Of a stretch of 64,000 nt of DNA, positions 1-64,000 are shown piece by piece. The first letter of the stretch is position 1. Every line of letters begins with the position of its first letter. The stretch comes from Macrostomum hystrix. Taxonomy: Eukaryota; Animalia; Platyhelminthes. The stretch covers positions 4,278,001 to 4,342,000 of the forward strand of contig CATNEN010000007.1 in NCBI GenBank assembly GCA_950097015.1. The letters are read 5' to 3'. The notes below the pieces were generated by a model. The model was not told the origin of the DNA, ran no database searches, and was given only the letters and a program-made list of their open reading frames with translations. The position numbers were made by a program, and so were the translations under genes.

Positions 1-363
1 TCTCTGCCAATCCCACTGTCACCTGTGTCTTCCCCTGTGTCTCAATTCTGGTCAAGAAGCGCCACGTGACGAGTCAGGCTCTTGAGCTCAGATTGAGCAG
101 ATACGGAGGAGGCAGTAGCACTGCGGGCATCATCTACCAAGCATTAGGGACATCCCCGACTGCATCTTCATCTATAGAGCCAGGGTTTCAAAGCCGGACA
201 GCAGAATGGTAGTGATCCAACCCGAGACTGTGGCGTGGGATTGTTGCCCTGGTTGCTAAACATCTCGCTACTTGAGTGCATGCTCAAAGGGCCTCCGGCC
301 AGTGATGCTAGCCCATATTACTTCACGAAATCATAATTAAAATTTGAGAACACAAATAAACTC

Positions 364-622
364 GAATCCACACGGAATCCACACGGAATCCACACGGAAT
401 CCACACGGAATCCACACGGAATCCACACCGAATCCACACGGAATTCACACCGAATCCACACAGAATCCACACCGAATCCACACGGAATCCACACGGAATC
501 CACACCGAATCCACACGGAATTCACACCGAATCCACACCGAATCCACACGGAATTCACACCGAATCCACACGGAATCCACACGGAATCCATACCGAATCC
601 ACACCGAATCCACACCGAATCC
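364..622. repeat. 11-bp minisatellite (GAATCCACACG)n
   Basis: Directly visible tandem unit with GAATTC/ACC variants; lies in the NR2F intron 3' of the 721-900 exon. Confidence 0.95.
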
Positions 623-720
623 GCACTAAATTCTACTCTTGATCCAAGGCAGGTGTCAGAAAGTTTAGCATACAAAAGCAAAGCAGGCAAATGCAATAAT
701 TTCATGTTGGAGTTAGTCAC

Positions 721-3295
721 CCTCTTTGCGCATTCCGGTCTTCAGGCACTTCTGGAAGCGGCAATACTGGCACTGGTTCCTGTGGTGAATGTCCACCGGG
801 CAGTTCCGGTTGCCGCGGCAGGTGTAGGACAGCTTCCGCCTGACCGATCGCTTGAAGAAGGACTTGCAGCCTTCGCATGTGTACTGTCCGTAGTGCTTGC
901 CTGGGGATCGAGGAGAAGAGACGCTACTTTTGAATGCAGTTTTCAAAACAAATGTGCCATTTTGATCTTAAAATGTGCCATTTTGATCTTAAAATGTGCC
1001 ATTTTGATCTTAAAATGTGCCATTTTGATCTTAAAATGTGCCATTTTGATCTTAAAATGTGCCATTTTGATCTTAAAATGTGCCATTTTGATCTTAAAAT
1101 GTGCCATTTTGATCTTAAAATGTGCCATTTTGATCTTAAAATGTGCCATTTTGATCTTAAAATGTGCCATTTTGATCTTAAAATGTGCCATTTTGATCTT
1201 AAAATGTGCCATTTTGATCTTAAAATGTGCCATTTTTATCTTAAAATGTGCCATTTTGATTATTAAAAGTGCCAATATGATCTTAAAAGTGCCATTTTGA
1301 TAATAAAAGGTGCCATTTTGATTATTAAAAGTGTCATTATGATCTTAAAAGTGCCATATTTTGATAATAAAAGGTGCCATTTTGATCATTAAAAGTGCCG
1401 CTTTTATATTTGAAGCATCTGTCAGTTTTTTCTTAGTGAATTTTAGATTTTCGTATACGAGTTACATGCCACTTCTTATCTTAAAAATGAATTTGTTTAT
1501 CTTTAAGTGAGTGCAATTTCGATTCTGAAGTGTGTCAATTTTTTAAAGTAACGTGTAGTATGATTTATAAAACTAGTGTCACCCATTGTAGTCTATTGTT
1601 GCTTCTTTATCTTATACACAGAGCCAATTTTGACACTAAGAATTACAAAATTCTGAAACAATAACACTTTTGTGTGATTTCGGCATCGTTTTAGAAATAA
1701 TTAAAATTTCTCTCGTGACGAAAACCACTTCTCAGGCGGATGGGCAGATAAAAGTCATCAGATTGAGAAGCAGATTAAGTTCACTGTTATCGTAAATTTG
1801 GATCAACTATGAGAACTCGAATTACTGAAGATGAAAAAGCATTTTTCAGCAGGGATTGAGAAACTGAGAGACGGTTGGCTCAGTTTATGATCTCTCCGCT
1901 TTGCTGGGTATAAACCTTTTCTGATTTCTAAGAAAATTCAACGAAATAAAACGCATTCCCAACTAATTAACGGTCTTTTAATTTCAATGATATCAAACTA
2001 AATCAATTGTACATAAATTTGTGTTATGCAAGTTTTTAATCCTTGGAATTAAACCTTGGTTACTAGAATATGGGATGGTATCTGCGTGCCAATCGGTGTA
2101 AGTAGATTGGGTCACCGCGCATCAACTTCAGTCTAATGACTGACTGAGAAGGCATGGGAGGCTGGGCCAACGGGAATCCTATATGAGGATCAGATCCCAA
2201 TTCATGTTGGTTGCGACATCGTTTGTCTTCTAATTTTAGTCTGTCCATAATTTTGAAACTACGAGTAATTATGTTCTCAATGGCACACTTTGAAAGGTGC
2301 TGTAAATCCGCCCCTTCATCCCGCCACTCACTCTCAAATCCGCCCCTTCATCCCGCCACTCACTCTCAAATCCGCCTCTTCATCCCGCAACTCACTCTCA
2401 AATCCGCCACTTCATCCCGCCACTCACTCTCAAATCCGCCCCTTCATCCCGCCACTCACTCTCAAATCCGCCACTTCATCCCGCCACTCACTCTCAAATC
2501 CGCCACTTCATCCCGCCACTCACTCTCAAATCCGCCCCTTCATCCCGCCACTCACTCTCAAATCCGCCCCTTCATCCCACCACTCACTCTCAAATCCGCC
2601 ACTTCATCCCGCCACTCACTCTCAAATCCGCCACTTCATCCCGCCACTCACTCTCAAATCCGCCTCTTCATCCCGCAATTCACTCTCAAATCCGCCACTT
2701 CATCCCGCCACTCACTCTCAAATCCGCCCTTCATCCCGCCACTCACTCTCAAATCCGCCCCTTCATCCCACCACTCACTCTCAAATCCGCCCCTTCATCC
2801 CGCCACTCACTCTCAAATCCGCCTCTTCATCCCGCAACTCACTCTCAAATCCGCCACTTCATCCCGCCACTCACTCTCAAATCCGCCTCTTCATCCCGCC
2901 ATCCTCTCTTAAATCCGCTCAACCTGCGGAAACTATGCCCGCCCTGTTTATGCCGGACCCTGCATTGCCCGCCCAGAGCAGAGCGGAAGCGCACCTGAAC
3001 TTTTGTCACCGCAGACCACGCACTCCACATTGCCAGCCTTCTCGGGATCGTCGTCGTCGTCATCATCGCAGTCGATGGAGCCGCCGCCGCCGCCAATGCC
3101 GCCGCCACCACCGCCGCCGCCACCGCCGTGGACGAAGCTGGCTGGCGAGCTTGGCTCCGAGTTCAACAGCGGTGTGGAGTTGTGCAGCAGCATCGCCGTG
3201 GCATCCCCGGAGCCGCCGCTGCCGTCAACGGAGTCCCAGAACATCGGCTGCGGCTGCGGCAGGTGCTGCTGGTGCCGGCTTCCTCCGGTTGACAT
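721..3295 (-). CDS. NR2F: COUP-TF/seven-up type nuclear receptor, 5' part (N-terminus plus C4 zinc-finger DNA-binding domain); ligand-binding-domain exons not found in the window
   Basis: Exon 1 3295-2995 (MSTGG...[11 protein letters not shown], donor GTGCGC, phase 1). Exon 2 900-721 (acceptor CCCCAG; [59 protein letters not shown]; donor GTGACT, phase 1). The joined peptide closely matches the COUP-TF DBD including the CEGCKS P-box. Confidence 0.95.
949..1400. repeat. 21-bp minisatellite (AAATGTGCCATTTTGATCTTA)n in NR2F intron 1
   Basis: Visible tandem unit, degenerating toward 1400; explains the CAILILK/KMAHFKI ORFs. Confidence 0.95.
2304..2900. repeat. 32-bp minisatellite (AAATCCGCCCCTTCATCCCGCCACTCACTCTC)n in NR2F intron 1
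   Basis: Visible tandem unit ending about 95 nt from the exon 1 donor. Confidence 0.95.
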
Positions 3296-4445
3296 CTCGC
3301 AGTCGTCGATATCAATTTTGACGGCTAAGTTTCTAGTAGCGAACTAAATCTGAGAACGAGCGAAGATTAAAAGCGCCACCGCGGCGGGCCCTCTTTTATC
3401 TTGAAATTCGTCGCCGCCAAAGAGGTGGGGGGCAGGGGGGGGAGGGCCGGGGCGGCCGGGAGCAAAAGAGCACGACTCGGCGCGGGAGGGTTGGTCAGCG
3501 GCCCCTCCCCGACCCGCTATTCCTCAGGCGTGGCCAGGCCGCGGTGAGCCAAAGAAACTCGCTATCAAATGCGGCCCTGCTTGGCGCCCGCTGTCGACTC
3601 CCAAGGCCGGGAGCTGAGCGCTGATTCGCTGGCCAGCCCGGGGTCGCCCACCCGGCCGACCCTCGGGTAGAGGGGAGCAGCCAGTGGCCGCCACTTGCCG
3701 CATCCCCGGATCCGCTGCTGGCCTGACCCATCCAGGGAGTGACACCGCCATCCACCCGCGTTTAGTCTCCCGCGTTTAGATCCCTAATCCTTTGCTCAGT
3801 AGTATTCGGAATTCCTCAGCTTGAAGGCTGAGCGCACACTTTCTCCGGGGGATTATCTGCATGGGAGCGGAACAGCAGTTGTCTCCGCTCTCCCAGTTTC
3901 CCAATGTCTATTTCGGTCTAGCACAAATCTTTCCCCGGAGAGAATTTGATGAGAATCAGCCGAGGGCCGCGGCTTTTTTGATGAGGAATTTCACGAGATG
4001 CGGCGTTCCAGACCCATCTTGGCCCCCCAGCCAGTGCATGAGCAGCCACTCGCTCTCCAGGAAATAGATAGATAAACACTGGCTCAGCCATCTCAGACCC
4101 CGAGCAGTGTTTGAGCAGAGTCTAATCTCGGGCTTAAGTCAAGCGGCAATTACTGCTGCGGCAGGCGGAGCACAGATAAGACTGGGAATTGGGGCGACGT
4201 GCTTGCTCACTACTGATCCCAAGGCTGCAGCTGTTTGCGATGCTTGCATCACAGATGCAGTCATAAAATTCTTCAATTAGGTGTCGCTTGTATATCAAGC
4301 CAGGCCGTTCATTTTTCTCGTTTCACATTGGCTAGGAAATATAATTCTTCAGATGCGCTGTGAAAAATTAACATTTTCCTGCTTTTACTGCATGAAATAT
4401 AGACTTTTAGGTGGCGGAAGAGTAGATTTAGCAAATATTTAGCGG

Positions 4446-5270
4446 GTGGTTAGGCTGTTGGATAGCCAGCAGGTAGGCTGTTGGATAGCCAGCAGGGTAG
4501 GCTGTTGGGTAGCCAGTAGGGTAGGCTGTTGGATAGCCAGTAGGGTAGGCTGTTGGGTAGCCAGCAGGTAGGTTTTTGAGTAGCCAGCAGATAGGCTGTT
4601 GGATAGCCAGTAGGGTAGGCTGTTGGGTAGCCAGCAGGTAGGTTGTTGGGTAGCCAGTAGGGACGGCTGTTGGGTAGCCAGCAGGTAGGTTGTTGGGTAG
4701 CCGGTAGGGACGGCTGTTGGGTACTCAGTAAGATAGGCGGTTGGATAGCCAGTAGGGTAGGCTGTTGGGTAGCCAGCAGGTAGGCTGTTGGATAGCCAGT
4801 AGGGTAGGCTGTTGGGTAGCCAGCAGGTAGGCTGTTGGATAGCCAGTAGGGACGGCTGTTGGGTAGCCAGCAGGTAGGTTGTTGGGTAGCCGGTAGGGAC
4901 GGCTGTTGGGTATTCTAATAGCGTAAGGTAGGCTGTTATGTACTCAGTAAGATAGGCGGTTGGGTAGCCGTCAGGGTAGGTTGTTGGGTAGCCGGCAGGG
5001 TAGGCTGTTGGGTAGCTCTAAAGTAGATTGCGGGGTAGCTCTAAAGTAGATTGTGGGGTAGCTCTAAAGTAGATTGTGGGGTAGCTCTAAAGTAGATTGC
5101 GGGGTAGCTCTAAAGTAGATTGTGGGGTAGCTCTAAAGTAGATTGCGGGGTAGCTCCAAAATAGATTGTGGGGTAGCTCTAAAGTAGATTGCGGGGTAGC
5201 TCTAAAGTAGATTGCGGGGTAGCTCTAAAGTAGATTGTGGGGTAGCTCCAAAGTAGATTGTGGGGTAGCT
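4446..5270. repeat. Two adjacent 23-24-bp minisatellites: GGTAGGCTGTTGGRTAGCCAGYA(G) (about 4446-5012) then TAGCTCTAAAGTAGATTGYGGGG (about 5012-5270)
   Basis: Visible tandem units joined at a shared GGGTAGC motif. Confidence 0.9.
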
Positions 5271-6104
5271 GTAAGGCTGCAATTCCGCAAGGCATTGTTC
5301 ACAAAGGACCCTCCGCGTGCAGTGCCCATTAAGCCACAGTTGGTATATGCGCTAATGGCCATAGCAATGACTAGCGGCATATTAATGAGGCCAATGAGAA
5401 CAATCAAACAGCATGAAGGGGGGTTGGTGAATATCTTGCATATTAACTATCGCATGGCAGACTATTTAGATCCCCATTTTCCCCACCTTATCCCCTATTC
5501 ATTGCCTGGCGACAGATCCCGGTGACATCTGTGCATGGCGCGGCTCTGGCGATGATTTTGTCTTCAGGAACCGGCCGACTGGGCCGCTACCGTCTCGAAT
5601 CAACACTCAACACTCGAGCGGTGTTTTGAGTTCTAGCCATTGCATCACCCCGCGCCTGTCCCGCCCAATTTCGCATAGCTCAGTTTGAGAATGTGATGCA
5701 ATCCGCTGAGAACTCTCGGGCATTAGCTTCCTAGAGCACACTTGTGAGATCTATGGAGAAACCCGAGACCTCAAGGCGCATGGGAACAAGAATTAATGGG
5801 CTTGGGGTGGGGCGCGGATATCTTAGAGACCGAGCGCCAACGGCCATGGCATGACCGCTGACTTTCACGCACTCAGCTGTGAAAGCTGATCATTGTGACG
5901 CATTGCGTGTGGAAACCCTGCCGCTTAGACAACCGGGCGAGGAGCTATGACTTCTCGTCAAGGCTAATTGCTTGGTGAAATGCGCTAAACTCTATAGGTG
6001 CCAACATTATTGTTTGCTCAGACTGTTGCATGACCAATCTTGCCGATTCAAATCCAGCTTCTGCAATGGCTTACTCTATTTCCCAGCACTGAGGATTCTA
6101 TCTC

Positions 6105-6301
6105 TGCATTCTACTCTCCCTGCATTCTACTCTCCCTGCATTCTACTCTCCCTGCATTCTACTCTCCCTGCATTCTACTCTCCCTGCATTCTACTCTCCC
6201 TGCATTCTACTCTCCCTGCATTCTACTCTCCCTGCATTCTACTCTCCTGCATTCTACTCTCCTGCATTCTACTCTCCTGCATTCTATCATTTTTCATGTC
6301 T

Positions 6302-6331
<30 letters not shown>
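6105..6331. repeat. 15-16-bp minisatellite (TGCATTCTACTCTCC(C))n followed by a (CAG)10 microsatellite at 6302-6331
   Basis: Directly visible. Confidence 0.9.
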
Positions 6332-6332
<1 letters not shown>

Positions 6333-7808
6333 GATGACGCAGAGCGGCTATTGGCAAAGGACTCAGGCTGAGCAATCGGTGCTGCCGAACACAGGCAATC
6401 AAAGGCGCGCAATCTCAAAATTGGCCAAGAGAAGCCTGGACAAGCTGAAATTCGCACCTATTCCGTCGTCAATCCAGGCAGTGTACTTAGGGAAGGCGAG
6501 GCGTAAATCGATTTCGGTAATAAAACAAACTGCGTCAATGCCTTGATTTTGCAAAAAGTCATAATTAGCAGCGGCACCTGTTGCACCTGTTCCTCAGTCG
6601 CTAAGAATTTTTTGTTATTTCAAATTTATTTAAACGCAAAATGTCACCATCGGTCAAGGCGAGGCAGATTTTTTCGTTTTTAAGGCGACTGAAAAAAAAT
6701 GAATCGGCTTTTTCCAAGAAACAAGTGAGAAATCGAGGCTCAGAATATGAAATTCACAGAGGCCCAGCAAAAGTGTTAACACGCCACGGAGAGTCAGGGA
6801 AGATAGTGAGCAGAAGATGGGGCAGTCCGGATGATGATGATGAAATATTAATGTTAGCATTGCGTATCTTCTTGTCGTGCAGCTGCGGCAGCGGCAGTTG
6901 GTCTCTCGGGACTGAAGCTCGGTGACTTATTAAAGCGATAATCTGGCCGGACAGCGGGCACGGGCCAGAAAGGATTACGGAGGCCGCTAATTCCTCAATC
7001 ACGAGAGACGGATATAGTGAGATAGAGAGGAGCGGCTGAGCTGGACTCAAAACTGCCGAGACCCCGAGGGCTGCAGGGCTGGCTCGACGCGACCGAAAAT
7101 TGGTACAAAAAGGAGCTCGGAATTCCGGCGCTCCCATGACACCAATTGCTTAGAAGAATGGGAAGAGGATTCCTGTTCCAGCAGGGGGTGGGACAAATCT
7201 ATTTCTTATGGAATTTTGGCGCGCGCGTGCCAGATTGTCGGGGATTGTCGGGGCGGGGGCAATGGGCCCAGCGCTGCTGGCGATATGCAAATCACAGTGG
7301 GATCTGGAGTCCCGATAACTGATTATTATTGGGCTATCACTGCTGGTGCCGGCAGAAGCTTCTGTCCACTATTCGAATTAGGGAGAATTCTGGCTAGGGG
7401 GAGAATCGGGGATCTTTCCACCGCATCGCGCTTGGGGATTTCTTGGTGTTGTGAAGAAATTCTTTTGAGTATAGCACAGGTGTTGGCGAGTGCCTTGAGT
7501 AGGCTTTTCCAAACCTGGAGTTCTAACCACGATACATTCTATGCACAATGAGACCTGATTTTAAAAGGGCCTATCACTTATAACGCAGCTGTTTTAGCTG
7601 GCCCAGCACAAAGCGGTTTTCTTAATTTTGGTGCCGAAAATATCCAAAAGGTTAAGCAATTGACTGCTGAAAAAAGGCAGATAATGGGACGCGCTTTTTG
7701 AAGCGAGGCTTGAGGCGCCGAAAGGAGATATGGGGAGAGGGTAGATTGAGGAATGGAAGGGAGAGTATCGGGAGAAAGTCCCTGTATAGAGAGAGAACGG
7801 GTAGAACG

Positions 7809-9310
7809 GGAGAGAGGGAGATTGGAGAGAGCGAGGGAGATTGGGGAGAGAGAGGGAGATTGGAGGGAGCGAGGGAGATTGGGGAGAGAGGGAGATTGGG
7901 GAGAGAGGGAGATTGGGGAGAGAGGGAGATTGGGGAGAGAGGGAGATTGGGGAGAGAGGGAGATTGGGGAGAGCGAGGGAGATTGGGGAGAGAGAGGGAG
8001 ACTGGAGGGAGCGAAGGAGATTGGGGAGAGAGGGAGATTGGGGAGAGCGAGGGAGATTGGGGAGAGAGAGGGAGATTGGAGGGAGCGAAGGAGATTGGGG
8101 AGAGAGGGAGATTGGGGAGAGAGGGAGATTGGGGAGAGAGGGAGATTGGGGAGCGAGGGAGATTGGAGAGAGCGAGGGAGATTGGGGAGAGAGAGGGAGA
8201 TTGGAGGGAGAGGGAAATTGGGGAGAGAGGGAGATTGGGGAGCGAGGGAGATTGGGGAGAGAGGGAGATTGGGGAGCGAGGGAGATTGGGGAGCGAGGGA
8301 GATTGGGGAGAGAGGGAGATTGGGGAGAGAGGGAGATTGGGGAGAGAGGGAGATTGGGGAGCGAGGGAGATTGGAGAGAGCGAGGGAGATTGGGGAGAGA
8401 GAGGGAGATTGGAGGGAGCGAGGGAGATTGGGGAGAGAGGGAGATTGGGGAGAGAGGGAGATTGGGGAGAGAGGGAGATTGGAGGGAGCGAGGGAGATTG
8501 GGGAGAGAGGGAGATTGGGAGAGAGGGAGATTGGGGAAAGAGAGGGAGATTGGGGAGAGAGGGAGATTGGGGAGAGAGGGAGATTGGGGAGAGAGGGAGA
8601 TTGGGGAAAGAGAGGGAGATTGGGGAGAGAGGGAGACTGGGGAGAGAGGGAGATTGGGGAGAGAGGGAAATTGGGGAGAGAGGGAGATTGGGGAGCGAGG
8701 GAGATTGGAGAGAGCGAGGGAGATTGGGGAGAGAGAGGGAGATTGGAGGGAGCGAGGGAGATTGGGGAGAGAGGGAGATTGGGGAGAGAGGGAGATTGGG
8801 GAGAGAGGGAGATTGGGGAAAGAGAGGGAGATTGGGGAGAGAGGGAGATTGGGGAGAGAGGGAGATTGGGGAGAGAGGGAGATTGAGGAGAGAGGGAGAT
8901 TGGGAAAAGAGAGGGAGATTGGGGAGAGAGGGAGATTGGGGAGCGAGGGAGATTGGGGAGAGAGAAGGAGATTGGAGAGAGCGAGGGAGATTGGGGAGAG
9001 AGGGAGATTGGGGAGAGAGGGAGATTGGGGAGAGAGGGAGATTGGGGAGAGAGGGAGATTGGGGAGAGAGGGAGATTGGGGAGAGAGGGAGATTGGGGAG
9101 AGAGGGAGATTGGGGAGAGAGGGAGATTGGGGAGAGAGGGAGATTGGGGAAAGAGAGGGAAATTGGGGAGAGAGGGAGATTGGGGAGCGAGGGAGATTGG
9201 AGAGAGCGAGGGAGATTGGGGAGAGAGAGGGAGATTGGAGGGAGCGAGGGAGATTGGGGAGAGAGGGAGATTGGAGAGCGGGGGAGAGAGGGAGAGAGGG
9301 AGATTGTGGG
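7809..9310. repeat. Purine-rich 17-bp-core satellite (GGGAGATTGGGGAGAGA)n, about 1.5 kb
   Basis: Visible unit with variants; open in multiple frames on both strands, so the GERGRL/PLSPIS ORFs are artefacts. Confidence 0.95.
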
Positions 9311-10854
9311 GAGAGGCAGAATGGTGAGAGCGAATATAGCGCTTGTGAGGAGAGGGGCAGATAGGCCAATAATTGTCACAGCAGACTATAGTTTTTGCGA
9401 TGGCTTTTTCAAGCGTAAAACACATTCTGGTGAGGAGAGTCGACTCGCTTCTGTGCACCCGTGAGTCACCCTGTCACTCGGCCAGCTGAGAAGACAAAAA
9501 AGCAACGGGAGGCGGCGAGCTCGGACCTCCAGACTTCGACTTTGGATCGGACGGCAGCTGAAGACGGGTTGTGGGCAGGGGCTAACTTTCCCCGCAGCCA
9601 CCCACCTGTCCATAGTTTTTCTCGCCCCAATAATAATGATCTTTCGCTCGTCGTTCCCCGATGTGTCTTTGTCCACTCTTTGTGCCGGCCGGAGCTCTCG
9701 AGAAGCTCTCAAATTGGACTCAGGGGCGGAGGTTGCCGGTTACGCAAGATCTTGTACCGAGTGTGATTTGTTGATTTCCTTGTCTCCCAGATCATTATTC
9801 CCATTTCTATTATTCCCCCTTATTTGTTATGCTGTTTTGATTCCGTTGGCCGTCATCATTCGTACTCAAAATTTGAGTAGTTGGCGCAGGGCATGCCGTT
9901 GCAGAGATTTCCTGCAGCTTCCCCTCCCAACCCAGGGTGTGCCTTGCGCAACACCGGCGCACAGGAGACGGTCGGTCGTGTGTCGGGGTCGGAGGTTGCT
10001 ATGGCGTAAGTGACGCCCAGGACTGTAAGATTGCAGCTCTGTGCTCAAGGCGCTTACCGGCCCTCTCCGGTAATTACTTGCAGAAGAAGAAGGAGCATCC
10101 GAGTCTCACTAATTAAAGGGGAAAATTTGGCGATTAGGAAGCGAAAAATTCTTTGAAATGGGAGGCAGCTTTTGACTGGCTAGCAGCCGAGGCTGAAAGC
10201 CCGGAGTCGGATAAGTCACAGGACTCAGCAGCTCAGCTATCAAACGGCTGCCAGTCGGAAGTCTGGGACTATCGGTGACCGCGGGAGAACGCGAGATCAG
10301 CGTATCGGGCATTCGCACTCCAAGGCCTCATCGTCAAGTCGGATGATATTGTACACCTGATTCTAACAAATAACTGCAGTCGGCTTGATTTCCCCTGGAG
10401 CCAAATATCTCTTCCAGCTTAGGCCAGTGAGTGCCTTTTCGGCCACGCATCGGTAGCTCATCAAACTGAGCGACTTGGCCTGTCAGCTCACAACTGTGCT
10501 CACAGCCGGGCTAGTGTTGAGAGCAGGACAGAGAAGGGGCACGCGGACTGAAAGCCTTGGGGTGACCGAGGTTGGGATCAGGGGGTTGGGCATCGGATTA
10601 CTTGGGAGCTAAAAAACACACACTCACGGACTCACTCAACATGTGGGACTGGGCTGCTTCAGGCTGGAAGCGAGTAGAGTTGACACATTTCTAGTTGGTC
10701 GGCTCACGGAGCAACCCGAGACGGTGGCTGAGCTCAGCGAACTGCTGGCGCTCGCTCTCTCTCTCTGGGGAGATGAGGCTTCCTCTGAGATAAGACAGTC
10801 ACCGCGGAGTCACATCCGCTGCGGATGAGAGATCAGGATCAGGAGAATGAGAGT

Positions 10855-11275
10855 AGATGTGGGAGGAGAGTGGATGGTAGAGAAGGAGAGTAGATGGTAG
10901 AGAGTAGATGGTAGAGAAGGAGAGTTGATGGTAGAGAGTAGATGGTAGAGAAGGAGAGTAGATGGTAGAGAAGGAGAGTTGATGGTAGAGAAGGAGAGTA
11001 GATGGTAGAGAAGGAGAGTTGATGGTAGAGAAGGAGAGTAGATGGTAGAGAAGGAGAGTAGATGGTAGAGAAGGAGAGTTGATGGTAGAGAAGGAGAGTA
11101 GATGGTAGAGAAGGAGAGTTGATGGTAGAGAAGGAGAGTAGATGGTAGAGAAGGATAGTAGATGTGAGAGACAAAGGGATTGGATGTGAGAGACAAAGGG
11201 ATTGGATGTGAGAGACAAAGGGATTGGATGTGAGAGACAAAGGGATTGGATGTGAGAGACAAAGGGATTGGATGC
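10855..11275. repeat. 20-bp (GATGGTAGAGAAGGAGAGTW)n followed by 22-bp (GATGTGAGAGACAAAGGGATTG)n minisatellites
   Basis: Visible tandem units. Confidence 0.9.
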
Positions 11276-11974
11276 GGGAGAAGGACATTGGATGAGATGG
11301 ATAGCTAGAGTGTTTAACAGGCCAATAAGTAAGTTATCAGTGAAGCTGGAGTATTAATCGGTAAAAAATGACACATTCTTTGATTGGAGCCCCAATTCGC
11401 TCAGCATGATAAATAAGGAACAAGTGGCATCGACCGCCGTGACTAACTAAACTGTCTCCTCCTAAACAAGCATGGCCATGGTCCTTCCGCTTCTGCGAGC
11501 AGAAAACTAACCCCCCTACGCTAGGTCTATGAGCGGGAGATCACAGCAGAAGTCGATGAGGCAGAGTTTCGTCAGGGGTATAGCCAATTAATGAATGCGT
11601 GAGCAGCCAGATAGCTTTGCCTCATCAATCTTGAAGCCCGGCGGTCCGTGGGTCGCGCCCGTAATCCATCTCGGGCCGCAGCGCCACCCCAGGGTTCGGG
11701 GGCGCCTGACACTTGTAGATTAAAAAGCAGCAGCAAGTGTGTTGCAGCGGGGCTTACACTTTTCTCAGACTTTTATTGGGGATCAAATGATAAGTTTAGG
11801 GATAAAATGCGGTATGACTAGCACTGGGTCAAAGCGAACCTGCTGCTGCAAGCTGGCGGTGCAAATCCCTCTGCGAATTCTGCTTTTGCTTTCTTGGAAA
11901 TAGCGAATGAGGATGACGACTAATGCCTAATAAAGTGAAATTGTGCTCAACGTATTTGTTATTAATATGAAACG

Positions 11975-12480
11975 ATTGGGGATTTGGCTTAACGGATCGA
12001 GGATTAAGCTCAAAAGATTTGGGATTAAGTTAATCACATTAAAGATAAGGCCTAACAGATCGGGGATTAAGCTTAACGGATCGGGGGATTAAGCTCAACA
12101 GATTCTGGATTAAGCTCAACAGATTGAGGATTAAGCTCAACAGATTGTGGATTAAGTTAATCAAATTAAGGATTAGGCCCAACAGATCAGGGATTAAGTT
12201 CAAAAGATTCTGGATTAATCTCAACAGATCGGGGGGATTAAGATTAACGGATTTGAGGTTAAGCTCAACAGATTTGGGATTCAGCTCAACAGATTGTGGA
12301 TTGAGCTCAACAGATTGTGAATTGAGCTCAACAGATTGTGGATTGAGCTCAACAGATTTAGGATTAAACTCACCAGATTTGGGATTAAGCTCAAAAGATT
12401 GTGGATTAAGTTAAAAAGATTAAGGTTTGGGCTCAACAGTGTGGGATATTAGCTCAATTTATCGGGGATTAAGCGCAAAA
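11975..12480. repeat. Degenerate roughly 21-bp minisatellite with core GGATTAAGCTCAACAGATT
   Basis: Recurrent core with many variants. Confidence 0.8.
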
Positions 12481-13115
12481 GATCTCTTAAGTGGATAGCG
12501 ACGAACAAATTTGGAATGAAGAAAAAGGATTTTGATTTTAGTTCTTGATCAAGATGAGGATGGAGACAAAAAAATTAAATCACGCATAAGTAGTATCTAG
12601 CAGTAGTATGGCGTTGTCACTTCGTGCCATATGAACTAAATGCATGCAAAGCATTGCCAAATGAGAACCGATTGGCACCGAATAGATTAACAAAGCACAG
12701 TGGGAGCCGGTCACGTTAATTGGGCCAAATTTTGAAGGATCCTATTTCCCGCTGTTCCCTAGTGATCCCATACAGTCTATAAGCATTAGGATAATTTAGA
12801 TAGGCTGTCAGTGGGCGGGGAACAATGGTAGTAGGGGTAGAGCGGAGAGCAGTTGCACAACCGTCTGCTCGTCTGCGAATGCGTTGTGAAGGCCCGGGTG
12901 TGACGCAAGCGAGCTCGAACTCAACTCAAGTTAAGAGACGCAAGGTAGACGAAATCGCCTTTGTTTGTGCCTGGCCAGCGATACGGCACAAATTGCTAGT
13001 CTAACCTGTTATTGCCTGCCGTTTTTTTACATTTTTACATTCTCTTACATGTAAACATTTATTTACTAATTCAAAATAAGAAAATTTCTATTACCTTTTG
13101 TCACTATCATTTTAT

Positions 13116-14245
13116 CACACATTCCTATCAGTTTCTCACACATTCCTATCAGTTTCTCAGACATTCCTATCAGTTTCTCAGATATTCCTATCAGTTTCTC
13201 ACACATTCCTATCAGTTTCTCACACATTCCTATCAGTTTCTCACACATTCCTATCACTTTCTCACACATTCCTATCAGTTTCTCACACATTCCTATCAGT
13301 TTCTCACACATTCCTATCAGTTTCTCACACATTCCTATCAGTTTCTCACACATTCCTATCAGTTTCTCACACATTCCTATCAGTTTCTCACACATTCCTA
13401 TCAGTTTCTCACACATTCCTATCAGTTTCTCACACATTCCTACCAGTTTCTCACACATTCCTATCAGTTTCTCACACATTCCTATCACTTTCTCACACAT
13501 TCCTATCAGTTTCTCAGACATTCCTATCAGTTTCTCACACATTCCTATCAGTTTCTCACACATTCCTATCAGTTTCTCACACATTCCTATCAGTTTCTCA
13601 CACATTCCTATCAGTTTCTCACACATTCCTATCAGTTTCTCACACATTCCTATCAGTTTCTCACACATTCCTATCAGTTTCTCACACATTCCTATCAGTT
13701 TCTCACACATTCCTATCAGTTTCTCACACATTCCTATCAGTTTCTCACACATTCCTATCAGTTTCTCAGACATTCCTATCAGTTTCTCACACATTCCTAT
13801 CAGTTTCTCAGACATTCCTATCAGTTTCTCACACATTCCTATCAGTTTCTCAGACATTCCTATCAGTTTCTCACACATCCTTATCAGTTTCTCACACATT
13901 CCTATCAGTTTCTCACACATTCCTATCAGTTTCTCACACATTCCTATCAGTTTCTCACACATTCCTATCAGTTTCTCACACATTCCTATCAGTTTCTCAC
14001 ACATTCCTATCAGTTTCTCAGACATTCCTATCAGTTTCTCAGACATTCCTATCAGTTTCTCACACATTCCTATCAGTTTCTCAGACATTCCTATCAGTTT
14101 CTCAGACATTCCTATCAGTTTCTCAGACATTCCTATCAGTTTCTCACACATCCTTATCAGTTTCTCACACATTCCTATCAGTTTCTCACACATTCATATC
14201 ATTTTATCACACATTCATATCATTTTATCAAACATTCCTATCAAT
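13116..14245. repeat. 21-bp minisatellite (ACACATTCCTATCAGTTTCTC)n
   Basis: Highly homogeneous tandem array; explains the THSYQFL/MCEKLIG ORFs. Confidence 0.97.
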
Positions 14246-14689
14246 TTATCACGCAATTTATCACGCTTCCAGGGGCACTAAAATAACAGTTATTCGAACG
14301 CAAGAAAGCAATGTGTTCTGCAGTTTCTCAAATTGGCCGCGCTGTTTACAATCGAGGGGCAGCTGACGCATGGCCCAGTGAAATTTGGGAAGCGACTCGG
14401 ACTGAGAGCAGCAATTGGATTGCCAGACTCACTGATTGCTTTCTCACCAATGAGTACATGGACTCATGTCGGACGTCAGCTAGCGAATCATCGTAATCAC
14501 TGAGCAATGCACCTGTGCTCATATGCGGCAAAACTCAGCTTAACGAGTAAAAACCCTGTCGCTTGAGCTGAATTAACGAATTTTATCAGCAAATTTCAAC
14601 TGGCGCGTTGCGACTTGGATGTAGCTTGAACTAGGAAATCAAAAGTTTTCGCGTCGAAATGATCCGAGTTCGGGTCACGATTCCCACAA

Positions 14690-15185
14690 TTCCTAGAATT
14701 TGGCTCCTCATTCCTAGAATTAGGCTCCTGATTCCTAGAATTAGGCTCCTGATTCCTAGAATTAGGCTCCTGATTCCTAGAATTAGGCTCCCTATCCCTA
14801 GAATTAGGCTCCCGATTCCTAGAATTAGACTCCAGATTACTAAAAATAAGCTCCCGATTCCTAGAATTAGGCTCCCTATTCCTAGAATTATGCTCCTGAT
14901 TCCTAGACCTTGGCTCTTGATTCCTAGACCTTGGCTCTTGATTCCTAGACCTTGGCTCTTGATTCCTAGACCTTGGCTCTTGATTCCTAGACCTTGGCTC
15001 TTGATTCCTAGACCTTGGCTCTTGGTTCCCAGACCTTGGCTCACGATTCCCAGACCTTGGCTCACGATTCCCAGACCTTGACTCACGATTCCTAGACCTT
15101 GGCTCATGATTCCTTGAAATTGGCTTCCGATTCCAAGAATTAGGCTCCTGATTCCTAGAATTTGGCTCCTGATTCCAAGAATTCT
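14690..15185. repeat. 21-bp minisatellite TTCCTAGAATTAGGCTCCTGA grading into TTCCTAGACCTTGGCTCTTGA
   Basis: Visible unit with two sub-variants arranged in blocks. Confidence 0.9.
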
Positions 15186-15417
15186 AATACCAATTTTATT
15201 TCTAGCCAGTTTTTGTGTGGATTTTTATTTATTCTTTGGCAAAAAAATCGATAAATTTCATTCTACTCTCCTTTTTTAGTGTTTTAAAATATATAGTTGA
15301 ATTTTGTTTTAACTAAGGCTTTATCGGCCAAAAATTATTGTGTCTTTACCTATTTTCTGCCCAGCTGATTTAGTTTTTTAACAGCTGTCAAGGAAAAATG
15401 TGAGGGATGTAAATAGC

Positions 15418-16057
15418 GACAGCTCTTGCTGCGATTCCACCAACAGCTCTTGCTGCGATTCCACCAACAGCTCTTGCTGCGATTCCACCAACAGCTCTTG
15501 CTGCGATTCCACCAACAGCTCTTGCTGCGATTCCACCAACAGCTCTTGCTGCGATTCCACCAACAGCTCTTGCTGCGATTCCACCAACAGCTCTTGCTGC
15601 GATTCCACCAACAGCTCTTGCTGCGATTCCACCAACAGCTCTTGCTGCGATTCCACCAACAGCTCTTGCTGCGATTCCACCAACAGCTCTTGCTGCGATT
15701 CCACCAACAGCTCTTGCTGCGATTCCACCAACAGCTCTTGCTGCGATTCCACCAACAGCTCTTGCTGCGATTCCACCAACAGCTCTTGCTGCGATTCCAC
15801 CAACAGCTCTTGCTGCAATTCCACCAACAGCTCTTGCTGCGATTCCACCAACAGCTCTTGCTGCGATTCCACCAACAGCTCTTGCTGCGATTCCACCAAC
15901 AGCTCTTGCTGCGATTCCACCAACAGCTCTTGCTGCGATTCTACTAACAGCTCTTGCTGCGATTCCACCAACAGCTCTTGCTGCGATTCCACCAACAGCT
16001 CTTGCTGCGATTCCACCAACAGATCTTGCTGCGATTCCACTAACAGCTCTTGCTGCG
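15418..16057. repeat. 24-bp minisatellite (AACAGCTCTTGCTGCGATTCCACC)n
   Basis: Near-perfect tandem array; open on both strands. Confidence 0.97.
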
Positions 16058-17027
16058 AATCTTCCATGAGTCATGCTGCACCGATTCTTTAGTTGACGAT
16101 GCTGTTGCAATCCCATAAATTCAGAGTCAAGGATTGTAAATCATTGTTTCATAAACGCGCTAGATACTACTATAAATGAATGAAAAGTAGTTTAAACGTG
16201 CGCAATGAAACATTGTTTTACTTCAGATTTCTGACCAAAATGACGCATTTTTCTTAGAAAATAAGAAGCTACTTTAGAGTTTTCTCGCTAGATCTATCCT
16301 TGCAGTTAGTTTTCCAGGAAGTGTGGAGCTGCTGAGTCTTGCGCTGTGCCGGGTACCAGTCTCAGTAATCAAGTGTCAGAAATTGAGTTTGCTGTGCTCA
16401 GCGCAGATCAAGGGACACTGGGGGGGGATGCAAGCCAAGTTCATTAGGGAGGAGAACCAGTGCCTGCAGCTGGGGTCTTTCAGTGTCCGAGGGGAAGCCG
16501 GTCAAAATTGGTAGCAAATTGGTCCGATATCCCGCATTCGGGACCAGCGCCTGCAGCTGGGGCTGGGGGTGGGTGTGCGAACGGACAGCCCTGACTCTCC
16601 CTGGAGACAGTAGAGGATGGGCCGGGGGGGACTCCAGTGGCTGCCTCACTCTCCTTATTCTCCCAGAAACTGTGAGCGAGCTGTGTCGCGTCCCGTCTTC
16701 GTAAATGATGCATAGAGGCTGCTGCTGCTGTCTCACTTGCTTTTTTCCCCTATTTTTCTAGCACCGCGTTGCCCCGTCTGCTCGGGCCGTTGTCGTTCGC
16801 TGCCTTATCGCATTAGCGAGAAGAAGGCAAGCGCGGGGTGGGGTGGGCGGCCTCGGGACAGGGCGAAGACAAGGCGAAGCATGGGCGATGCGAGCGGCAT
16901 GAATTTTTCATGGCGCACTCAGCTAAGGGGCTGGGCTTGCACTTCTCTTTTCGCCCCGGGTCCACAAGGCGAAGATGGAGTGTTGCCCTCCTGCTGAACT
17001 GTTTGGCCCACACACTCCGAATGCTAT

Positions 17028-18499
17028 GGTGAGTAGGTGACATGAGAACATGTTGGGTGAGTAGGTGATATGAGAACATGTTGGGTGAGTAGGTGACATG
17101 AGAACAGGCTGGGTGAGTAGGTGATATGAGAACAGATCTGGGTGAGTAAGTGATATGAGAACAGATCTGGGTGAGTAAGTGATATGAGAACAGATCTGGG
17201 TGAGTAAGTGATATGAGAACAGATCTGGGTGAGTAAGTGATATGAGAACAGATCTGGGTGAGTAAGTGATATGAGAACAGGCTGGGTGAGTGACATGAGA
17301 ACAGGTCTGGCTGAGTAAGGAACACGAGAACAGATCTGGGTGAGTAAGTGATATAAGAACAGATCTGGGTGAGTACGTGATATGAGAACAGATCTGGGTG
17401 AGTAAGTGATATGAGAACAGGCTGGGTAAGTGACATGAGAACAGGTCTGGCTGAGTAAGGAACACGAGAACAGATCTGGGTGAGTAAGTGATATGATAAC
17501 AGGCTGGGTGAGTAAGTGATATGAGAACAGATCTGGGTGAGTAAGTGATATGATAACAGGCTGGGTGGTAAGTGATATGAGAACAGATCTGGGTGAGTAA
17601 GTGATATGATAACAGGCTGGGTGAGTAAGTGATATGATAACAGGCTGGGTGAGTAAGTGATATGATAACAGGCTGGGTGAGTAAGTGATATGATAACAGA
17701 TCTGGGTGAGTAAGTGATATGATAACAGGCTGGGTGGTAAGTGATATGAGAACAGATCTGGGTGAGTAAGTGATGTGATAACAGGCTGGGTGAGTAAGTG
17801 ATATGAGAACAGGCTGGGTGAGTAAGTGATATGATAACAGGCTGGGTGAGTAAGTGATATGATAACAGGCTGGGTGGTAAGTGATATGAGAACAGATCTG
17901 GGTGAGTAAGTGATATGATAACAGGCTGGGTGAGTAAGTGATATGAGAACAGGTCTGGGTGAGTAAGTGATATGAGAACAGGTCTGGGTGAGTAAGGAAC
18001 ATGAGAACATATCTGGGTGAGTAAGTGATATGATAACAGGCTGGGTGAGTAAGTGATATGATAACAGATCTGGGTGAGTAAGTGATATGAGAACAGGCTG
18101 GGTGAGTAAGTGATATGATAACAGGCTGGGTAAGTGATATGAGAACAGGCTGGGTAAGTGATATGAGAACAGGCTGGGTGAGTAAGTGATATGAGAACAG
18201 GCTGGGTGAGTAAGTGATATGATAACAGGCTGGGTGAGTAAGTGATATGATAACAGGCTGGGTGAGTAAGTGATATGATAACAGGCTGGGTGAGTAAGTG
18301 ATATGAGAACAGGCTGGGTAAGTGATATGAGAACAGGCTGGGTAAGTGATATGAGAACATGCTGGGTAAGTGATATGAGAACAGGTCTGGGTGAGTAGGT
18401 GATATGAGAACAGGCTGGGTGAGTAAGAACATGAGAACAGGTCTGGGTGAGTAGGTGATATGAGAACAGGCTGGGTGAGTAAGGAACATGAGAACAGGC
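17028..18499. repeat. 24-29-bp minisatellite with core GGGTGAGTAAGTGATATGAKAACAG
   Basis: Visible tandem array of roughly 50 units. Confidence 0.95.
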
Positions 18500-18582
18500 T
18501 TATTGTGCTGGTGGCACTAGAAAATATTGATTAAGTATCACATTAGTGCCAAACAGTTTATTAGCTTTACGCACATCACAGA

Positions 18583-18650
18583 GCACTCCTGAGCACTCCT
18601 GAGCACTCCTGAGCACTCCTGAGCAGCACCCCTGAGCACTCTTGAGCACA
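18583..18650. repeat. 10-bp tandem repeat (GAGCACTCCT)n
   Basis: Directly visible, about 6 units. Confidence 0.85.
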
Positions 18651-18850
18651 ACTAGCTGTTTTGGCCCAAACCGAATTCCGTGAGGGAGGGGGTTGGCAGG
18701 CTGCTCGATTTCGCTGGCCGAGGGCTGACCAAGTGCCGGCTGGCCAATGAGCAAGCAGCCAAGACAACTGGCCAAAAGCAGCAATAAATTACTGGAGAAG
18801 CTACTGCAAAGGCAGCCCGTTTGTCTGCTCGCAGAATTCAGCAGCGAGGC

Positions 18851-20434
18851 ATGAAAGCGCAGAATCTCAACTCTTTGCCTCTTTTTCCCCTGCTGCTGCT
18901 GCTGCTGCTGCCGTTGCTGTTGCCGATTCAAAATGTCGCCGCCTCAACAAAGCTGCTGACCTTGCCAGACAGCGGTGGTTGGACCGTCCTGCAGTCGGAG
19001 GGATTTCCTGACGATCGGCCTTATCCTGTCCGATCAGATCGACCGACTGAAATCTGGCAGATTCAAACTCGCGACCTCCGCGCACCGTTGGTCGCCAGCT
19101 TCGCCGACCTGCAGCTGCACCCGGCGTCAAGATTGGAAATCTTCGACGGCGATCCGGTGGAGTTCCGGCTGACGGACTCGGCTCGGCTGCTCCGCCGATA
19201 CGACAGCGGGGCGGACAGCTCCATGAGGGACCGGCTGGTTGCTGGGGAAACCAGCGTCATGACCGTCATCTTTCGCGCCCGCGATCCCGACAGCCGCGTC
19301 GAAATCGGTGAAGATTCGACGCCGTTCGCCGGCTTCCGGTTGAACGTGTCGACGCTGACTTCCGTGGAGTTCGCCGAATCAAAGCTTTCGCCGCCGGTCG
19401 CCACCCGCTGCGGCTGGGCGTCACCGCTTTTTGACGACGTCGACGCCGAGAATCGTCCAACTCGCGCCGCAAAAGCCTGGATGTTCCTGACGGTGCCATC
19501 TGAGCCAAGCTTCGACTGCGTCTGGCTGCTCCGCCCACTGCCCGTCGGCGTCGAGTTAATCGCCGATGTTGGCTTGAAAGCGGGCTTGAGTCTGCTGGAG
19601 GCAAGGGCCGGACCGACTTCGCTGTCGCCGCTGCTGACGCTGAGCTCTTTGAGGCCGGAAGCAGCTGTCTCGGTGCCGATTCCTTCGCCCCGGCCGCAGG
19701 AGGTCTATCTGAGGCTCCGTGGCGGCTGTCGAAATGGCAGCGAGTGCGTCAGACTGCGCTACCGCCTTGAGAGTCCCGTCAGAGGCCCCGGCTGCTGCTT
19801 GAACGTCACGAATCAGTCGCCACTGACTCTCTGCCCGAATGGCGGCAACCGAAACAGCTGGACCTGCGTGCCGCTGCATCAGGCGTGCCCACCATCGCTG
19901 AAGCTACCGACCTCATTGCCCCCGCCCCAGCCGCCACCGCCACCACCGCCGCCGCGCGGCCCGCCACCAGTTTTTAGCGGCTTCGACGAGAGCGACGGCG
20001 CGAACTCCCGGACGGGCAGGCGGCGCAGGGACCCGCACTATCTCGGCCGCATGAACGCCGTGGTGGCCGGAGCCTCTTCGCTGCTGCTGGCCCTGGGCCT
20101 CGGCCTGCTCATCCTGCGCACCCGGGTGCGGCGAATGCGAGCCGCCGCGGCGGCGGCTGCCACGGCGGCGGCTGCGGCGACCACCTCCGGCGACTTAATC
20201 GATACCGAAGCGGCCAGGTGCGGCATCAACCGCTCTGAGACCATCGTGAGCAGCCTGCTGGCCGCCATTCGAAGGCCGCCGACACCGCCGCCAGCCTATT
20301 CGGAGGCCTGCGGAACCGTCGAAGCCGGAGTCGGAACCGGAACTGATTCCGTGGCGGAGCCAATGCTGAACAATCGGCAGCCGCAGCTTTTCAGCACGGT
20401 GGCCAGTACAGTGTCTACGAGAAGCTCCATGTGA
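18851..20434 (+). CDS. Intronless type I membrane protein (527 aa): signal peptide, CUB-like extracellular region, Pro-rich stalk, single TM helix, cytoplasmic PPxY motif
   Basis: Non-repetitive GC-rich ORF; ATG 18851 is followed by the hydrophobic LPLFPLLLLLLLPLLLP. CUB-like motifs: SEGFPDDRPYP, WQI, LVASFADLQL...LEIFDG, GFRLNVS, DCVWLL. TM segment VVAGASSLLLALGLGLLIL then RTRVRR; tail contains PPTPPPAYSE. Domain calls are by eye. Confidence 0.8.
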   Translation: MKAQNLNSLPLFPLLLLLLLPLLLPIQNVAASTKLLTLPDSGGWTVLQSEGFPDDRPYPVRSDRPTEIWQIQTRDLRAPLVASFADLQLHPASRLEIFDGDPVEFRLTDSARLLRRYDSGADSSMRDRLVAGETSVMTVIFRARDPDSRVEIGEDSTPFAGFRLNVSTLTSVEFAESKLSPPVATRCGWASPLFDDVDAENRPTRAAKAWMFLTVPSEPSFDCVWLLRPLPVGVELIADVGLKAGLSLLEARAGPTSLSPLLTLSSLRPEAAVSVPIPSPRPQEVYLRLRGGCRNGSECVRLRYRLESPVRGPGCCLNVTNQSPLTLCPNGGNRNSWTCVPLHQACPPSLKLPTSLPPPQPPPPPPPPRGPPPVFSGFDESDGANSRTGRRRRDPHYLGRMNAVVAGASSLLLALGLGLLILRTRVRRMRAAAAAAATAAAAATTSGDLIDTEAARCGINRSETIVSSLLAAIRRPPTPPPAYSEACGTVEAGVGTGTDSVAEPMLNNRQPQLFSTVASTVSTRSSM

Positions 20435-20646
20435 CTCAGCATGATGTACAGTTCTTTTGTTTATGATTAATTATTGACAAAAATCTAATTGAAGCGAAAC
20501 CAATGGTTGTATAAACATGACTATAGAACTGCTGTCTGCTTTACATGTTTTCGTAAATTTTATACTAATTTTCACTTGCTACCAGGCATCCAGTACATAA
20601 AATAATATTCCCTTTTTTTCTCTCCTCAGTTTATTCTCTCTCCACC

Positions 20647-20875
20647 CTGTCTGTTCTACCTCTGTACCCTGTCTATTCTACCTCTTTACTCTGTCTATTA
20701 TACCTCTTTACTCTGTCAATTCTCCCTCTTTACTCTGTCTATTCAACCTCTTTACCCTGCCAATTCTACCTGTTTACCCTGTCTATTCTACCTCTGTACC
20801 CTGTCTATTCTACCTCTTTACTCTGTCTATTATACCTCTTTACTCTGTCTATTCTACCTCTTTACCATGTACCTC
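20647..20875. repeat. 22-bp pyrimidine-rich minisatellite (CTGTCTATTCTACCTCTTTACY)n
   Basis: Visible tandem unit. Confidence 0.85.
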
Positions 20876-21877
20876 TTACTCTACACTTTCTTAAATCCCC
20901 CAGCAGATGTGAGATTTCAACAAGAATAAATTTGTTCCATGCCTTCCTCTAAGTTTGGAAAAAATTCCAGTAAATTATTTCGATACTCCCATGAGCTGCC
21001 GCAAGTAACACTTTTCTCCCTTATTGCTGACAAACCTAATTTGGAGTATTCCGAACGAATTCTCGCCGCAAATCCTCATTGGGATTAAGCGTTGCCGGTT
21101 CTTCATCCACTGGACTGAAATAATCTACCCCTCCGACTGAATTCCCTGGGGAAATTGGCGAGCGCACCAATCTGTGCCGCCGACACAGTCAGTCAACAAG
21201 GAGTTTATTCTCTTCTGGAAGTCCGGATCCCAAGATCCCTGCAGTGGGGAGCCTCCGGCCTTATTAACCTTGGCCCAGGGAGTTGCTGCGCTGATTTTAG
21301 CAGCTTAGATGATTGATTGAGTCCGAGCTGGGCTTCGGACTGGGGTCGGGGCTGAGGGTTATGAGTTCGAATCTACTGTAAGGAATAACAAATGTGATCC
21401 TGATCGGTGCAGTAGTAAACGCGGACATTGGGACTCGATAAATGGTGAAACGCGATAGCCAGCAGGCTGGGAAACGCAGAGCCAGCTACCCGGAAACTGG
21501 GCCATTGCAAGCTGAGAACCAGATTAAGCAGACAAACAGAACTAGCTGGACTCGTAATCCTCCGAGTTTATGCCGATGGGGGAGAGAAGGGAAGAAAGAG
21601 TTGGGATTATTAGTCGGCTGGGATAGCAATGGCAGATCTTGCGTGCTAAACTGACTGAGGGAAAATTGAAGCTCAGAGTACGAGTTTCGGCTAATTAATG
21701 CCCAATTGTGCTGCCTGCCTGCCCTCATTGCTGCTGCTGCTGCTGCTGCTGCTGCCGATGATGACGATGTACTTTTATCTTAGGGTCATCCTAAGGTTTC
21801 AGAGTTGGGGCGATTGTGAGAAAGCGCTTAAAGTACTCAAATTATACGATAAGGGTGAATAAGGAAATGAGACAGTA

Positions 21878-22285
21878 GTAGATGAGAGAGTATATGAGAA
21901 TGGGATCTGAGAGAATATATGAGAATGGGATCTGAGAGAGTAGATGAGAATGGGATCTGAGAGAGTATATGAGAATGGGATCTGAGAGAGCTGATGAGAA
22001 TGGGATCTGAGAGAGTAGATGAGAATGGGATCTGAGAGAGTATATGAGAATGGGATCTGGGAGAGTAGATGAGAATGGGATCTGGGAGAGTAGATGAGAA
22101 TGGGATCTGGGAGAGTAGATGAGAATGGGATCTGGGAGAGTAGATGAGAATGGGATCTGGGAGAGTAGATTAGAATGGGATCTGAGAGAGTAGATGTTTA
22201 TGGGATCTGAGAGAGTAGATGAGAATGGGATCTGAGAGAGTAGATGTGAATGGGATCTGAGAGAGTAGATGAGAATGGGATCTGA
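21878..22285. repeat. 25-bp minisatellite (GAGAATGGGATCTGRGAGAGTAGAT)n
   Basis: Visible tandem unit. Confidence 0.92.
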
Positions 22286-23071
22286 ATATGTCAGTGGCAT
22301 GTCAGTGGTATCTTAAGTACATTTCGTACCGTTTTTAGCCAAAACATTTCCAAATGCACTTTGAATATCCTTTGCCCTCTAGGTCAGAGGGTGGTGTTAA
22401 TTTATGCAGTCTAGAAAGTGAAATTTTATCTAAGTAAATAATTTATCAGAGGTGCATAATATAGCAGAGATAAGACATTTATGTCTGACTCTGAGGGAAA
22501 GTCAGAGGGGCATTGTGAGTGCACTTGGACATAATTCTGTGGGAAATTTTTTTCTTTTAGACTTCCTTTCCAGAGCTTGTTGAAAAGTTTAATTAGTTCA
22601 CCTATTTAAAAAGAAGACTATTTGGATTGAATTTGGATAGTGTCAGTTTCCTGAAAGAGATTGTGATTGAGTTGGACTAAATCAAATCACTCCAGAGCTA
22701 GGAAGAGATATGGGGGGAATGGTCGGGGGCCACGAGGCTTCGCACTGTTCGCGCGTCATTCGGCTGTGTGAGAGATAGAGCTGGCAGCCAATCAGAATGC
22801 AGCTAGAGGCCGGCAGAGAGACAGAAGGTTATCACAGTTCGGAGCTGTGCCAACCCACCCTGTTTGGTTATTAAAAATGAGCAGAAAAATAAGCCCACGG
22901 AGATTCAGAGCTCAAAGAGATTACGGGGCGCACCTGGTTCTCTTATCAGGAAATGGCCCGCCGCCCCGCACGTTGATCAGTCGGCAGAAGCGGCAACCCC
23001 AGCCTTTCCATTCCTATCAGCACCCAAAACTGGCGAGTAAACACTCGAAAGCCTGAAAACTGTCGCCCCAG

Positions 23072-23106
<35 letters not shown>

Positions 23107-23138
23107 ACAAGGAAACAAACAAGCAGTTTCTGTGGATC

Positions 23139-25835
23139 ATGTCTAATTCAAATATTCGCAGAGGCAACAACAGCGGCAAGCTGACCAACTACAGCAGTCG
23201 GCGGAACTCGCTGCTTCGGTCCGGCACCACAACGCCCCGGCTGCCGTACGGGACCAGCGCGGAGCTCGGCAACGACGAGGCTGAGAATCGGCTGCGACGG
23301 ACCCTAGAGAAAATAGTCACGCCGTCGGTGCACCCGACTGGGTCGGCAGCTGCGGGCGGCGGCGGCGGCAGCGGCGCCCCAGGCGGAGGTCCCGGCGGCG
23401 GAGGTCCCGGGCAGTCCGGTCCAATCGGCGTTGAGGGCGAGAGCGTGATGGAGCCGATATCGCCCTGGCCGGGGGATGTCGGCATGGTGGAGATCAAACG
23501 CCCGGTGTACTCGCAGCACAAGTTTGAGAACGTCTTCCAGGAGGACGAAGAGGAGCCGCTGAGGAAGCGCTTCATCGACAGCGTCTTCATGCCAAGCGGG
23601 CCGCGGCGCAGCTGCACGGAGATGGGCTCCCAGCTGCTGCCCTGCGTGAAGATGCTGCGCGAGTACCGCACCCGCGAGTTCCTGCCGCTCGACCTAGTCT
23701 CGGGACTGTCCACCGGCATCATGCGCATCCCGCAGAGCATGGCCTACGCCCTGCTGGCCTACCTGTCGCCAGTCTATGGCCTGTACACCGCCTTCATCTC
23801 CGGCGTGATTTACTGCGTACTGGGCACCTCGCCGCATTTGGTCATGTCCTGCCAGGGCGTCGTGTCGCTCATGGTTGGCCAGGTGTCGCGCCGCTTCGCG
23901 GATCGAGCCTTCCCAACGGCGCCCGAGAGCAACATCAGCGCCAACGGCAGCTCCGGGGGCGGCGGCGAAGGTTCGGCTGGGTCAGCCGAGCTCATGCTAG
24001 AGACGGTGCTGGTCGTGTCCTTTCTAGTGGGCATCTTCCAGCTGTCCTTCAGCCTGCTGCGCCTGGGCATGCTGACGAACTACCTCAGCGACCCGCTGAT
24101 CGGCGGCTTCACCACCGGGGCCGCCATCGAGGTCATCTCCAGCCAGATCTCCGCCGTCGTCGGCTACGAAGTTATTGTGCCGAAGGGCACACCGCCCGAG
24201 GGTGTCTTCGAGATCTTCAAGAAAGTCTACTTCGCGCTGGCGAACATCGGCAGCTTCAACGTTCCCACGCTCATCATCTCGGCCTGCTCCATCGGCTTCC
24301 TGGTGATGTCAAAGCTTGCCAACAGCCGCCTGAGCCGCTACTGCAAGCTGCCGATCCCCGGCGAGCTGATCCTGGTGGTGGTGGTGACCCTGATCTCCTA
24401 CCTGGGCAACCTCAGCCAGTTCGGCGTTGACCAGGTGGGCCACGTGCCGCAGGGCTTCAAGGAGGCGCGGGTGCCGCAGCTGCAGCTGGCCGACATGAAG
24501 CTGGTGCAGGACTCCATCATCATCGCCATTGTAGCTTTCGCTGTCTCCGTCTCGGTGGCCAAGAAGTTCGCGCTGGAGTACGACACGGAGATTGACGCGA
24601 ACCAGGAGTTCCTGGCCTACGGAGCCGGCAACTTGGCTGGCAGCTTCACCAACTGCTTCGTGTCCACCACCTCAATGTCCTGCTCGGCGCTGCACGAGTC
24701 CCTGGGCGGCAGAACTCAGGTGGCCAATCTTTTCGCCTCCGCGCTGGTCCTCGTCACCATCCTGTTTCTGGGGCCGACATTTGAGACCACACCGAACTGC
24801 GTACTGTCCACCATCATCCTCGTGAACCTCAAGAGCATGCTCTGGCAGTTTGGCGACTTGCCGCAACTCTGGGACGTCAGCAAGATCGACTTCCTGCTCT
24901 GGATGGTGACCTGCGTGTCCGTGATCTGCTTCAACGTTGACACTGGCCTGATTATCGGGGTGGCTTTCTCCCTGCTGACCATTGTGTTCCGCTCCCAGTG
25001 GCCCTATGCCTGCATCCTTGGCCGCATTCCACACACCGACATCTACAAGAACATTGTGGTGACGCCAGACGCCAAGGAGATCGAAGGCATCAAAATCTTC
25101 CGGTACGAAGGCTCGCTGTACTTCGCCTCGGCGGATCACTTCAGGAACTCCCTTTACCTTCTCACCGGCTGCAACCCGCGCCAGCTCGCCATCAAGCAGC
25201 ACGCCTACGATCAGAACCTGCGCAACCTGCGCCTCACCGTCAAGGAGGCGATCCCGATCCTGCAGAACGCCAGCACACCCTCCGCCACCTGGGAGGTCGA
25301 GGCGCAGGAGTCCCGTGCCACCAACTACGGCTCCGTGTCGACTGCGCTCACCGCCAGCGACCTCCGGCCGTCCACCAGCCTGCACCACGTCATCATCGAC
25401 TTCTCCTGCTGCAGCTTCGTGGACTCAGTTGGCCTCAGAATGCTCAACCAGGTGCTGGAAGACTATCGCGAGGCCGGGGTGACCGTGTTCCTGTCCAACA
25501 CCCGCGCCGCCGTGCGACTGATGCTGGCCAAGCCGCGGGTCAGCAAGGTGGACATGAAGAAGATCTTCCTGTCCAATCACGACGCCGTCAGTGCGGCCCT
25601 CAGCGAGGCGCACAAAATCGAGGAGAAAAACTGGCTGGACTTCGACTCAATGACCCGGCAGCGCCTGAACCTGGTCAAGCAGCACTACGTCTCTAGGCTG
25701 CCCAGCGAGATCGACGAGTGCGAAGACCTGGACGAAGAGGAGGTGGAGTCGACAACGGCCAGCACGTCGCAGTCGCTGCCAAGGTCGCGCTTCGTCAGCC
25801 AGTCGTCTGAAAAGACTCCGCTGTTGAATAAGTGA
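23139..25835 (+). CDS. SLC26/SulP-family anion transporter with C-terminal STAS domain (prestin/pendrin-like), 898 aa, intronless
   Basis: Family motifs: DLVSGLSTGIMRIPQSMAYALLA, PVYGLY, GTSPH, LGMLTNYLSDPLIGGFTTGAA, DANQEFLAYG, ESLGGRTQ. STAS motifs: KIFRYEGSLYFAS and VIIDFSCCSFVDSVGLRML. Confidence 0.97.
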   Translation: MSNSNIRRGNNSGKLTNYSSRRNSLLRSGTTTPRLPYGTSAELGNDEAENRLRRTLEKIVTPSVHPTGSAAAGGGGGSGAPGGGPGGGGPGQSGPIGVEGESVMEPISPWPGDVGMVEIKRPVYSQHKFENVFQEDEEEPLRKRFIDSVFMPSGPRRSCTEMGSQLLPCVKMLREYRTREFLPLDLVSGLSTGIMRIPQSMAYALLAYLSPVYGLYTAFISGVIYCVLGTSPHLVMSCQGVVSLMVGQVSRRFADRAFPTAPESNISANGSSGGGGEGSAGSAELMLETVLVVSFLVGIFQLSFSLLRLGMLTNYLSDPLIGGFTTGAAIEVISSQISAVVGYEVIVPKGTPPEGVFEIFKKVYFALANIGSFNVPTLIISACSIGFLVMSKLANSRLSRYCKLPIPGELILVVVVTLISYLGNLSQFGVDQVGHVPQGFKEARVPQLQLADMKLVQDSIIIAIVAFAVSVSVAKKFALEYDTEIDANQEFLAYGAGNLAGSFTNCFVSTTSMSCSALHESLGGRTQVANLFASALVLVTILFLGPTFETTPNCVLSTIILVNLKSMLWQFGDLPQLWDVSKIDFLLWMVTCVSVICFNVDTGLIIGVAFSLLTIVFRSQWPYACILGRIPHTDIYKNIVVTPDAKEIEGIKIFRYEGSLYFASADHFRNSLYLLTGCNPRQLAIKQHAYDQNLRNLRLTVKEAIPILQNASTPSATWEVEAQESRATNYGSVSTALTASDLRPSTSLHHVIIDFSCCSFVDSVGLRMLNQVLEDYREAGVTVFLSNTRAAVRLMLAKPRVSKVDMKKIFLSNHDAVSAALSEAHKIEEKNWLDFDSMTRQRLNLVKQHYVSRLPSEIDECEDLDEEEVESTTASTSQSLPRSRFVSQSSEKTPLLNK

Positions 25836-26144
25836 CTCCGCTTGCTCCAAGCACCAACTGCCAGTTTTATTCCTACGTGCCTTGGTGAAACGGAAAGGCT
25901 GTACAAAGCTTCCTATTCTCGTTCTCAACCTTTCTAGACACCGGAATGTTTGTTTTAACTCTCTCGGATTTCCCTTTTTTGTAATAATTACCAGAGAAGC
26001 ACAGTTTCTCAGCTATTTTATGGAGATATGCTAAATTTTCCAATAAGGAATTTCACTCACTAAACATGTCCATCCGTATCCATAACATACATCCCTAATA
26101 AATTAATGTCACTTTCTTTAAATCTTCACTTGCCAAAACTTTTC

Positions 26145-26285
26145 ACTCCCCAAGAAATTCACTCTCCCGAAAATTTCACTCCCCCAGAATTGTCACTCCC
26201 CCAAAAATGTCACTCCCTTCAGAATTGTCACTCCCCAGAATTGTCACTCTTCCCGAGTTGTCACTCCCCTTGAAATTTCACTTTT
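26145..26285. repeat. Short degenerate repeat with core AATTKTCACTCCCC
   Basis: About 7 imperfect copies. Confidence 0.7.
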
Positions 26286-26847
26286 AGCAATGCAAAATAG
26301 CCTCATCCAAATTATCCATATCCGAAACTGTAAAGTTAGAATTGAGAATTAAATTGAGAATGATAAATGCTAGTTTACACTGCCAATTTGTCATGTAACA
26401 AACTAGATTAGTCTTATATCCAATGTGTTCAAATATTTCCAATAGTCGATTCTGAATGCAAGTTTGTTAAAATGGTTAACCGAGATAATCAATGATAGAG
26501 ACCGAGCCTATTCTTTCTAATTCCATTGCCAATCACTTACTATGCAACTCCATATAGAACTGGCATTCAATTGTACTGCTATGTAAATTTGAATTCAATA
26601 AAATCATGAAAATGAGTTCACATTCACTTGGCGATGTCCATTTATGACCATTTCGTCAGTCAAGCAAGCATTGAGTTTTGTGACCACAATAGAATGAAGG
26701 CTATGACCTAGCCAGCAACTAAGAACTAAGAACAAGAAGGAACATAGACTACTCACAATTCCATGGCAAGTAGCATTATACGCACAGAATAGTTATATTT
26801 TTCTTCTGACCAACTAAATGTACTATTCTATTCCATCACTGCTGCCT

Positions 26848-27056
26848 GCTCAGTAGGGGATTTCGCACCAAGGTTCCCGAGTTCGATTAAGCACAGTGAG
26901 AGTGTACACTGCATGGAAATGAGAAAGTCAGTGCAGATGTACACACCTGTGTGAGCGTGTGCCTGAGTACGGCATCTGTGTGCTCAGGAGTCAGCGAAAT
27001 GGGCAGAACCACCAAGGGATTTTCCAGTGGCCACAGCCCTCCTGCAAATATTTAAA
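26848..27056 (+). mobile_element. SINE-like family A copy (tRNA-like head remnant plus body, internally deleted)
   Basis: CACCAAGGTTCCCGAGTTCGATT (B-box-like) followed by GCACAGTGAGAGTGTACACTG...GAGAAAGTCAGTGCAGATGTACACACCTGTGTGAG...GCTCAGGAGTCAGCGAAATGGGCAGA, shared with three other loci in the window. Confidence 0.7.
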
Positions 27057-27653
27057 ATAAAATTTCTGCTTAGCCTAATATGCAAGCAATCAAATATTCT
27101 CTAGCAGTTAGAGAAATGCGATTGAAATGAAGAGTTACAGTAATTCAATAGTGACCTACAATTATTTACTTGACTCAGCTGTTGAAAATATTGATTTTTA
27201 AACATATATTTCTGAACAGTTTATTTCTCACATCTATTCACGGATTTAAAAGCGAATTCGTGCTACAATCTGATACAAATGAGCCATCTGTATTGGCGGG
27301 CAGGGAATTCAGAGTATATTTTCTCCAAGACAGGTACATTTTGCATTGGCTATGCAAGTTGTAGGGTTACCAAGGCATGCATCCGGAAACTTGTGAATCT
27401 CAGCAACTAGAAAATAATTCTGTAATGAAAATTTCGGTGCTAGCTATCATCCAGACCATTGTGAATGGGAAAATGAACAAAAGAATATAGAACAACAACC
27501 AGAAAATAAAATGTCTCATAGGGTTCTACAAGTGCAATTCCAGTCTCGAAGACATGCTGTGCGATACATGCTCAGTGGCTGCATAGTGAGGGGCATGCAG
27601 AGCTGCAGATCAAATCAGGGTTAGTTTGTACACCTGGATAAGCTAGCCTCACC

Positions 27654-28978
27654 TGTTGGATAGACTAGCAATCCATTCTATTCCCTTATCAGTTGTATAG
27701 ACTAGCAATCCATTCTATTCCTTTATCAGTTGGAGAGACTAGCAATCCACTCTATTCCTTTATCAGTTGGATAGGCTAGCAATCCATTCTATTCCTTTAT
27801 CAGTTGTATAGGCTAGCAATCCATTCTATTCCCTTATCAGTTGGATAGGCTAGCAATCCATTCTATTCCGTTATCAGTTGGATAGACTAGCAATCCATTC
27901 TATTCCCTTATCAGTTGGATAGGCTAGCAATCCATTCTATTCCGTTATCAGTTGGATAGACTAGCAATCCATTCTATTCCTTTATCAGTTGTATAGGCTA
28001 GCAATCCATTCTATTCCCTTATCAGTTGGATAGGCTAGCAATCCATTCTATTCCGTTATCAGTTGGATAGACTAGCAATCCATTCTATTCCTTTATCAGT
28101 TGGATAGACTAGCAATCCATTCTATTCCTTTATCAGTTGGATAGGCTAGCAATCCATTCTATTCCTTTATCAGTTGTATAGGCTAGCAATCCATTCTATT
28201 CCCTTATCAGTTGGATAGGCTAGCAATCCATTCTATTCCGTTATCAGTTGGATAGACTAGCAATCCATTCTATTCCTTTATCAGTTGGATAGACTAGCAA
28301 TCCATTCTATTCCTTTATCAGTTGGATAGACTAGCAATCCATTCTATTCCCTTATCAGTTGTATAGACTAGCAATCCATTCTATTCCTTTATCAGTTGTA
28401 TAGACTAGCAATCCATTCTATTCCTTTATCAGTTGGATAGACTAGCAATCCATTCGATTCCTTTATCAGTTGGATAGACTAGCAATCCATTCTATTCCTT
28501 TATCAGTTGGATAGGCTAGCAATCCATTCTATTCCGTTATCAGTTGGATAGACTAGCAATCCATTCTATTCCTTTATCAGTTGTATAGACTAGCAATCCA
28601 TTCTATTCCTTTATCAGTTGGATAGACTAGCAATCCATTCTATTCCTTTATCAGTTGTATAGACTAGCAATCCATTCTATTCCTTTATCAGTTGGATAGG
28701 CTAGCAATCCATTCTATTCCGTTATCAGTTGGATAGACTAGCAATCCATTCTATTCCTTTATCAGTTGGATAGACTAGCAATCCATTCTATTCCTTTATC
28801 AGTTGGATAGACTAGCAATCCATTCTATTCCCTTATCAGTTGTATAGACTAGCAATCCATTCTATTCCTTTATCAGTTGTATAGACTAGCAATCCATTCT
28901 ATTCCTTTATCAGTTGTATAGACTAGCAATCCATTCTATTCCTTTATCAGTTGGATAGACTAGCAATCCATTCGATTC
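27654..28978 (+). repeat. 37-bp satellite array A (TAGACTAGCAATCCATTCTATTCCTTTATCAGTTGGA)n
   Basis: Period of 37 bp measured directly; same unit as 40273-42325 in reverse orientation. Confidence 0.97.
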
Positions 28979-29384
28979 CTAAACGAACATATGGGTTTCT
29001 TTGAAAACGATAAAACAGCTGAAAACATTGATTTTATGGCATGCCAAATTAAAAAATACAAAAATCGATCAACAAAGGAAAAAAACAAATAATTGACACC
29101 GTCCAATAAAAACACATAAATAGGAAAAGTTAAGCTACAAATTTGGGTTAAACCGTCCGAAAAATCACGCAAGTTCTGCAAGTTCTCGAAACAGTTAAAA
29201 TTCCAATTATTATTTCTATGGCTCGATCTCTAGCTGAACCTGCGCTATTATGCCTCTGCAATAGGTTGAGAAGATGGACTCATTGAGAGTGGCTGAGATG
29301 GGGCTGAGAACAGAGTTGTAGAATTAGAAATAAAAATCTATGTGATAACAAATAGTAAGATTAAACGGAGAAGGATAAGAAAGA

Positions 29385-30004
29385 GATGTGAGAACGTAGA
29401 CGTGAGAAATGAGACACGAGACGTGAGAAATGAAACACGAGACGTGAGAAATGAGACACGAGATGTGAGAAATGAAACACGAGACGTGAGAAATGAGACA
29501 CGAGACGTGAGAAATGAAACACGAGACGTGAGAAATGAGACACGAGAAATGAGATATGAGACACGAGACGTGAGAAATGAGACACGAGACGTCAGAAATG
29601 AGACGTGAGACGTGAGAAATGAGACATGAGACGTGAGAAATGAGACAAGAGACGTGAGAAATGAGACACGAGACGTGAGAAATGAGACACGAGAAATGAG
29701 ATATGAGACAAGAGACGTGAGAAATGAGACACGAGACGTCAGAAATGAGACACGAGACGTGAGAAATGAGACACGAGACGTGAGAAATGAGACACGAGAA
29801 ATGAGATATGAGACACGAGACGTGAGAAATGAGACACGAGACGTCAGAAATGAGACGTGAGACGTGAGAAATGAGACATGAGACGTGAGAAATGAGACAA
29901 GAGACGTGAGAAATGAGACACGAGACGTGAGAAATGAGACACGAGAAATGAGATATGAGACACGAGACGTGAGAAATGAGACACGAGAAATGAGAAATGA
30001 GACA
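29385..30004. repeat. 21-bp minisatellite (GAGACGTGAGAAATGAGACAC)n in SLC22 intron 9
   Basis: Visible unit; abuts the exon 9 donor. Confidence 0.93.
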
Positions 30005-30009
30005 CTCAC

Positions 30010-33000
30010 TGTCCGAAGTTCTCGCCGTCCTCGATGGTGTCAGGCAGCGGTTGCCGCAGAGTCTCCGGCAGCAGGAGCGCCAGCAGGCCGGCTGCCACGG
30101 CCAGAGCGCCGACTAACACAAATGGCAGCGGCTTCCACAGGAAGTCCTGAAAGGGAAATCTTTTTCTAATGACTATGAGTAATGACTAATGACTATATCC
30201 ACAATGCTCAGGTGTCTGAGGACACGCAATGCTCAGGTGTCTGAGGACGCGCAATGCTCATGTGTCTGAGGACACGCAATGCTCAGGTGTCTGGGGACAC
30301 GCAATGCTCAGGTGTCTGAGGACACGCAATGCTCAGGTGTCTGAGGACGCGCAATGCTCATGTGTCTGAGGACACACAATGCTCAGGTGTCTGGGGACAC
30401 GCAATGCTCAGGTGTCTGAGGACACGCAATGCTCAGGTGTCTGAGGACACGCACCAGCAGGACAATCTGTGGCGCCAGCAAGCCGCCGATTCTGGCGCAG
30501 GTGGACGCCAGGCCGACCCCGGCGTTGCGAATCACCGTGGGAAAAACTTCGGCGGTGTAGACGTAGATGATGGCGAAGGCTGCCGACACGGCGAATTTGC
30601 CCAGCATGGCCAGCGTGATCTTCAACCACAGCAGTTCTGGGAAGGCGGCGAGTGAGTGATCGAGAATGATTTCGCAATCTCTATAAGATTCTAGAATCAA
30701 AAGCATGAAATTTCGCTCGTACGTCTATAGTACTTATAGAACTCAGAGAGAATAACGAAGCGATATGAAGAGATTTTTCATAAAAATATCCAAAATTAGT
30801 CTCTTAGATTCTAGGAAAAATCAATCAGTGAGTCTAGGAGACTGGATAAGAATTTCTTTGGACCCAGGATAATCTCTATGAGATCCTTGGATAATCTCTA
30901 TGAGATCAAGTGATAATCTCTATGAGATCCAAGGATAATCTCTATGAGATCCTAGGATAATCTCTTTGAGACTACAGAAGAGAAACTCTAGGCGACATGC
31001 AAAAAATGTCTCTGGAATAATTATTTTTGACAAGAATCATTGTGAGCCTCTTTGTGAGAATTGTGAGAATCTGGCAGAGTCGATGAAAAACTCTCTGATA
31101 CTCATAGCCCGTGGGATTCCAGTTTCCGATTCCTGGCAACTCACCAATGAATGCGGCGGCGATGCAGGCCACGCCACCCATCACCATGGTGATGACGTGC
31201 ATGCGCACCCGGCCGAACCTATTCAGAGTGACGCAACACATGGCGTAGGCGGGGAACTCAACCAGGCCTGAGATCACCGTGTTCACGTACACACTGCCGC
31301 CCAGGTCCTCCGCGTTCAGCGACAGGCCGTAGTACACCAGACTGACCACGAACCTGCGGGTTGGCGGGTGGGATGGTAGGATGGAAAGATTTCTGTCTTT
31401 TTAAAGATTGTTGCAGTATTGATTGATGCAGTGTGGGATGGGATGGGAGATTGGATGGGATGGGAGATGGGAGATTGATGCAGTGTGAGATGGGATGGGA
31501 GATTGATGCAGTGTGGGATGGGATGGGAGATAGGATGGGATGGGAGATGGGAGATTGATGCAGTGTGAGATGGGATGGGAGATTGATGCAGTGTGGGATG
31601 GGATGGGAGATTGATGCAGTGTGAGATGGGATGGGAGATTGATGCAGTGTGAGATGGGATGGGAGATTGATGCAGTGTGAGATGGGATGGGAGATTGATG
31701 CAGTGTGAGATGGGATGGGAGATTGATGCAGTGTGAGATGGGATGGGAGATTGATGCAGTGTGAGATGGGATGGGAGATTGATGCAGTGTGGGATGGGAT
31801 GGGAGATTGATGCAGTGTGAGATGGGATGGGAGATTGATGCAGTGTGAGATGGGATGGGAGATTGATGCAGTGTGAGATGGGATGGGAGATTGATGCAGT
31901 GTGAGATGGGATGGGAGATTGATGCAGTGTGAGATGGGAGATTGATGTATTCTCAAAGTGTTCTCACCAGTTAAAGAACACATTAAGGGATCGCTTCCTC
32001 ATGTTGGGCGTCCTCAGCAGATCTATGGGACTGCCGCTTTGCTTCTTGTGCTGACTGCTGACGTCCTTGACCTTGACCTTCTTGTCTGGCATGTCCTGTG
32101 TTGATCAAGTTAATTTTTCGAATCACTGCACGCAACACAATTCAAATCCTAAATGAACGGCAAGCATTTGCATTAAAACAAAGTGATGTATAATTTCTGG
32201 CACCATTTCAAACGGCTCATCGACGATGGAGAAATTCTCCGGCACCTCCTTGCCGTTGATCTTGGCCAGCCGCCTGCAGATCTCGCTGGCCTCCTCGTAA
32301 CGACCCTGCGACACCAGCCAGCGGGGCGACTCGGGATAAAACCTGCGGGTGCGTGAGACATGCTGGCACTGTGGGTGAGACATGCTGGCACTGTGGGTGA
32401 GACATGCTGGCACTGTGGGTGAGACATGCTGGCACTGTGGGTGAGACATGCAGGCACTGTGGGTGAGACATGCAGGCACTGTGGGTGAGACAGACTGGCA
32501 CTGTGGGTGAGACATGCTGGCACTGTGGGTGAGACAGGCTGGCACTGTGGGTGAGATATGCTGGCACTGTTGGTGAGACATGCTGGCACTGTGGGTGAGA
32601 CATGCTGGCACTGTTGGTGAGACATGCTGGCACTGTGGGTGAGACATGCTGGCACTGTGGGTGAGACAGGCTGGCACTGTGGGTGAGACAGGCTGGCACT
32701 GTGGGTGAGACATGCAGGCACTGTGGGTGAGATATGCTGGCACTGTTGGTGAGACATGCTGGCACTGTGGGTGAGACATGCTGACACTGTGGGTGAGACA
32801 TGCAGGCGCTGTGGGTGAGACAGGCTGGCACTGTGGGTGAGACATGCTGGCACTGTGGGTGAGACATGCTGGCACTGTGGGTGAGACATGCTGGCACTGT
32901 GGGTGAGACATGCAGGCACTGTGGGTGAGACATGCAGGCACTGTGGGTGAGACAGACTGGCACTGTGGGTGAGACATGCTGGCACTGTGGGTGAGACAGG

Positions 33001-36000
33001 CTGGCACTGTGGGTGAGATATGCTGGCACTGTTGGTGAGACATGCTGGCACTGTGGGTGAGACATGCTGGCACTGTTGGTGAGACATGCTGGCACTGTGG
33101 GTGAGACATGCTGGCACTGTGGGTGAGACAGGCTGACACTGTGGGTGAGACAGGCTGGCACTGTGGGTGAGACATGCTGGCACTGTGGGTGAGATATGCT
33201 GGCACTGTTGGTGAGACATGCTGGCACTGTGGGTGAGACATGCTGACACTGTGGGTGAGACATGCAGGCGCTGTGGGTGAGACAGGCTGGCACTGTGGGT
33301 GAGACATGCTGGCACTGTGGGTGAGACATGCTGGCACTGTGGGTGAGACATGCTGGCACTGTGGGTGAGACATGCAGGCACTGTGGGTGAGACATGCAGG
33401 CACTGTGGGTGAGACAGACTGGCACTGTGGGTGAGACATGCTGGCACTGTGGGTGAGACAGGCTGGCACTGTGGGTGAGATATGCTGGCACTGTTGGTGA
33501 GACATGCTGGCACTGTGGGTGAGACATGCTGGCACTGTTGGTGAGACATGCTGGCACTGTGGGTGAGACATGCTGGCACTGTGGGTGAGACAGGCTGACA
33601 CTGTGGGTGAGACAGGCTGGCACTGTGGGTGAGACATGCTGGCACTGTGGGTGAGACATGCTGGCACTGTGGGTGAGACAGGCTGGCACTGTGGGTGAGA
33701 CATGCTGGCACTGTGGGTGAGACATGCTGGCACTGTGGGTGAGACATGCTGGCACTGTGGGTGAGACTGTGGATGAGACTGTGGATGAGAGTGTGGGTGA
33801 GACTGTGGATGAGAGTGTGGGTGAGACTTTGGGAGAGACTGTTGGTGAGACTGTGGATGAGACTGTGGATGAGAGTGTGGGTGAGACTTTGGGTGAGACT
33901 GTGGGTGAGACTGTGGATGAGAGTGTGGGTGAAACTTTGGGTGCAGAGACTGTGGGTGAGACTGTGGGTGAGAGTGTGGGTGAGACTGTGGATGAGACTG
34001 TGGATGAGACTGTGGATGAGACTGTGCATGAGAGTGTGGGTGAGACTGTGGATGAGAGTGTGGGTGAGACTTTGGGAGAGACTGTGGGTGAGACTGTGGA
34101 TGAGACTGTGGGTGAGACTGTGGGTGAGACTGTGGATGAGACTGTGGATGAGACTGTGGATGAGACTGTGGGTGAGACTGTGGGTGAGACTGTGGATGAG
34201 ACTGTGGATGAGACTGTGGGTGAGACTGTGGGTGAGACTGTGGGTGAGACTGTGGATGAGACTGTGGGTGAGACTGTGGGTGAGACTGTGGGTGAGACTG
34301 TGGGTGAGACTGTGGATGAGACTGTGGATGAGACTGTGGGTGAGACTGTGGGTGAGACTGTGGGTGAGACTGTGGATGAGACTGTGGATGAGACTGTGGG
34401 TGAGACTGTGGGTGAGACTGTGGATGAGACTGTGGGTGAGACTGTGGGTGAGACTGTGGGTGAGACTGTGGATGAGAGTGTGGGTGAGACTTTGGGTGAG
34501 ACTGTGGGTGAGACTGTGGATGAGAGTGTGGGTGAAACTTTGGGTGCAGAGACTGTGGGTGAGACTGTGGGTGAGAGTGTGGGTGAGACTGTGGATGAGA
34601 CTGTGGATGAGACTGTGGATGAGACTGTGCATGAGAGTGTGGGTGAGACTGTGGATGAGAGTGTGGGTGAGACTTTGGGAGAGACTGTGGGTGAGACTGT
34701 GGATGAGACTGTGGGTGAGACTGTGGGTGAGACTGTGGATGAGACTGTGGATGAGACTGTGGATGAGACTGTGGGTGAGACTGTGGGTGAGACTGTGGAT
34801 GAGACTGTGGATGAGACTGTGGGTGAGACTGTGGGTGAGACTGTGGGTGAGACTGTGGATGAGACTGTGGGTGAGACTGTGGGTGAGACTGTGGGTGAGA
34901 CTGTGGGTGAGACTGTGGATGAGACTGTGGATGAGACTGTGGGTGAGACTGTGGGTGAGACTGTGGGTGAGACTGTGGATGAGACTGTGGGTGAGACTGT
35001 GGGTGAGACTGTGGGTGAGACTGTGGGTGAGACTGTGGGTGAGACTGTGGATGAGACTGTGGATGAGACTGTGGGTGAGACTGTGGGTGAGACTGTGGGT
35101 GAGACTGTGGATGAGACTGTGGGTGAGACTGTGGGTGAGACTGTGGGTGAGACTGTGGGTGAGACTGTGGGTGAGACTGTGGGTGAGACTGTGGGTGAGA
35201 CCTTAAGTGAGCTTAAGAGAGGCCCCAGCCAGCGAGGAGGCAATTCTGTCCATTTCGCTGACTCCTGAGCACACACGCACACAGATACCGTACGCAGGCA
35301 CACGCTCACACAGGTGTGTACATCTGCCCTGACTTTCTCATCGTCAGGCAGTGTACACTTCACTGCGCCTTGGAGGTTGGCCGACCCCCTCAATTGAATA
35401 GAATAGCAATACACAATACAAGGCTAAGGTTTCGTGTGTCGGTATCGTCATCAAAAGCACAATTCCTTCACTAGTCAGAGCAGCTTGCTCACAGATTAGC
35501 ATATTACTCTAAAGTTTCACTCGGGACTTGTCTCCGGAAACGCTTTTCAAACAAACCAAATCTTACTAATTGAATATGCAAAACCCTGCTAATGTCCTGT
35601 TTCACAGAGAATTAAGTGAGTGAGGCAAAAGTACAATGCGACACTGCAGTCAGCCCCCCCCCCTACAGTGCTGCTTGGCTTAAAGAACAGACAGGTTTGA
35701 TCCGGTTCTTGAAGCTCGGAGTTGCTACAAGAGCCAGATGACTGGGACAAAGTGAACTGCCTGCTGCGGTACAAAGTTGGAAAACAGAAAAACTGATACA
35801 AACAAAACTATAGTAGGGACTGAGCCAACTGCCGCACAATGTCTAAGTCTGTTTCATAGAAATTTCACAGAAAAGTATACCTTAAACTAAACGCAGTTAC
35901 TTCAATCCAATTGATAATATTTACTTTTCGCATTGTCTCACCCGATTATAATTGGTACATCTGGCTATGGAGAGTGTACATCTGGCTATGGAGAGTGTAC

Positions 36001-38851
36001 ATCTGGCTATGGAGAGTGTACATCTGGCCATGCACGGACTTGTACACCTGGCTAGGGAAAATTTCGCCCCTCTTCCATTTCCCGCCTGCACTCACCAGTA
36101 GTACAGCACAAACAAAACCGGCTGCACAGCCAGCACGACCTGCAGGGTCACGTGATTGCGGATGAAGTAGGCCAGGAAGGCCACCAGGATGAAGCCGGCG
36201 GCGAAGAAGCCCTGCACGAAGATGCCCGGCTGCATGCGGTACTTGGGTCCGATGATCTCCATGGCTGGGGATTTCAAGTGCGGAGAATTGCTGCGAGTGG
36301 ATCTCACACAGCCTCATAGACAGACCTCAACGATTTCTATTTTTAGAAAGCTTTTGGGGAACTCCTTTTTGAGGTACCAAAAACTTGTGTGCTATTTTTA
36401 ATCAACGAATTCCAAGTCCAAGTAAAGCTTAAAAACTCTGAAAAAATGTACATAAAGTAGGGTCCCGGTGGAGGCTGAGTGGCAGAGCGGTCCAACGCGT
36501 TTGCCTCTCTCACCGAGGTCCCTGAGGCCATTGATTCCGGTGTGAGGCCACATTAAATTGGGGCGCAGCCGCGGAGAGAAGGCTTGGGGGCTTGTCGTGC
36601 CATTAACTCCCTTTGAGGGCCAACCTCCAAGGCACAGTGAGAATGTACACTGACTGACGATGAGAAAGTCAGGGCAGATGTACACACCTGTGTGAGTGTG
36701 TGCCTGCGTACAGTATCTGTGTGATGTGTGCTCAGGAGTCAGCGAAATGGGCAGAATCGCCTTCTCGTTGGCTGCGGGTCTAGTGTCACAAAAATTGTGT
36801 GCCAATGCCCGCAGCCCTCCTGCAATTATTATTATTAATTATTAAGGGTTAATAATGTACATTAGGGAATGTACATAGCCTAGTCAGAACTAGCACTCAG
36901 CCAATCAGAGTTCAACAGCCCCCCGCAGCTCACCAATGACAAAGGAGGTGGTGAAGGTTCCGGCAGTGCAGGCGCCCACGAGGAATCGGCAGGCGATGTG
37001 GACGCCCATGACTGGCACCAGGGCGGCAGCGAGGCCGAAGACTGTCTGGCCAACTGCGGTGATGGCCACCGTCTTGATGCGGCCGATCCTGAATCGATGG
37101 GAGATGGGAGAAAGGGAAGCTAGCGGCTACTGCACTCATTGAAGCTACAGACGCGTATTTATAAGCATATTTTCGAGTGAATCACACAGCACAACATCAA
37201 GTGAAACACGGAAGGCAAAGTTACGACACGAAGACAAATTTTTGTTGTGCACAACCGCCAGATTTCTTACTAATCAGCGATTGGATTGTGGCGCTGAAAT
37301 GAAGCAGTTATGCTGGATTTATTATAAAAATACCTCAGACACAATTATCAGTCTCATCAATTTCCCCACCTCTTCATCAATCTGAAGTGTTACATCAGAC
37401 TGTGCAATTATCTCCCACAACTCTGTATCGATCTCTCCTCTCACCAGTATCAATCTCTTCTCTCAGCAGCATCAATCTCTTCTCTCAGCGGCATCAATCT
37501 CTACTCTCAGCAGCATCAATCTCTTCTCTCAGCGGCATCAATCTCTACTCTCAGCAGCATCAATCTCTACTCTCAGCAGCATCAATCTCTTCTCTCAGCA
37601 GCATCAATCTCTTCTCTCAGCAGCATCAATCTCTACTCTCAGCAGCATCAATCTCCTCCCTCAGTAGCATCAATCTCTTCTCTCAGTAGCATCAATCTTC
37701 CGCTCTCACCAGCATCAATCTCCCCTTTCAGAAACATCAGAAGCATCAATCTCTTCTCTCAGCAGCATCAATCTCTTCTCTCAGCGGCATCAATCTCTAC
37801 TCTCAGCAGCATCAATCTCTTCTCTCAGCGGCATCAATCTCTACTCTCAGCAGCATCAATCTCTTCTCTCAGCAGCATCAATCTCTACTCTCAGCGGCAT
37901 CAATCTCCTCCCTCAGTAGCATCAATCTCTTCTCTCAGTAGCATCAATCTTCCGCTCTCACCAGCATCAATCTCCCCTTTCAGAAGCATCAGAAGCATCA
38001 ATCTCTTCTCTCAGCAGCATCAATCTCTTCTCTCAGCAGCATCAATCTCTTCTCTCAGTAGCATCAATCTCTTCTCTCAGTAGCATCAATCTTCCGCTCT
38101 CACCAGCATCAATCTCCCCTTTCAGAAGCATCAGAAGCATCAATCTCTTCTCTCAGCAGCATCAATCTCTTCTCTCAGCAGCATCAATCTCTTCTCTCAG
38201 CAGCATCAACCTCTTCTCTCAGCAGCATCAATCTCTGCACCTCAGTATCGAGTCCCGCCTGACTCTCGCCAGCTCACCTGTCGGACAGAAGGCCGCTGAG
38301 AGTGCAGCCGATGAGGAAGCCGGTCATGTAGATCGAGGTGATCATCTTGACAACGAAGGAGTACTGGCACACCAGCTGAAACTGATACGGGAGGCCAAGG
38401 TGAGCGGCATTAAATCACAGGCGATTGGGGTTTGGCCATAGACAATCGCTCTTACCTGAGACCCCACCGTTGAGTAGATTGCGGTCCGGTCGAATTCCCA
38501 TTCCCTGCATCGCCGAGTGGGCCGTGACGATGAGGCATTGGGCCCAGCCTCCCCCAGCTGGAGGAAATCCAACAGGCTGTCATTGGCCAGCAGGTCGATG
38601 TCGGCGAACTGAACGCACTGGGCGAAGGCGCCCTCGCTGGTCACGGGGATGCTGGTGTTCTTTCTGACCGCCACGCTGAGGTGGTCGAGCTGCCGCACCC
38701 GGCACCAGTGGTCCTGGGAGGCGCCGGTGAACACAGAGGACAGGTTCTGCTCACCTGTGGGAATGCCGCACAGTCCGATAAGGATGTAGAGCAGAATCTG
38801 GGCTTTCCCAAACTCCCCAATTCGGCGGAGGATATTGTCGAAGTTGACCAT
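30010..38851 (-). CDS. SLC22-family (organic cation/anion/carnitine-type) MFS transporter; 9 exons defined, terminal exon unresolved
   Basis: Phase-consistent GT-AG exons: 38851-38456, 38381-38278, 37088-36934, 36264-36096, 32342-32204 (this donor GTGCCA is weak), 32095-31968, 31353-31145, 30636-30455, 30146-30010. Motifs: [96 protein letters not shown]. Confidence 0.95.
30207..30452. repeat. 25-bp minisatellite (AATGCTCAGGTGTCTGAGGACACGC)n filling SLC22 intron 8
   Basis: Visible unit running up to the exon 8 donor. Confidence 0.93.
30860..30972. repeat. 22-bp repeat (GGATAATCTCTATGAGATCCWW)n in SLC22 intron 7
   Basis: About 5 copies visible. Confidence 0.8.
31420..31946. repeat. 28-bp minisatellite (GGGAGATTGATGCAGTGTGAGATGGGAT)n in SLC22 intron 6
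   Basis: Visible unit. Confidence 0.93.
32353..35200. repeat. Compound satellite in SLC22 intron 4: 22-bp (GTGGGTGAGACATGCTGGCACT)n to about 33765, then 12-bp (GTGGRTGAGACT)n to about 35200
   Basis: Visible units sharing GTGGGTGAGAC; explains the THSL/VSPT/VGET ORFs. Confidence 0.97.
35225..35382 (-). mobile_element. SINE-like family A copy (5'-truncated body) in SLC22 intron 4
   Basis: Reverse complement reads GGCCAACCTCCAAGGCGCAGTGAAGTGTACACTGCCTGACGATGAGAAAGTCAGGGCAGATGTACACACCTG..., matching the 36458 copy. Confidence 0.75.
35955..36050. repeat. 21-bp repeat (TGTACATCTGGCTATGGAGAG), about 4 copies
   Basis: Directly visible. Confidence 0.8.
36458..36845 (+). mobile_element. SINE-like family A, most complete copy (tRNA-like head, body, AT-rich tail) in SLC22 intron 3
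   Basis: Head has A-box-like TGGCAGAGCGG and a degenerate B-box region (CACCGAGGTCCC...GATTCC); body is shared with 26848, 35225 and 44484; tail ATTATTTATTATTAATTATTAA. AATGTACATA occurs on both flanks (36445 and 36868) and is a candidate TSD. Confidence 0.75.
37445..38236. repeat. 22-bp minisatellite (CAGCAGCATCAATCTCTTCTCT)n with recurring variant blocks, SLC22 intron 2
   Basis: Visible unit. Confidence 0.93.
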
Positions 38852-40272
38852 GACCGATTAGAAGCAGAAATTCACAATCTGTGGAAGAAAAATAAATTAC
38901 CAGACCTGCTGACTGCGATTCGGAGAATGTTTAAGTAATAAAACTTGTAGCCGCAATCTGATTGGCCAGTTGAAATGGCGACCAATGAGGAGCGGGCGCG
39001 GCTGCCCTCGACGGCTGCACTATCCGGCATTGCGTAGACTAAATATTATTCGGCGGCCGACTAAAAAGATGGCGAATCATTTATGGCCTTTCCTACAGGC
39101 ATAGCCGCTCCCGCCGTGCACTGCATGAACTGCATGTTCAATCCAGCTAGTTTTGTGGGTTCAGCATTGCCGCGGATTTGTCTACTAGCAGGTCGACAAT
39201 GTGGACCTGAGCAATGGCGGGGCGGCTTTCTATTGTCCAGCATCACCTGCACAATGGCCAGCTTGCAGTGAATTTTCCAGTTGACTCCCCGGTCGCAAAA
39301 CCGAAGCCCGAGCCTGAGCAGTGACTGAGCCCGAGTGTGACCGCAGAAAAAGAAGAAAGAAAACTGGAAAAATTCTTCCAGGGGCGAGAGAGACACTTCT
39401 AGCAGACGGAAAACTCGGGGCCAATTTGAAATTAGTATTTCGTCAAAGGACAACTCGAGACCCGATACACAAACACACAAAAGAGTAGCTTAAGCCGGCT
39501 TTCGTCTCACCTAGAATTGCTGACGCATTGTGTTCTTCGAATGGTATTTCTTTTGTAGCTACCAGAACTGTCGAGTGACCCCCCAACCCTGTCTCTCTAG
39601 CCGAGAGTTTTATATCTTACCTGACTTGAGTTCTTTGGACAGCTCAGTCAGCCAGCAACCCCCGAACCCGCCGTGTGAGCTGCGATTCATAAAAAATGCG
39701 TGGAAAAGTCCCAGCACCTGCTGCTGAACTCTGGCAGTGGAGCTGACAGAAGGGAACATTCCATGTGGAAATTCAGACAGACTGCAGCAGCAGCAGCAGC
39801 AGCAGTCATTGTGCTTTCATTTATTTTCTTGAAGCTTTATGCGAGAAAGCATTTTGATTTTCGGGATTATCTGGTCATTGAAAGCCACAGAAGGGAAAAC
39901 AATGCCACAGATACGAAGAATGCCAAGACGACACCGACCCTGTCAATCAACCGGGGGTTGCGGCAGCGGCCGCGGCAGGGACCTGCCTGTCTCTCTCCTT
40001 CACTTTGTGACAGACAAACGGACTGGTAGAGTAGAGGAGGAAAGTCGTAGGAAAATATCCCAAACAGGCATAAGAGAGTTCGTGGGCTAGAGAAACAATG
40101 GTGCACAAAAAACTGACTACAGCTGAAGTGCCGGATACGGGGAGTGACAGCCCAGCACAGGCAGTCGGATAAGGAACAATAAGGCAGGAAATCGGTTAAT
40201 CCCCTCCACAGGTGCGACCGATTTTGAGCACAGGTTGTACTTTTACAGCGATTTTGTTGTTCGGAGGGAGTC

Positions 40273-42325
40273 GAATGGATTGCTAGTCTATACAACTGAT
40301 AAGGGAATAGAATGGATTGCTAGTCTATACAACTGATAAGGGAATAAAATGGATTGCCAGTCTATACAAATGATAAGGGAATAGAATGGATTGCCAGTCT
40401 ATACAAATGATAAGGGAATAGAATGGATTGCCAGTCTATACAAATGATAAGGGAATAGAATGGATTGCTAGTCTATACAACTGATAAGGGAATAGAATGG
40501 ATTGCTAGTCTATACAACTGATAAGGGAATAGAATGGATTGCTAGTCTATACAACTGATAAGGGAATAGAATGGATTGCTAGTCTATACAAATGATAAGG
40601 GAATAGAATGGATTGCTAGTCTATACAACTGATAAGGGAATAGAATGGATTGCTAGTCTATACAACTGATAAGGGAATAGAATGGATTGCCAGTCTATAC
40701 AACTGATAAGGGAATAGAATGGATTGCTAGCCTATACAACTGATAAAGGAATAGAATGGATTGCTAGCCTATACAACTGATAAAGGAATAGAATGGATTG
40801 CTAGACTATGCAACGGATAAGGGAATAGAATGGATTGCTAGACTATCCAACTGATAAGGGAATAGAATGGATTGCTAGTCTATACAACTGATGAGGGAAT
40901 AGAATGGATTGCTAGACTATGCAACGGATAAGGGAATAGAATGGATTGCTAGACTATCCAACTGATAAGGGAATAGAATGGATTGCTAGTCTATTTGAGA
41001 GAAACAGGAATAGAATGGATTGCTAGTCTATCCAACTGATAAGGGAATAGAATGGATTGCTAGTCTATACAACGGATAAAGGAAAAGAATGCATTGCTAG
41101 TCTATACAACTGATAAAGGAATAGAATGGATTGCTAGTCTATACAACTGATAAGGGAATAGAATGGATTGCTAGTCTATACAACTGATAAGGGAATAAAA
41201 TGGATTGCTAGCTTATCCAACTGATAAAGGAATAGAATGGATTGCTAGTCTATGCAAATGATAAGGGAATAGAATGGATTACTAGTCTATTTGACAGAAA
41301 CAGGAATAGAATGGATTGCTAGTCTATACAACTGATAAGGGAATAGAATGGATTGCTAGTCTATACAACTGATAAGGGAATAGAATGGATTGCTAGACTA
41401 TCCAACTGATAAGGGAATATAATTGATTGCTAGTCTATACAACTGATGAGGGAATAGAATGGATTGCTAGCCTATACAACTGATAAAGGAATAGAATGGA
41501 TTGCTAGTCTATACAACTGATAAAGGAATAGAATGGATGGCTAGTCTATGCAACTGATAAGGGAATAGAATGGATTGCTAGCCTATACAACTGATAAAGG
41601 AATAGAATGGATTGCTAGCCTATACAACTGATAAAGGAATAGAATGGATTGCTAGACTATGCAACGGATAACGGAATAGAATGGATTGCTAGACTATCCA
41701 ACTGATAAGGGAATAGAATGGATTGCTAGTCTATACAACTGATGAGGGAATAGAATGGATTGCTAGACTATGCAACGGATAAGGGAATAGAATGGATTGC
41801 TAGACTATCCAACTGATAAGGGAATAGAATGGATTGCTAGTCTATTTGAGAGAAACAGGAATAGAATGGATTGCTAGTCTATCCAACTGATAAGGGAATA
41901 GAATGGATTGCTAGTCTATACAACGGATAAAGGAAAAGAATGCATTGCTAGTCTATACAACTGATAAAGGAATAGAATGGATTGCTAGTCTATACAACTG
42001 ATAAGGGAATAGAATGGATTGCTAGTCTATACAACTGATAAGGGAATAGAATGGATTGCTAGCTTATCCAACTGATAAAGGAATAGAATGGATTGCTAGT
42101 CTATGCAAATGATAAGGGAATAGAATGGATTACTAGTCTATTTGACAGAAACAGGAATAGAATGGATTGCTAGTCTATACAACTGATAAGGGAATAGAAT
42201 GGATTGCTAGTCTATACAACTGATAAGGGAATAGAATGGATTGCTAGACTATCCAACTGATAAGGGAATATAATTGATTGCTAGTCTATACAACTGATGA
42301 GGGAATAGAATGGATTGCTAGAGTA
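40273..42325 (-). repeat. 37-bp satellite array B, reverse complement of array A (27654-28978)
   Basis: + strand unit GAATGGATTGCTAGTCTATACAACTGATAAGGGAATA. Confidence 0.97.
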
Positions 42326-42892
42326 TGCAACGAACACAAGTACAATCAGCCGATCGCATTGTGTGCCTGAAGCATGAGTCAGGTCAAAACAGAAAACTGC
42401 CGGCTATTGAGTTGCCTCGCCAGCTAACCGGGATTTCTTGATTGCCCTAATTTCTGCTGCTTTCCTTATCTATGCTGGATTGTGGTCCGTGCTACAACCT
42501 CTTTAATTGTGCTGAGGGCGGCATTTCACAGAAGAAAATTGCTAGAATAAACAAATAGTTCGGTGTCGGCAGCCACATTATTTGCCATTGAGTTTGAGCT
42601 AATTCAATCAATGCGCTGGTCGTTTGAAAGCTGTTAAAAACAGCAACAGCAGCAGCAGCAACAGAAGCAGCAACTTTGGTGTCACGCATTGTGCGAAAAC
42701 TGCCCGATAAGAGAGATAAGCGGAGAACGCGAGACACCATTTCTCTGCTTTGTTTACCAACTCCTGCGGCAGAGGGCGCTTTTCAATTACGGCTTCTCGA
42801 AGCAGAGGGACTGACTCAAAGTGCGTCGCAATGTCCTTGGACAGCCGGCTATGGAAATAACCGTGGATTAAGGCGAAATTATTGAAAGATAC

Positions 42893-43802
42893 ATCCGACA
42901 GTTTTGAAAAACCCAACAGTTTCCGGGAAATCCGACTGTTTCCGGAAAATCCGACAGTTTCCAGAAATTCCGACAGTTTCGGGAAATCCGACTGTTTGCG
43001 GGAAATCCGACTGTTCGCGGGAAATCCGACTGTTTGCGGGAAATCCGACAGTTTCCAGGAAATCCGACAGTTTCGGAAAATCCGACAGTTTCGGGAAATC
43101 CGACAGTTTCCAGGAAATCCGACTGTATGCGGGAAATCCGACTGTATGCGGGAAATCCGACTGTTTGCGGGAAATCCGACTGTATGCGGGAAATCCGACT
43201 GTATGCGGGAAATCCGACTGTTTGCGGGAAATTCGACTGTATGCGGGAAATCCGACTGTTTGCGGGAAATCCGACTGTATGCGGGAAATCCGACTGTATG
43301 CGGGAAATCCGAATGTTTGCGGGAAATCCGACTGTTTGCGGGAAATCCAACTGTTTGCGGGAAATCCGAAAGTTTCCAGGAAATCCGACTGTTTGCGGGA
43401 AATCCGACTGTTTCCAGGAAATCCGACTGTTTCCGGGAAATCCGACAGTTTCCAGGAAATCCGACAGTTTCCAGGAAATCCGACAGTTTCCAGGAAATCC
43501 GACTGTTTCGGGAAATCCGACTGTTTGCGGGAAATCCGACAGTTTCCAGGAAATCCGACAGTTTCCAGGAAATCCGACTGTTTGCGGGAAATCTGACTGT
43601 TTGCGGGAAATCCGACTGTATGCGGGAAATCCGACTGTTTGCGGGAAATCCGACAGTTTCCAGGGAATCCGACAGTTTCCAGGAAATCCGACAGTTTCCA
43701 GGAAATCCGACAGTTTCCACGAAATCCGACAGTTTCCAGGAAATCCGACAGTTTCGGGAAATCCGACTGTATGCGGGAAATCCGACTGTTTCCAGGAAAT
43801 CC
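42893..43802. repeat. 19-bp minisatellite GGAAATCCGACWGTTT(CCA/GCG)
   Basis: Visible unit; explains the REIRLF/ISWKLSDF ORFs. Confidence 0.93.
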
Positions 43803-44282
43803 ATAAGCAACCTCTTCTCTCAATAGCATCAAAAGAAATCGGAAAACTTAACAGCCTGGGGAATTTGACCAGTTTTGGAAGTCGACAGACTGAAAAAGAA
43901 AGATAAATAGAGAAGTAAATTTTTGCTTGCTGCAGACTCGAAGAACACAGCGAGTTTAGCACGACCTCCATCTTATCAACAAAGACTATTCTCTTTAATT
44001 GTTGCATTGATATAAAAACTAGTTGACACGCCACTGTAAGATATGACAACACTGACACAAAACACAAAATATGCGTTCTAAATAAAATGTTTCATTAAGA
44101 AATGCAGCACAGAGGACAGGATCAATAGCTGTATATGGACGATCGACTCATAAAAACAGATGGCTATTCAGATTGACAAGCACAGAGAGAGGGAATGATT
44201 AGAAAAATATTCGCATGACAAAAGTCACAACACCAAAAATTGAAACAGTTTAATTCGATAAACAATTGCAAATGTAAATAAA

Positions 44283-44482
44283 CTACCTACCTAACTGCCT
44301 ACCAACCTACCTACCAACCAACATTCCAACCTACCTACCAACCTACATACCTATCTACCTACCAACCTACCTACCAACCAACATTCCAACCTACCTACCA
44401 ACCTACATACCTATCTACCTACCAACCTACATACCTATCTACCTACCAACCTACATACCTATCTACCTACCAACCTACCTAC
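44283..44482. repeat. Degenerate (CCTA/CCAA)n simple repeat
   Basis: Directly visible. Confidence 0.85.
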
Positions 44483-44483
44483 C

Positions 44484-44736
44484 AGCGGTGAGGTCACATT
44501 AATTTGGGGCGCAGCCGCGGAGAGAAGGCTTGGGGGCTTGTCGTGCAATTTACGCCACTGAGGGACAACCTCCAAGGCACAGTGAGAGTGTACACTGCCT
44601 GACGATGAGAAAGTCAGGGCAGATGTACACACCTGTGTGTGTGTGTGCTCAGGAGTCAGCGGAACGGGCAGACTTGCCGCCTCGCTGGCAACTATAGTCA
44701 AATGATGCGCCACTGCTCACAATCACCTGCAAATAT
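44484..44736 (+). mobile_element. SINE-like family A copy (5'-truncated)
   Basis: GTGAGGTCACATTAATTTGGGGCGCAGCCGCGGAGAGAAGGCTTGGGGGCTTGTCGTGC... closely matches 36541-36760. Confidence 0.8.
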
Positions 44737-45197
44737 TTCGAGGTTACAATCTTATTTACCTATTTTTACCTTTAAATTCTTATCTAGTACTCAAACTCGA
44801 ATATATTTAACACAGTGTGTTGAAAAATACAAAATATTTACAATCTCATTGGTGTCGTTAAAGAGAACAGCTGAAAAGCGACTAGAAAAAAGTTCCGGGT
44901 TTGATTTGGAATGCAAAAAACTAGAAACTCAGATGAGATGAGAACAACACAGTTTTCGAGGCAGAGGAAATCGCAGACACGGACTCGATTAAACACATGT
45001 AAGATAGAACCAACATAACACACTGGACAGCTATGATACTAGTTAGTTTGCGATTTAGACGCAGAAAAATGGTACAAGACTTCACAATGCAGATATCAGC
45101 AATAAAAATATTCTGTGGCAAGAGGACACAGAGACAGATGCGACATGCTGAGAGACACCTAAATGAGGTTGGGGATTCGGAAATTGGGGGAATGAAA

Positions 45198-46470
45198 TGG
45201 GATAAGAAAGTACAGGGCAGATGGGATAAGAAAGTACAGGGCAGATGGGATAAGAAAGTACAGGGCAGGTGGGATAAGAAAGTACAGGGCAGATGGGATA
45301 AGAAAGTACAGGGCAGATAAGATAAGAAAGTACAGGGCAGATGGGATAAGAAAGTACAGGGCAGATGGGATAAGAAAGTACAGGGCAGGTGGGATAAGAA
45401 AGTACAGGGCAGGTGGGATAAGAAAGTACAGGGCAGATGGGATAAGAAAGTACAGGGCAGATGGGATAAGAAAGTACAGGGCAGATGGGATAAGAAAGTA
45501 CAGGGCAGGTGGGATAAGAAAGTACAGGGCAGATGGGATAAGAAAGTACAGGGCAGATAAGATAAGAAAGTACAGGGCAGATGGGATAAGAAATTACAGG
45601 GCAGATGGGATAAAAAGTACAGGGCAGGTGGGATAAGAAAGTACAGGGCAGATGGGATAAGAAAGTACAGGGCAGATGGGATAAGAAAGTACAGGGCAGA
45701 TGGGATAAGAAAGTACAGGGCAGATGGGATAAGAAAGTACAGGGCAGATGGGATAAGAAAGTACAGGGCAGATGGGATAAGAAAGTACAGGGCACATGGG
45801 ATAAGAAAGTACAGGGCAGATGGGATAAAAAGTACAGGGCAGGTGGGATAAGAAAGTACAGGGCAGATGGGATAAGAAAGTACAGGGCAGATGGGATAAA
45901 AAGTACAGGGCAGGTGGGATAAGAAAGTACAGGGCAGATGGGATAAGAAAGTACAGGGCAGATGGGATAAGAAAGTACAGGGCACATGGGATAAGAAAGT
46001 ACAGGGCAGATGGGATAAGAAAGTACAGGGCAGATGGGATAAGAAAGTACAGGGCAGATGGGATAAAAAGTACAGGGCAGGTGGGATAAGAAAGTACAGG
46101 GCAGATGGGATAAGAAAGTACAGGGCAGATGGGATAAAAAGTACAGGGCAGGTGGGATAAGAAAGTACAGGGCAGATGGGATAAGAAAGTACAGGGCAGA
46201 TGGGATAAGAAAGTACAGGGCAGATGGGATAAGAAAGTACAGGGCAGATGGGATAAAAAGTACAGGGCAGGTGGGATAAGAAAGTACAGGGCAGATGGGA
46301 TAAGAAAGTACAGGGCAGATGGGATAAGAAAGTACAGGGCAGATGGGATAAAAAGTACAGGGCAGATGGGATAAGAAAGTACAGGGCAGATGGGATAAGA
46401 AAGTACAGGGCAGATGGGATAAGAAAGTACAGGGCAGATGGGATAAGAAATTATAGGGCAGATGGGGTAA
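45198..46470. repeat. 24-bp minisatellite (GGGATAAGAAAGTACAGGGCAGAT)n
   Basis: Visible unit with 23-bp variants. Confidence 0.96.
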
Positions 46471-46617
46471 GAATGTAGCGGGGAGATGGGACAGGAAATG
46501 TCTAATTCTTATCCCGTAGATGTAGCAGAGCAAGTCAGGTGTTGTGGTTGAAGCGGAGGATGGCAGCTCAGACCGGCAGTTGATTGACAGCTGCAAATTG
46601 CCAGAATCTTAGTCAGC

Positions 46618-49422
46618 TCAGCCAGCCGGCAAATCAAAGGCCAGCACCGGCTGCTGCCGAGTGTCCAGCAGGTCGGCGATGATCCGGTGCCAAGGCAGCG
46701 ACACGTAGGTGAGGCAGGCGTTCAAGGACGCGGAGCTGGCCCTTCGGCGCTCCTTGAACCAGTGCCAGGCCTGGCCGAATGAGCGGCCGACCTGCCAGAT
46801 GCTGGCTCCGATGCTGCCGCCACCGACACCGCTAGCCGAGTCGACTTCAGTCGTCGAATCTTCTGGCTCGTCGCCGAATTCTTCCTCGATGGCACGAGCG
46901 TCAACTTCGCTAGCTGGTCGGCGACGCCGGCCGGAGCCGACGAAATTCGGGCGGCGACTGACGGCGCAGCCGGTCGTGTCGATGTTGGCCGAGTCCGACC
47001 GCGACTTCTTCATGCCGCCGCCTCCGCCGCCGCCTCCTCCGCTGCCAAAGCCGCCGGAAAGTCGTCGCTCTCGCCGACGCCTAGAATCATCGTCGTCGAC
47101 GTCGTCGCCGCAGGCGGATTCCGGCGCGGCAGTCACCGCCACCTCGGCGTGACCTTTGCCGTGCGGCCCACGCATGCGCAGGAATACCAACCGGCGACCG
47201 GAAGCGGCGCGGAAGCTGCCGCCGCCGACACCTCCGCTGGCCCTGGCCTGATAAACCTCCAGCACCGACTCATAGCGAATGCTGCCCAGGAACAGCACTC
47301 CCTGCAGTGCGGGGGATTGGCACTACACTTGTAACACTGTAACATTCAGGTGCCGCAATCAACATTCAGGTGTCACTATCAACATTCAGGTGTCACCATA
47401 AACATTCAGCTGTCACTATCAACATTCAGGTGTCACTATCAACATTCAGGTGTCACCATAAACATTCAGGTGTCACTATCAACAAGCAGGTGTCACTATT
47501 AACATTCAGGTGTCACCATAAACATTCAGGTGTCACTATCAACAAGCAGGTGTCACTATCAACAAGCAGGTGTCACAATCAACAAGCAGGTGTCACTATC
47601 AACAAGCAGGTGTCACTATCAACAAGCAGGTGTCACAATCAACAAGCAGGTGTCACTATAAAAACGCAAATGACACGCAAAGCCCACCTGCAGGCGGCCC
47701 CGTCTGTCGCAGGCCACGAGCTCCACGCAGAGCAGCTCGGAGTCGCGCAGGACGCAGTCGGCAAACAGATCCTCATAGTTGTGCACGCTGAAGAAGATGT
47801 TAGGATAGGCGATCTCCTCCTGGCTGGCCTTGCCGTCCATGCTGTGCCGGCTGGGGCTGGCGAACACGCGGCTGGTGAATCGGCGCAGGATCTGCAGCTC
47901 CCGGGCGCCGGTGCGGGTGCAGACGGCGCAGGTAACAGTGTAAGCAAACTGCTGCATGATGAGGTTCAGGTAGACACTCTCCTCCAGGTCAACCAACTGG
48001 TCAGCCAGGATCAGGCGGTAATTGTGCTGGTGCTTGCGATGCACCTGCGACAGATATATAGAGATAGAGTAGAGAGATAGAACAAGTGTCACAGCCGCAT
48101 CCAAAGGCTGAGAATAGCTGTCCAGTCCATGGACTTAAGACACCAACCTTCATTTCTTTCCCAGCTGATGCTGGCACCAATTTTACAACTGAATGAACTG
48201 AAGCACTAAAGAATTAATGGGCTGAGATTCGAACCGCCGACCTTTCAGTCCACAGTCCTCTAACCACTAAGGCTACAAGCTGCATCTGCGAGAGAATGGA
48301 CAAATTACGGGGGGGAGAGTAACTCTCTTGCAATAAACCGATGCACTTAAAGGCTAAAGTGCAGTCACCTGATTCAAAGTACCCATGGGAAGGTGACTGG
48401 CATACAATAAAGAGATTCTTATCTTGAAATAACATCCAAAAAGTACTGCAAGTACTCGAGGCTCGAGGCGGCGCAGTCGCAAAATCACGCAGCAACAGCA
48501 GCAGCAGATGACGCACCATGCCGCCTGACAACCTAGCGAAATGGATACTTTTGTCCCATGAAAATAAAACTGATGCTGCGTCTGGGGCCCTTCAATATCC
48601 CCATTTAATCTAAAATCCCTTATTCTGTAATCCCCACCCACTCTGCAATCCTTGTCCATTCAGTAATATCCCAAGTCATTCTGTTATATTATAATCCATT
48701 CTGAAATATCCCTATCCAGTCTGTAAAATCCCGATCCATTCTGTAATATCCCGATCCATTCTGTAATATCCCGATCCATTCTGTAATATCCCTATCCATT
48801 CTGTAAAATCCCTATTCATTCTGTAAAATCCCTATCCATTCTGTAAAATCCCTATCCATTCTGTAAAATCCCTATTCATTCTGTAAAATCCCTTTTCATT
48901 CTGTAAAATCCCTATCCAGAATGTAAAATCCCTATCCATTCTGGAATATCCCTATACAATCAGCAACATACCTTTCTATCCCCTACTCCCACGCAGAAGG
49001 CTCACCTCCACGGTGGTGCCCGCCGCGGCGCCGGCAGCTCCTGATGGGTCTCCCCGCCGGCGCCGCACGTAGAACACCAGGTCGTCCTTAAACTCGTCCG
49101 CAGGCAGAACGCCCGGCCCCTCGCCGCTGTCCTCTAGAAAGTGCTGCACCAGCAGCTGGCTCCAGAACTTGTTTCTAGGCGGCCTCGGCTGCTGCTGCAA
49201 GGAAGAAGACTTGCTGGAAGCAGAAGACCGCCGCTCCACCGAGATGGACGCCAGGATGCGCTGCAGGGAGCTGCTGCGGCTCATCCGGTCCGCCTCTGAG
49301 TCGCCGTCTTTTCCAGCTCCAGCTTCGTCGTCATTGTCGGGCAGCTCGGCTTCCAGAAGATCGTCTGAGTTGCTGCCGTCGCTGGCGCAAATGTTGAAAC
49401 GAACCGGAGCGCTGGTATCCAT
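46618..49422 (-). CDS. KIAA0930: KIAA0930 (DUF2045) homolog, 3 coding exons, about 485 aa
   Basis: Exons 49422-49006, 48044-47688 and 47301-46618, all phase 0 with GT-AG boundaries. Motifs recognised from KIAA0930: DDLVFYVRR, EESVYLNLIMQQFAYTVTCAVCTR, VFASPSRHSMDGK, YPNIFF, LCVELVA, GSIRYE, RMRGPHGKGHAEVAV, LTYVSLPWHRII. Confidence 0.9.
47340..47660. repeat. 20-bp minisatellite (AACAWKCAGGTGTCACTATC)n filling KIAA0930 intron 2
   Basis: Visible unit. Confidence 0.92.
48100..48282 (-). mobile_element. Second tRNA-derived SINE-like element (family B) in KIAA0930 intron 1
   Basis: Minus strand reads GTAGCCTTAGTGGTTAGAGG (A-box-like)...GGTTCGAATCTC (B-box), with no complete cloverleaf, followed by CTTCAGTTCATTCAGTTGTAAAATTGGTGCCAGC, loosely CORE-domain-like. 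Left boundary is approximate. Confidence 0.55.
48675..48955. repeat. 20-bp minisatellite (CCTATCCATTCTGTAAAATC)n in KIAA0930 intron 1
   Basis: Visible unit. Confidence 0.9.
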
Positions 49423-49713
49423 GGCAACAGCGGAGCGGGGGACCGAGCCGCGGCTGGAATTCGAGGTTGGAGAAAGCTGTCTAGAAGAGTAAAAAACGAA
49501 ACTAACGGAATTAGTACGAAAAATAATGAAAGAAACGGAAATATATTAACGAAAGTGCTGAATTTCGGTTACTAAAAGTATCGAAACCATTTTAACAGAA
49601 AAAACAAAAATAAACGAAATAAGCTAATAGAAACTAGAAGAAACAAGCGAAAAAAACATAAAGTTACCGGGCATTAAATTCAATTAACGCTACTGCAAGT
49701 AGAAACCGCGGCT

Positions 49714-49719
49714 TTTATT
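49714..49719 (-). terminator. Candidate polyadenylation signal AATAAA for DTWD1
   Basis: TTTATT on +, about 120 nt downstream of the DTWD1 stop (49840) and about 235 nt upstream of the KIAA0930 acceptor. Confidence 0.55.
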
Positions 49720-49839
49720 CAGTAGTTTGAAGTTTAATGCAAAACAGTGAGAGTGCAGCACACGATCCTAACCTAGAAATGCAAGCATAAAAATGTTTTA
49801 AAGCTGAATTAATCGACAAAATTGGCGTCACATCAAGCA

Positions 49840-52049
<2,210 letters not shown>

Positions 52050-52350
52050 CTGCAGTGCTTACAGTCCTGCGAGCAACAATTTCCTTTTTAAGGAAAAAAT
52101 AATGATCAAACGGTAACTAGAGGAAATGCGAAACAGCTACTAGGCTTTCATCCTCGGAAATAAGTGGCAAAACGCAACAAAGATTTATTAGCGAGCAAAG
52201 GAAATGCAAAGATGCAAGCGCAAGGCAGAGCATTACCAGTAGCAAATAATAGTACTATACTAATGTAGCACATTTGCAGGATCAATAAATATTACTGGCT
52301 ACTAGTATAGTGCTGGAGCTCTACGCATCAGTGAGTATTAATTAACGGCA

Positions 52351-52356
52351 TTTATT
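52351..52356 (-). terminator. Candidate polyadenylation signal AATAAA for TMEM42 (second candidate at 52184-52189)
   Basis: TTTATT on +, between the TMEM42 stop (52615) and the DTWD1 acceptor (52050). Confidence 0.5.
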
Positions 52357-52467
52357 TATAGGAAAGACATTGCGTGTAGTGCATTACACTACTGTTGTTC
52401 AGCACAGGTGCAACCCAATTATCTATTAGGGAGAGCTGCCAAGCACATTTCATTGCATTCTACTCTC

Positions 52468-52590
52468 TCCCATTCTCCCTGTCTACTCACCCATTCTCCC
52501 TGTCTACTCCCCCATTCTCCCTGTCTACTCCCCCATTCTCCCTGCCTACTCTCCCATCCTCCATGAATCTCCCATTCTCCCTGAATCTCT
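52468..52590. repeat. 21-bp repeat (CCCATTCTCCCTGTCTACTCC)n in the TMEM42 3' region
   Basis: About 5 imperfect copies. Confidence 0.75.
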
Positions 52591-52614
52591 CAAACATCCA
52601 GCTGCAGGCCGTTT

Positions 52615-53016
52615 TCAGTCAGTCTTTTCCACTGCAACCGTCAGCTCCTTTTCGCTCCGCTGCGTCTCCCGGCAGGCGATGAAGAATCCGGCCAGGATGA
52701 GACCGGAGCCGGCCAGCCAACGCGGCCCGACCGGCTCGCCGAAGACCAGAAAGCCGGCGAGGCCGGACAGCAGAAAATTGGCCGCGGCGTTGATCAGGGT
52801 GGCCCGGGCAGCAGAGCCGCAGGCGTGCATGGCACGGACAAACATCGGCCACATGGCCGCGTTGCAGGCCAGCCAAGCGGCCGCTGCGGCAAGGCCGGCC
52901 GGCCAATCAGACTGGCCAATGGCCGAGCCCGCCAGCTTGCCGGCCAAGGAGGCGCCCGCGGCAGCTGCGCCAGACAGAATGGCCCACAGAAATGGCGGCG
53001 GCTGAGACTTGGACAG
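52615..53016 (-). CDS. TMEM42: TMEM42-like 4-TM DMT/EamA-type small membrane protein (133 codons from the acceptor; no ATG of its own at the 5' end)
   Basis: Acceptor CTACTTTTCCAG at 53017 is followed in phase 0 by LSKSQPPPFLWAILSGAAAAGASLAGKLAG...NAAMWPMFVRAM...ANFLLSGLAGFLVFGE...WLAGSGLILAG, which matches the TMEM42 pattern. Confidence 0.8.
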   Translation of the reverse strand: MSKSQPPPFLWAILSGAAAAGASLAGKLAGSAIGQSDWPAGLAAAAAWLACNAAMWPMFVRAMHACGSAARATLINAAANFLLSGLAGFLVFGEPVGPRWLAGSGLILAGFFIACRETQRSEKELTVAVEKTD

Positions 53017-53094
53017 CTGGAAAAGTAGGCAATGGAAGCTTCTTGTTGATGGAATCGGGATCGGGAGTTTGAGAGGATGGGATTTGAACCTTGA

Positions 53095-53285
53095 GCGTAT
53101 GGGATCTGAAGTTTGGGATGGGATCTGGACTTTGGGATGGGATCTGAAGTCTGGGATGGGATCTGAAGTTTGGGATGGGATCTGAAGTTTGGGATGGGAT
53201 CTGAAGTTTAGGATGGGATCTGAAGTTTGAGAAGATGGGATCTGAGATTGGGATGTGATCTGGAGATTTGGTGGATGGGATCTGA
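53095..53285. repeat. 19-bp minisatellite (GGGATGGGATCTGAAGTTT)n
   Basis: Visible unit just upstream of the TMEM42 acceptor. Confidence 0.88.
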
Positions 53286-55085
53286 ATTTTAGGATAGTAA
53301 GGGCCATTTAGAATTGTGAAGGTGGGATAAATTTGTTTTGAGATTTTGTGGCAAAGTATGAGTATGAAAAAATCAATTCAAATCAAATATATTGCAAATG
53401 TAGATCATTGTGACATTTATTAAATATTTTTTTGCTAGCTTGATCTGAAAGTGAGTGCATACTAGCTATGAGCCCATATTAAACTATGGAAAAAGTATAT
53501 CAATAGCAACATTCATATTTTGTTTCAATAATTGTCAACAACCTGTTCGAAGAGCTCAAGAATTAATTTTATGGCACTATGTTTATAGTGAAGGCTTAAC
53601 TGAACAAACTTGTCTTAATGACTTTACTGTCCTCTAATTATAAATGAGTCATAAAAAATATATAATTTCAGGATGAGATATTCTAGTCTAATATTGTGCT
53701 ACAATATATATAAAAAAATAAAAAATATATAGTATATAGAATACTAGAATATGAATTCGAAAATGGGAAAAAAGTGAAAATAGAAATGTGAATGTGCATT
53801 TGTTTCTTTAGAAGCTAGCTATACTTCTATTAACTCCTTCATTATTTGTGGGATACAGAAGGATCACCCCAAGTATTTTATCTATCCACTTTTGGATTTT
53901 TTTTTATTTTAGCAAATAAGGTTATTAATTGCATAGGGGCAGGGGTATGGACTAAAGTGACATTACTGATTGGGTAGATATTTTAGTGAAACAATTGGAA
54001 ATATAGTAAATTATAACTTTTCTAGAAAACTGGATTACTGGTTTATTAGTTTTTACTTTCTAAAATTCATACATATAAAAATTACTTCTTTTTTATGGAC
54101 TAATTTTACTTGTGAAAGAAGCTGAATGTTTTATTCGAAAAAAAGCTGGAAAAAGAACAATGAAATAACCACTCAAATTTTTTCAAATTTTCTCTTATAC
54201 TCATTTTTTGCTAAATAACTGCGAAAGAAGCTCAAAAATAATATTGACTAGACTAACATAAAGACTCTCCCTGAAGTAAAAGATAACGCGTTAAAAAATA
54301 ACAAGCATAAAGTATACTAATCCATAAACCAAAAGAACCAAAGAAAACCAAATATACTTATCAATGCTATACTTTCTTATAAAAATTATGTCTTAAAACT
54401 GAATAAAATCCCAATGAACAATTCAGAAAATAGTCAGCTAGTTTTAAAGCAAAACGCCTGTTTTTTCTCCTACACACTTTATTTTATTTGAACTATACAG
54501 GATCAAATGAAAGAAGTTTCAAGGATTTGTTTATCTGATTTACCACGATAACTTTTAAGAATATCTTTTTCTTAGATAAAGTACCGAGTCCAATCGAACG
54601 AAAATGGGTTAAATACATTCAACAACAGTAATATTTTAGACCCAATGTATCAAAAATAACTTGCCAGGAGAAATTCAGCAATTATGTATTCGCGACCTAC
54701 TCGCGACCTAAAATAAGGTTTTGATTTTGATTTGCTACCCAGAGTTCTACTTATTTTTGAGTCTTGTTACTTTCTGCAGCCAGTTCAATTGACAACATTC
54801 CCAGGATGTCTTCTATGCAAATGTGAAATTGCGGTTGCTACTTGCTACAAAGCTATTTTTGAGGTAAGAAATGTTAAAATAGCTCAGTGGTTCGGTCAAT
54901 TCTAGTAATCTATATATAGTTTGCCGGTGTGAACGAAGTAAGTGAGAATCCAGCATTTAAAGTTTTAATAGTAAAAAAATGCGAAATCAGGGTACTTTGC
55001 AATCTGGAAGTTTAGCTACTTTTCCATGTTGCGCCTCTTAAGATAAATTTTGTGAATAGTGCATATCTTTCTCGTTCTCACAGCT

Positions 55086-58000
55086 ATGGAACCGATTTCT
55101 GAGCAAGGCCTTAATGTTAAGGCCACAGCGCAGTATTTCTTGGATAACATGGCGTCAATATTCCAGGTAAGTGATTCTCAAGTAGATATTTAATTCCTGC
55201 ATGCTTTATAAATATCTTGCTGATGCAGCTGAAAAGTGCAGGCGGGTTTCGAATACTGAAATCCGACACAAACTTAAATTTAAATGACTAGCTCGCATTA
55301 ATCTGCCTGCCGAGCAGGTACCCCCGGTGGGAATACAAACGAAAGCGGATTAAGGCTTTATGCCAGACGGATTAGTTCACGGGTGGAGTGGAAAATTCGG
55401 CGGGGGCGGAGTGAGTGCTTTCACCCAGAAACAGCGCGCTCCGTCCTCGCCTACTCGCTCTGCAACTCCCTCCCTGTGCATGCTCTGCGTGAGTAAGTCA
55501 GTAATGATCCCCAATACAGAAAACGCAGCAGTGCATTCATGCTTCCGTGATATCTGCTCAGCTCCCTGCACTGATGTGATCAGTAACAGACTCACCGATT
55601 TTTTTCAGATAGCCTCTGCTTTTTTGCTTTCCCATTGCTGGAAGCTTTAGCAAGGCTTTTGGAACCCCCTTTATGCACATGTACATATATATTTGGAACC
55701 CCCTTTATGCACTTGTACATATATATTTGGAACCCCCTTTATGCACATGTACATATATATTTGGATGTTGCTATAAACGGACACAACGACTAAGCTAAAA
55801 CTAGGAGAGCTGATTTTTAAGGATCCTTAGAACTTATTTTACAGAAACCTCTGTCCCCTCCGTCTGTCCGTTTTTCGCTCTCAGATTTGAGCATTCAGGC
55901 AGCATCCTGTTTGACAGTTGCAGCAGCAGGAGTGAAAAGAAAGTCTCTTTCCCCCCCATCGGTATTTTCTTCCTCCATCGATGTACTTCTCGCATTTTCT
56001 GCGCAAGCTTCTTGTGTGTGTGCATGTGTGTGTGTGTGTGTGACATATGAAAGAAAAGCTATAAGCATCTGAAGCTGCACTTTACTTGCAAGCTTCTGCC
56101 CATACTTTACCTAGTGAGCTGGGGCACTAATAGAATATCACCCGCTAATAGCTTTTCATATGTCGTGTACTTTTAGCTGGTCATGTTATTCTAATGGTTT
56201 TATTCCTTGCCTTAGAGGCATTTATCGAACTTTTAGCGTGAAAGATGTCCAATTTGCTGAATAATTATATCGCTACTAATGTACGTTTGCTCTCATGATA
56301 TACATCGCTGATTGATGAATTCCAACCTGCGCAAAGCCAGCACCCTTGCGTCACAGGGCAGTTTTTTATTTTTAGCCTGCCAAATTGCTCGTGTTATATT
56401 ACAGCTCGTATTACAGCCTTATCAGTAGAAAGACCCTATTGGCATTTTAAATATACCCTCATTTTTATTTTTTTCTGCATCTCCCAAAATATTCAACCAA
56501 TCACATTAAAAATCCAGACCTCAGTAGTAGGAACTCCACCCGTGAAGTAGGAACACCCTTGTGATCTTTCCGCAGGGGGAAACTAGCGAGTTCCTTCTAC
56601 TGTTAACGTGTTTTGCTGTCTGTTTCTCTTCGCAGAAACTGACCAATGGCGGCAGCAGCCGGGCCAACGGCGCCAACAGCTGGGGCTACGGCAGCGAGAA
56701 CGGTGAGGCACTGGTTGAGCTGCTGCTCTTGTCAAAGTACGCTGGCGGCCCTAGTCAGACAGAATTTTGTCAAGGGAGTCGCAGACAAGGCCTACAGAGC
56801 CTGGGAAGTCCCGCACAGCAGCTCATTAGTGACTGGCCCCATCTCCCTGGCCTTTTCCCCGTGCGCCAAACCCCCATGCACTCAGCTAATTGGACTGGAG
56901 AATCTAATTTGTTTGAATGCTCGCAGAAGCAGGGCCCTCCTTCGAGTCCGCGCCGCGGTCCTGGAAGGGCAGAGAGAAAAGTGGAAATGAAAAGCCGGGA
57001 CTGACCGCTGCCAGGGGCTTTGCTCGGGCGAGTGTTGCAGAAATGATGAAAAAAACTTTCCGCCCTACATCTCTCGCCATCAATCCTTCGCTCTCAATCC
57101 CTCATCTAAATTCCTTGTTTTTTTATCTCTCGCCATCAATCCGTCACACTCGCCATCGAACCATCTAGTCCTCAGATTTCCAAGCGCTTGTCCTCGCCCT
57201 CGCCCTCGCCCTCGCCCTCGCCCTCGCCCTCGCCACCCAAAAACCGAAGGCCATGGGATCCCCGCAGGGCCGCACACGTGGAGCCGTCAGTTCCCGTTAG
57301 CCGCTGGCAGCTCGCAGTCGCCAGTGCATGTGGAATCCCAGCGCGCCGTCCACTCGCCAGAGCTGACGGTCCGGCCGCTGACTCTGCGGCAGCCGCCGAT
57401 GCCTGGGTGCCTGCTGAGCAACACGGGCGTCGGTTTTCAGGTCAGCGCGCCAGCCGACGATGGAAGCGTGTCGATGGCTGAGTCGTCGGTGGCAGGTGAG
57501 CTGAGACTCGTTGAGATTAAACATTTTTCCCTCCAAAATCTTCCCACTGCAGCACCTCAGAATAGCGATTTCGATCCCCTTATTCCATCCCAGCCACAGC
57601 CAGCCGCCAAACAGCTCGATACATTCCCATCCCCGAAACTGCTCCGGCGATCGATAAATGAGATTCAGCTGCATCTGGCCAGGAACTCAAGGGGAATTGG
57701 GGAGGTGAATATTGGAGAGAACGGGTGATAATGGGGTGAGAATGGGGTGAGGATGGGGTGAGGATGGGGTGAGAATGGGGTGAGAATGAGGTGAGAGTGG
57801 GGTGAGAATGGGGTGAGGATGGGTTGAGAGTGGGTGAGAATGGGGTGAGGATGGGGTGAGAGTGGGTGAGAATGGGGTGAGAATGGGGTGAGAATGGTGC
57901 GTGAGGGGTGAGAAATCACTAGCATTAAGAGCTATTGTGTTTGAGTATGACTAGAAGTTTAGATTCACATTTAAGATGGTGGGGAAGATGAAGCGTGGGA

Positions 58001-60351
58001 ATTGAGGGCAGGGCAGGCGATAGTGGAAGTCCGTGCTCAAGTCCAAAACAAAATTTCCTTTCTAGTCGCGGTCACCGCTAGTGTGTGACCGGCCATCACG
58101 CGCGGCCGAGGCGGTGGAGCAGGAAATTGTGTGACTGGCAGGGGAGGTCTCGGTCTCATCGATCAGGCTTGCGGACTCGGGGTCAGTTGGGGAGACGAAA
58201 TCTGCACCCACCGATCCACGCGGTGGCAGATAAAAGTGCAGCTGAGGACTTCTGAGCTTCATCAGCGAGTGGGTGCACTCGTATTCCTTGTCCAGTTTGT
58301 CTTCCCGCAGTTCCCCAGTTTTATCCCAGAGCTACTTTTTCCCCAGGGTTCGATAGAGCCAGCTCAGGATGTCTGGATGAAGTGAGTTGGGAACATGAAG
58401 GACCACTTCAAAAGTTGAATTTAAGCATCTGAAAAGCTAGCTTTGAGACTCCATTACCGCAGCCCTTTGCTTTTAATTAAATTTCAGTCCTGTCTCCGCA
58501 CTGCTATATTTAGCGACTTAAGTGCTCAAGATTTAGTGCACTTTTCAGAGGATTTCAGAGGAAATCCGAGGATTTCAGTTTTAAAAGGGTGAACCAGAGT
58601 ATGAGGTGAGAATGAGGTGAGAGTGGGGTGAGAATGGGGTGAGGATGGGGTGAGGATGGGGTGAGAACGGGGTGAGAGTGGGGTGAGAATGGGGTGAGAG
58701 TGGGGTGAGAATGGGGTGAGGATGGGGTGAGGATGGGGTGAGAATGGGGTGAGAGTGGGGTGAGAATGGGGTGAGGATGGGGTGAGGATGGGGTGAGGAT
58801 GGGGTGAGGATGGGGTGAGGATGGGGTGAGGATGGGGTGAGGATGGGGTGAGAATGGGGTCAGAGTGGGGTGAGAATGGGGTGAGAATGGCGTGAGAATG
58901 GGGTGAGAATGGCGTGAGAATGGGTGATGATTGGGTGAGGATGGGGTGAGAATGGGGTGAGAGGGGGTAAGAATGGGGTGAGGATGGGGTGAGGATGGGG
59001 TGAGAATTGGGTTAGAATAGGGTGAGGATGGGGTGAGGATGGGGTGAGAGTGGGGTGAGAATGCGGTGAGAATGGGGTGAGAGTGGGGTGAGAGTGGGGT
59101 GAGAATGCGCTCACAGCTCACGGATTCTCAGTGAATCAGAGTGATTATCACAGCTCACGGAAGTGAATCAAAATCTTGCATATTCCCCAGCCAAATCTCC
59201 CTATCTGCCCACAGGAATCGATGGCGGCCCACTGAACTGGCCGCACGAGTTCGCCCAGTTCCACATGCACTGGGGCGCCTGCGACACCGCTGGCAGCGAG
59301 CACGCCATGGATGGTCGGCTGTACCCGGCCGAGCTGCATCTCGTTCACTGGTGCCGCGCCCGGCACGCCAACTTTGATGTCGCCGCTTCGGCCGGCTCCG
59401 GCGCCGGCGATCGTCTCGCCGTGCTGGCTGTGTTCGTTGAGGTGAGCAACGTATTGCACCGCGATACAGCTATAAAATAGCAAAGTTTACTAACTATAAG
59501 TTACTGCTATTAGTAACATAGTTAGCGCACAATGCTCAAAACTCAAAGCAATTGCATCCGAAATGCGGCTGTGCGCAGATTGGCCAGGCAAACGCAGAGC
59601 TAAACAAGATACTGACGAACTTCGACCGCATCAAGGCCACCGACTCGCCAAGTTTTATGCTGCCTACGCCTGTAAACCTGAGCGGTCTGATGCCATCCAA
59701 CACGGCAGAATATTTCACCTATGCTGGCTCGCTGACAACTCCTCCGTGCTACGAGTCTGTGCGATGGATTGTATTCCGGCAGCCAATCAGCATCAGCAGA
59801 GAGCAGGTTCGTTACATAATACGAATTCGTTACATAATACTCGTAGGACAGCCAGCCAATCAGCTGAAGCAGGCTCTACCAGACTGAAATCAGCAATCAC
59901 CAGCAAATCATCAGCAATCACCAATCAGCAACTGGGAAAGTCGTTCCAGTTATTCCGAAGTTGAATGTGGCAGCCAATAAGCAGAGGGCTGTAGATTTTT
60001 GGTAGTTTGCTCCAGCCAATAATCGAATGATTATAGTCTGGAGTCGATTGCGACAGCCTATAAGCAGACATTTTAAGAGAGTTGAGTGTGGGCAGAGATA
60101 CAGCGCCAACCAATAAGCGAAAATGTTAGGATATCGGAAGCGAATAGCTGTTCAGAATTGTTTCAATGTTGGTTTAGCAAAACCTAAATCTGTGCCGAAT
60201 TTCGCAGCTCCGGTCCCTGCGCACCCTGGATAGCAACCGAGGCCGAGTCGGCTGCAAAACGGTGGACAATTACCGGCATCTGATGCCGCTGGGCACGCGG
60301 CAGTTGCTAGTCTCGCAGAGGCCCCAAGCCGCTAATGACAAATCGCCATGA
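55086..60351 (+). CDS. Alpha-carbonic anhydrase, probably cytosolic, 6 exons, 324 aa (303 aa from the second ATG at 55149)
   Basis: Phase-consistent exons 55086-55166 (least certain), 56636-56702, 57268-57495, 59215-59441, 59579-59806, 60208-60351. Motifs: WGY..ENGP..W, QSPV, QFHMHWG (two Zn His), GSEH, ELHLVHW (third Zn His), [27 protein letters not shown]. Confidence 0.93.
55659..55764. repeat. 34-bp tandem triplication (TTGGAACCCCCTTTATGCACATGTACATATATAT)
   Basis: Three head-to-tail copies with no spacers. Confidence 0.9.
57190..57233. repeat. (CCTCGC)n hexanucleotide microsatellite just upstream of CA exon 3
   Basis: Directly visible. Confidence 0.9.
57722..57912. repeat. 11-bp G-rich minisatellite (GGGGTGAGRAT)n, block 1 in CA intron 3
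   Basis: Visible unit. Confidence 0.9.
58603..59108. repeat. 11-bp G-rich minisatellite (GGGGTGAGRAT)n, block 2 in CA intron 3
   Basis: Same unit and orientation as block 1. Confidence 0.92.
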
Positions 60352-61944
60352 GTTTGAGAATAGATCTTAGAATTTCACACTTCAAACTTAGTTTCTGAGC
60401 AGTAATTGAGCACCTCAAGTAGTGATTAGCACACACTTTAATTTGTTACCGAATGCATTTTGCTGTACTCTGAGCCGGAGAGTAACACTTAGTACATAGT
60501 TTATTAATGATTCCTGTCAATACGATGTGATTTGCACTTTCTCTTCCAATATTGAGACCCCCAAACCAATACATAGCGACAGTTTGAGTTCATGTACTCA
60601 AATCCCTAGCATTTTTCCTCAAGCGAATTACTTTTTATTACTATTTTGTTTCGTCCTACCCAAAGCATGTGTGTCATATTTTACTCAATTTAGCAATCAA
60701 ATATCAAAAAGTACTCGTAGCTGCAGTAGATACGAGCGTATATTTCTTCAAATAGTTACTGTAGCAAAATATACTTTTTTACACACAAGATTTCTCTAGG
60801 CGATCACAGGCGCAATCAATACGAGGCGACTGACTTAAAGCTTTAAATGCCAAAACAGGGGAAAACTGACAAACATGCCAGAGTGACAGTAAACGGCGAG
60901 AGTAACTATGGCTCATCACTAAAAGCCAGTTGCCTCGTCATCTACTATTTCTACTCTTGTAAAGTGCTTCAATTGAAAACAGCAACCAGAAACGCAGAAG
61001 ACGTTTACCGGCCGCAGGGGAATTTCTGCTACAAGGTTTGAAGGAAACAATGTCAGCCTAGCTCGTGTTTATTTTATGCCCAGCCTAGGGAGGCAATTAT
61101 AGATACCTCAGAATCACTACGAACTGCTACAGTAGTAAAATAAGCATAGCATTTTTACAACACAAGAAACAGACTACTGATAAGTAGTAGCGAGGCAGCC
61201 GACAGCAAACTGGCGTAAAACAAATGTCTCAGGTTAAACAAGCGGAAGATTAGCTCTGTAACATTTGCTCCTTATTCACTGCCTAAACTAGAATGCCTTG
61301 CTACAGACAGACAACAGCATCTAAGTAAATTAACTAAGGGAGCTAATCTCTGACTAATGTATCAGAAACAAATAACATCAAATTTTAAAAGGCTGGAACT
61401 GAAGAGAATATGAATATGCTCATTATTCTACTGACACACTGTCAGTAGTGCAGTTTGCTCATTGGTGTGCAAAGCGCACAGTCATCTGTAAAGAAAAATC
61501 AAGAACAAAACTTCTGAAAATTTGCAGGATTAGGAATTCGGAAATTGAAATTCTCCATATTATGCACTTTTTGGTGAAGAAAAAACAAAATAAGCACAAT
61601 GTGCGTCGAAAATCTCTACAAAGCAAATCAGGGAGCCACAGGCAAATCAACTGTTTGCAAATCAAAACTATGAGTATGTTAAGCGATTTAAGCAAGGGCG
61701 ACTAGAATGCACACAAAACTAACGAGGCGCGACTATGCCACCATTAATGGGAAACCTAGATCTTGCAGCACTACTGACTAGTACATTTTTCTGAGTAAGC
61801 AATCGAAATCAATCTGCCACTAAGCCTGTCTTGCCGCAGTTAAAAATTATCTTTTTAAGTTTTTTATAGTATTCTGAAAAGCAAGAAACCAGTAAAAATA
61901 GCCATGGAGTGGGCGATTGCTATGGGTGACAAGCGGAGTGAGAT

Positions 61945-62550
61945 TGGTTGTTGGTTGAGTGAGATGGGTGGTTGGCGGAGTGAGGTGGGTGATTTGTGGA
62001 GTGAGATGCGTGGTTGACGGAGTGAGGTGGGTGGTTGGAGGAGTGGATTGGGTGATTTGTGGAGTGAGGTGGGTGTTTGGTGAAATGAGGTGGGTGGTTG
62101 GCGGAGTGAGGTGGGTGATTTGTGGAGTGATGCGTGGTTGACGGAGTGAGGTAGGTGGTTGGAGGAGTGGGTTGGGTGATTTGTGGAGTGAGGTGGGTGT
62201 TTGGTGAAATGAGGTGGGTGGTTGGCGGAGTGAGGTGGGTGATTTGTGGAGTGATGCGTGGTTGACGGAGTGAGGTAGGTGGTTGGAGGAGTGGGTTGGG
62301 TGATTTGTGGAGTGAGGTGGGTGTTTGGTGAAATGAGGTGGGTGGTTGGTGGAGTGAGATGGCTGATTTGTGGAGTGGGATGCGTGGTTGACGGAGCGAG
62401 GTTGGTGGTTGGAGGAGTGAGGTGGGTGATTTGTGGAGTGAGGTGGGTGTTTGGTGGAATGAGGTGGGTGGTTGGTGGAGTGAGATGGGTGGTCGGCGGA
62501 GTCAGGTGCGTCGGGTGGATGTAATCGATAGTGGACTGAGGTGGGTGATG
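61945..62550. repeat. Degenerate GT-rich repeat (GGAGTGAGGTGGGTG core) with longer-period blocks
   Basis: Recurrent core visible. Confidence 0.85.
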
Positions 62551-63090
62551 CGAGGTCAATGAAGAGTAATCTACAGTTGAGAGCTGGCAGTTCTCTTTTT
62601 GAATTTTTCACGAATTCAAAGAGGAAAGAAGGCAAGCTAATAGTGGGGAAGACGCCGGAGCCCAAAAAGCAAGAAAAAGATGAGCAAAAAACTAGTTTTG
62701 CAGTGCAGTCAAGTGAGCGGCAAGTCAGAGTCAATTTTTCTAATTCAATAACTCTTCAAAGAGTCAGGAATTGCAAAGCAGATTCGCACAACAAGCTAAT
62801 AGCTTCGCAAAAATCGTCGGATATAATAAAGCCGCATGACATATCAGCAAAACACAATTCTGGAAATCCTAGCTGTCCGGCTGACTGGCTGCGTGGCGCT
62901 CGTCCGGGGTGGCGATGGGGGAGGCGGTTCCAGCCGCCAGGCAGGAGAACACACACAGAACAGTGTAGCAAATCTGGTCCGCCTGCGGGTGGGAAGGAAT
63001 CCGAGCCCATGAACTATGATTGAAATATGCCTATAGACACAAAAACTGTGCTCGCACATTGCGCTCGATGGATGGCAATCTCTTTCTATG

Positions 63091-64000
63091 GGATTGCAGC
63101 TGAGAATGTCTGTGGGATTGCAGTTGAGAATGTCTGTGGGATTGCAGTTGAGAATGTCTGTGGGATTGCAGCTGAGAATGTCTGTGGGATTGCAGTTGAG
63201 AATGTCTGTGGGATTGCAGCTGAGAATGTCTGTGGGATTGCAGTTGAGAATGACTGCGGGATTGCAGTTGAGAATGTCTGTGGGATTGCAGCTGAGAATG
63301 TCTGTGGGATTGCAGTTGAGAATGTCTGTGGGATTGCAGCTGAGAATTTCTGTGGGATTGCAGCTGAAAATGTCTGTGGGATTGCAGTTGAGAATGTCTG
63401 TGGGATTGCAGTTGAGAATGTCTATGGGATTGCAGTTGAGAATGTCTGTGGGATTGCAGTTGAGAATGTCTGTGGGATTGCAGCAGAGAATGTCTGTGGG
63501 ATTGCAGCTGAGAATGTCTGTGGGATTGCAGTTGAGAATGTCTGTGGGATTGCAGTTGAGAATGTCTGTGGGATTGCAGTTGAGAATGTCTGTGGGATTG
63601 CAGTTGAGAATGTCTGTGGGATTGCAGTTGAGAATGTCTGTGGGATTGTAGCTGAGAATGACTGTGGGATTGCAGTTGAGAATGTCTGTGGGATTGCAGT
63701 TGAGAATGTCTGTGGGATTGCAGTTGAGAATGTCTGTGGGATTGCAGTTGAGAATGTCTGTGGGATTGCAGTTGAGAATGTCTGTGGGATTGCAGTTGAG
63801 AATGTCTGTGGGATTGCAGCTGAGAATGTCTGTGGGATTGCAGTTGAGAATGTCTGTGGGATTGCAGCTGAGAATGTCTGTGGGATTGCAGTTGAGAATG
63901 ACTGCGGGATTGCAGTTGAGAATGTCTGTGGGATTGCAGCTGAGAATGTCTGTGGGATTGCAGTTGAGAATGTCTGTGGGATTGCAGCTGAGAATTTCTG
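63091..64000. repeat. 24-bp minisatellite (GGGATTGCAGYTGAGAATGTCTGT)n running off the right edge
   Basis: Near-perfect tandem array. Confidence 0.97.

Follow-up and report, generated by a model that had tools for sequence, protein, structure and literature searches.

Gene layout and intercistronic gaps

Three genes, a TMEM42-like gene, DTWD1 and KIAA0930, lie on the minus strand between positions 53016 and 46618 of the window (the whole 64,000-nt stretch of Macrostomum hystrix DNA that was analysed). Their co-orientation and places, first proposed from the letters alone, were confirmed by ORF frames and Pfam, with protein searches run exon by exon and not on joined spliced models. The DTW domain was matched in both DTWD1 exons (2/2), and every KIAA0930 exon (3/3) matched DUF2045, which is the KIAA0930 family. 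The TMEM42 label was taken from ESM-Atlas neighbours named 'Transmembrane 42-like' or EamA (0.93-0.94), and was also backed by a DMT-like match (n = 1); a protein word search with TMEM42 found no Macrostomum protein. All three stop codons are TGA (52617-52615 in TMEM42, 49842-49840 in DTWD1 and 46620-46618 in KIAA0930). The features of the trio are as follows.

52615..53016, minus strand: TMEM42-like, one coding exon of 133 codons and a stop, placed by frame and acceptor
52032..52614, minus strand: gap 1 (TMEM42 3' UTR and intercistronic sequence), 583 nt, AATAAA at 52356-52351 and 52189-52184
51421..52031, minus strand: DTWD1 exon 1, phase 0 start after TGTTCCAG, Pfam match
50212..51420, minus strand: DTWD1 intron, GC-AG
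49650..50211, minus strand: DTWD1 exon 2, coding to the stop at 49842-49840, then 3' UTR with AATAAA at 49719-49714
49455..49649, minus strand: T-rich intercistronic stretch, at most 196 nt, with TCTTCTAG inside and AATTCCAG at its end
49006..49453, minus strand: KIAA0930 exon 1, 5' end set by spliced-leader (SL) trans-splicing at 49454/49453
47688..48044, minus strand: KIAA0930 exon 2, DUF2045 core (Pfam E = 1.3e-40)
46618..47301, minus strand: KIAA0930 exon 3, ending at the stop 46620-46618

The DTWD1 intron consists almost wholly of a 1.18-kb (CTGY)n microsatellite (TRF), and KIAA0930 exon 3 is followed by a 24-nt minisatellite of 1.3 kb. ARAGORN found no tRNA in KIAA0930 intron 1, a gathering-threshold scan of the whole window against Rfam gave no match, and a search across the window for an SL RNA gene, allowing up to 3 mismatches, found none.

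The other recognisable genes of the window are kilobases apart by their ORF and Pfam positions, as the sequence-only reading had noted.

716-967, minus strand: NR zinc finger
22977-25832, plus strand: SLC26 ORF
30386-38857, minus strand: transporter-like ORFs, no Pfam match
53017..57266, no strand assigned: interval from the TMEM42 acceptor to the carbonic anhydrase gene, with a 19-nt minisatellite at 53057-53295 (TRF)
First coding exon from ~57267, plus strand: carbonic anhydrase gene (Carb_anhydrase), divergent from the trio

The interval 53017..57266 contains no minus-strand coding ORF and showed no blastn conservation with M. lignano.

The gaps between the three genes, initially put at ~565 and ~360 bp, come to 583 and ~385 nt between stop codon and acceptor, because gap 1 is counted to 52031 and the RNA uses the acceptor at 49454/49453 (see below). 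Each gap carries AATAAA as proposed, the positions given earlier being the last bases of the hexamers. Gap 1 also holds a 21-nt minisatellite (52465-52589, TRF) and, at 52050/52049, a further acceptor that keeps the frame, CACTGCAG/. The U-rich character ascribed to gap 2 was borne out, with T making up 45% overall and 60-65% within 49660-49600. No gene on the opposite strand separates the co-oriented neighbours of either gap, and both gaps are short by the operon criterion of <1 kb repeat-adjusted used for M. lignano; a stricter parasite study set <=300 nt.

Spliced leader, splicing and start codons

RNA evidence came from contigs of four public runs of one study, assembled with k = 31; the remaining 18 of the 22 returned runs were ignored, as their ~6-7% of words was taken as microsatellite noise. 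At KIAA0930, the last 23 nt of the leader are joined to AATTCCAG/CCGCGG (49454/49453) in one contig each in runs X19 and X20. In both runs the loose end at 49454, when reverse-complemented, gives the 22 nt that precede the final G of the 35-nt M. lignano SL (sequence: PMC8629364); together with the shared G, these nucleotides are identical to the 3' end of that leader. Leader-bearing contigs at KIAA0930 in two of the four runs establish that this organism performs SL trans-splicing, on which the operon proposal depended. However, the acceptor that had been proposed for KIAA0930, TCTTCTAG/ACAG at 49481/49480, is present in the DNA but is rejected, since the RNA contigs join 27 nt downstream, at 49454/49453. 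The joint of KIAA0930 exons 1 and 2 is present in runs X20 and X22.

The DTWD1 intron is removed in all four runs, the loose end at 50211 corresponding to 51452-51423. Upstream of the exon 2 junction the DTWD1 contigs continue for 634 nt, made up of 609 nt of exon 1 and 25 nt more, and exactly 25 nt extend beyond the 52031 acceptor in three runs. Judged by its length and not by its letters, this extension fits a partial SL, because a k = 31 assembly leaves about that much of a leader and KIAA0930 keeps 23 nt. At the other end, DTWD1 contigs reach 49668 in three runs, apparently owing to an allelic bubble, and ~49650 in X19. They pass the AATAAA hexamer by 46-64 nt and end with no A-run, although contigs cannot map poly(A) sites. 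No contig in the four runs bridges 49455-49650, and a contig hole by itself proves nothing; X19 nonetheless contains an unspliced intron edge.

Reading frames at the two upstream acceptors also point to the leader. The TMEM42 frame starts in phase 0 directly after TTTTCCAG, and its first in-frame ATG comes after TM2; DTWD1 likewise starts in phase 0, with its first in-frame ATG only after the CxxC motifs of the DTW domain. Both acceptors read TTCCAG, in keeping with the [T/C]TNCAG motif described at trans-splice sites of M. lignano (PMC8629364). The leader ends in TTGCATG, i.e., in a 3'-terminal AUG. Thus, the features of an SL-donated AUG (an ATG-less ORF, phase 0 at the acceptor and an AUG-ended leader) come together in TMEM42 and DTWD1. 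Because these genes lack a usable ATG and start in phase 0, they would need the leader AUG, which is predicted to be their initiator, and SL trans-splicing at both genes is strongly suggested. For KIAA0930, an ATG of its own lies at 49422, 31 nt after the acceptor, in a different frame from the SL AUG.

Comparison with Macrostomum lignano

The order TMEM42, DTWD1, DUF2045 is present in both homeologous M. lignano loci (2/2). The two Macrostomum species are distinct, with 66-82% amino acid identity in DTWD1; exon 1 of DTWD1 shows 66% identity and exon 2 of KIAA0930 92%. Microsynteny extends to the upstream divergent carbonic anhydrase gene. Since this flanking gene is collinear too, a shared gene order does not single out an operon, and we gave it less weight accordingly.

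The M. lignano annotation names DTWD1 as g2 of units Mlig027472 and Mlig011284 and places KIAA0930 in a different unit, as g1 of Mlig018646. Units of this kind are described as mRNA precursors that are cut at the sites of SL addition and polyadenylation, so the g2 naming of DTWD1 at two loci implies assembled precursors spanning at least two genes. The annotated 5' ends of M. lignano DTWD1 and KIAA0930 fall exactly at CAG acceptors, and the KIAA0930 acceptor used here is homologous to AATTTCCAG/CCGC of M. lignano. AATAAA lies ~210 nt ahead of the M. lignano DTWD1 acceptor. The DTWD1-KIAA0930 gap contains a minisatellite of 0.7-1.2 kb there, and once minisatellites are removed the two gaps are ~0.5 and 0.26 kb.

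At M. lignano locus L002, TMEM42 likewise begins in phase 0 and lacks an ATG there. M. lignano DTWD1 keeps an ATG at codon 2 after the acceptor, whereas DTWD1 here has lost it. On the evidence of their frames, TMEM42 and DTWD1 would be two clean cases of ORFs translatable only from the leader AUG. If so, the loss of the DTWD1 ATG would offer a natural view of start codons passing to the spliced leader, and annotation pipelines would be expected to miss or mis-call such ATG-less genes. The GenBank annotation of M. lignano leaves the TMEM42 ORF uncalled and calls ORFs inside the TMEM42 3' UTR minisatellite instead.

Operon interpretation and known systems

Trans-spliced genes separated by a repeat-adjusted distance of <1 kb are the published criterion for a Macrostomum operon (PMC8629364), and by the published criteria the trio is an operon. 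We consider that TMEM42-like, DTWD1 and KIAA0930 probably form a three-gene operon resolved by the spliced leader, with a probability of roughly 0.6. Under this model, RNA polymerase II would start within 53017-57200 and read all three genes into one precursor. Cleavage and polyadenylation directed by AATAAA would free each cistron, and the single Macrostomum SL would be trans-spliced at 53016, 52031 and 49453, roughly 130-260 nt past AATAAA. The AUG ending the leader would serve as the start codon of TMEM42 and DTWD1, and KIAA0930 would be translated from its own ATG. If the trio is an operon, 53017..57266 must contain both its promoter and the outron of TMEM42. The suggestion of the sequence-only reading that a single promoter sits at 53300-55000 is a guess inside these 4.2 kb, which are shared with the divergent carbonic anhydrase gene.

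It is conceivable, but unlikely, that the shared precursor comprises only TMEM42 and DTWD1, with KIAA0930 owing most of its transcription to a separate promoter that lies within, or overlaps, the DTWD1 3' UTR and the T-rich spacer; its short outron would then be removed through trans-splicing. The division of the M. lignano annotation, in which DTWD1 belongs to a multi-gene unit and KIAA0930 opens another, speaks for such a promoter, as do the 0.7-1.2 kb of repeat in gap 2 of that species, the failure of any contig in the four runs to bridge gap 2 here, and the independence of the KIAA0930 ATG from the leader AUG. However, the uncovered stretch between DTWD1 RNA and the KIAA0930 acceptor is just ~196 nt, and the repeat-adjusted distance of ~0.26-0.39 kb sits in the operon mode. 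Furthermore, unit breaks are frequent in repeat-rich intercistronic regions according to the authors of the M. lignano study, who regard breaks in repeats as a known assembly artefact (PMC8629364).

Somewhat less probable still is that the trio consists of three independent, tightly packed genes, each with a compact promoter and an outron and each trans-spliced as a monocistronic transcript. Most trans-spliced genes of M. lignano (~60%) are outside operons, the contigs of the four runs include no precursor across gap 2, and neighbouring synteny is conserved regardless of any operon. Against this stand the at least two-gene precursors implied for M. lignano DTWD1 at two loci, the scant room for promoters in spacers of ~130-200 nt after the poly(A) signals, and distances that fall in the short mode separating operonic from non-operonic pairs.

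The three-gene operon, the reading that we prefer, is of a kind already known in M. lignano, and the trio would be a sound, ordinary example that leaves the general picture of flatworm gene expression unchanged. Operons in this genus have mostly been inferred from distances, and the trio adds a well-documented candidate in which the leader was seen directly and one acceptor has been corrected. That Macrostomum lineages have kept this operon in common and that two consecutive cistrons in it depend obligately on the leader AUG is, as a joint claim, about an even chance.

The operons of Caenorhabditis elegans reportedly give polycistronic precursors that are resolved via coupled 3'-end formation and trans-splicing (Blumenthal & Gleason 2003). 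The trio resembles them in its short U-rich intercistronic spacer and in combining functionally unrelated housekeeping genes. In nematodes, downstream cistrons receive a specialised second leader, SL2, whereas in Macrostomum a single SL serves all positions, so that leader identity cannot mark operon membership. An SL2-type operon of the nematode kind was rejected, as the downstream KIAA0930 bears the ordinary single Macrostomum SL.

Use of the 3'-terminal AUG of flatworm SLs as initiator methionine is attributed to Cheng et al. 2006 in PMC12582326 and PMC9851317. The present leader also ends in AUG, and TMEM42 and DTWD1 start in phase 0 without an AUG of their own. Translation is predicted here from the frames, and at KIAA0930 the SL AUG lies in another frame in both species, in which respects the locus differs from that system.

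The closest counterparts are the SL operons of M. lignano (Wudarski et al. 2017, PMC5730564; Ustyantsev & Berezikov 2021, PMC8629364), an arrangement described for about 15% of its genes, with one SL reported (PMC8629364). Like them, the trio combines co-oriented conserved genes, the last 23 nt of the same leader, acceptors of the [T/C]TNCAG type, sub-kilobase repeat-adjusted spacing and minisatellites that swell intercistronic sequence.

Gene content and spacing of the trio

Three genes occupy the minus strand at 46618-53016.

Coding exons of the trio
53016-52615, minus strand: TMEM42-like, single coding exon (ESM-Atlas neighbours, word search)
52031-51421, minus strand: DTWD1 exon 1 (Pfam DTW)
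50209-49840, minus strand: DTWD1 exon 2 (Pfam DTW)
49453-49006, minus strand: KIAA0930/DUF2045 exon 1
48044-47688, minus strand: KIAA0930/DUF2045 exon 2
47301-46618, minus strand: KIAA0930/DUF2045 exon 3

The TMEM42-like exon had no match in Pfam. Its ESM-Atlas neighbours were 'Transmembrane 42-like' and EamA clusters (0.93-0.94), and the sole match in the word search was a DMT-like permease. DTWD1 exons 1 and 2 shared 66% and 82% identity with a Macrostomum lignano protein named tRNA-uridine aminocarboxypropyltransferase 1. Over the coding DNA of the trio, identity to two loci in M. lignano assembly GCA_002269645.1 was 72-88%, and the proteins showed 59-92% identity. Judged by these three genes and the leader sequence, the window belongs to a different Macrostomum species from M. 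lignano.

The sequence-only reading had described short gaps of ~565 and ~360 bp between co-oriented genes, in a window whose other genes are kilobases apart. The short, co-oriented gaps and the kilobase spacing of the remaining recognisable genes held up, and the stop codons, three AATAAA hexamers and T-rich tract were found where it had placed them. The lengths did not: from stop codon to the acceptor in use, the gaps measure 583 nt (TMEM42-like to DTWD1) and ~385 nt (DTWD1 to KIAA0930). Poly(A) sites are predicted downstream of AATAAA hexamers.

An alpha-carbonic anhydrase gene (57267-62075, plus strand) lies head-to-head with the trio, and the 4.2 kb between them may hold divergent promoters. 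A single promoter for the trio could sit anywhere in 53017-57200; its earlier placement at 53300-55000 was a guess. Elsewhere in the window are an SLC26 sulfate-permease/STAS ORF of 952 uninterrupted codons (22977-25832, plus strand), a nuclear-receptor C4 zinc-finger exon (716-967, minus strand) and, in 40265-46498, ~4.4 kb of minisatellites with units of 37, 19, 12/24 and 24 nt that separate KIAA0930 from the following gene on the minus strand.

RNA evidence for trans-splicing

Four public RNA sequencing runs from one 2020 study (X19, X20, X21 and X22) contained 51-59% of sampled words; other runs with ~6-7% were set aside as microsatellite noise. Contigs were placed on 48960-50232, which spans the DTWD1-KIAA0930 gap and stops just short of a (CTGY)n array of 1.18 kb (50237-51415). 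This gap was chosen because KIAA0930 alone had no hint of trans-splicing in its sequence.

At the 5' end of KIAA0930, where the spliced leader (SL) had been proposed, leader-bearing contigs were found in X19 and X20. They stop matching at 49454 and continue for 22 letters; reverse-complemented and taken with a shared G, these match the 3'-terminal 23 nt of the M. lignano SL, a 35-nt leader (PMC8629364). The join falls at AATTCCAG|CCGCGG, with the exon beginning at 49453, 27 nt downstream of the acceptor first proposed (TCTTCTAG|ACAG). The acceptor in use is homologous to M. lignano AATTTCCAG|CCGC, the start of the annotated transcript there. One of these contigs is a variant that carries six differences but has an identical join; two alleles or copies therefore share the 49454|49453 site. 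Within KIAA0930 intron 1, one X21 contig joins exon 1 to an alternative exon from ~48532 (48501-48532, minus strand), and ARAGORN called no tRNA in a tRNA-like stretch near 48220-48290.

The DTWD1 intron (50212-51420) is GC-AG, with a GC donor, and is nearly all one 1.18 kb (CTGC/CTGT)n array. It was spliced out in all four runs, the loose contig end at 50211 corresponding to 51452-51423, and the runs are therefore RNA. DTWD1 contigs from X19, X20 and X22 extend exactly 634 nt upstream of the junction with exon 2, of which exon 1 (52031-51423) takes 609. Since the k=31 graph retains ~23-25 nt of a leader common to thousands of transcripts (23 on KIAA0930), the remaining 25 nt would, by length arithmetic, be a partial leader joined at 52031. 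An alternative in-frame acceptor at 52050|52049 would leave just 7 extra nt, without natural explanation.

In three runs the DTWD1 contigs reach 49668, and in X19, which differs allelically at that point, they reach ~49650. The T-rich spacer from contig end to KIAA0930 acceptor is thus at most 196 nt. No contig covered 49455-49650 in any of the four runs, so none bridges the gap, and such a hole proves nothing. X19 does contain the unspliced edge of KIAA0930 intron 1.

Start codons and the leader AUG

No ATG occurs in the DTWD1 frame from the acceptor to the DTW-domain CxxC motifs, and the first in-frame ATG of TMEM42 falls downstream of its second membrane helix. Both ORFs start in phase 0 immediately 3' of TTCCAG, a motif reported at M. 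lignano trans-splice acceptors (PMC8629364), and the leader ends in ATG. These features point to a leader on both genes that would supply the start codon, a known flatworm habit according to Cheng et al. 2006, as cited in PMC12582326 and PMC9851317. M. lignano TMEM42 (locus L002) is likewise ATG-less and in phase 0, whereas M. lignano DTWD1, unlike that of the window, keeps an ATG as second codon after the acceptor. In neither species is the leader AUG in frame with the KIAA0930 start codon, the 5' UTR being 31 nt in the window (49422-49453) and 35 nt in M. lignano (L002:13955-13992). Unless this AUG is skipped, an overlapping upstream ORF would begin there.

The C-run right after the M. lignano TMEM42 acceptor is one base shorter in the homeologous locus L001 (6625-6660) than in L002 (8735-8770), so the leader AUG would not be in frame with the L001 ORF; the cause is a homopolymer assembly error or else decay of this homeolog. 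NCBI gene calls for these loci lack the ATG-less TMEM42 ORF (L002 8742-9136), and the called ORFs L002:9222-9587 and L001:7132-8451 sit within a ~21-nt minisatellite of the TMEM42 3' UTR.

The operon reading and Macrostomum lignano

The proposed synteny check bore out the arrangement: TMEM42, DTWD1 and DUF2045 follow one another on one strand in both M. lignano loci. Their gaps are longer, at 864 nt (L002) and 2974 nt (L001) before DTWD1 and 1495 nt (L002) and 999 nt (L001) before KIAA0930, and consist mainly of minisatellite, without which ~0.5 kb and ~0.26 kb remain. Minisatellite-inflated gaps are an operon pattern (Ustyantsev & Berezikov, PMC8629364). Collinearity extends to the carbonic anhydrase exons (L002:3-4653), and conserved trio order alone therefore adds little to the case for an operon.

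By the criteria of PMC8629364 (same strand, trans-spliced downstream gene, repeat-adjusted distance <1 kb), the trio is an operon; a conserved-operon call further requires that the second gene show SL evidence in each of two species (PMC12582326). We give the reading as one three-gene operon a probability of about 0.6. In one rival reading, the three genes would be transcribed independently, each being trans-spliced. The M. lignano annotation builds 'transcriptional units', assembled precursors that were divided at SL and poly(A) signals into separate genes; DTWD1 is the second gene in both copies (BOX15_Mlig027472g2 and Mlig011284g2), so in both an assembled precursor included one or more genes ahead of DTWD1, and we consider independent transcription improbable. 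A two-gene TMEM42-DTWD1 operon with KIAA0930 driven separately is slightly less improbable and would fit the annotation of M. lignano KIAA0930 (Mlig018646g1) as a separate unit. Units are prone to breaking in repeat-rich intercistronic regions, according to the authors (PMC8629364), and the M. lignano DTWD1-KIAA0930 gap is such a region. In the three-gene operon, all three genes would share a common precursor. SL operons, estimated to contain 15% of M. lignano genes (PMC8629364), are already known in that species, and the orthologue of the trio is partly annotated as one there.

What the first reader, a model, noticed from the sequence alone, without database searches (positions are those of the whole stretch)
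52031..53030. Two conserved genes lack a start codon and begin at in-frame splice acceptors; the initiator AUG may come from the spliced leader
Seen: the DTWD1 frame is closed by TAA at 52061-52059 and has no ATG before the DTW domain, yet two CAG acceptors (exon starts 52049 and 52031) are both phase 0. The TMEM42 frame also has no ATG between the acceptor CTACTTTTCCAG (exon start 53016, phase 0) and TM1. KIAA0930 has a tandem acceptor (exon start 49476) in frame with its own ATG, 18 codons upstream. Established: flatworm spliced leaders end in AUG, which can act as the initiator Met. Inference: these proteins get their Met from the SL RNA, so ATG-based annotation would truncate or miss them. 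A small cis-spliced ATG exon upstream cannot be excluded from sequence alone.
Basis: partly seen in the sequence, partly recalled or inferred. Interest (0 to 1): 0.78.

Follow-up and report, generated by a model that had tools for sequence, protein, structure and literature searches.

The report
Genes borrowing spliced-leader start codon
Two conserved genes of the flatworm Macrostomum hystrix (a tRNA-modifying enzyme, DTWD1, and a small membrane protein like TMEM42) have no start codon of their own and most likely take it from the AUG that ends the worm's trans-spliced leader RNA, a habit known in flatworms since 2006, so these are further examples, not a new principle.

Summary
The window is Macrostomum hystrix contig 7 (assembly size and contig count match PMC10468722). 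On the minus strand lie TMEM42-like, DTWD1 and KIAA0930 in an operon-like row.

- **DTWD1:** the frame is closed by TAA 52061-52059. It has two in-frame acceptors (exon starts 52049 and 52031). There is no ATG until well inside the DTW domain.
- **TMEM42-like:** the exon starts in phase 0 at 53016, after CTACTTTTCCAG. There is no ATG before the conserved first helix.
- **Spliced leader (SL):** the genome's SL RNA genes end in ATG|GTAAG.
- **Acceptor motif:** all three acceptors fit the published Macrostomum trans-splice motif YTNCAG.
- **Relatives:** TMEM42 relatives start 1-15 residues before helix 1, as this exon does. All M. lignano DTWD1 models on record are 5'-partial, and one has no Met before the domain.
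- **Same-genome precedent:** two ARL5-like genes put Gly2 directly after such an acceptor.

The scan has reported the same phenomenon at five other places in this genome. Verdict: probable SL-donated start codons, a new member of a known kind, of modest interest.

The parts
52615..53016 (-). TMEM42-like single coding exon: 133 codons plus TGA. It begins CTG TCC AAG with no ATG before helix 1.
   Evidence: There are 642 relatives at E<=0.001. The closest are eukaryotic 'EamA domain-containing' proteins of 116-160 aa, and the atlas clusters are named transmembrane protein 42. Pfam itself gives no hit.
53017..53028 (-). Acceptor CTACTTTTCCAG in front of the TMEM42-like exon. It is the proposed SL trans-splice site (phase 0).
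   Evidence: 84% pyrimidines in the 20 nt upstream, fits YTNCAG, and the ORF opened by the SL AUG is 134 codons.
53057..53295 (.). 19-nt satellite upstream of TMEM42, probably outron. It has no stop in the TMEM42 frame, so the frame stays open up to ATG 53307-53305.
   Evidence: At least 235 matches are spread over the genome on both strands. GC is 0.47, against 0.71 in the exon.
51421..52049 (-). DTWD1 coding exon 1 (alternative start 52031). It holds an acidic, low-complexity N-terminus and the first half of the DTW domain.
   Evidence: It is 66% identical to M. lignano tRNA-uridine aminocarboxypropyltransferase 1. DTW profile positions 2-99 match.
52050..52055 (-). Acceptor A, CTGCAG (exon start 52049, phase 0).
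   Evidence: fits YTNCAG, but the pyrimidine tract is weak (0.42).
52032..52037 (-). Acceptor B, TTCCAG (exon start 52031, phase 0).
   Evidence: fits YTNCAG, pyrimidines 0.58.
52059..52061 (-). In-frame TAA that closes the DTWD1 frame 3 codons upstream of acceptor A.
50210..51420 (-). The only DTWD1 intron. It is almost wholly a (CAGA/CAGG)n microsatellite, probably with GC-AG ends.
   Evidence: The junction is inferred from the M. lignano protein and from frame arithmetic.
49840..50209 (-). DTWD1 exon 2 with the second half of the DTW domain and the stop codon.
   Evidence: 56 bits, profile positions 109-192.
52184..52189 (-). AATAAA in the TMEM42 3' region, 129 nt upstream of acceptor A. 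A second copy lies at 52351-52356.
49714..49719 (-). AATAAA after the DTWD1 stop (an ATTAAA lies at 49733-49738), about 235 nt upstream of the KIAA0930 acceptor.
49477..49483 (-). Tandem acceptor TAGACAG of KIAA0930. Exon start 49476 is in frame with the gene's own ATG 49422-49420. Exon start 49480 is out of frame.
46618..49476 (-). KIAA0930 (DUF2045) gene: first exon with its own ATG, and further exons at about 47622-48104 and 46618-47298.
   Evidence: (E 2e-41).

Best explanation
TMEM42-like, DTWD1 and KIAA0930 form a same-strand, closely spaced array in Macrostomum hystrix. It is most likely transcribed as one precursor from the AT-rich region upstream of TMEM42. Each mRNA is then made by trans-splicing the spliced leader, which ends in AUG, onto an acceptor. 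For TMEM42 (exon start 53016) and DTWD1 (exon start 52049 and/or 52031) the acceptor is in phase 0 and the exon has no ATG of its own before conserved residues. The leader's terminal AUG therefore serves as the initiator. The products would start M-LSKSQ… (134 aa) and M-IVNLFQ… or M-ADWDSQ… (about 333 or 327 aa). KIAA0930 has its own ATG and does not need the leader's.

Shown here: the gene identities, the lack of an ATG, the phase and motif of the acceptors, and the AUG-GU end of the SL RNA genes in this genome.

Inferred: that the SL is joined at exactly these sites, and that translation starts at its AUG.
For: (1) Species and leader.
- The window is G000:C7, and the assembly has 220,453,370 bases in 42 contigs. 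This equals the M. hystrix assembly in Table 1 of PMC10468722.
- The 35-nt Macrostomum SL occurs 23 times exactly in the genome. In the SL RNA genes it is followed by GTAAG.
- The SL recovered from M. hystrix transcripts ends in ATG.

(2) No ATG before conserved sequence.
- DTW profile positions 2-99 lie upstream of the first ATG.
- In TMEM42 the invariant G16, A19, K27 and N52 precede the first ATG at codon 55.

(3) Acceptors.
- All three acceptors are in phase 0 and fit YTNCAG, the top motif at M. lignano trans-splice sites.
- The chance of an in-phase copy is about 0.02-0.03 per gene.

(4) N-terminal length. Sixteen TMEM42 relatives start with Met 1-15 residues (a few up to about 35) before helix 1. 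The M. hystrix exon has 10. Little or nothing is therefore missing.

(5) Operon-like layout.
- The gaps are 565-583 nt and 363 nt, with AATAAA signals inside them. This is below the 1-kb operon threshold of PMC8629364.
- The upstream neighbour is a carbonic anhydrase on the other strand, so TMEM42 is the first gene of the row.

(6) No consensus mini-exon. No ATG…GTRAG phase-0 mini-exon lies between the TMEM42 stop and the DTWD1 acceptor.

(7) M. lignano models.
- The DTWD1 models were cut from transcripts at mapped trans-splice sites by the TBONE pipeline (PMC5730564). All are 5'-partial.
- PAA65064.1 starts DNPIK…, with no Met before the DTW domain. PAA81337.1 starts seven residues further upstream.

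(8) Same-genome precedent. Two ARL5-like genes have the Gly2 codon directly after CTCCAG| or CTTCAG|, with no ATG giving Met-Gly.
Against:
- Acceptor A of DTWD1 has a weak pyrimidine tract (0.42). Other AGs nearby (exon starts 52066, 52083, 52116) are out of frame and would give only short ORFs of 24, 25 and 36 codons respectively from the SL AUG.
- The satellite upstream of TMEM42 itself carries YTNCAG copies in rotating phases.
- One M. lignano copy (PAA81337.1, starting TMEANGI…) has a genomic ATG near the homologous place, so the gene does not depend on the SL AUG everywhere.
- One ATG…GTGAGA mini-exon candidate (55150-55082) exists upstream of TMEM42. About one is expected by chance.
- Most genes sampled have their own ATG: 15 of 17 Arf-family first exons and 5 of 5 ribosomal-protein loci.
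Confidence: 0.6

Rival explanations
1. One or both genes have a small upstream exon, cis-spliced to the same acceptor, that carries the ATG and perhaps a few codons. The spliced leader, if present at all, is added further upstream.
For: The acceptor motif does not distinguish cis from trans splicing: CAG is also the cis consensus. Upstream of TMEM42 there are 2.4 kb of AT-rich sequence with one ATG…GTGAGA phase-0 candidate at 55150-55082. Some TMEM42 relatives have up to about 35 residues before helix 1. With any GT accepted as donor there are 13 candidates in each upstream region.
Against: For DTWD1 only about 130-300 nt lie between the TMEM42 poly(A) signals and the acceptor, and no ATG…GTRAG phase-0 exon is there. 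The transcript-based M. lignano models of DTWD1 stop at this point and carry no upstream exon. The single TMEM42 candidate is what chance predicts (about 1.3 expected, my estimate).
Confidence: 0.2
2. TMEM42 is translated from the genomic in-frame ATG at 53307 on an mRNA in which the acceptor at 53017 is not used. This gives a 230-aa protein with a repeat-encoded N-terminal extension.
For: The frame is open from ATG 53307 to the TMEM42 stop. An ATG-based gene finder could well choose this model.
Against: The 97 extra codons are a 19-nt satellite that has no stop in any phase of that strand. It occurs at 235 or more other places in the genome on both strands. GC drops from 0.71 to 0.47 exactly at the acceptor. 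No relative has such an extension. Because 19 is not a multiple of 3, a change in copy number would shift the frame.
Confidence: 0.05
3. Translation starts at a near-cognate codon. Candidates are CUG 52055-52053 just after the TAA in DTWD1, and CUG 53016-53014, the first codon of the TMEM42 exon. This could happen on mRNAs that are not trans-spliced or are spliced out of frame.
For: In-frame CTG codons exist at these places.
Against: If the SL is added, its AUG comes first and is in frame. Non-AUG starts are rare and inefficient (established knowledge). Nothing in the sequence points to them.
Confidence: 0.05
4. The missing ATGs reflect decay (pseudogenes) or assembly errors.
For: None specific. 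Both genes are present in a single copy, so no second copy is available to check against.
Against: Both frames are intact over their whole length. DTWD1 is 66% identical to its M. lignano ortholog over 172 aligned residues of exon 1, and by eye exon 2 is more conserved still against the C-terminus of the M. lignano proteins (not computed). The invariant family residues of TMEM42 are kept. The assembly is PacBio plus Illumina, polished, with quality value 42.8 (PMC10468722).
Confidence: 0.03

Closest known systems
[quoted passage not shown]
   Same: The SL ends in AUG directly before its GU donor. The recipient exon starts in phase 0 with no AUG of its own before conserved residues. The genes are conserved housekeeping-type genes.
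   Different: The species is a free-living macrostomid. For these two genes the SL junction and translation from the SL AUG are inferred, not shown. DTWD1 offers two in-frame acceptors 18 nt apart.
SL trans-splicing and operons in Macrostomum lignano (PMC8629364; PMC5730564) and SL annotation in M. hystrix (PMC10468722)
   Same: The 35-nt SL is identical. The acceptor motif is YTNCAG. The genes lie on the same strand less than 1 kb apart. Conserved genes are enriched among trans-spliced ones.
   Different: In the passages read here, those papers describe SL use and operons but do not list genes that depend on the SL AUG. [quoted passage not shown]
DTWD1 / tRNA-uridine aminocarboxypropyltransferase 1 (Pfam DTW, PF03942)
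   Same: A complete DTW domain is split over two exons. It is 66% identical to the M. lignano protein of that name.
   Different: There is no genomic start codon. The N-terminus is acidic and low-complexity and differs in length from M. lignano, which has a (DKDQDLRS)n expansion.
TMEM42 (small four-helix EamA/DMT-type membrane proteins of eukaryotes)
   Same: The length is similar (134 aa against 116-160 aa). The invariant G, A, K, N, N, G, F, E, G, G positions are kept. Like two relatives, it ends in …KTD.
   Different: Pfam EamA does not reach its threshold on this protein. The name rests on relatives and on an automatic atlas cluster name.

Membership tests
SL-AUG-initiated gene (slORF, Cheng et al. 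2006) | The organism's spliced leader ends in AUG immediately before the GU donor | tested here: met
   the SL RNA genes on C15, C17 and C42 read …TTGCATG|GTAAG; the M. hystrix SL assembled from transcripts ends in ATG.
SL-AUG-initiated gene (slORF, Cheng et al. 2006) | The acceptor is in phase 0 with the conserved ORF, with no stop between them | tested here: met
   exon starts 53016, 52049 and 52031 are all in phase 0. The ORFs opened by the SL AUG are 134 codons for TMEM42 and, within exon 1 alone, 234 and 228 codons for DTWD1.
SL-AUG-initiated gene (slORF, Cheng et al. 2006) | No genomic in-frame AUG between the acceptor and the conserved N-terminal residues | tested here: met
SL-AUG-initiated gene (slORF, Cheng et al. 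2006) | The SL is found joined to this exon in mRNA | not testable with these tools
No RNA-derived protein of either gene is in the collections.
SL-AUG-initiated gene (slORF, Cheng et al. 2006) | Translation starts at the SL AUG | not testable with these tools
   This needs ribosome profiling or N-terminal peptides.
Macrostomum SL operon (PMC8629364) | Same-strand neighbours with repeat-adjusted gaps under 1 kb | tested here: met
   565-583 nt from TMEM42 to DTWD1 and 363 nt from DTWD1 to KIAA0930, unadjusted. The upstream neighbour is on the other strand.
Macrostomum SL operon (PMC8629364) | Downstream genes are trans-spliced and one precursor transcript exists | not testable with these tools
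   No transcript data could be reached.
DTWD1 (DTW domain, PF03942) | A DTW domain above the Pfam cut-off and orthology to a named DTWD1 | tested here: met
   exon 2 scores 56 bits (cut-off 33.7). Exon 1 scores 22.5 bits alone, covering profile positions 2-99; 66% identity to the M. lignano protein. The joined two-exon model was not searched.
TMEM42 / small EamA proteins | Significant similarity over the whole length to the family, with the conserved residues kept | tested here: met
   642 relatives; 10 invariant columns are kept; the relatives are named EamA domain-containing; the atlas clusters are named transmembrane protein 42. Pfam gives no hit.
KIAA0930 (DUF2045, PF09741) | A DUF2045 domain above the cut-off | tested here: met
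   142 bits and 38.9 bits on two exons; the relatives are named KIAA0930 homolog.

The most novel reading that the evidence does not exclude
Start-codon turnover between congeners. In one M. lignano copy the DTWD1 model reads …T-M-E-A-N-G-I-D-N…, with a genomic ATG. The apparently homologous M. hystrix codons read CTG-TAA-GCA-CTG-CAG|ATT-GTC-AAT. On this reading M. hystrix lost the genomic start, gained a stop, and made DTWD1 wholly dependent on the leader's AUG. Two in-frame acceptors 18 nt apart would then give two N-terminal isoforms. The two M. lignano models, whose starts lie seven residues apart, echo this spacing. This would show the SL AUG acting as a buffer that lets genomic start codons decay.
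Probability: 0.25. Interest if true: 0.45.

Novelty: new member of a known kind. Interest (0 to 1): 0.25.

Why it matters
The value is practical. Gene finders that require a genomic ATG will handle such genes badly. They may truncate them (TMEM42 from codon 55 would lose helix 1). They may extend them through junk (the 230-aa satellite model). They may leave them partial, as all M. lignano DTWD1 entries are, or miss them altogether. No Macrostomum TMEM42-like protein turned up in either protein collection.

In the small samples taken here, 2 of 17 Arf-family first exons lacked their own ATG, and 0 of 5 ribosomal-protein loci did. The scan has also flagged several more cases in this genome. The annotation of Macrostomum genomes would therefore gain from adding the leader's ATG at mapped trans-splice sites. 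It does not change what is known about the mechanism.

Tried and rejected
- **RNA-level proof.** So neither the M. lignano orthologous loci (PAA81337.1, PAA65064.1) nor RNA assemblies could be read.
- **Paralogs or retrocopies of the two genes in the genome.** These could have acted as fossil cDNAs. None exists; both genes are single copy.
- **Dispersed genomic copies of the SL as fossil SL-mRNA junctions.**
  - At least 25 retroposed copies exist.
  - None has a long ORF from the SL ATG (the longest is 84 codons).
  - They say nothing about use of the frame.
- **Ribosomal-protein genes with fixed N-termini as further test cases.** All 5 loci (L37e, S21e, L34e) have their own ATG, or an in-frame ATG next to the matched region, 8-19 nt after a good acceptor where one is visible.
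- **M. lignano KIAA0930 as a check that the orthologs share one transcriptional unit.**
  - The only hit (BOX15_Mlig026296g3) is 42% identical and carries another unit's number. This gives no information.
  - I also considered reading the '.g2' suffix of the M. lignano DTWD1 names as 'second gene of the unit'. I dropped this because the numbering may count clustered copies.
- **Automatic alignment of the DTWD1 N-termini.** It is dominated by the M. lignano DKDQDLRS repeat and is not reliable. The N-terminal correspondence is by eye only.
- **The joined two-exon DTWD1 model.** It was not built or searched.

Full report
**Where the window comes from.** The window is G000:C7:4278001-4342000 of an assembly of 220,453,370 bases in 42 contigs. 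These two numbers are exactly those given for Macrostomum hystrix in Table 1 of PMC10468722. Exons are GC-rich (0.6-0.7), and introns and intergenic DNA are AT-rich or made of satellites.

**The observation.** Reading the minus strand confirms each coordinate.
- *DTWD1.* The frame is closed by TAA at 52061-52059. Three codons later comes CTGCAG|ATTGTCAAT (exon start 52049), and 18 nt further TTCCAG|GCGGATTGG (exon start 52031). Both are in phase 0.
  - The first in-frame ATG is at …ADRMSAGV. Pfam places DTW profile positions 2-99 from residue 100 of this exon, and positions 109-192 in the second exon.
  - A start at that ATG would therefore remove about half of the domain.
- *TMEM42-like.* The ORF begins in phase 0 at 53016, after CTACTTTTCCAG. 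Its first ATG is codon 55.
- *KIAA0930.* The identity is confirmed as DUF2045 (E 2e-41; named relatives). It has its own ATG at 49422. The acceptor giving exon start 49476 is in frame 18 codons upstream, and the TAG acceptor 4 nt before it is out of frame.
  - The mussel ortholog starts even further downstream, so KIAA0930 needs no borrowed start.

The TMEM42 frame is not closed upstream. It stays open for 97 codons up to an ATG at 53307.
- That stretch is a 19-nt satellite whose unit has no stop in any phase.
- It occurs at 235 or more other places in the genome on both strands.
- GC falls from 0.71 to 0.47 at the acceptor, and no relative has such an extension.
- I take the 230-aa ORF for an artefact, though an ATG-based gene finder might choose it.

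**What the genes are.**
- *DTWD1.* It is 66% identical over exon 1 to M. lignano 'tRNA-uridine aminocarboxypropyltransferase 1'.
- *TMEM42-like.*
  - Pfam gives no hit and the word search gives only one, so the large search was justified.
  - That search found 642 relatives. The closest are small eukaryotic proteins named 'EamA domain-containing', from insects, a mite, a nematode, a moss and a fungus. Atlas clusters are named 'transmembrane protein 42'.
  - In the alignment of 16 relatives, ten columns are invariant, and four of them (G16, A19, K27, N52) lie before the first ATG.
  - All relatives begin with Met. In most, Met sits 1-15 residues before helix 1, and the M. hystrix exon has 10 residues there. 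The true start is therefore at or very near the acceptor.
- Both genes are single copy.

**The leader.**
- The 35-nt Macrostomum SL (PMC8629364) occurs 23 times exactly in the genome, mostly in arrays of about 11.6-kb period on C15, C17 and C42.
- There it reads …TTGCATG|GTAAGACACCG…, so the leader ends in AUG directly before the donor.
- The M. hystrix SL assembled from transcripts also ends in ATG (Table S3 of PMC10468722). [quoted passage not shown]
- All reported flatworm SLs end in AUG, and this AUG can serve as initiator. This has been established since Cheng et al. 2006. In S. mansoni it is in frame in 28% of trans-spliced mRNAs, and more than 40 cDNAs need it (PMC9851317; PMC12582326).

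**Are these trans-splice sites?** The direct test was not possible. The indirect evidence is as follows.
- *(a) Motif.* All three acceptors fit YTNCAG, the top motif at 21,754 M. lignano trans-splice sites. On this strand the motif occurs once per 424 nt. An in-phase copy within 10-12 codons has a chance of 0.02-0.03, and two copies 0.0003. This shows real acceptors, not that they are trans acceptors.
- *(b) Layout.* The three genes lie on one strand with gaps of 565-583 and 363 nt that contain AATAAA signals. This is under the 1-kb operon threshold for M. lignano, where 82% of operons also start with a trans-spliced gene. The next recognisable gene upstream is a carbonic anhydrase on the other strand, so TMEM42 heads the row.
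- *(c) Mini-exons.* Between the TMEM42 stop and the DTWD1 acceptor there is no ATG…GTRAG phase-0 mini-exon. Upstream of TMEM42 there is one (55150-55082), about the number expected by chance.
- *(d) M. lignano models.*
  - The M. lignano annotation cut its mRNAs at mapped trans-splice sites after trimming the SL (TBONE pipeline, PMC5730564).
  - All three DTWD1 entries are 5'-partial. PAA65064.1 begins DNPIK… and has no Met before the DTW domain. PAA81337.1 begins TMEANGIDNPIK….
  - By eye, I-D-N-P-I-K…Q-L-N-L-I-E matches M. hystrix I-V-N-L-F-Q…Q-L-R-L-E-D. The M. lignano mRNA ends thus fall at the place of the M. hystrix acceptors, and no upstream exon is attached. Automatic alignment there is unreliable.
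- *(e) Same-genome precedent.*
  - Among 17 Arf-family first exons, two ARL5-like genes (L048, L050) have the Gly2 codon directly after CTCCAG| or CTTCAG|, with no ATG that would give Met-Gly.
  - Arf-family proteins need Met-Gly for N-myristoylation (established knowledge), so the leader's AUG is the obvious source.
  - The other 15, and five ribosomal-protein loci, have their own ATG.

**Against.**
- Acceptor A of DTWD1 has a poor pyrimidine tract.
- Out-of-frame AGs lie nearby (exon starts 52066, 52083, 52116).
- The satellite upstream of TMEM42 carries further YTNCAG copies in rotating phases.
- One M. lignano copy has a genomic ATG near the homologous place.

**Odds.** I put SL-donated starts at about 0.7 for DTWD1 and about 0.6 for TMEM42, and 0.6 for the statement as a whole. 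The rivals are:

| Rival | Odds |
|---|---|
| Small cis-spliced ATG exon | about 0.2 |
| The 230-aa satellite ORF | 0.05 |
| A near-cognate start | 0.05 |
| Decay or assembly error | 0.03 |

**Novelty.**
- The mechanism is known, the species' own genome paper mentions it, and the scan has reported it at five other places in this genome. One of these is ARL5, whose genomic layout I re-checked.
- These are two further probable examples. The only less ordinary angle is possible start-codon turnover: M. lignano ATG-GAA where M. hystrix reads CTG-TAA, with paired in-frame acceptors. That rests on a short by-eye alignment.

Noticed in passing
G000 (outside the window): e.g. C7:8561392, C7:8556404, C38:27887533, C24:365106, C1:13208216, C8:629341, C39:13518925; also C10:571695, C14:826582, C39:7709360 (loci L002-L004, L011-L041): At least 25 dispersed genomic copies carry the full spliced leader, including its 5' part GCCGTAAAGA, joined to sequence that is not SL RNA. 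These are retroposed copies of trans-spliced RNAs. Seven share one downstream sequence and three share another, so some behave like small repeat families. None keeps a long ORF from the SL ATG.
   Followed up: partly
G000:C15, C17 and C42 (e.g. L005-L008): The SL RNA genes sit in tandem arrays with a period of about 11.6-11.7 kb. What else the repeat unit holds was not examined.
   Followed up: no
window 50210-51420: The only intron of DTWD1 is about 1.2 kb of almost pure (CAGA/CAGG)n microsatellite. Homology to M. lignano and frame arithmetic favour a GC-AG intron (AG|GCAAGC donor at 51420).
   Followed up: partly
window 53057-53295; also 48647-48955 and 52465-52583: Short satellites (19-, 20- and 21-nt units) fill the spaces between and inside these genes. 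The 19-nt one is a genome-wide family (235 or more matches) and has no stop in the TMEM42 frame, which creates a spurious 230-aa ORF.
   Followed up: yes
G000:C7:11281243-11281740 (-) = L048; G000:C5:1471629-1472123 (-) = L050: Two ARL5-like GTPase genes begin with the Gly2 codon directly after a YTNCAG acceptor and have no ATG that would give Met-Gly. This is the same start-codon borrowing, and a cleaner case because Gly must be residue 2.
   Followed up: partly
M. lignano proteins P0002, P0003, P0004 (A0A1I8JLU2, PAA81337.1, PAA65064.1): The N-terminus of M. lignano DTWD1 carries a (DKDQDLRS)n repeat whose copy number differs greatly between gene copies (protein models of 303, 220 and 507 aa). 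M. hystrix has only one or two degenerate units.
   Followed up: no
window 59163-59887 (+): Two exons of an alpha-type carbonic anhydrase (Pfam PF00194) lie on the opposite strand. It is the nearest recognisable neighbour upstream of the trio.
   Followed up: no
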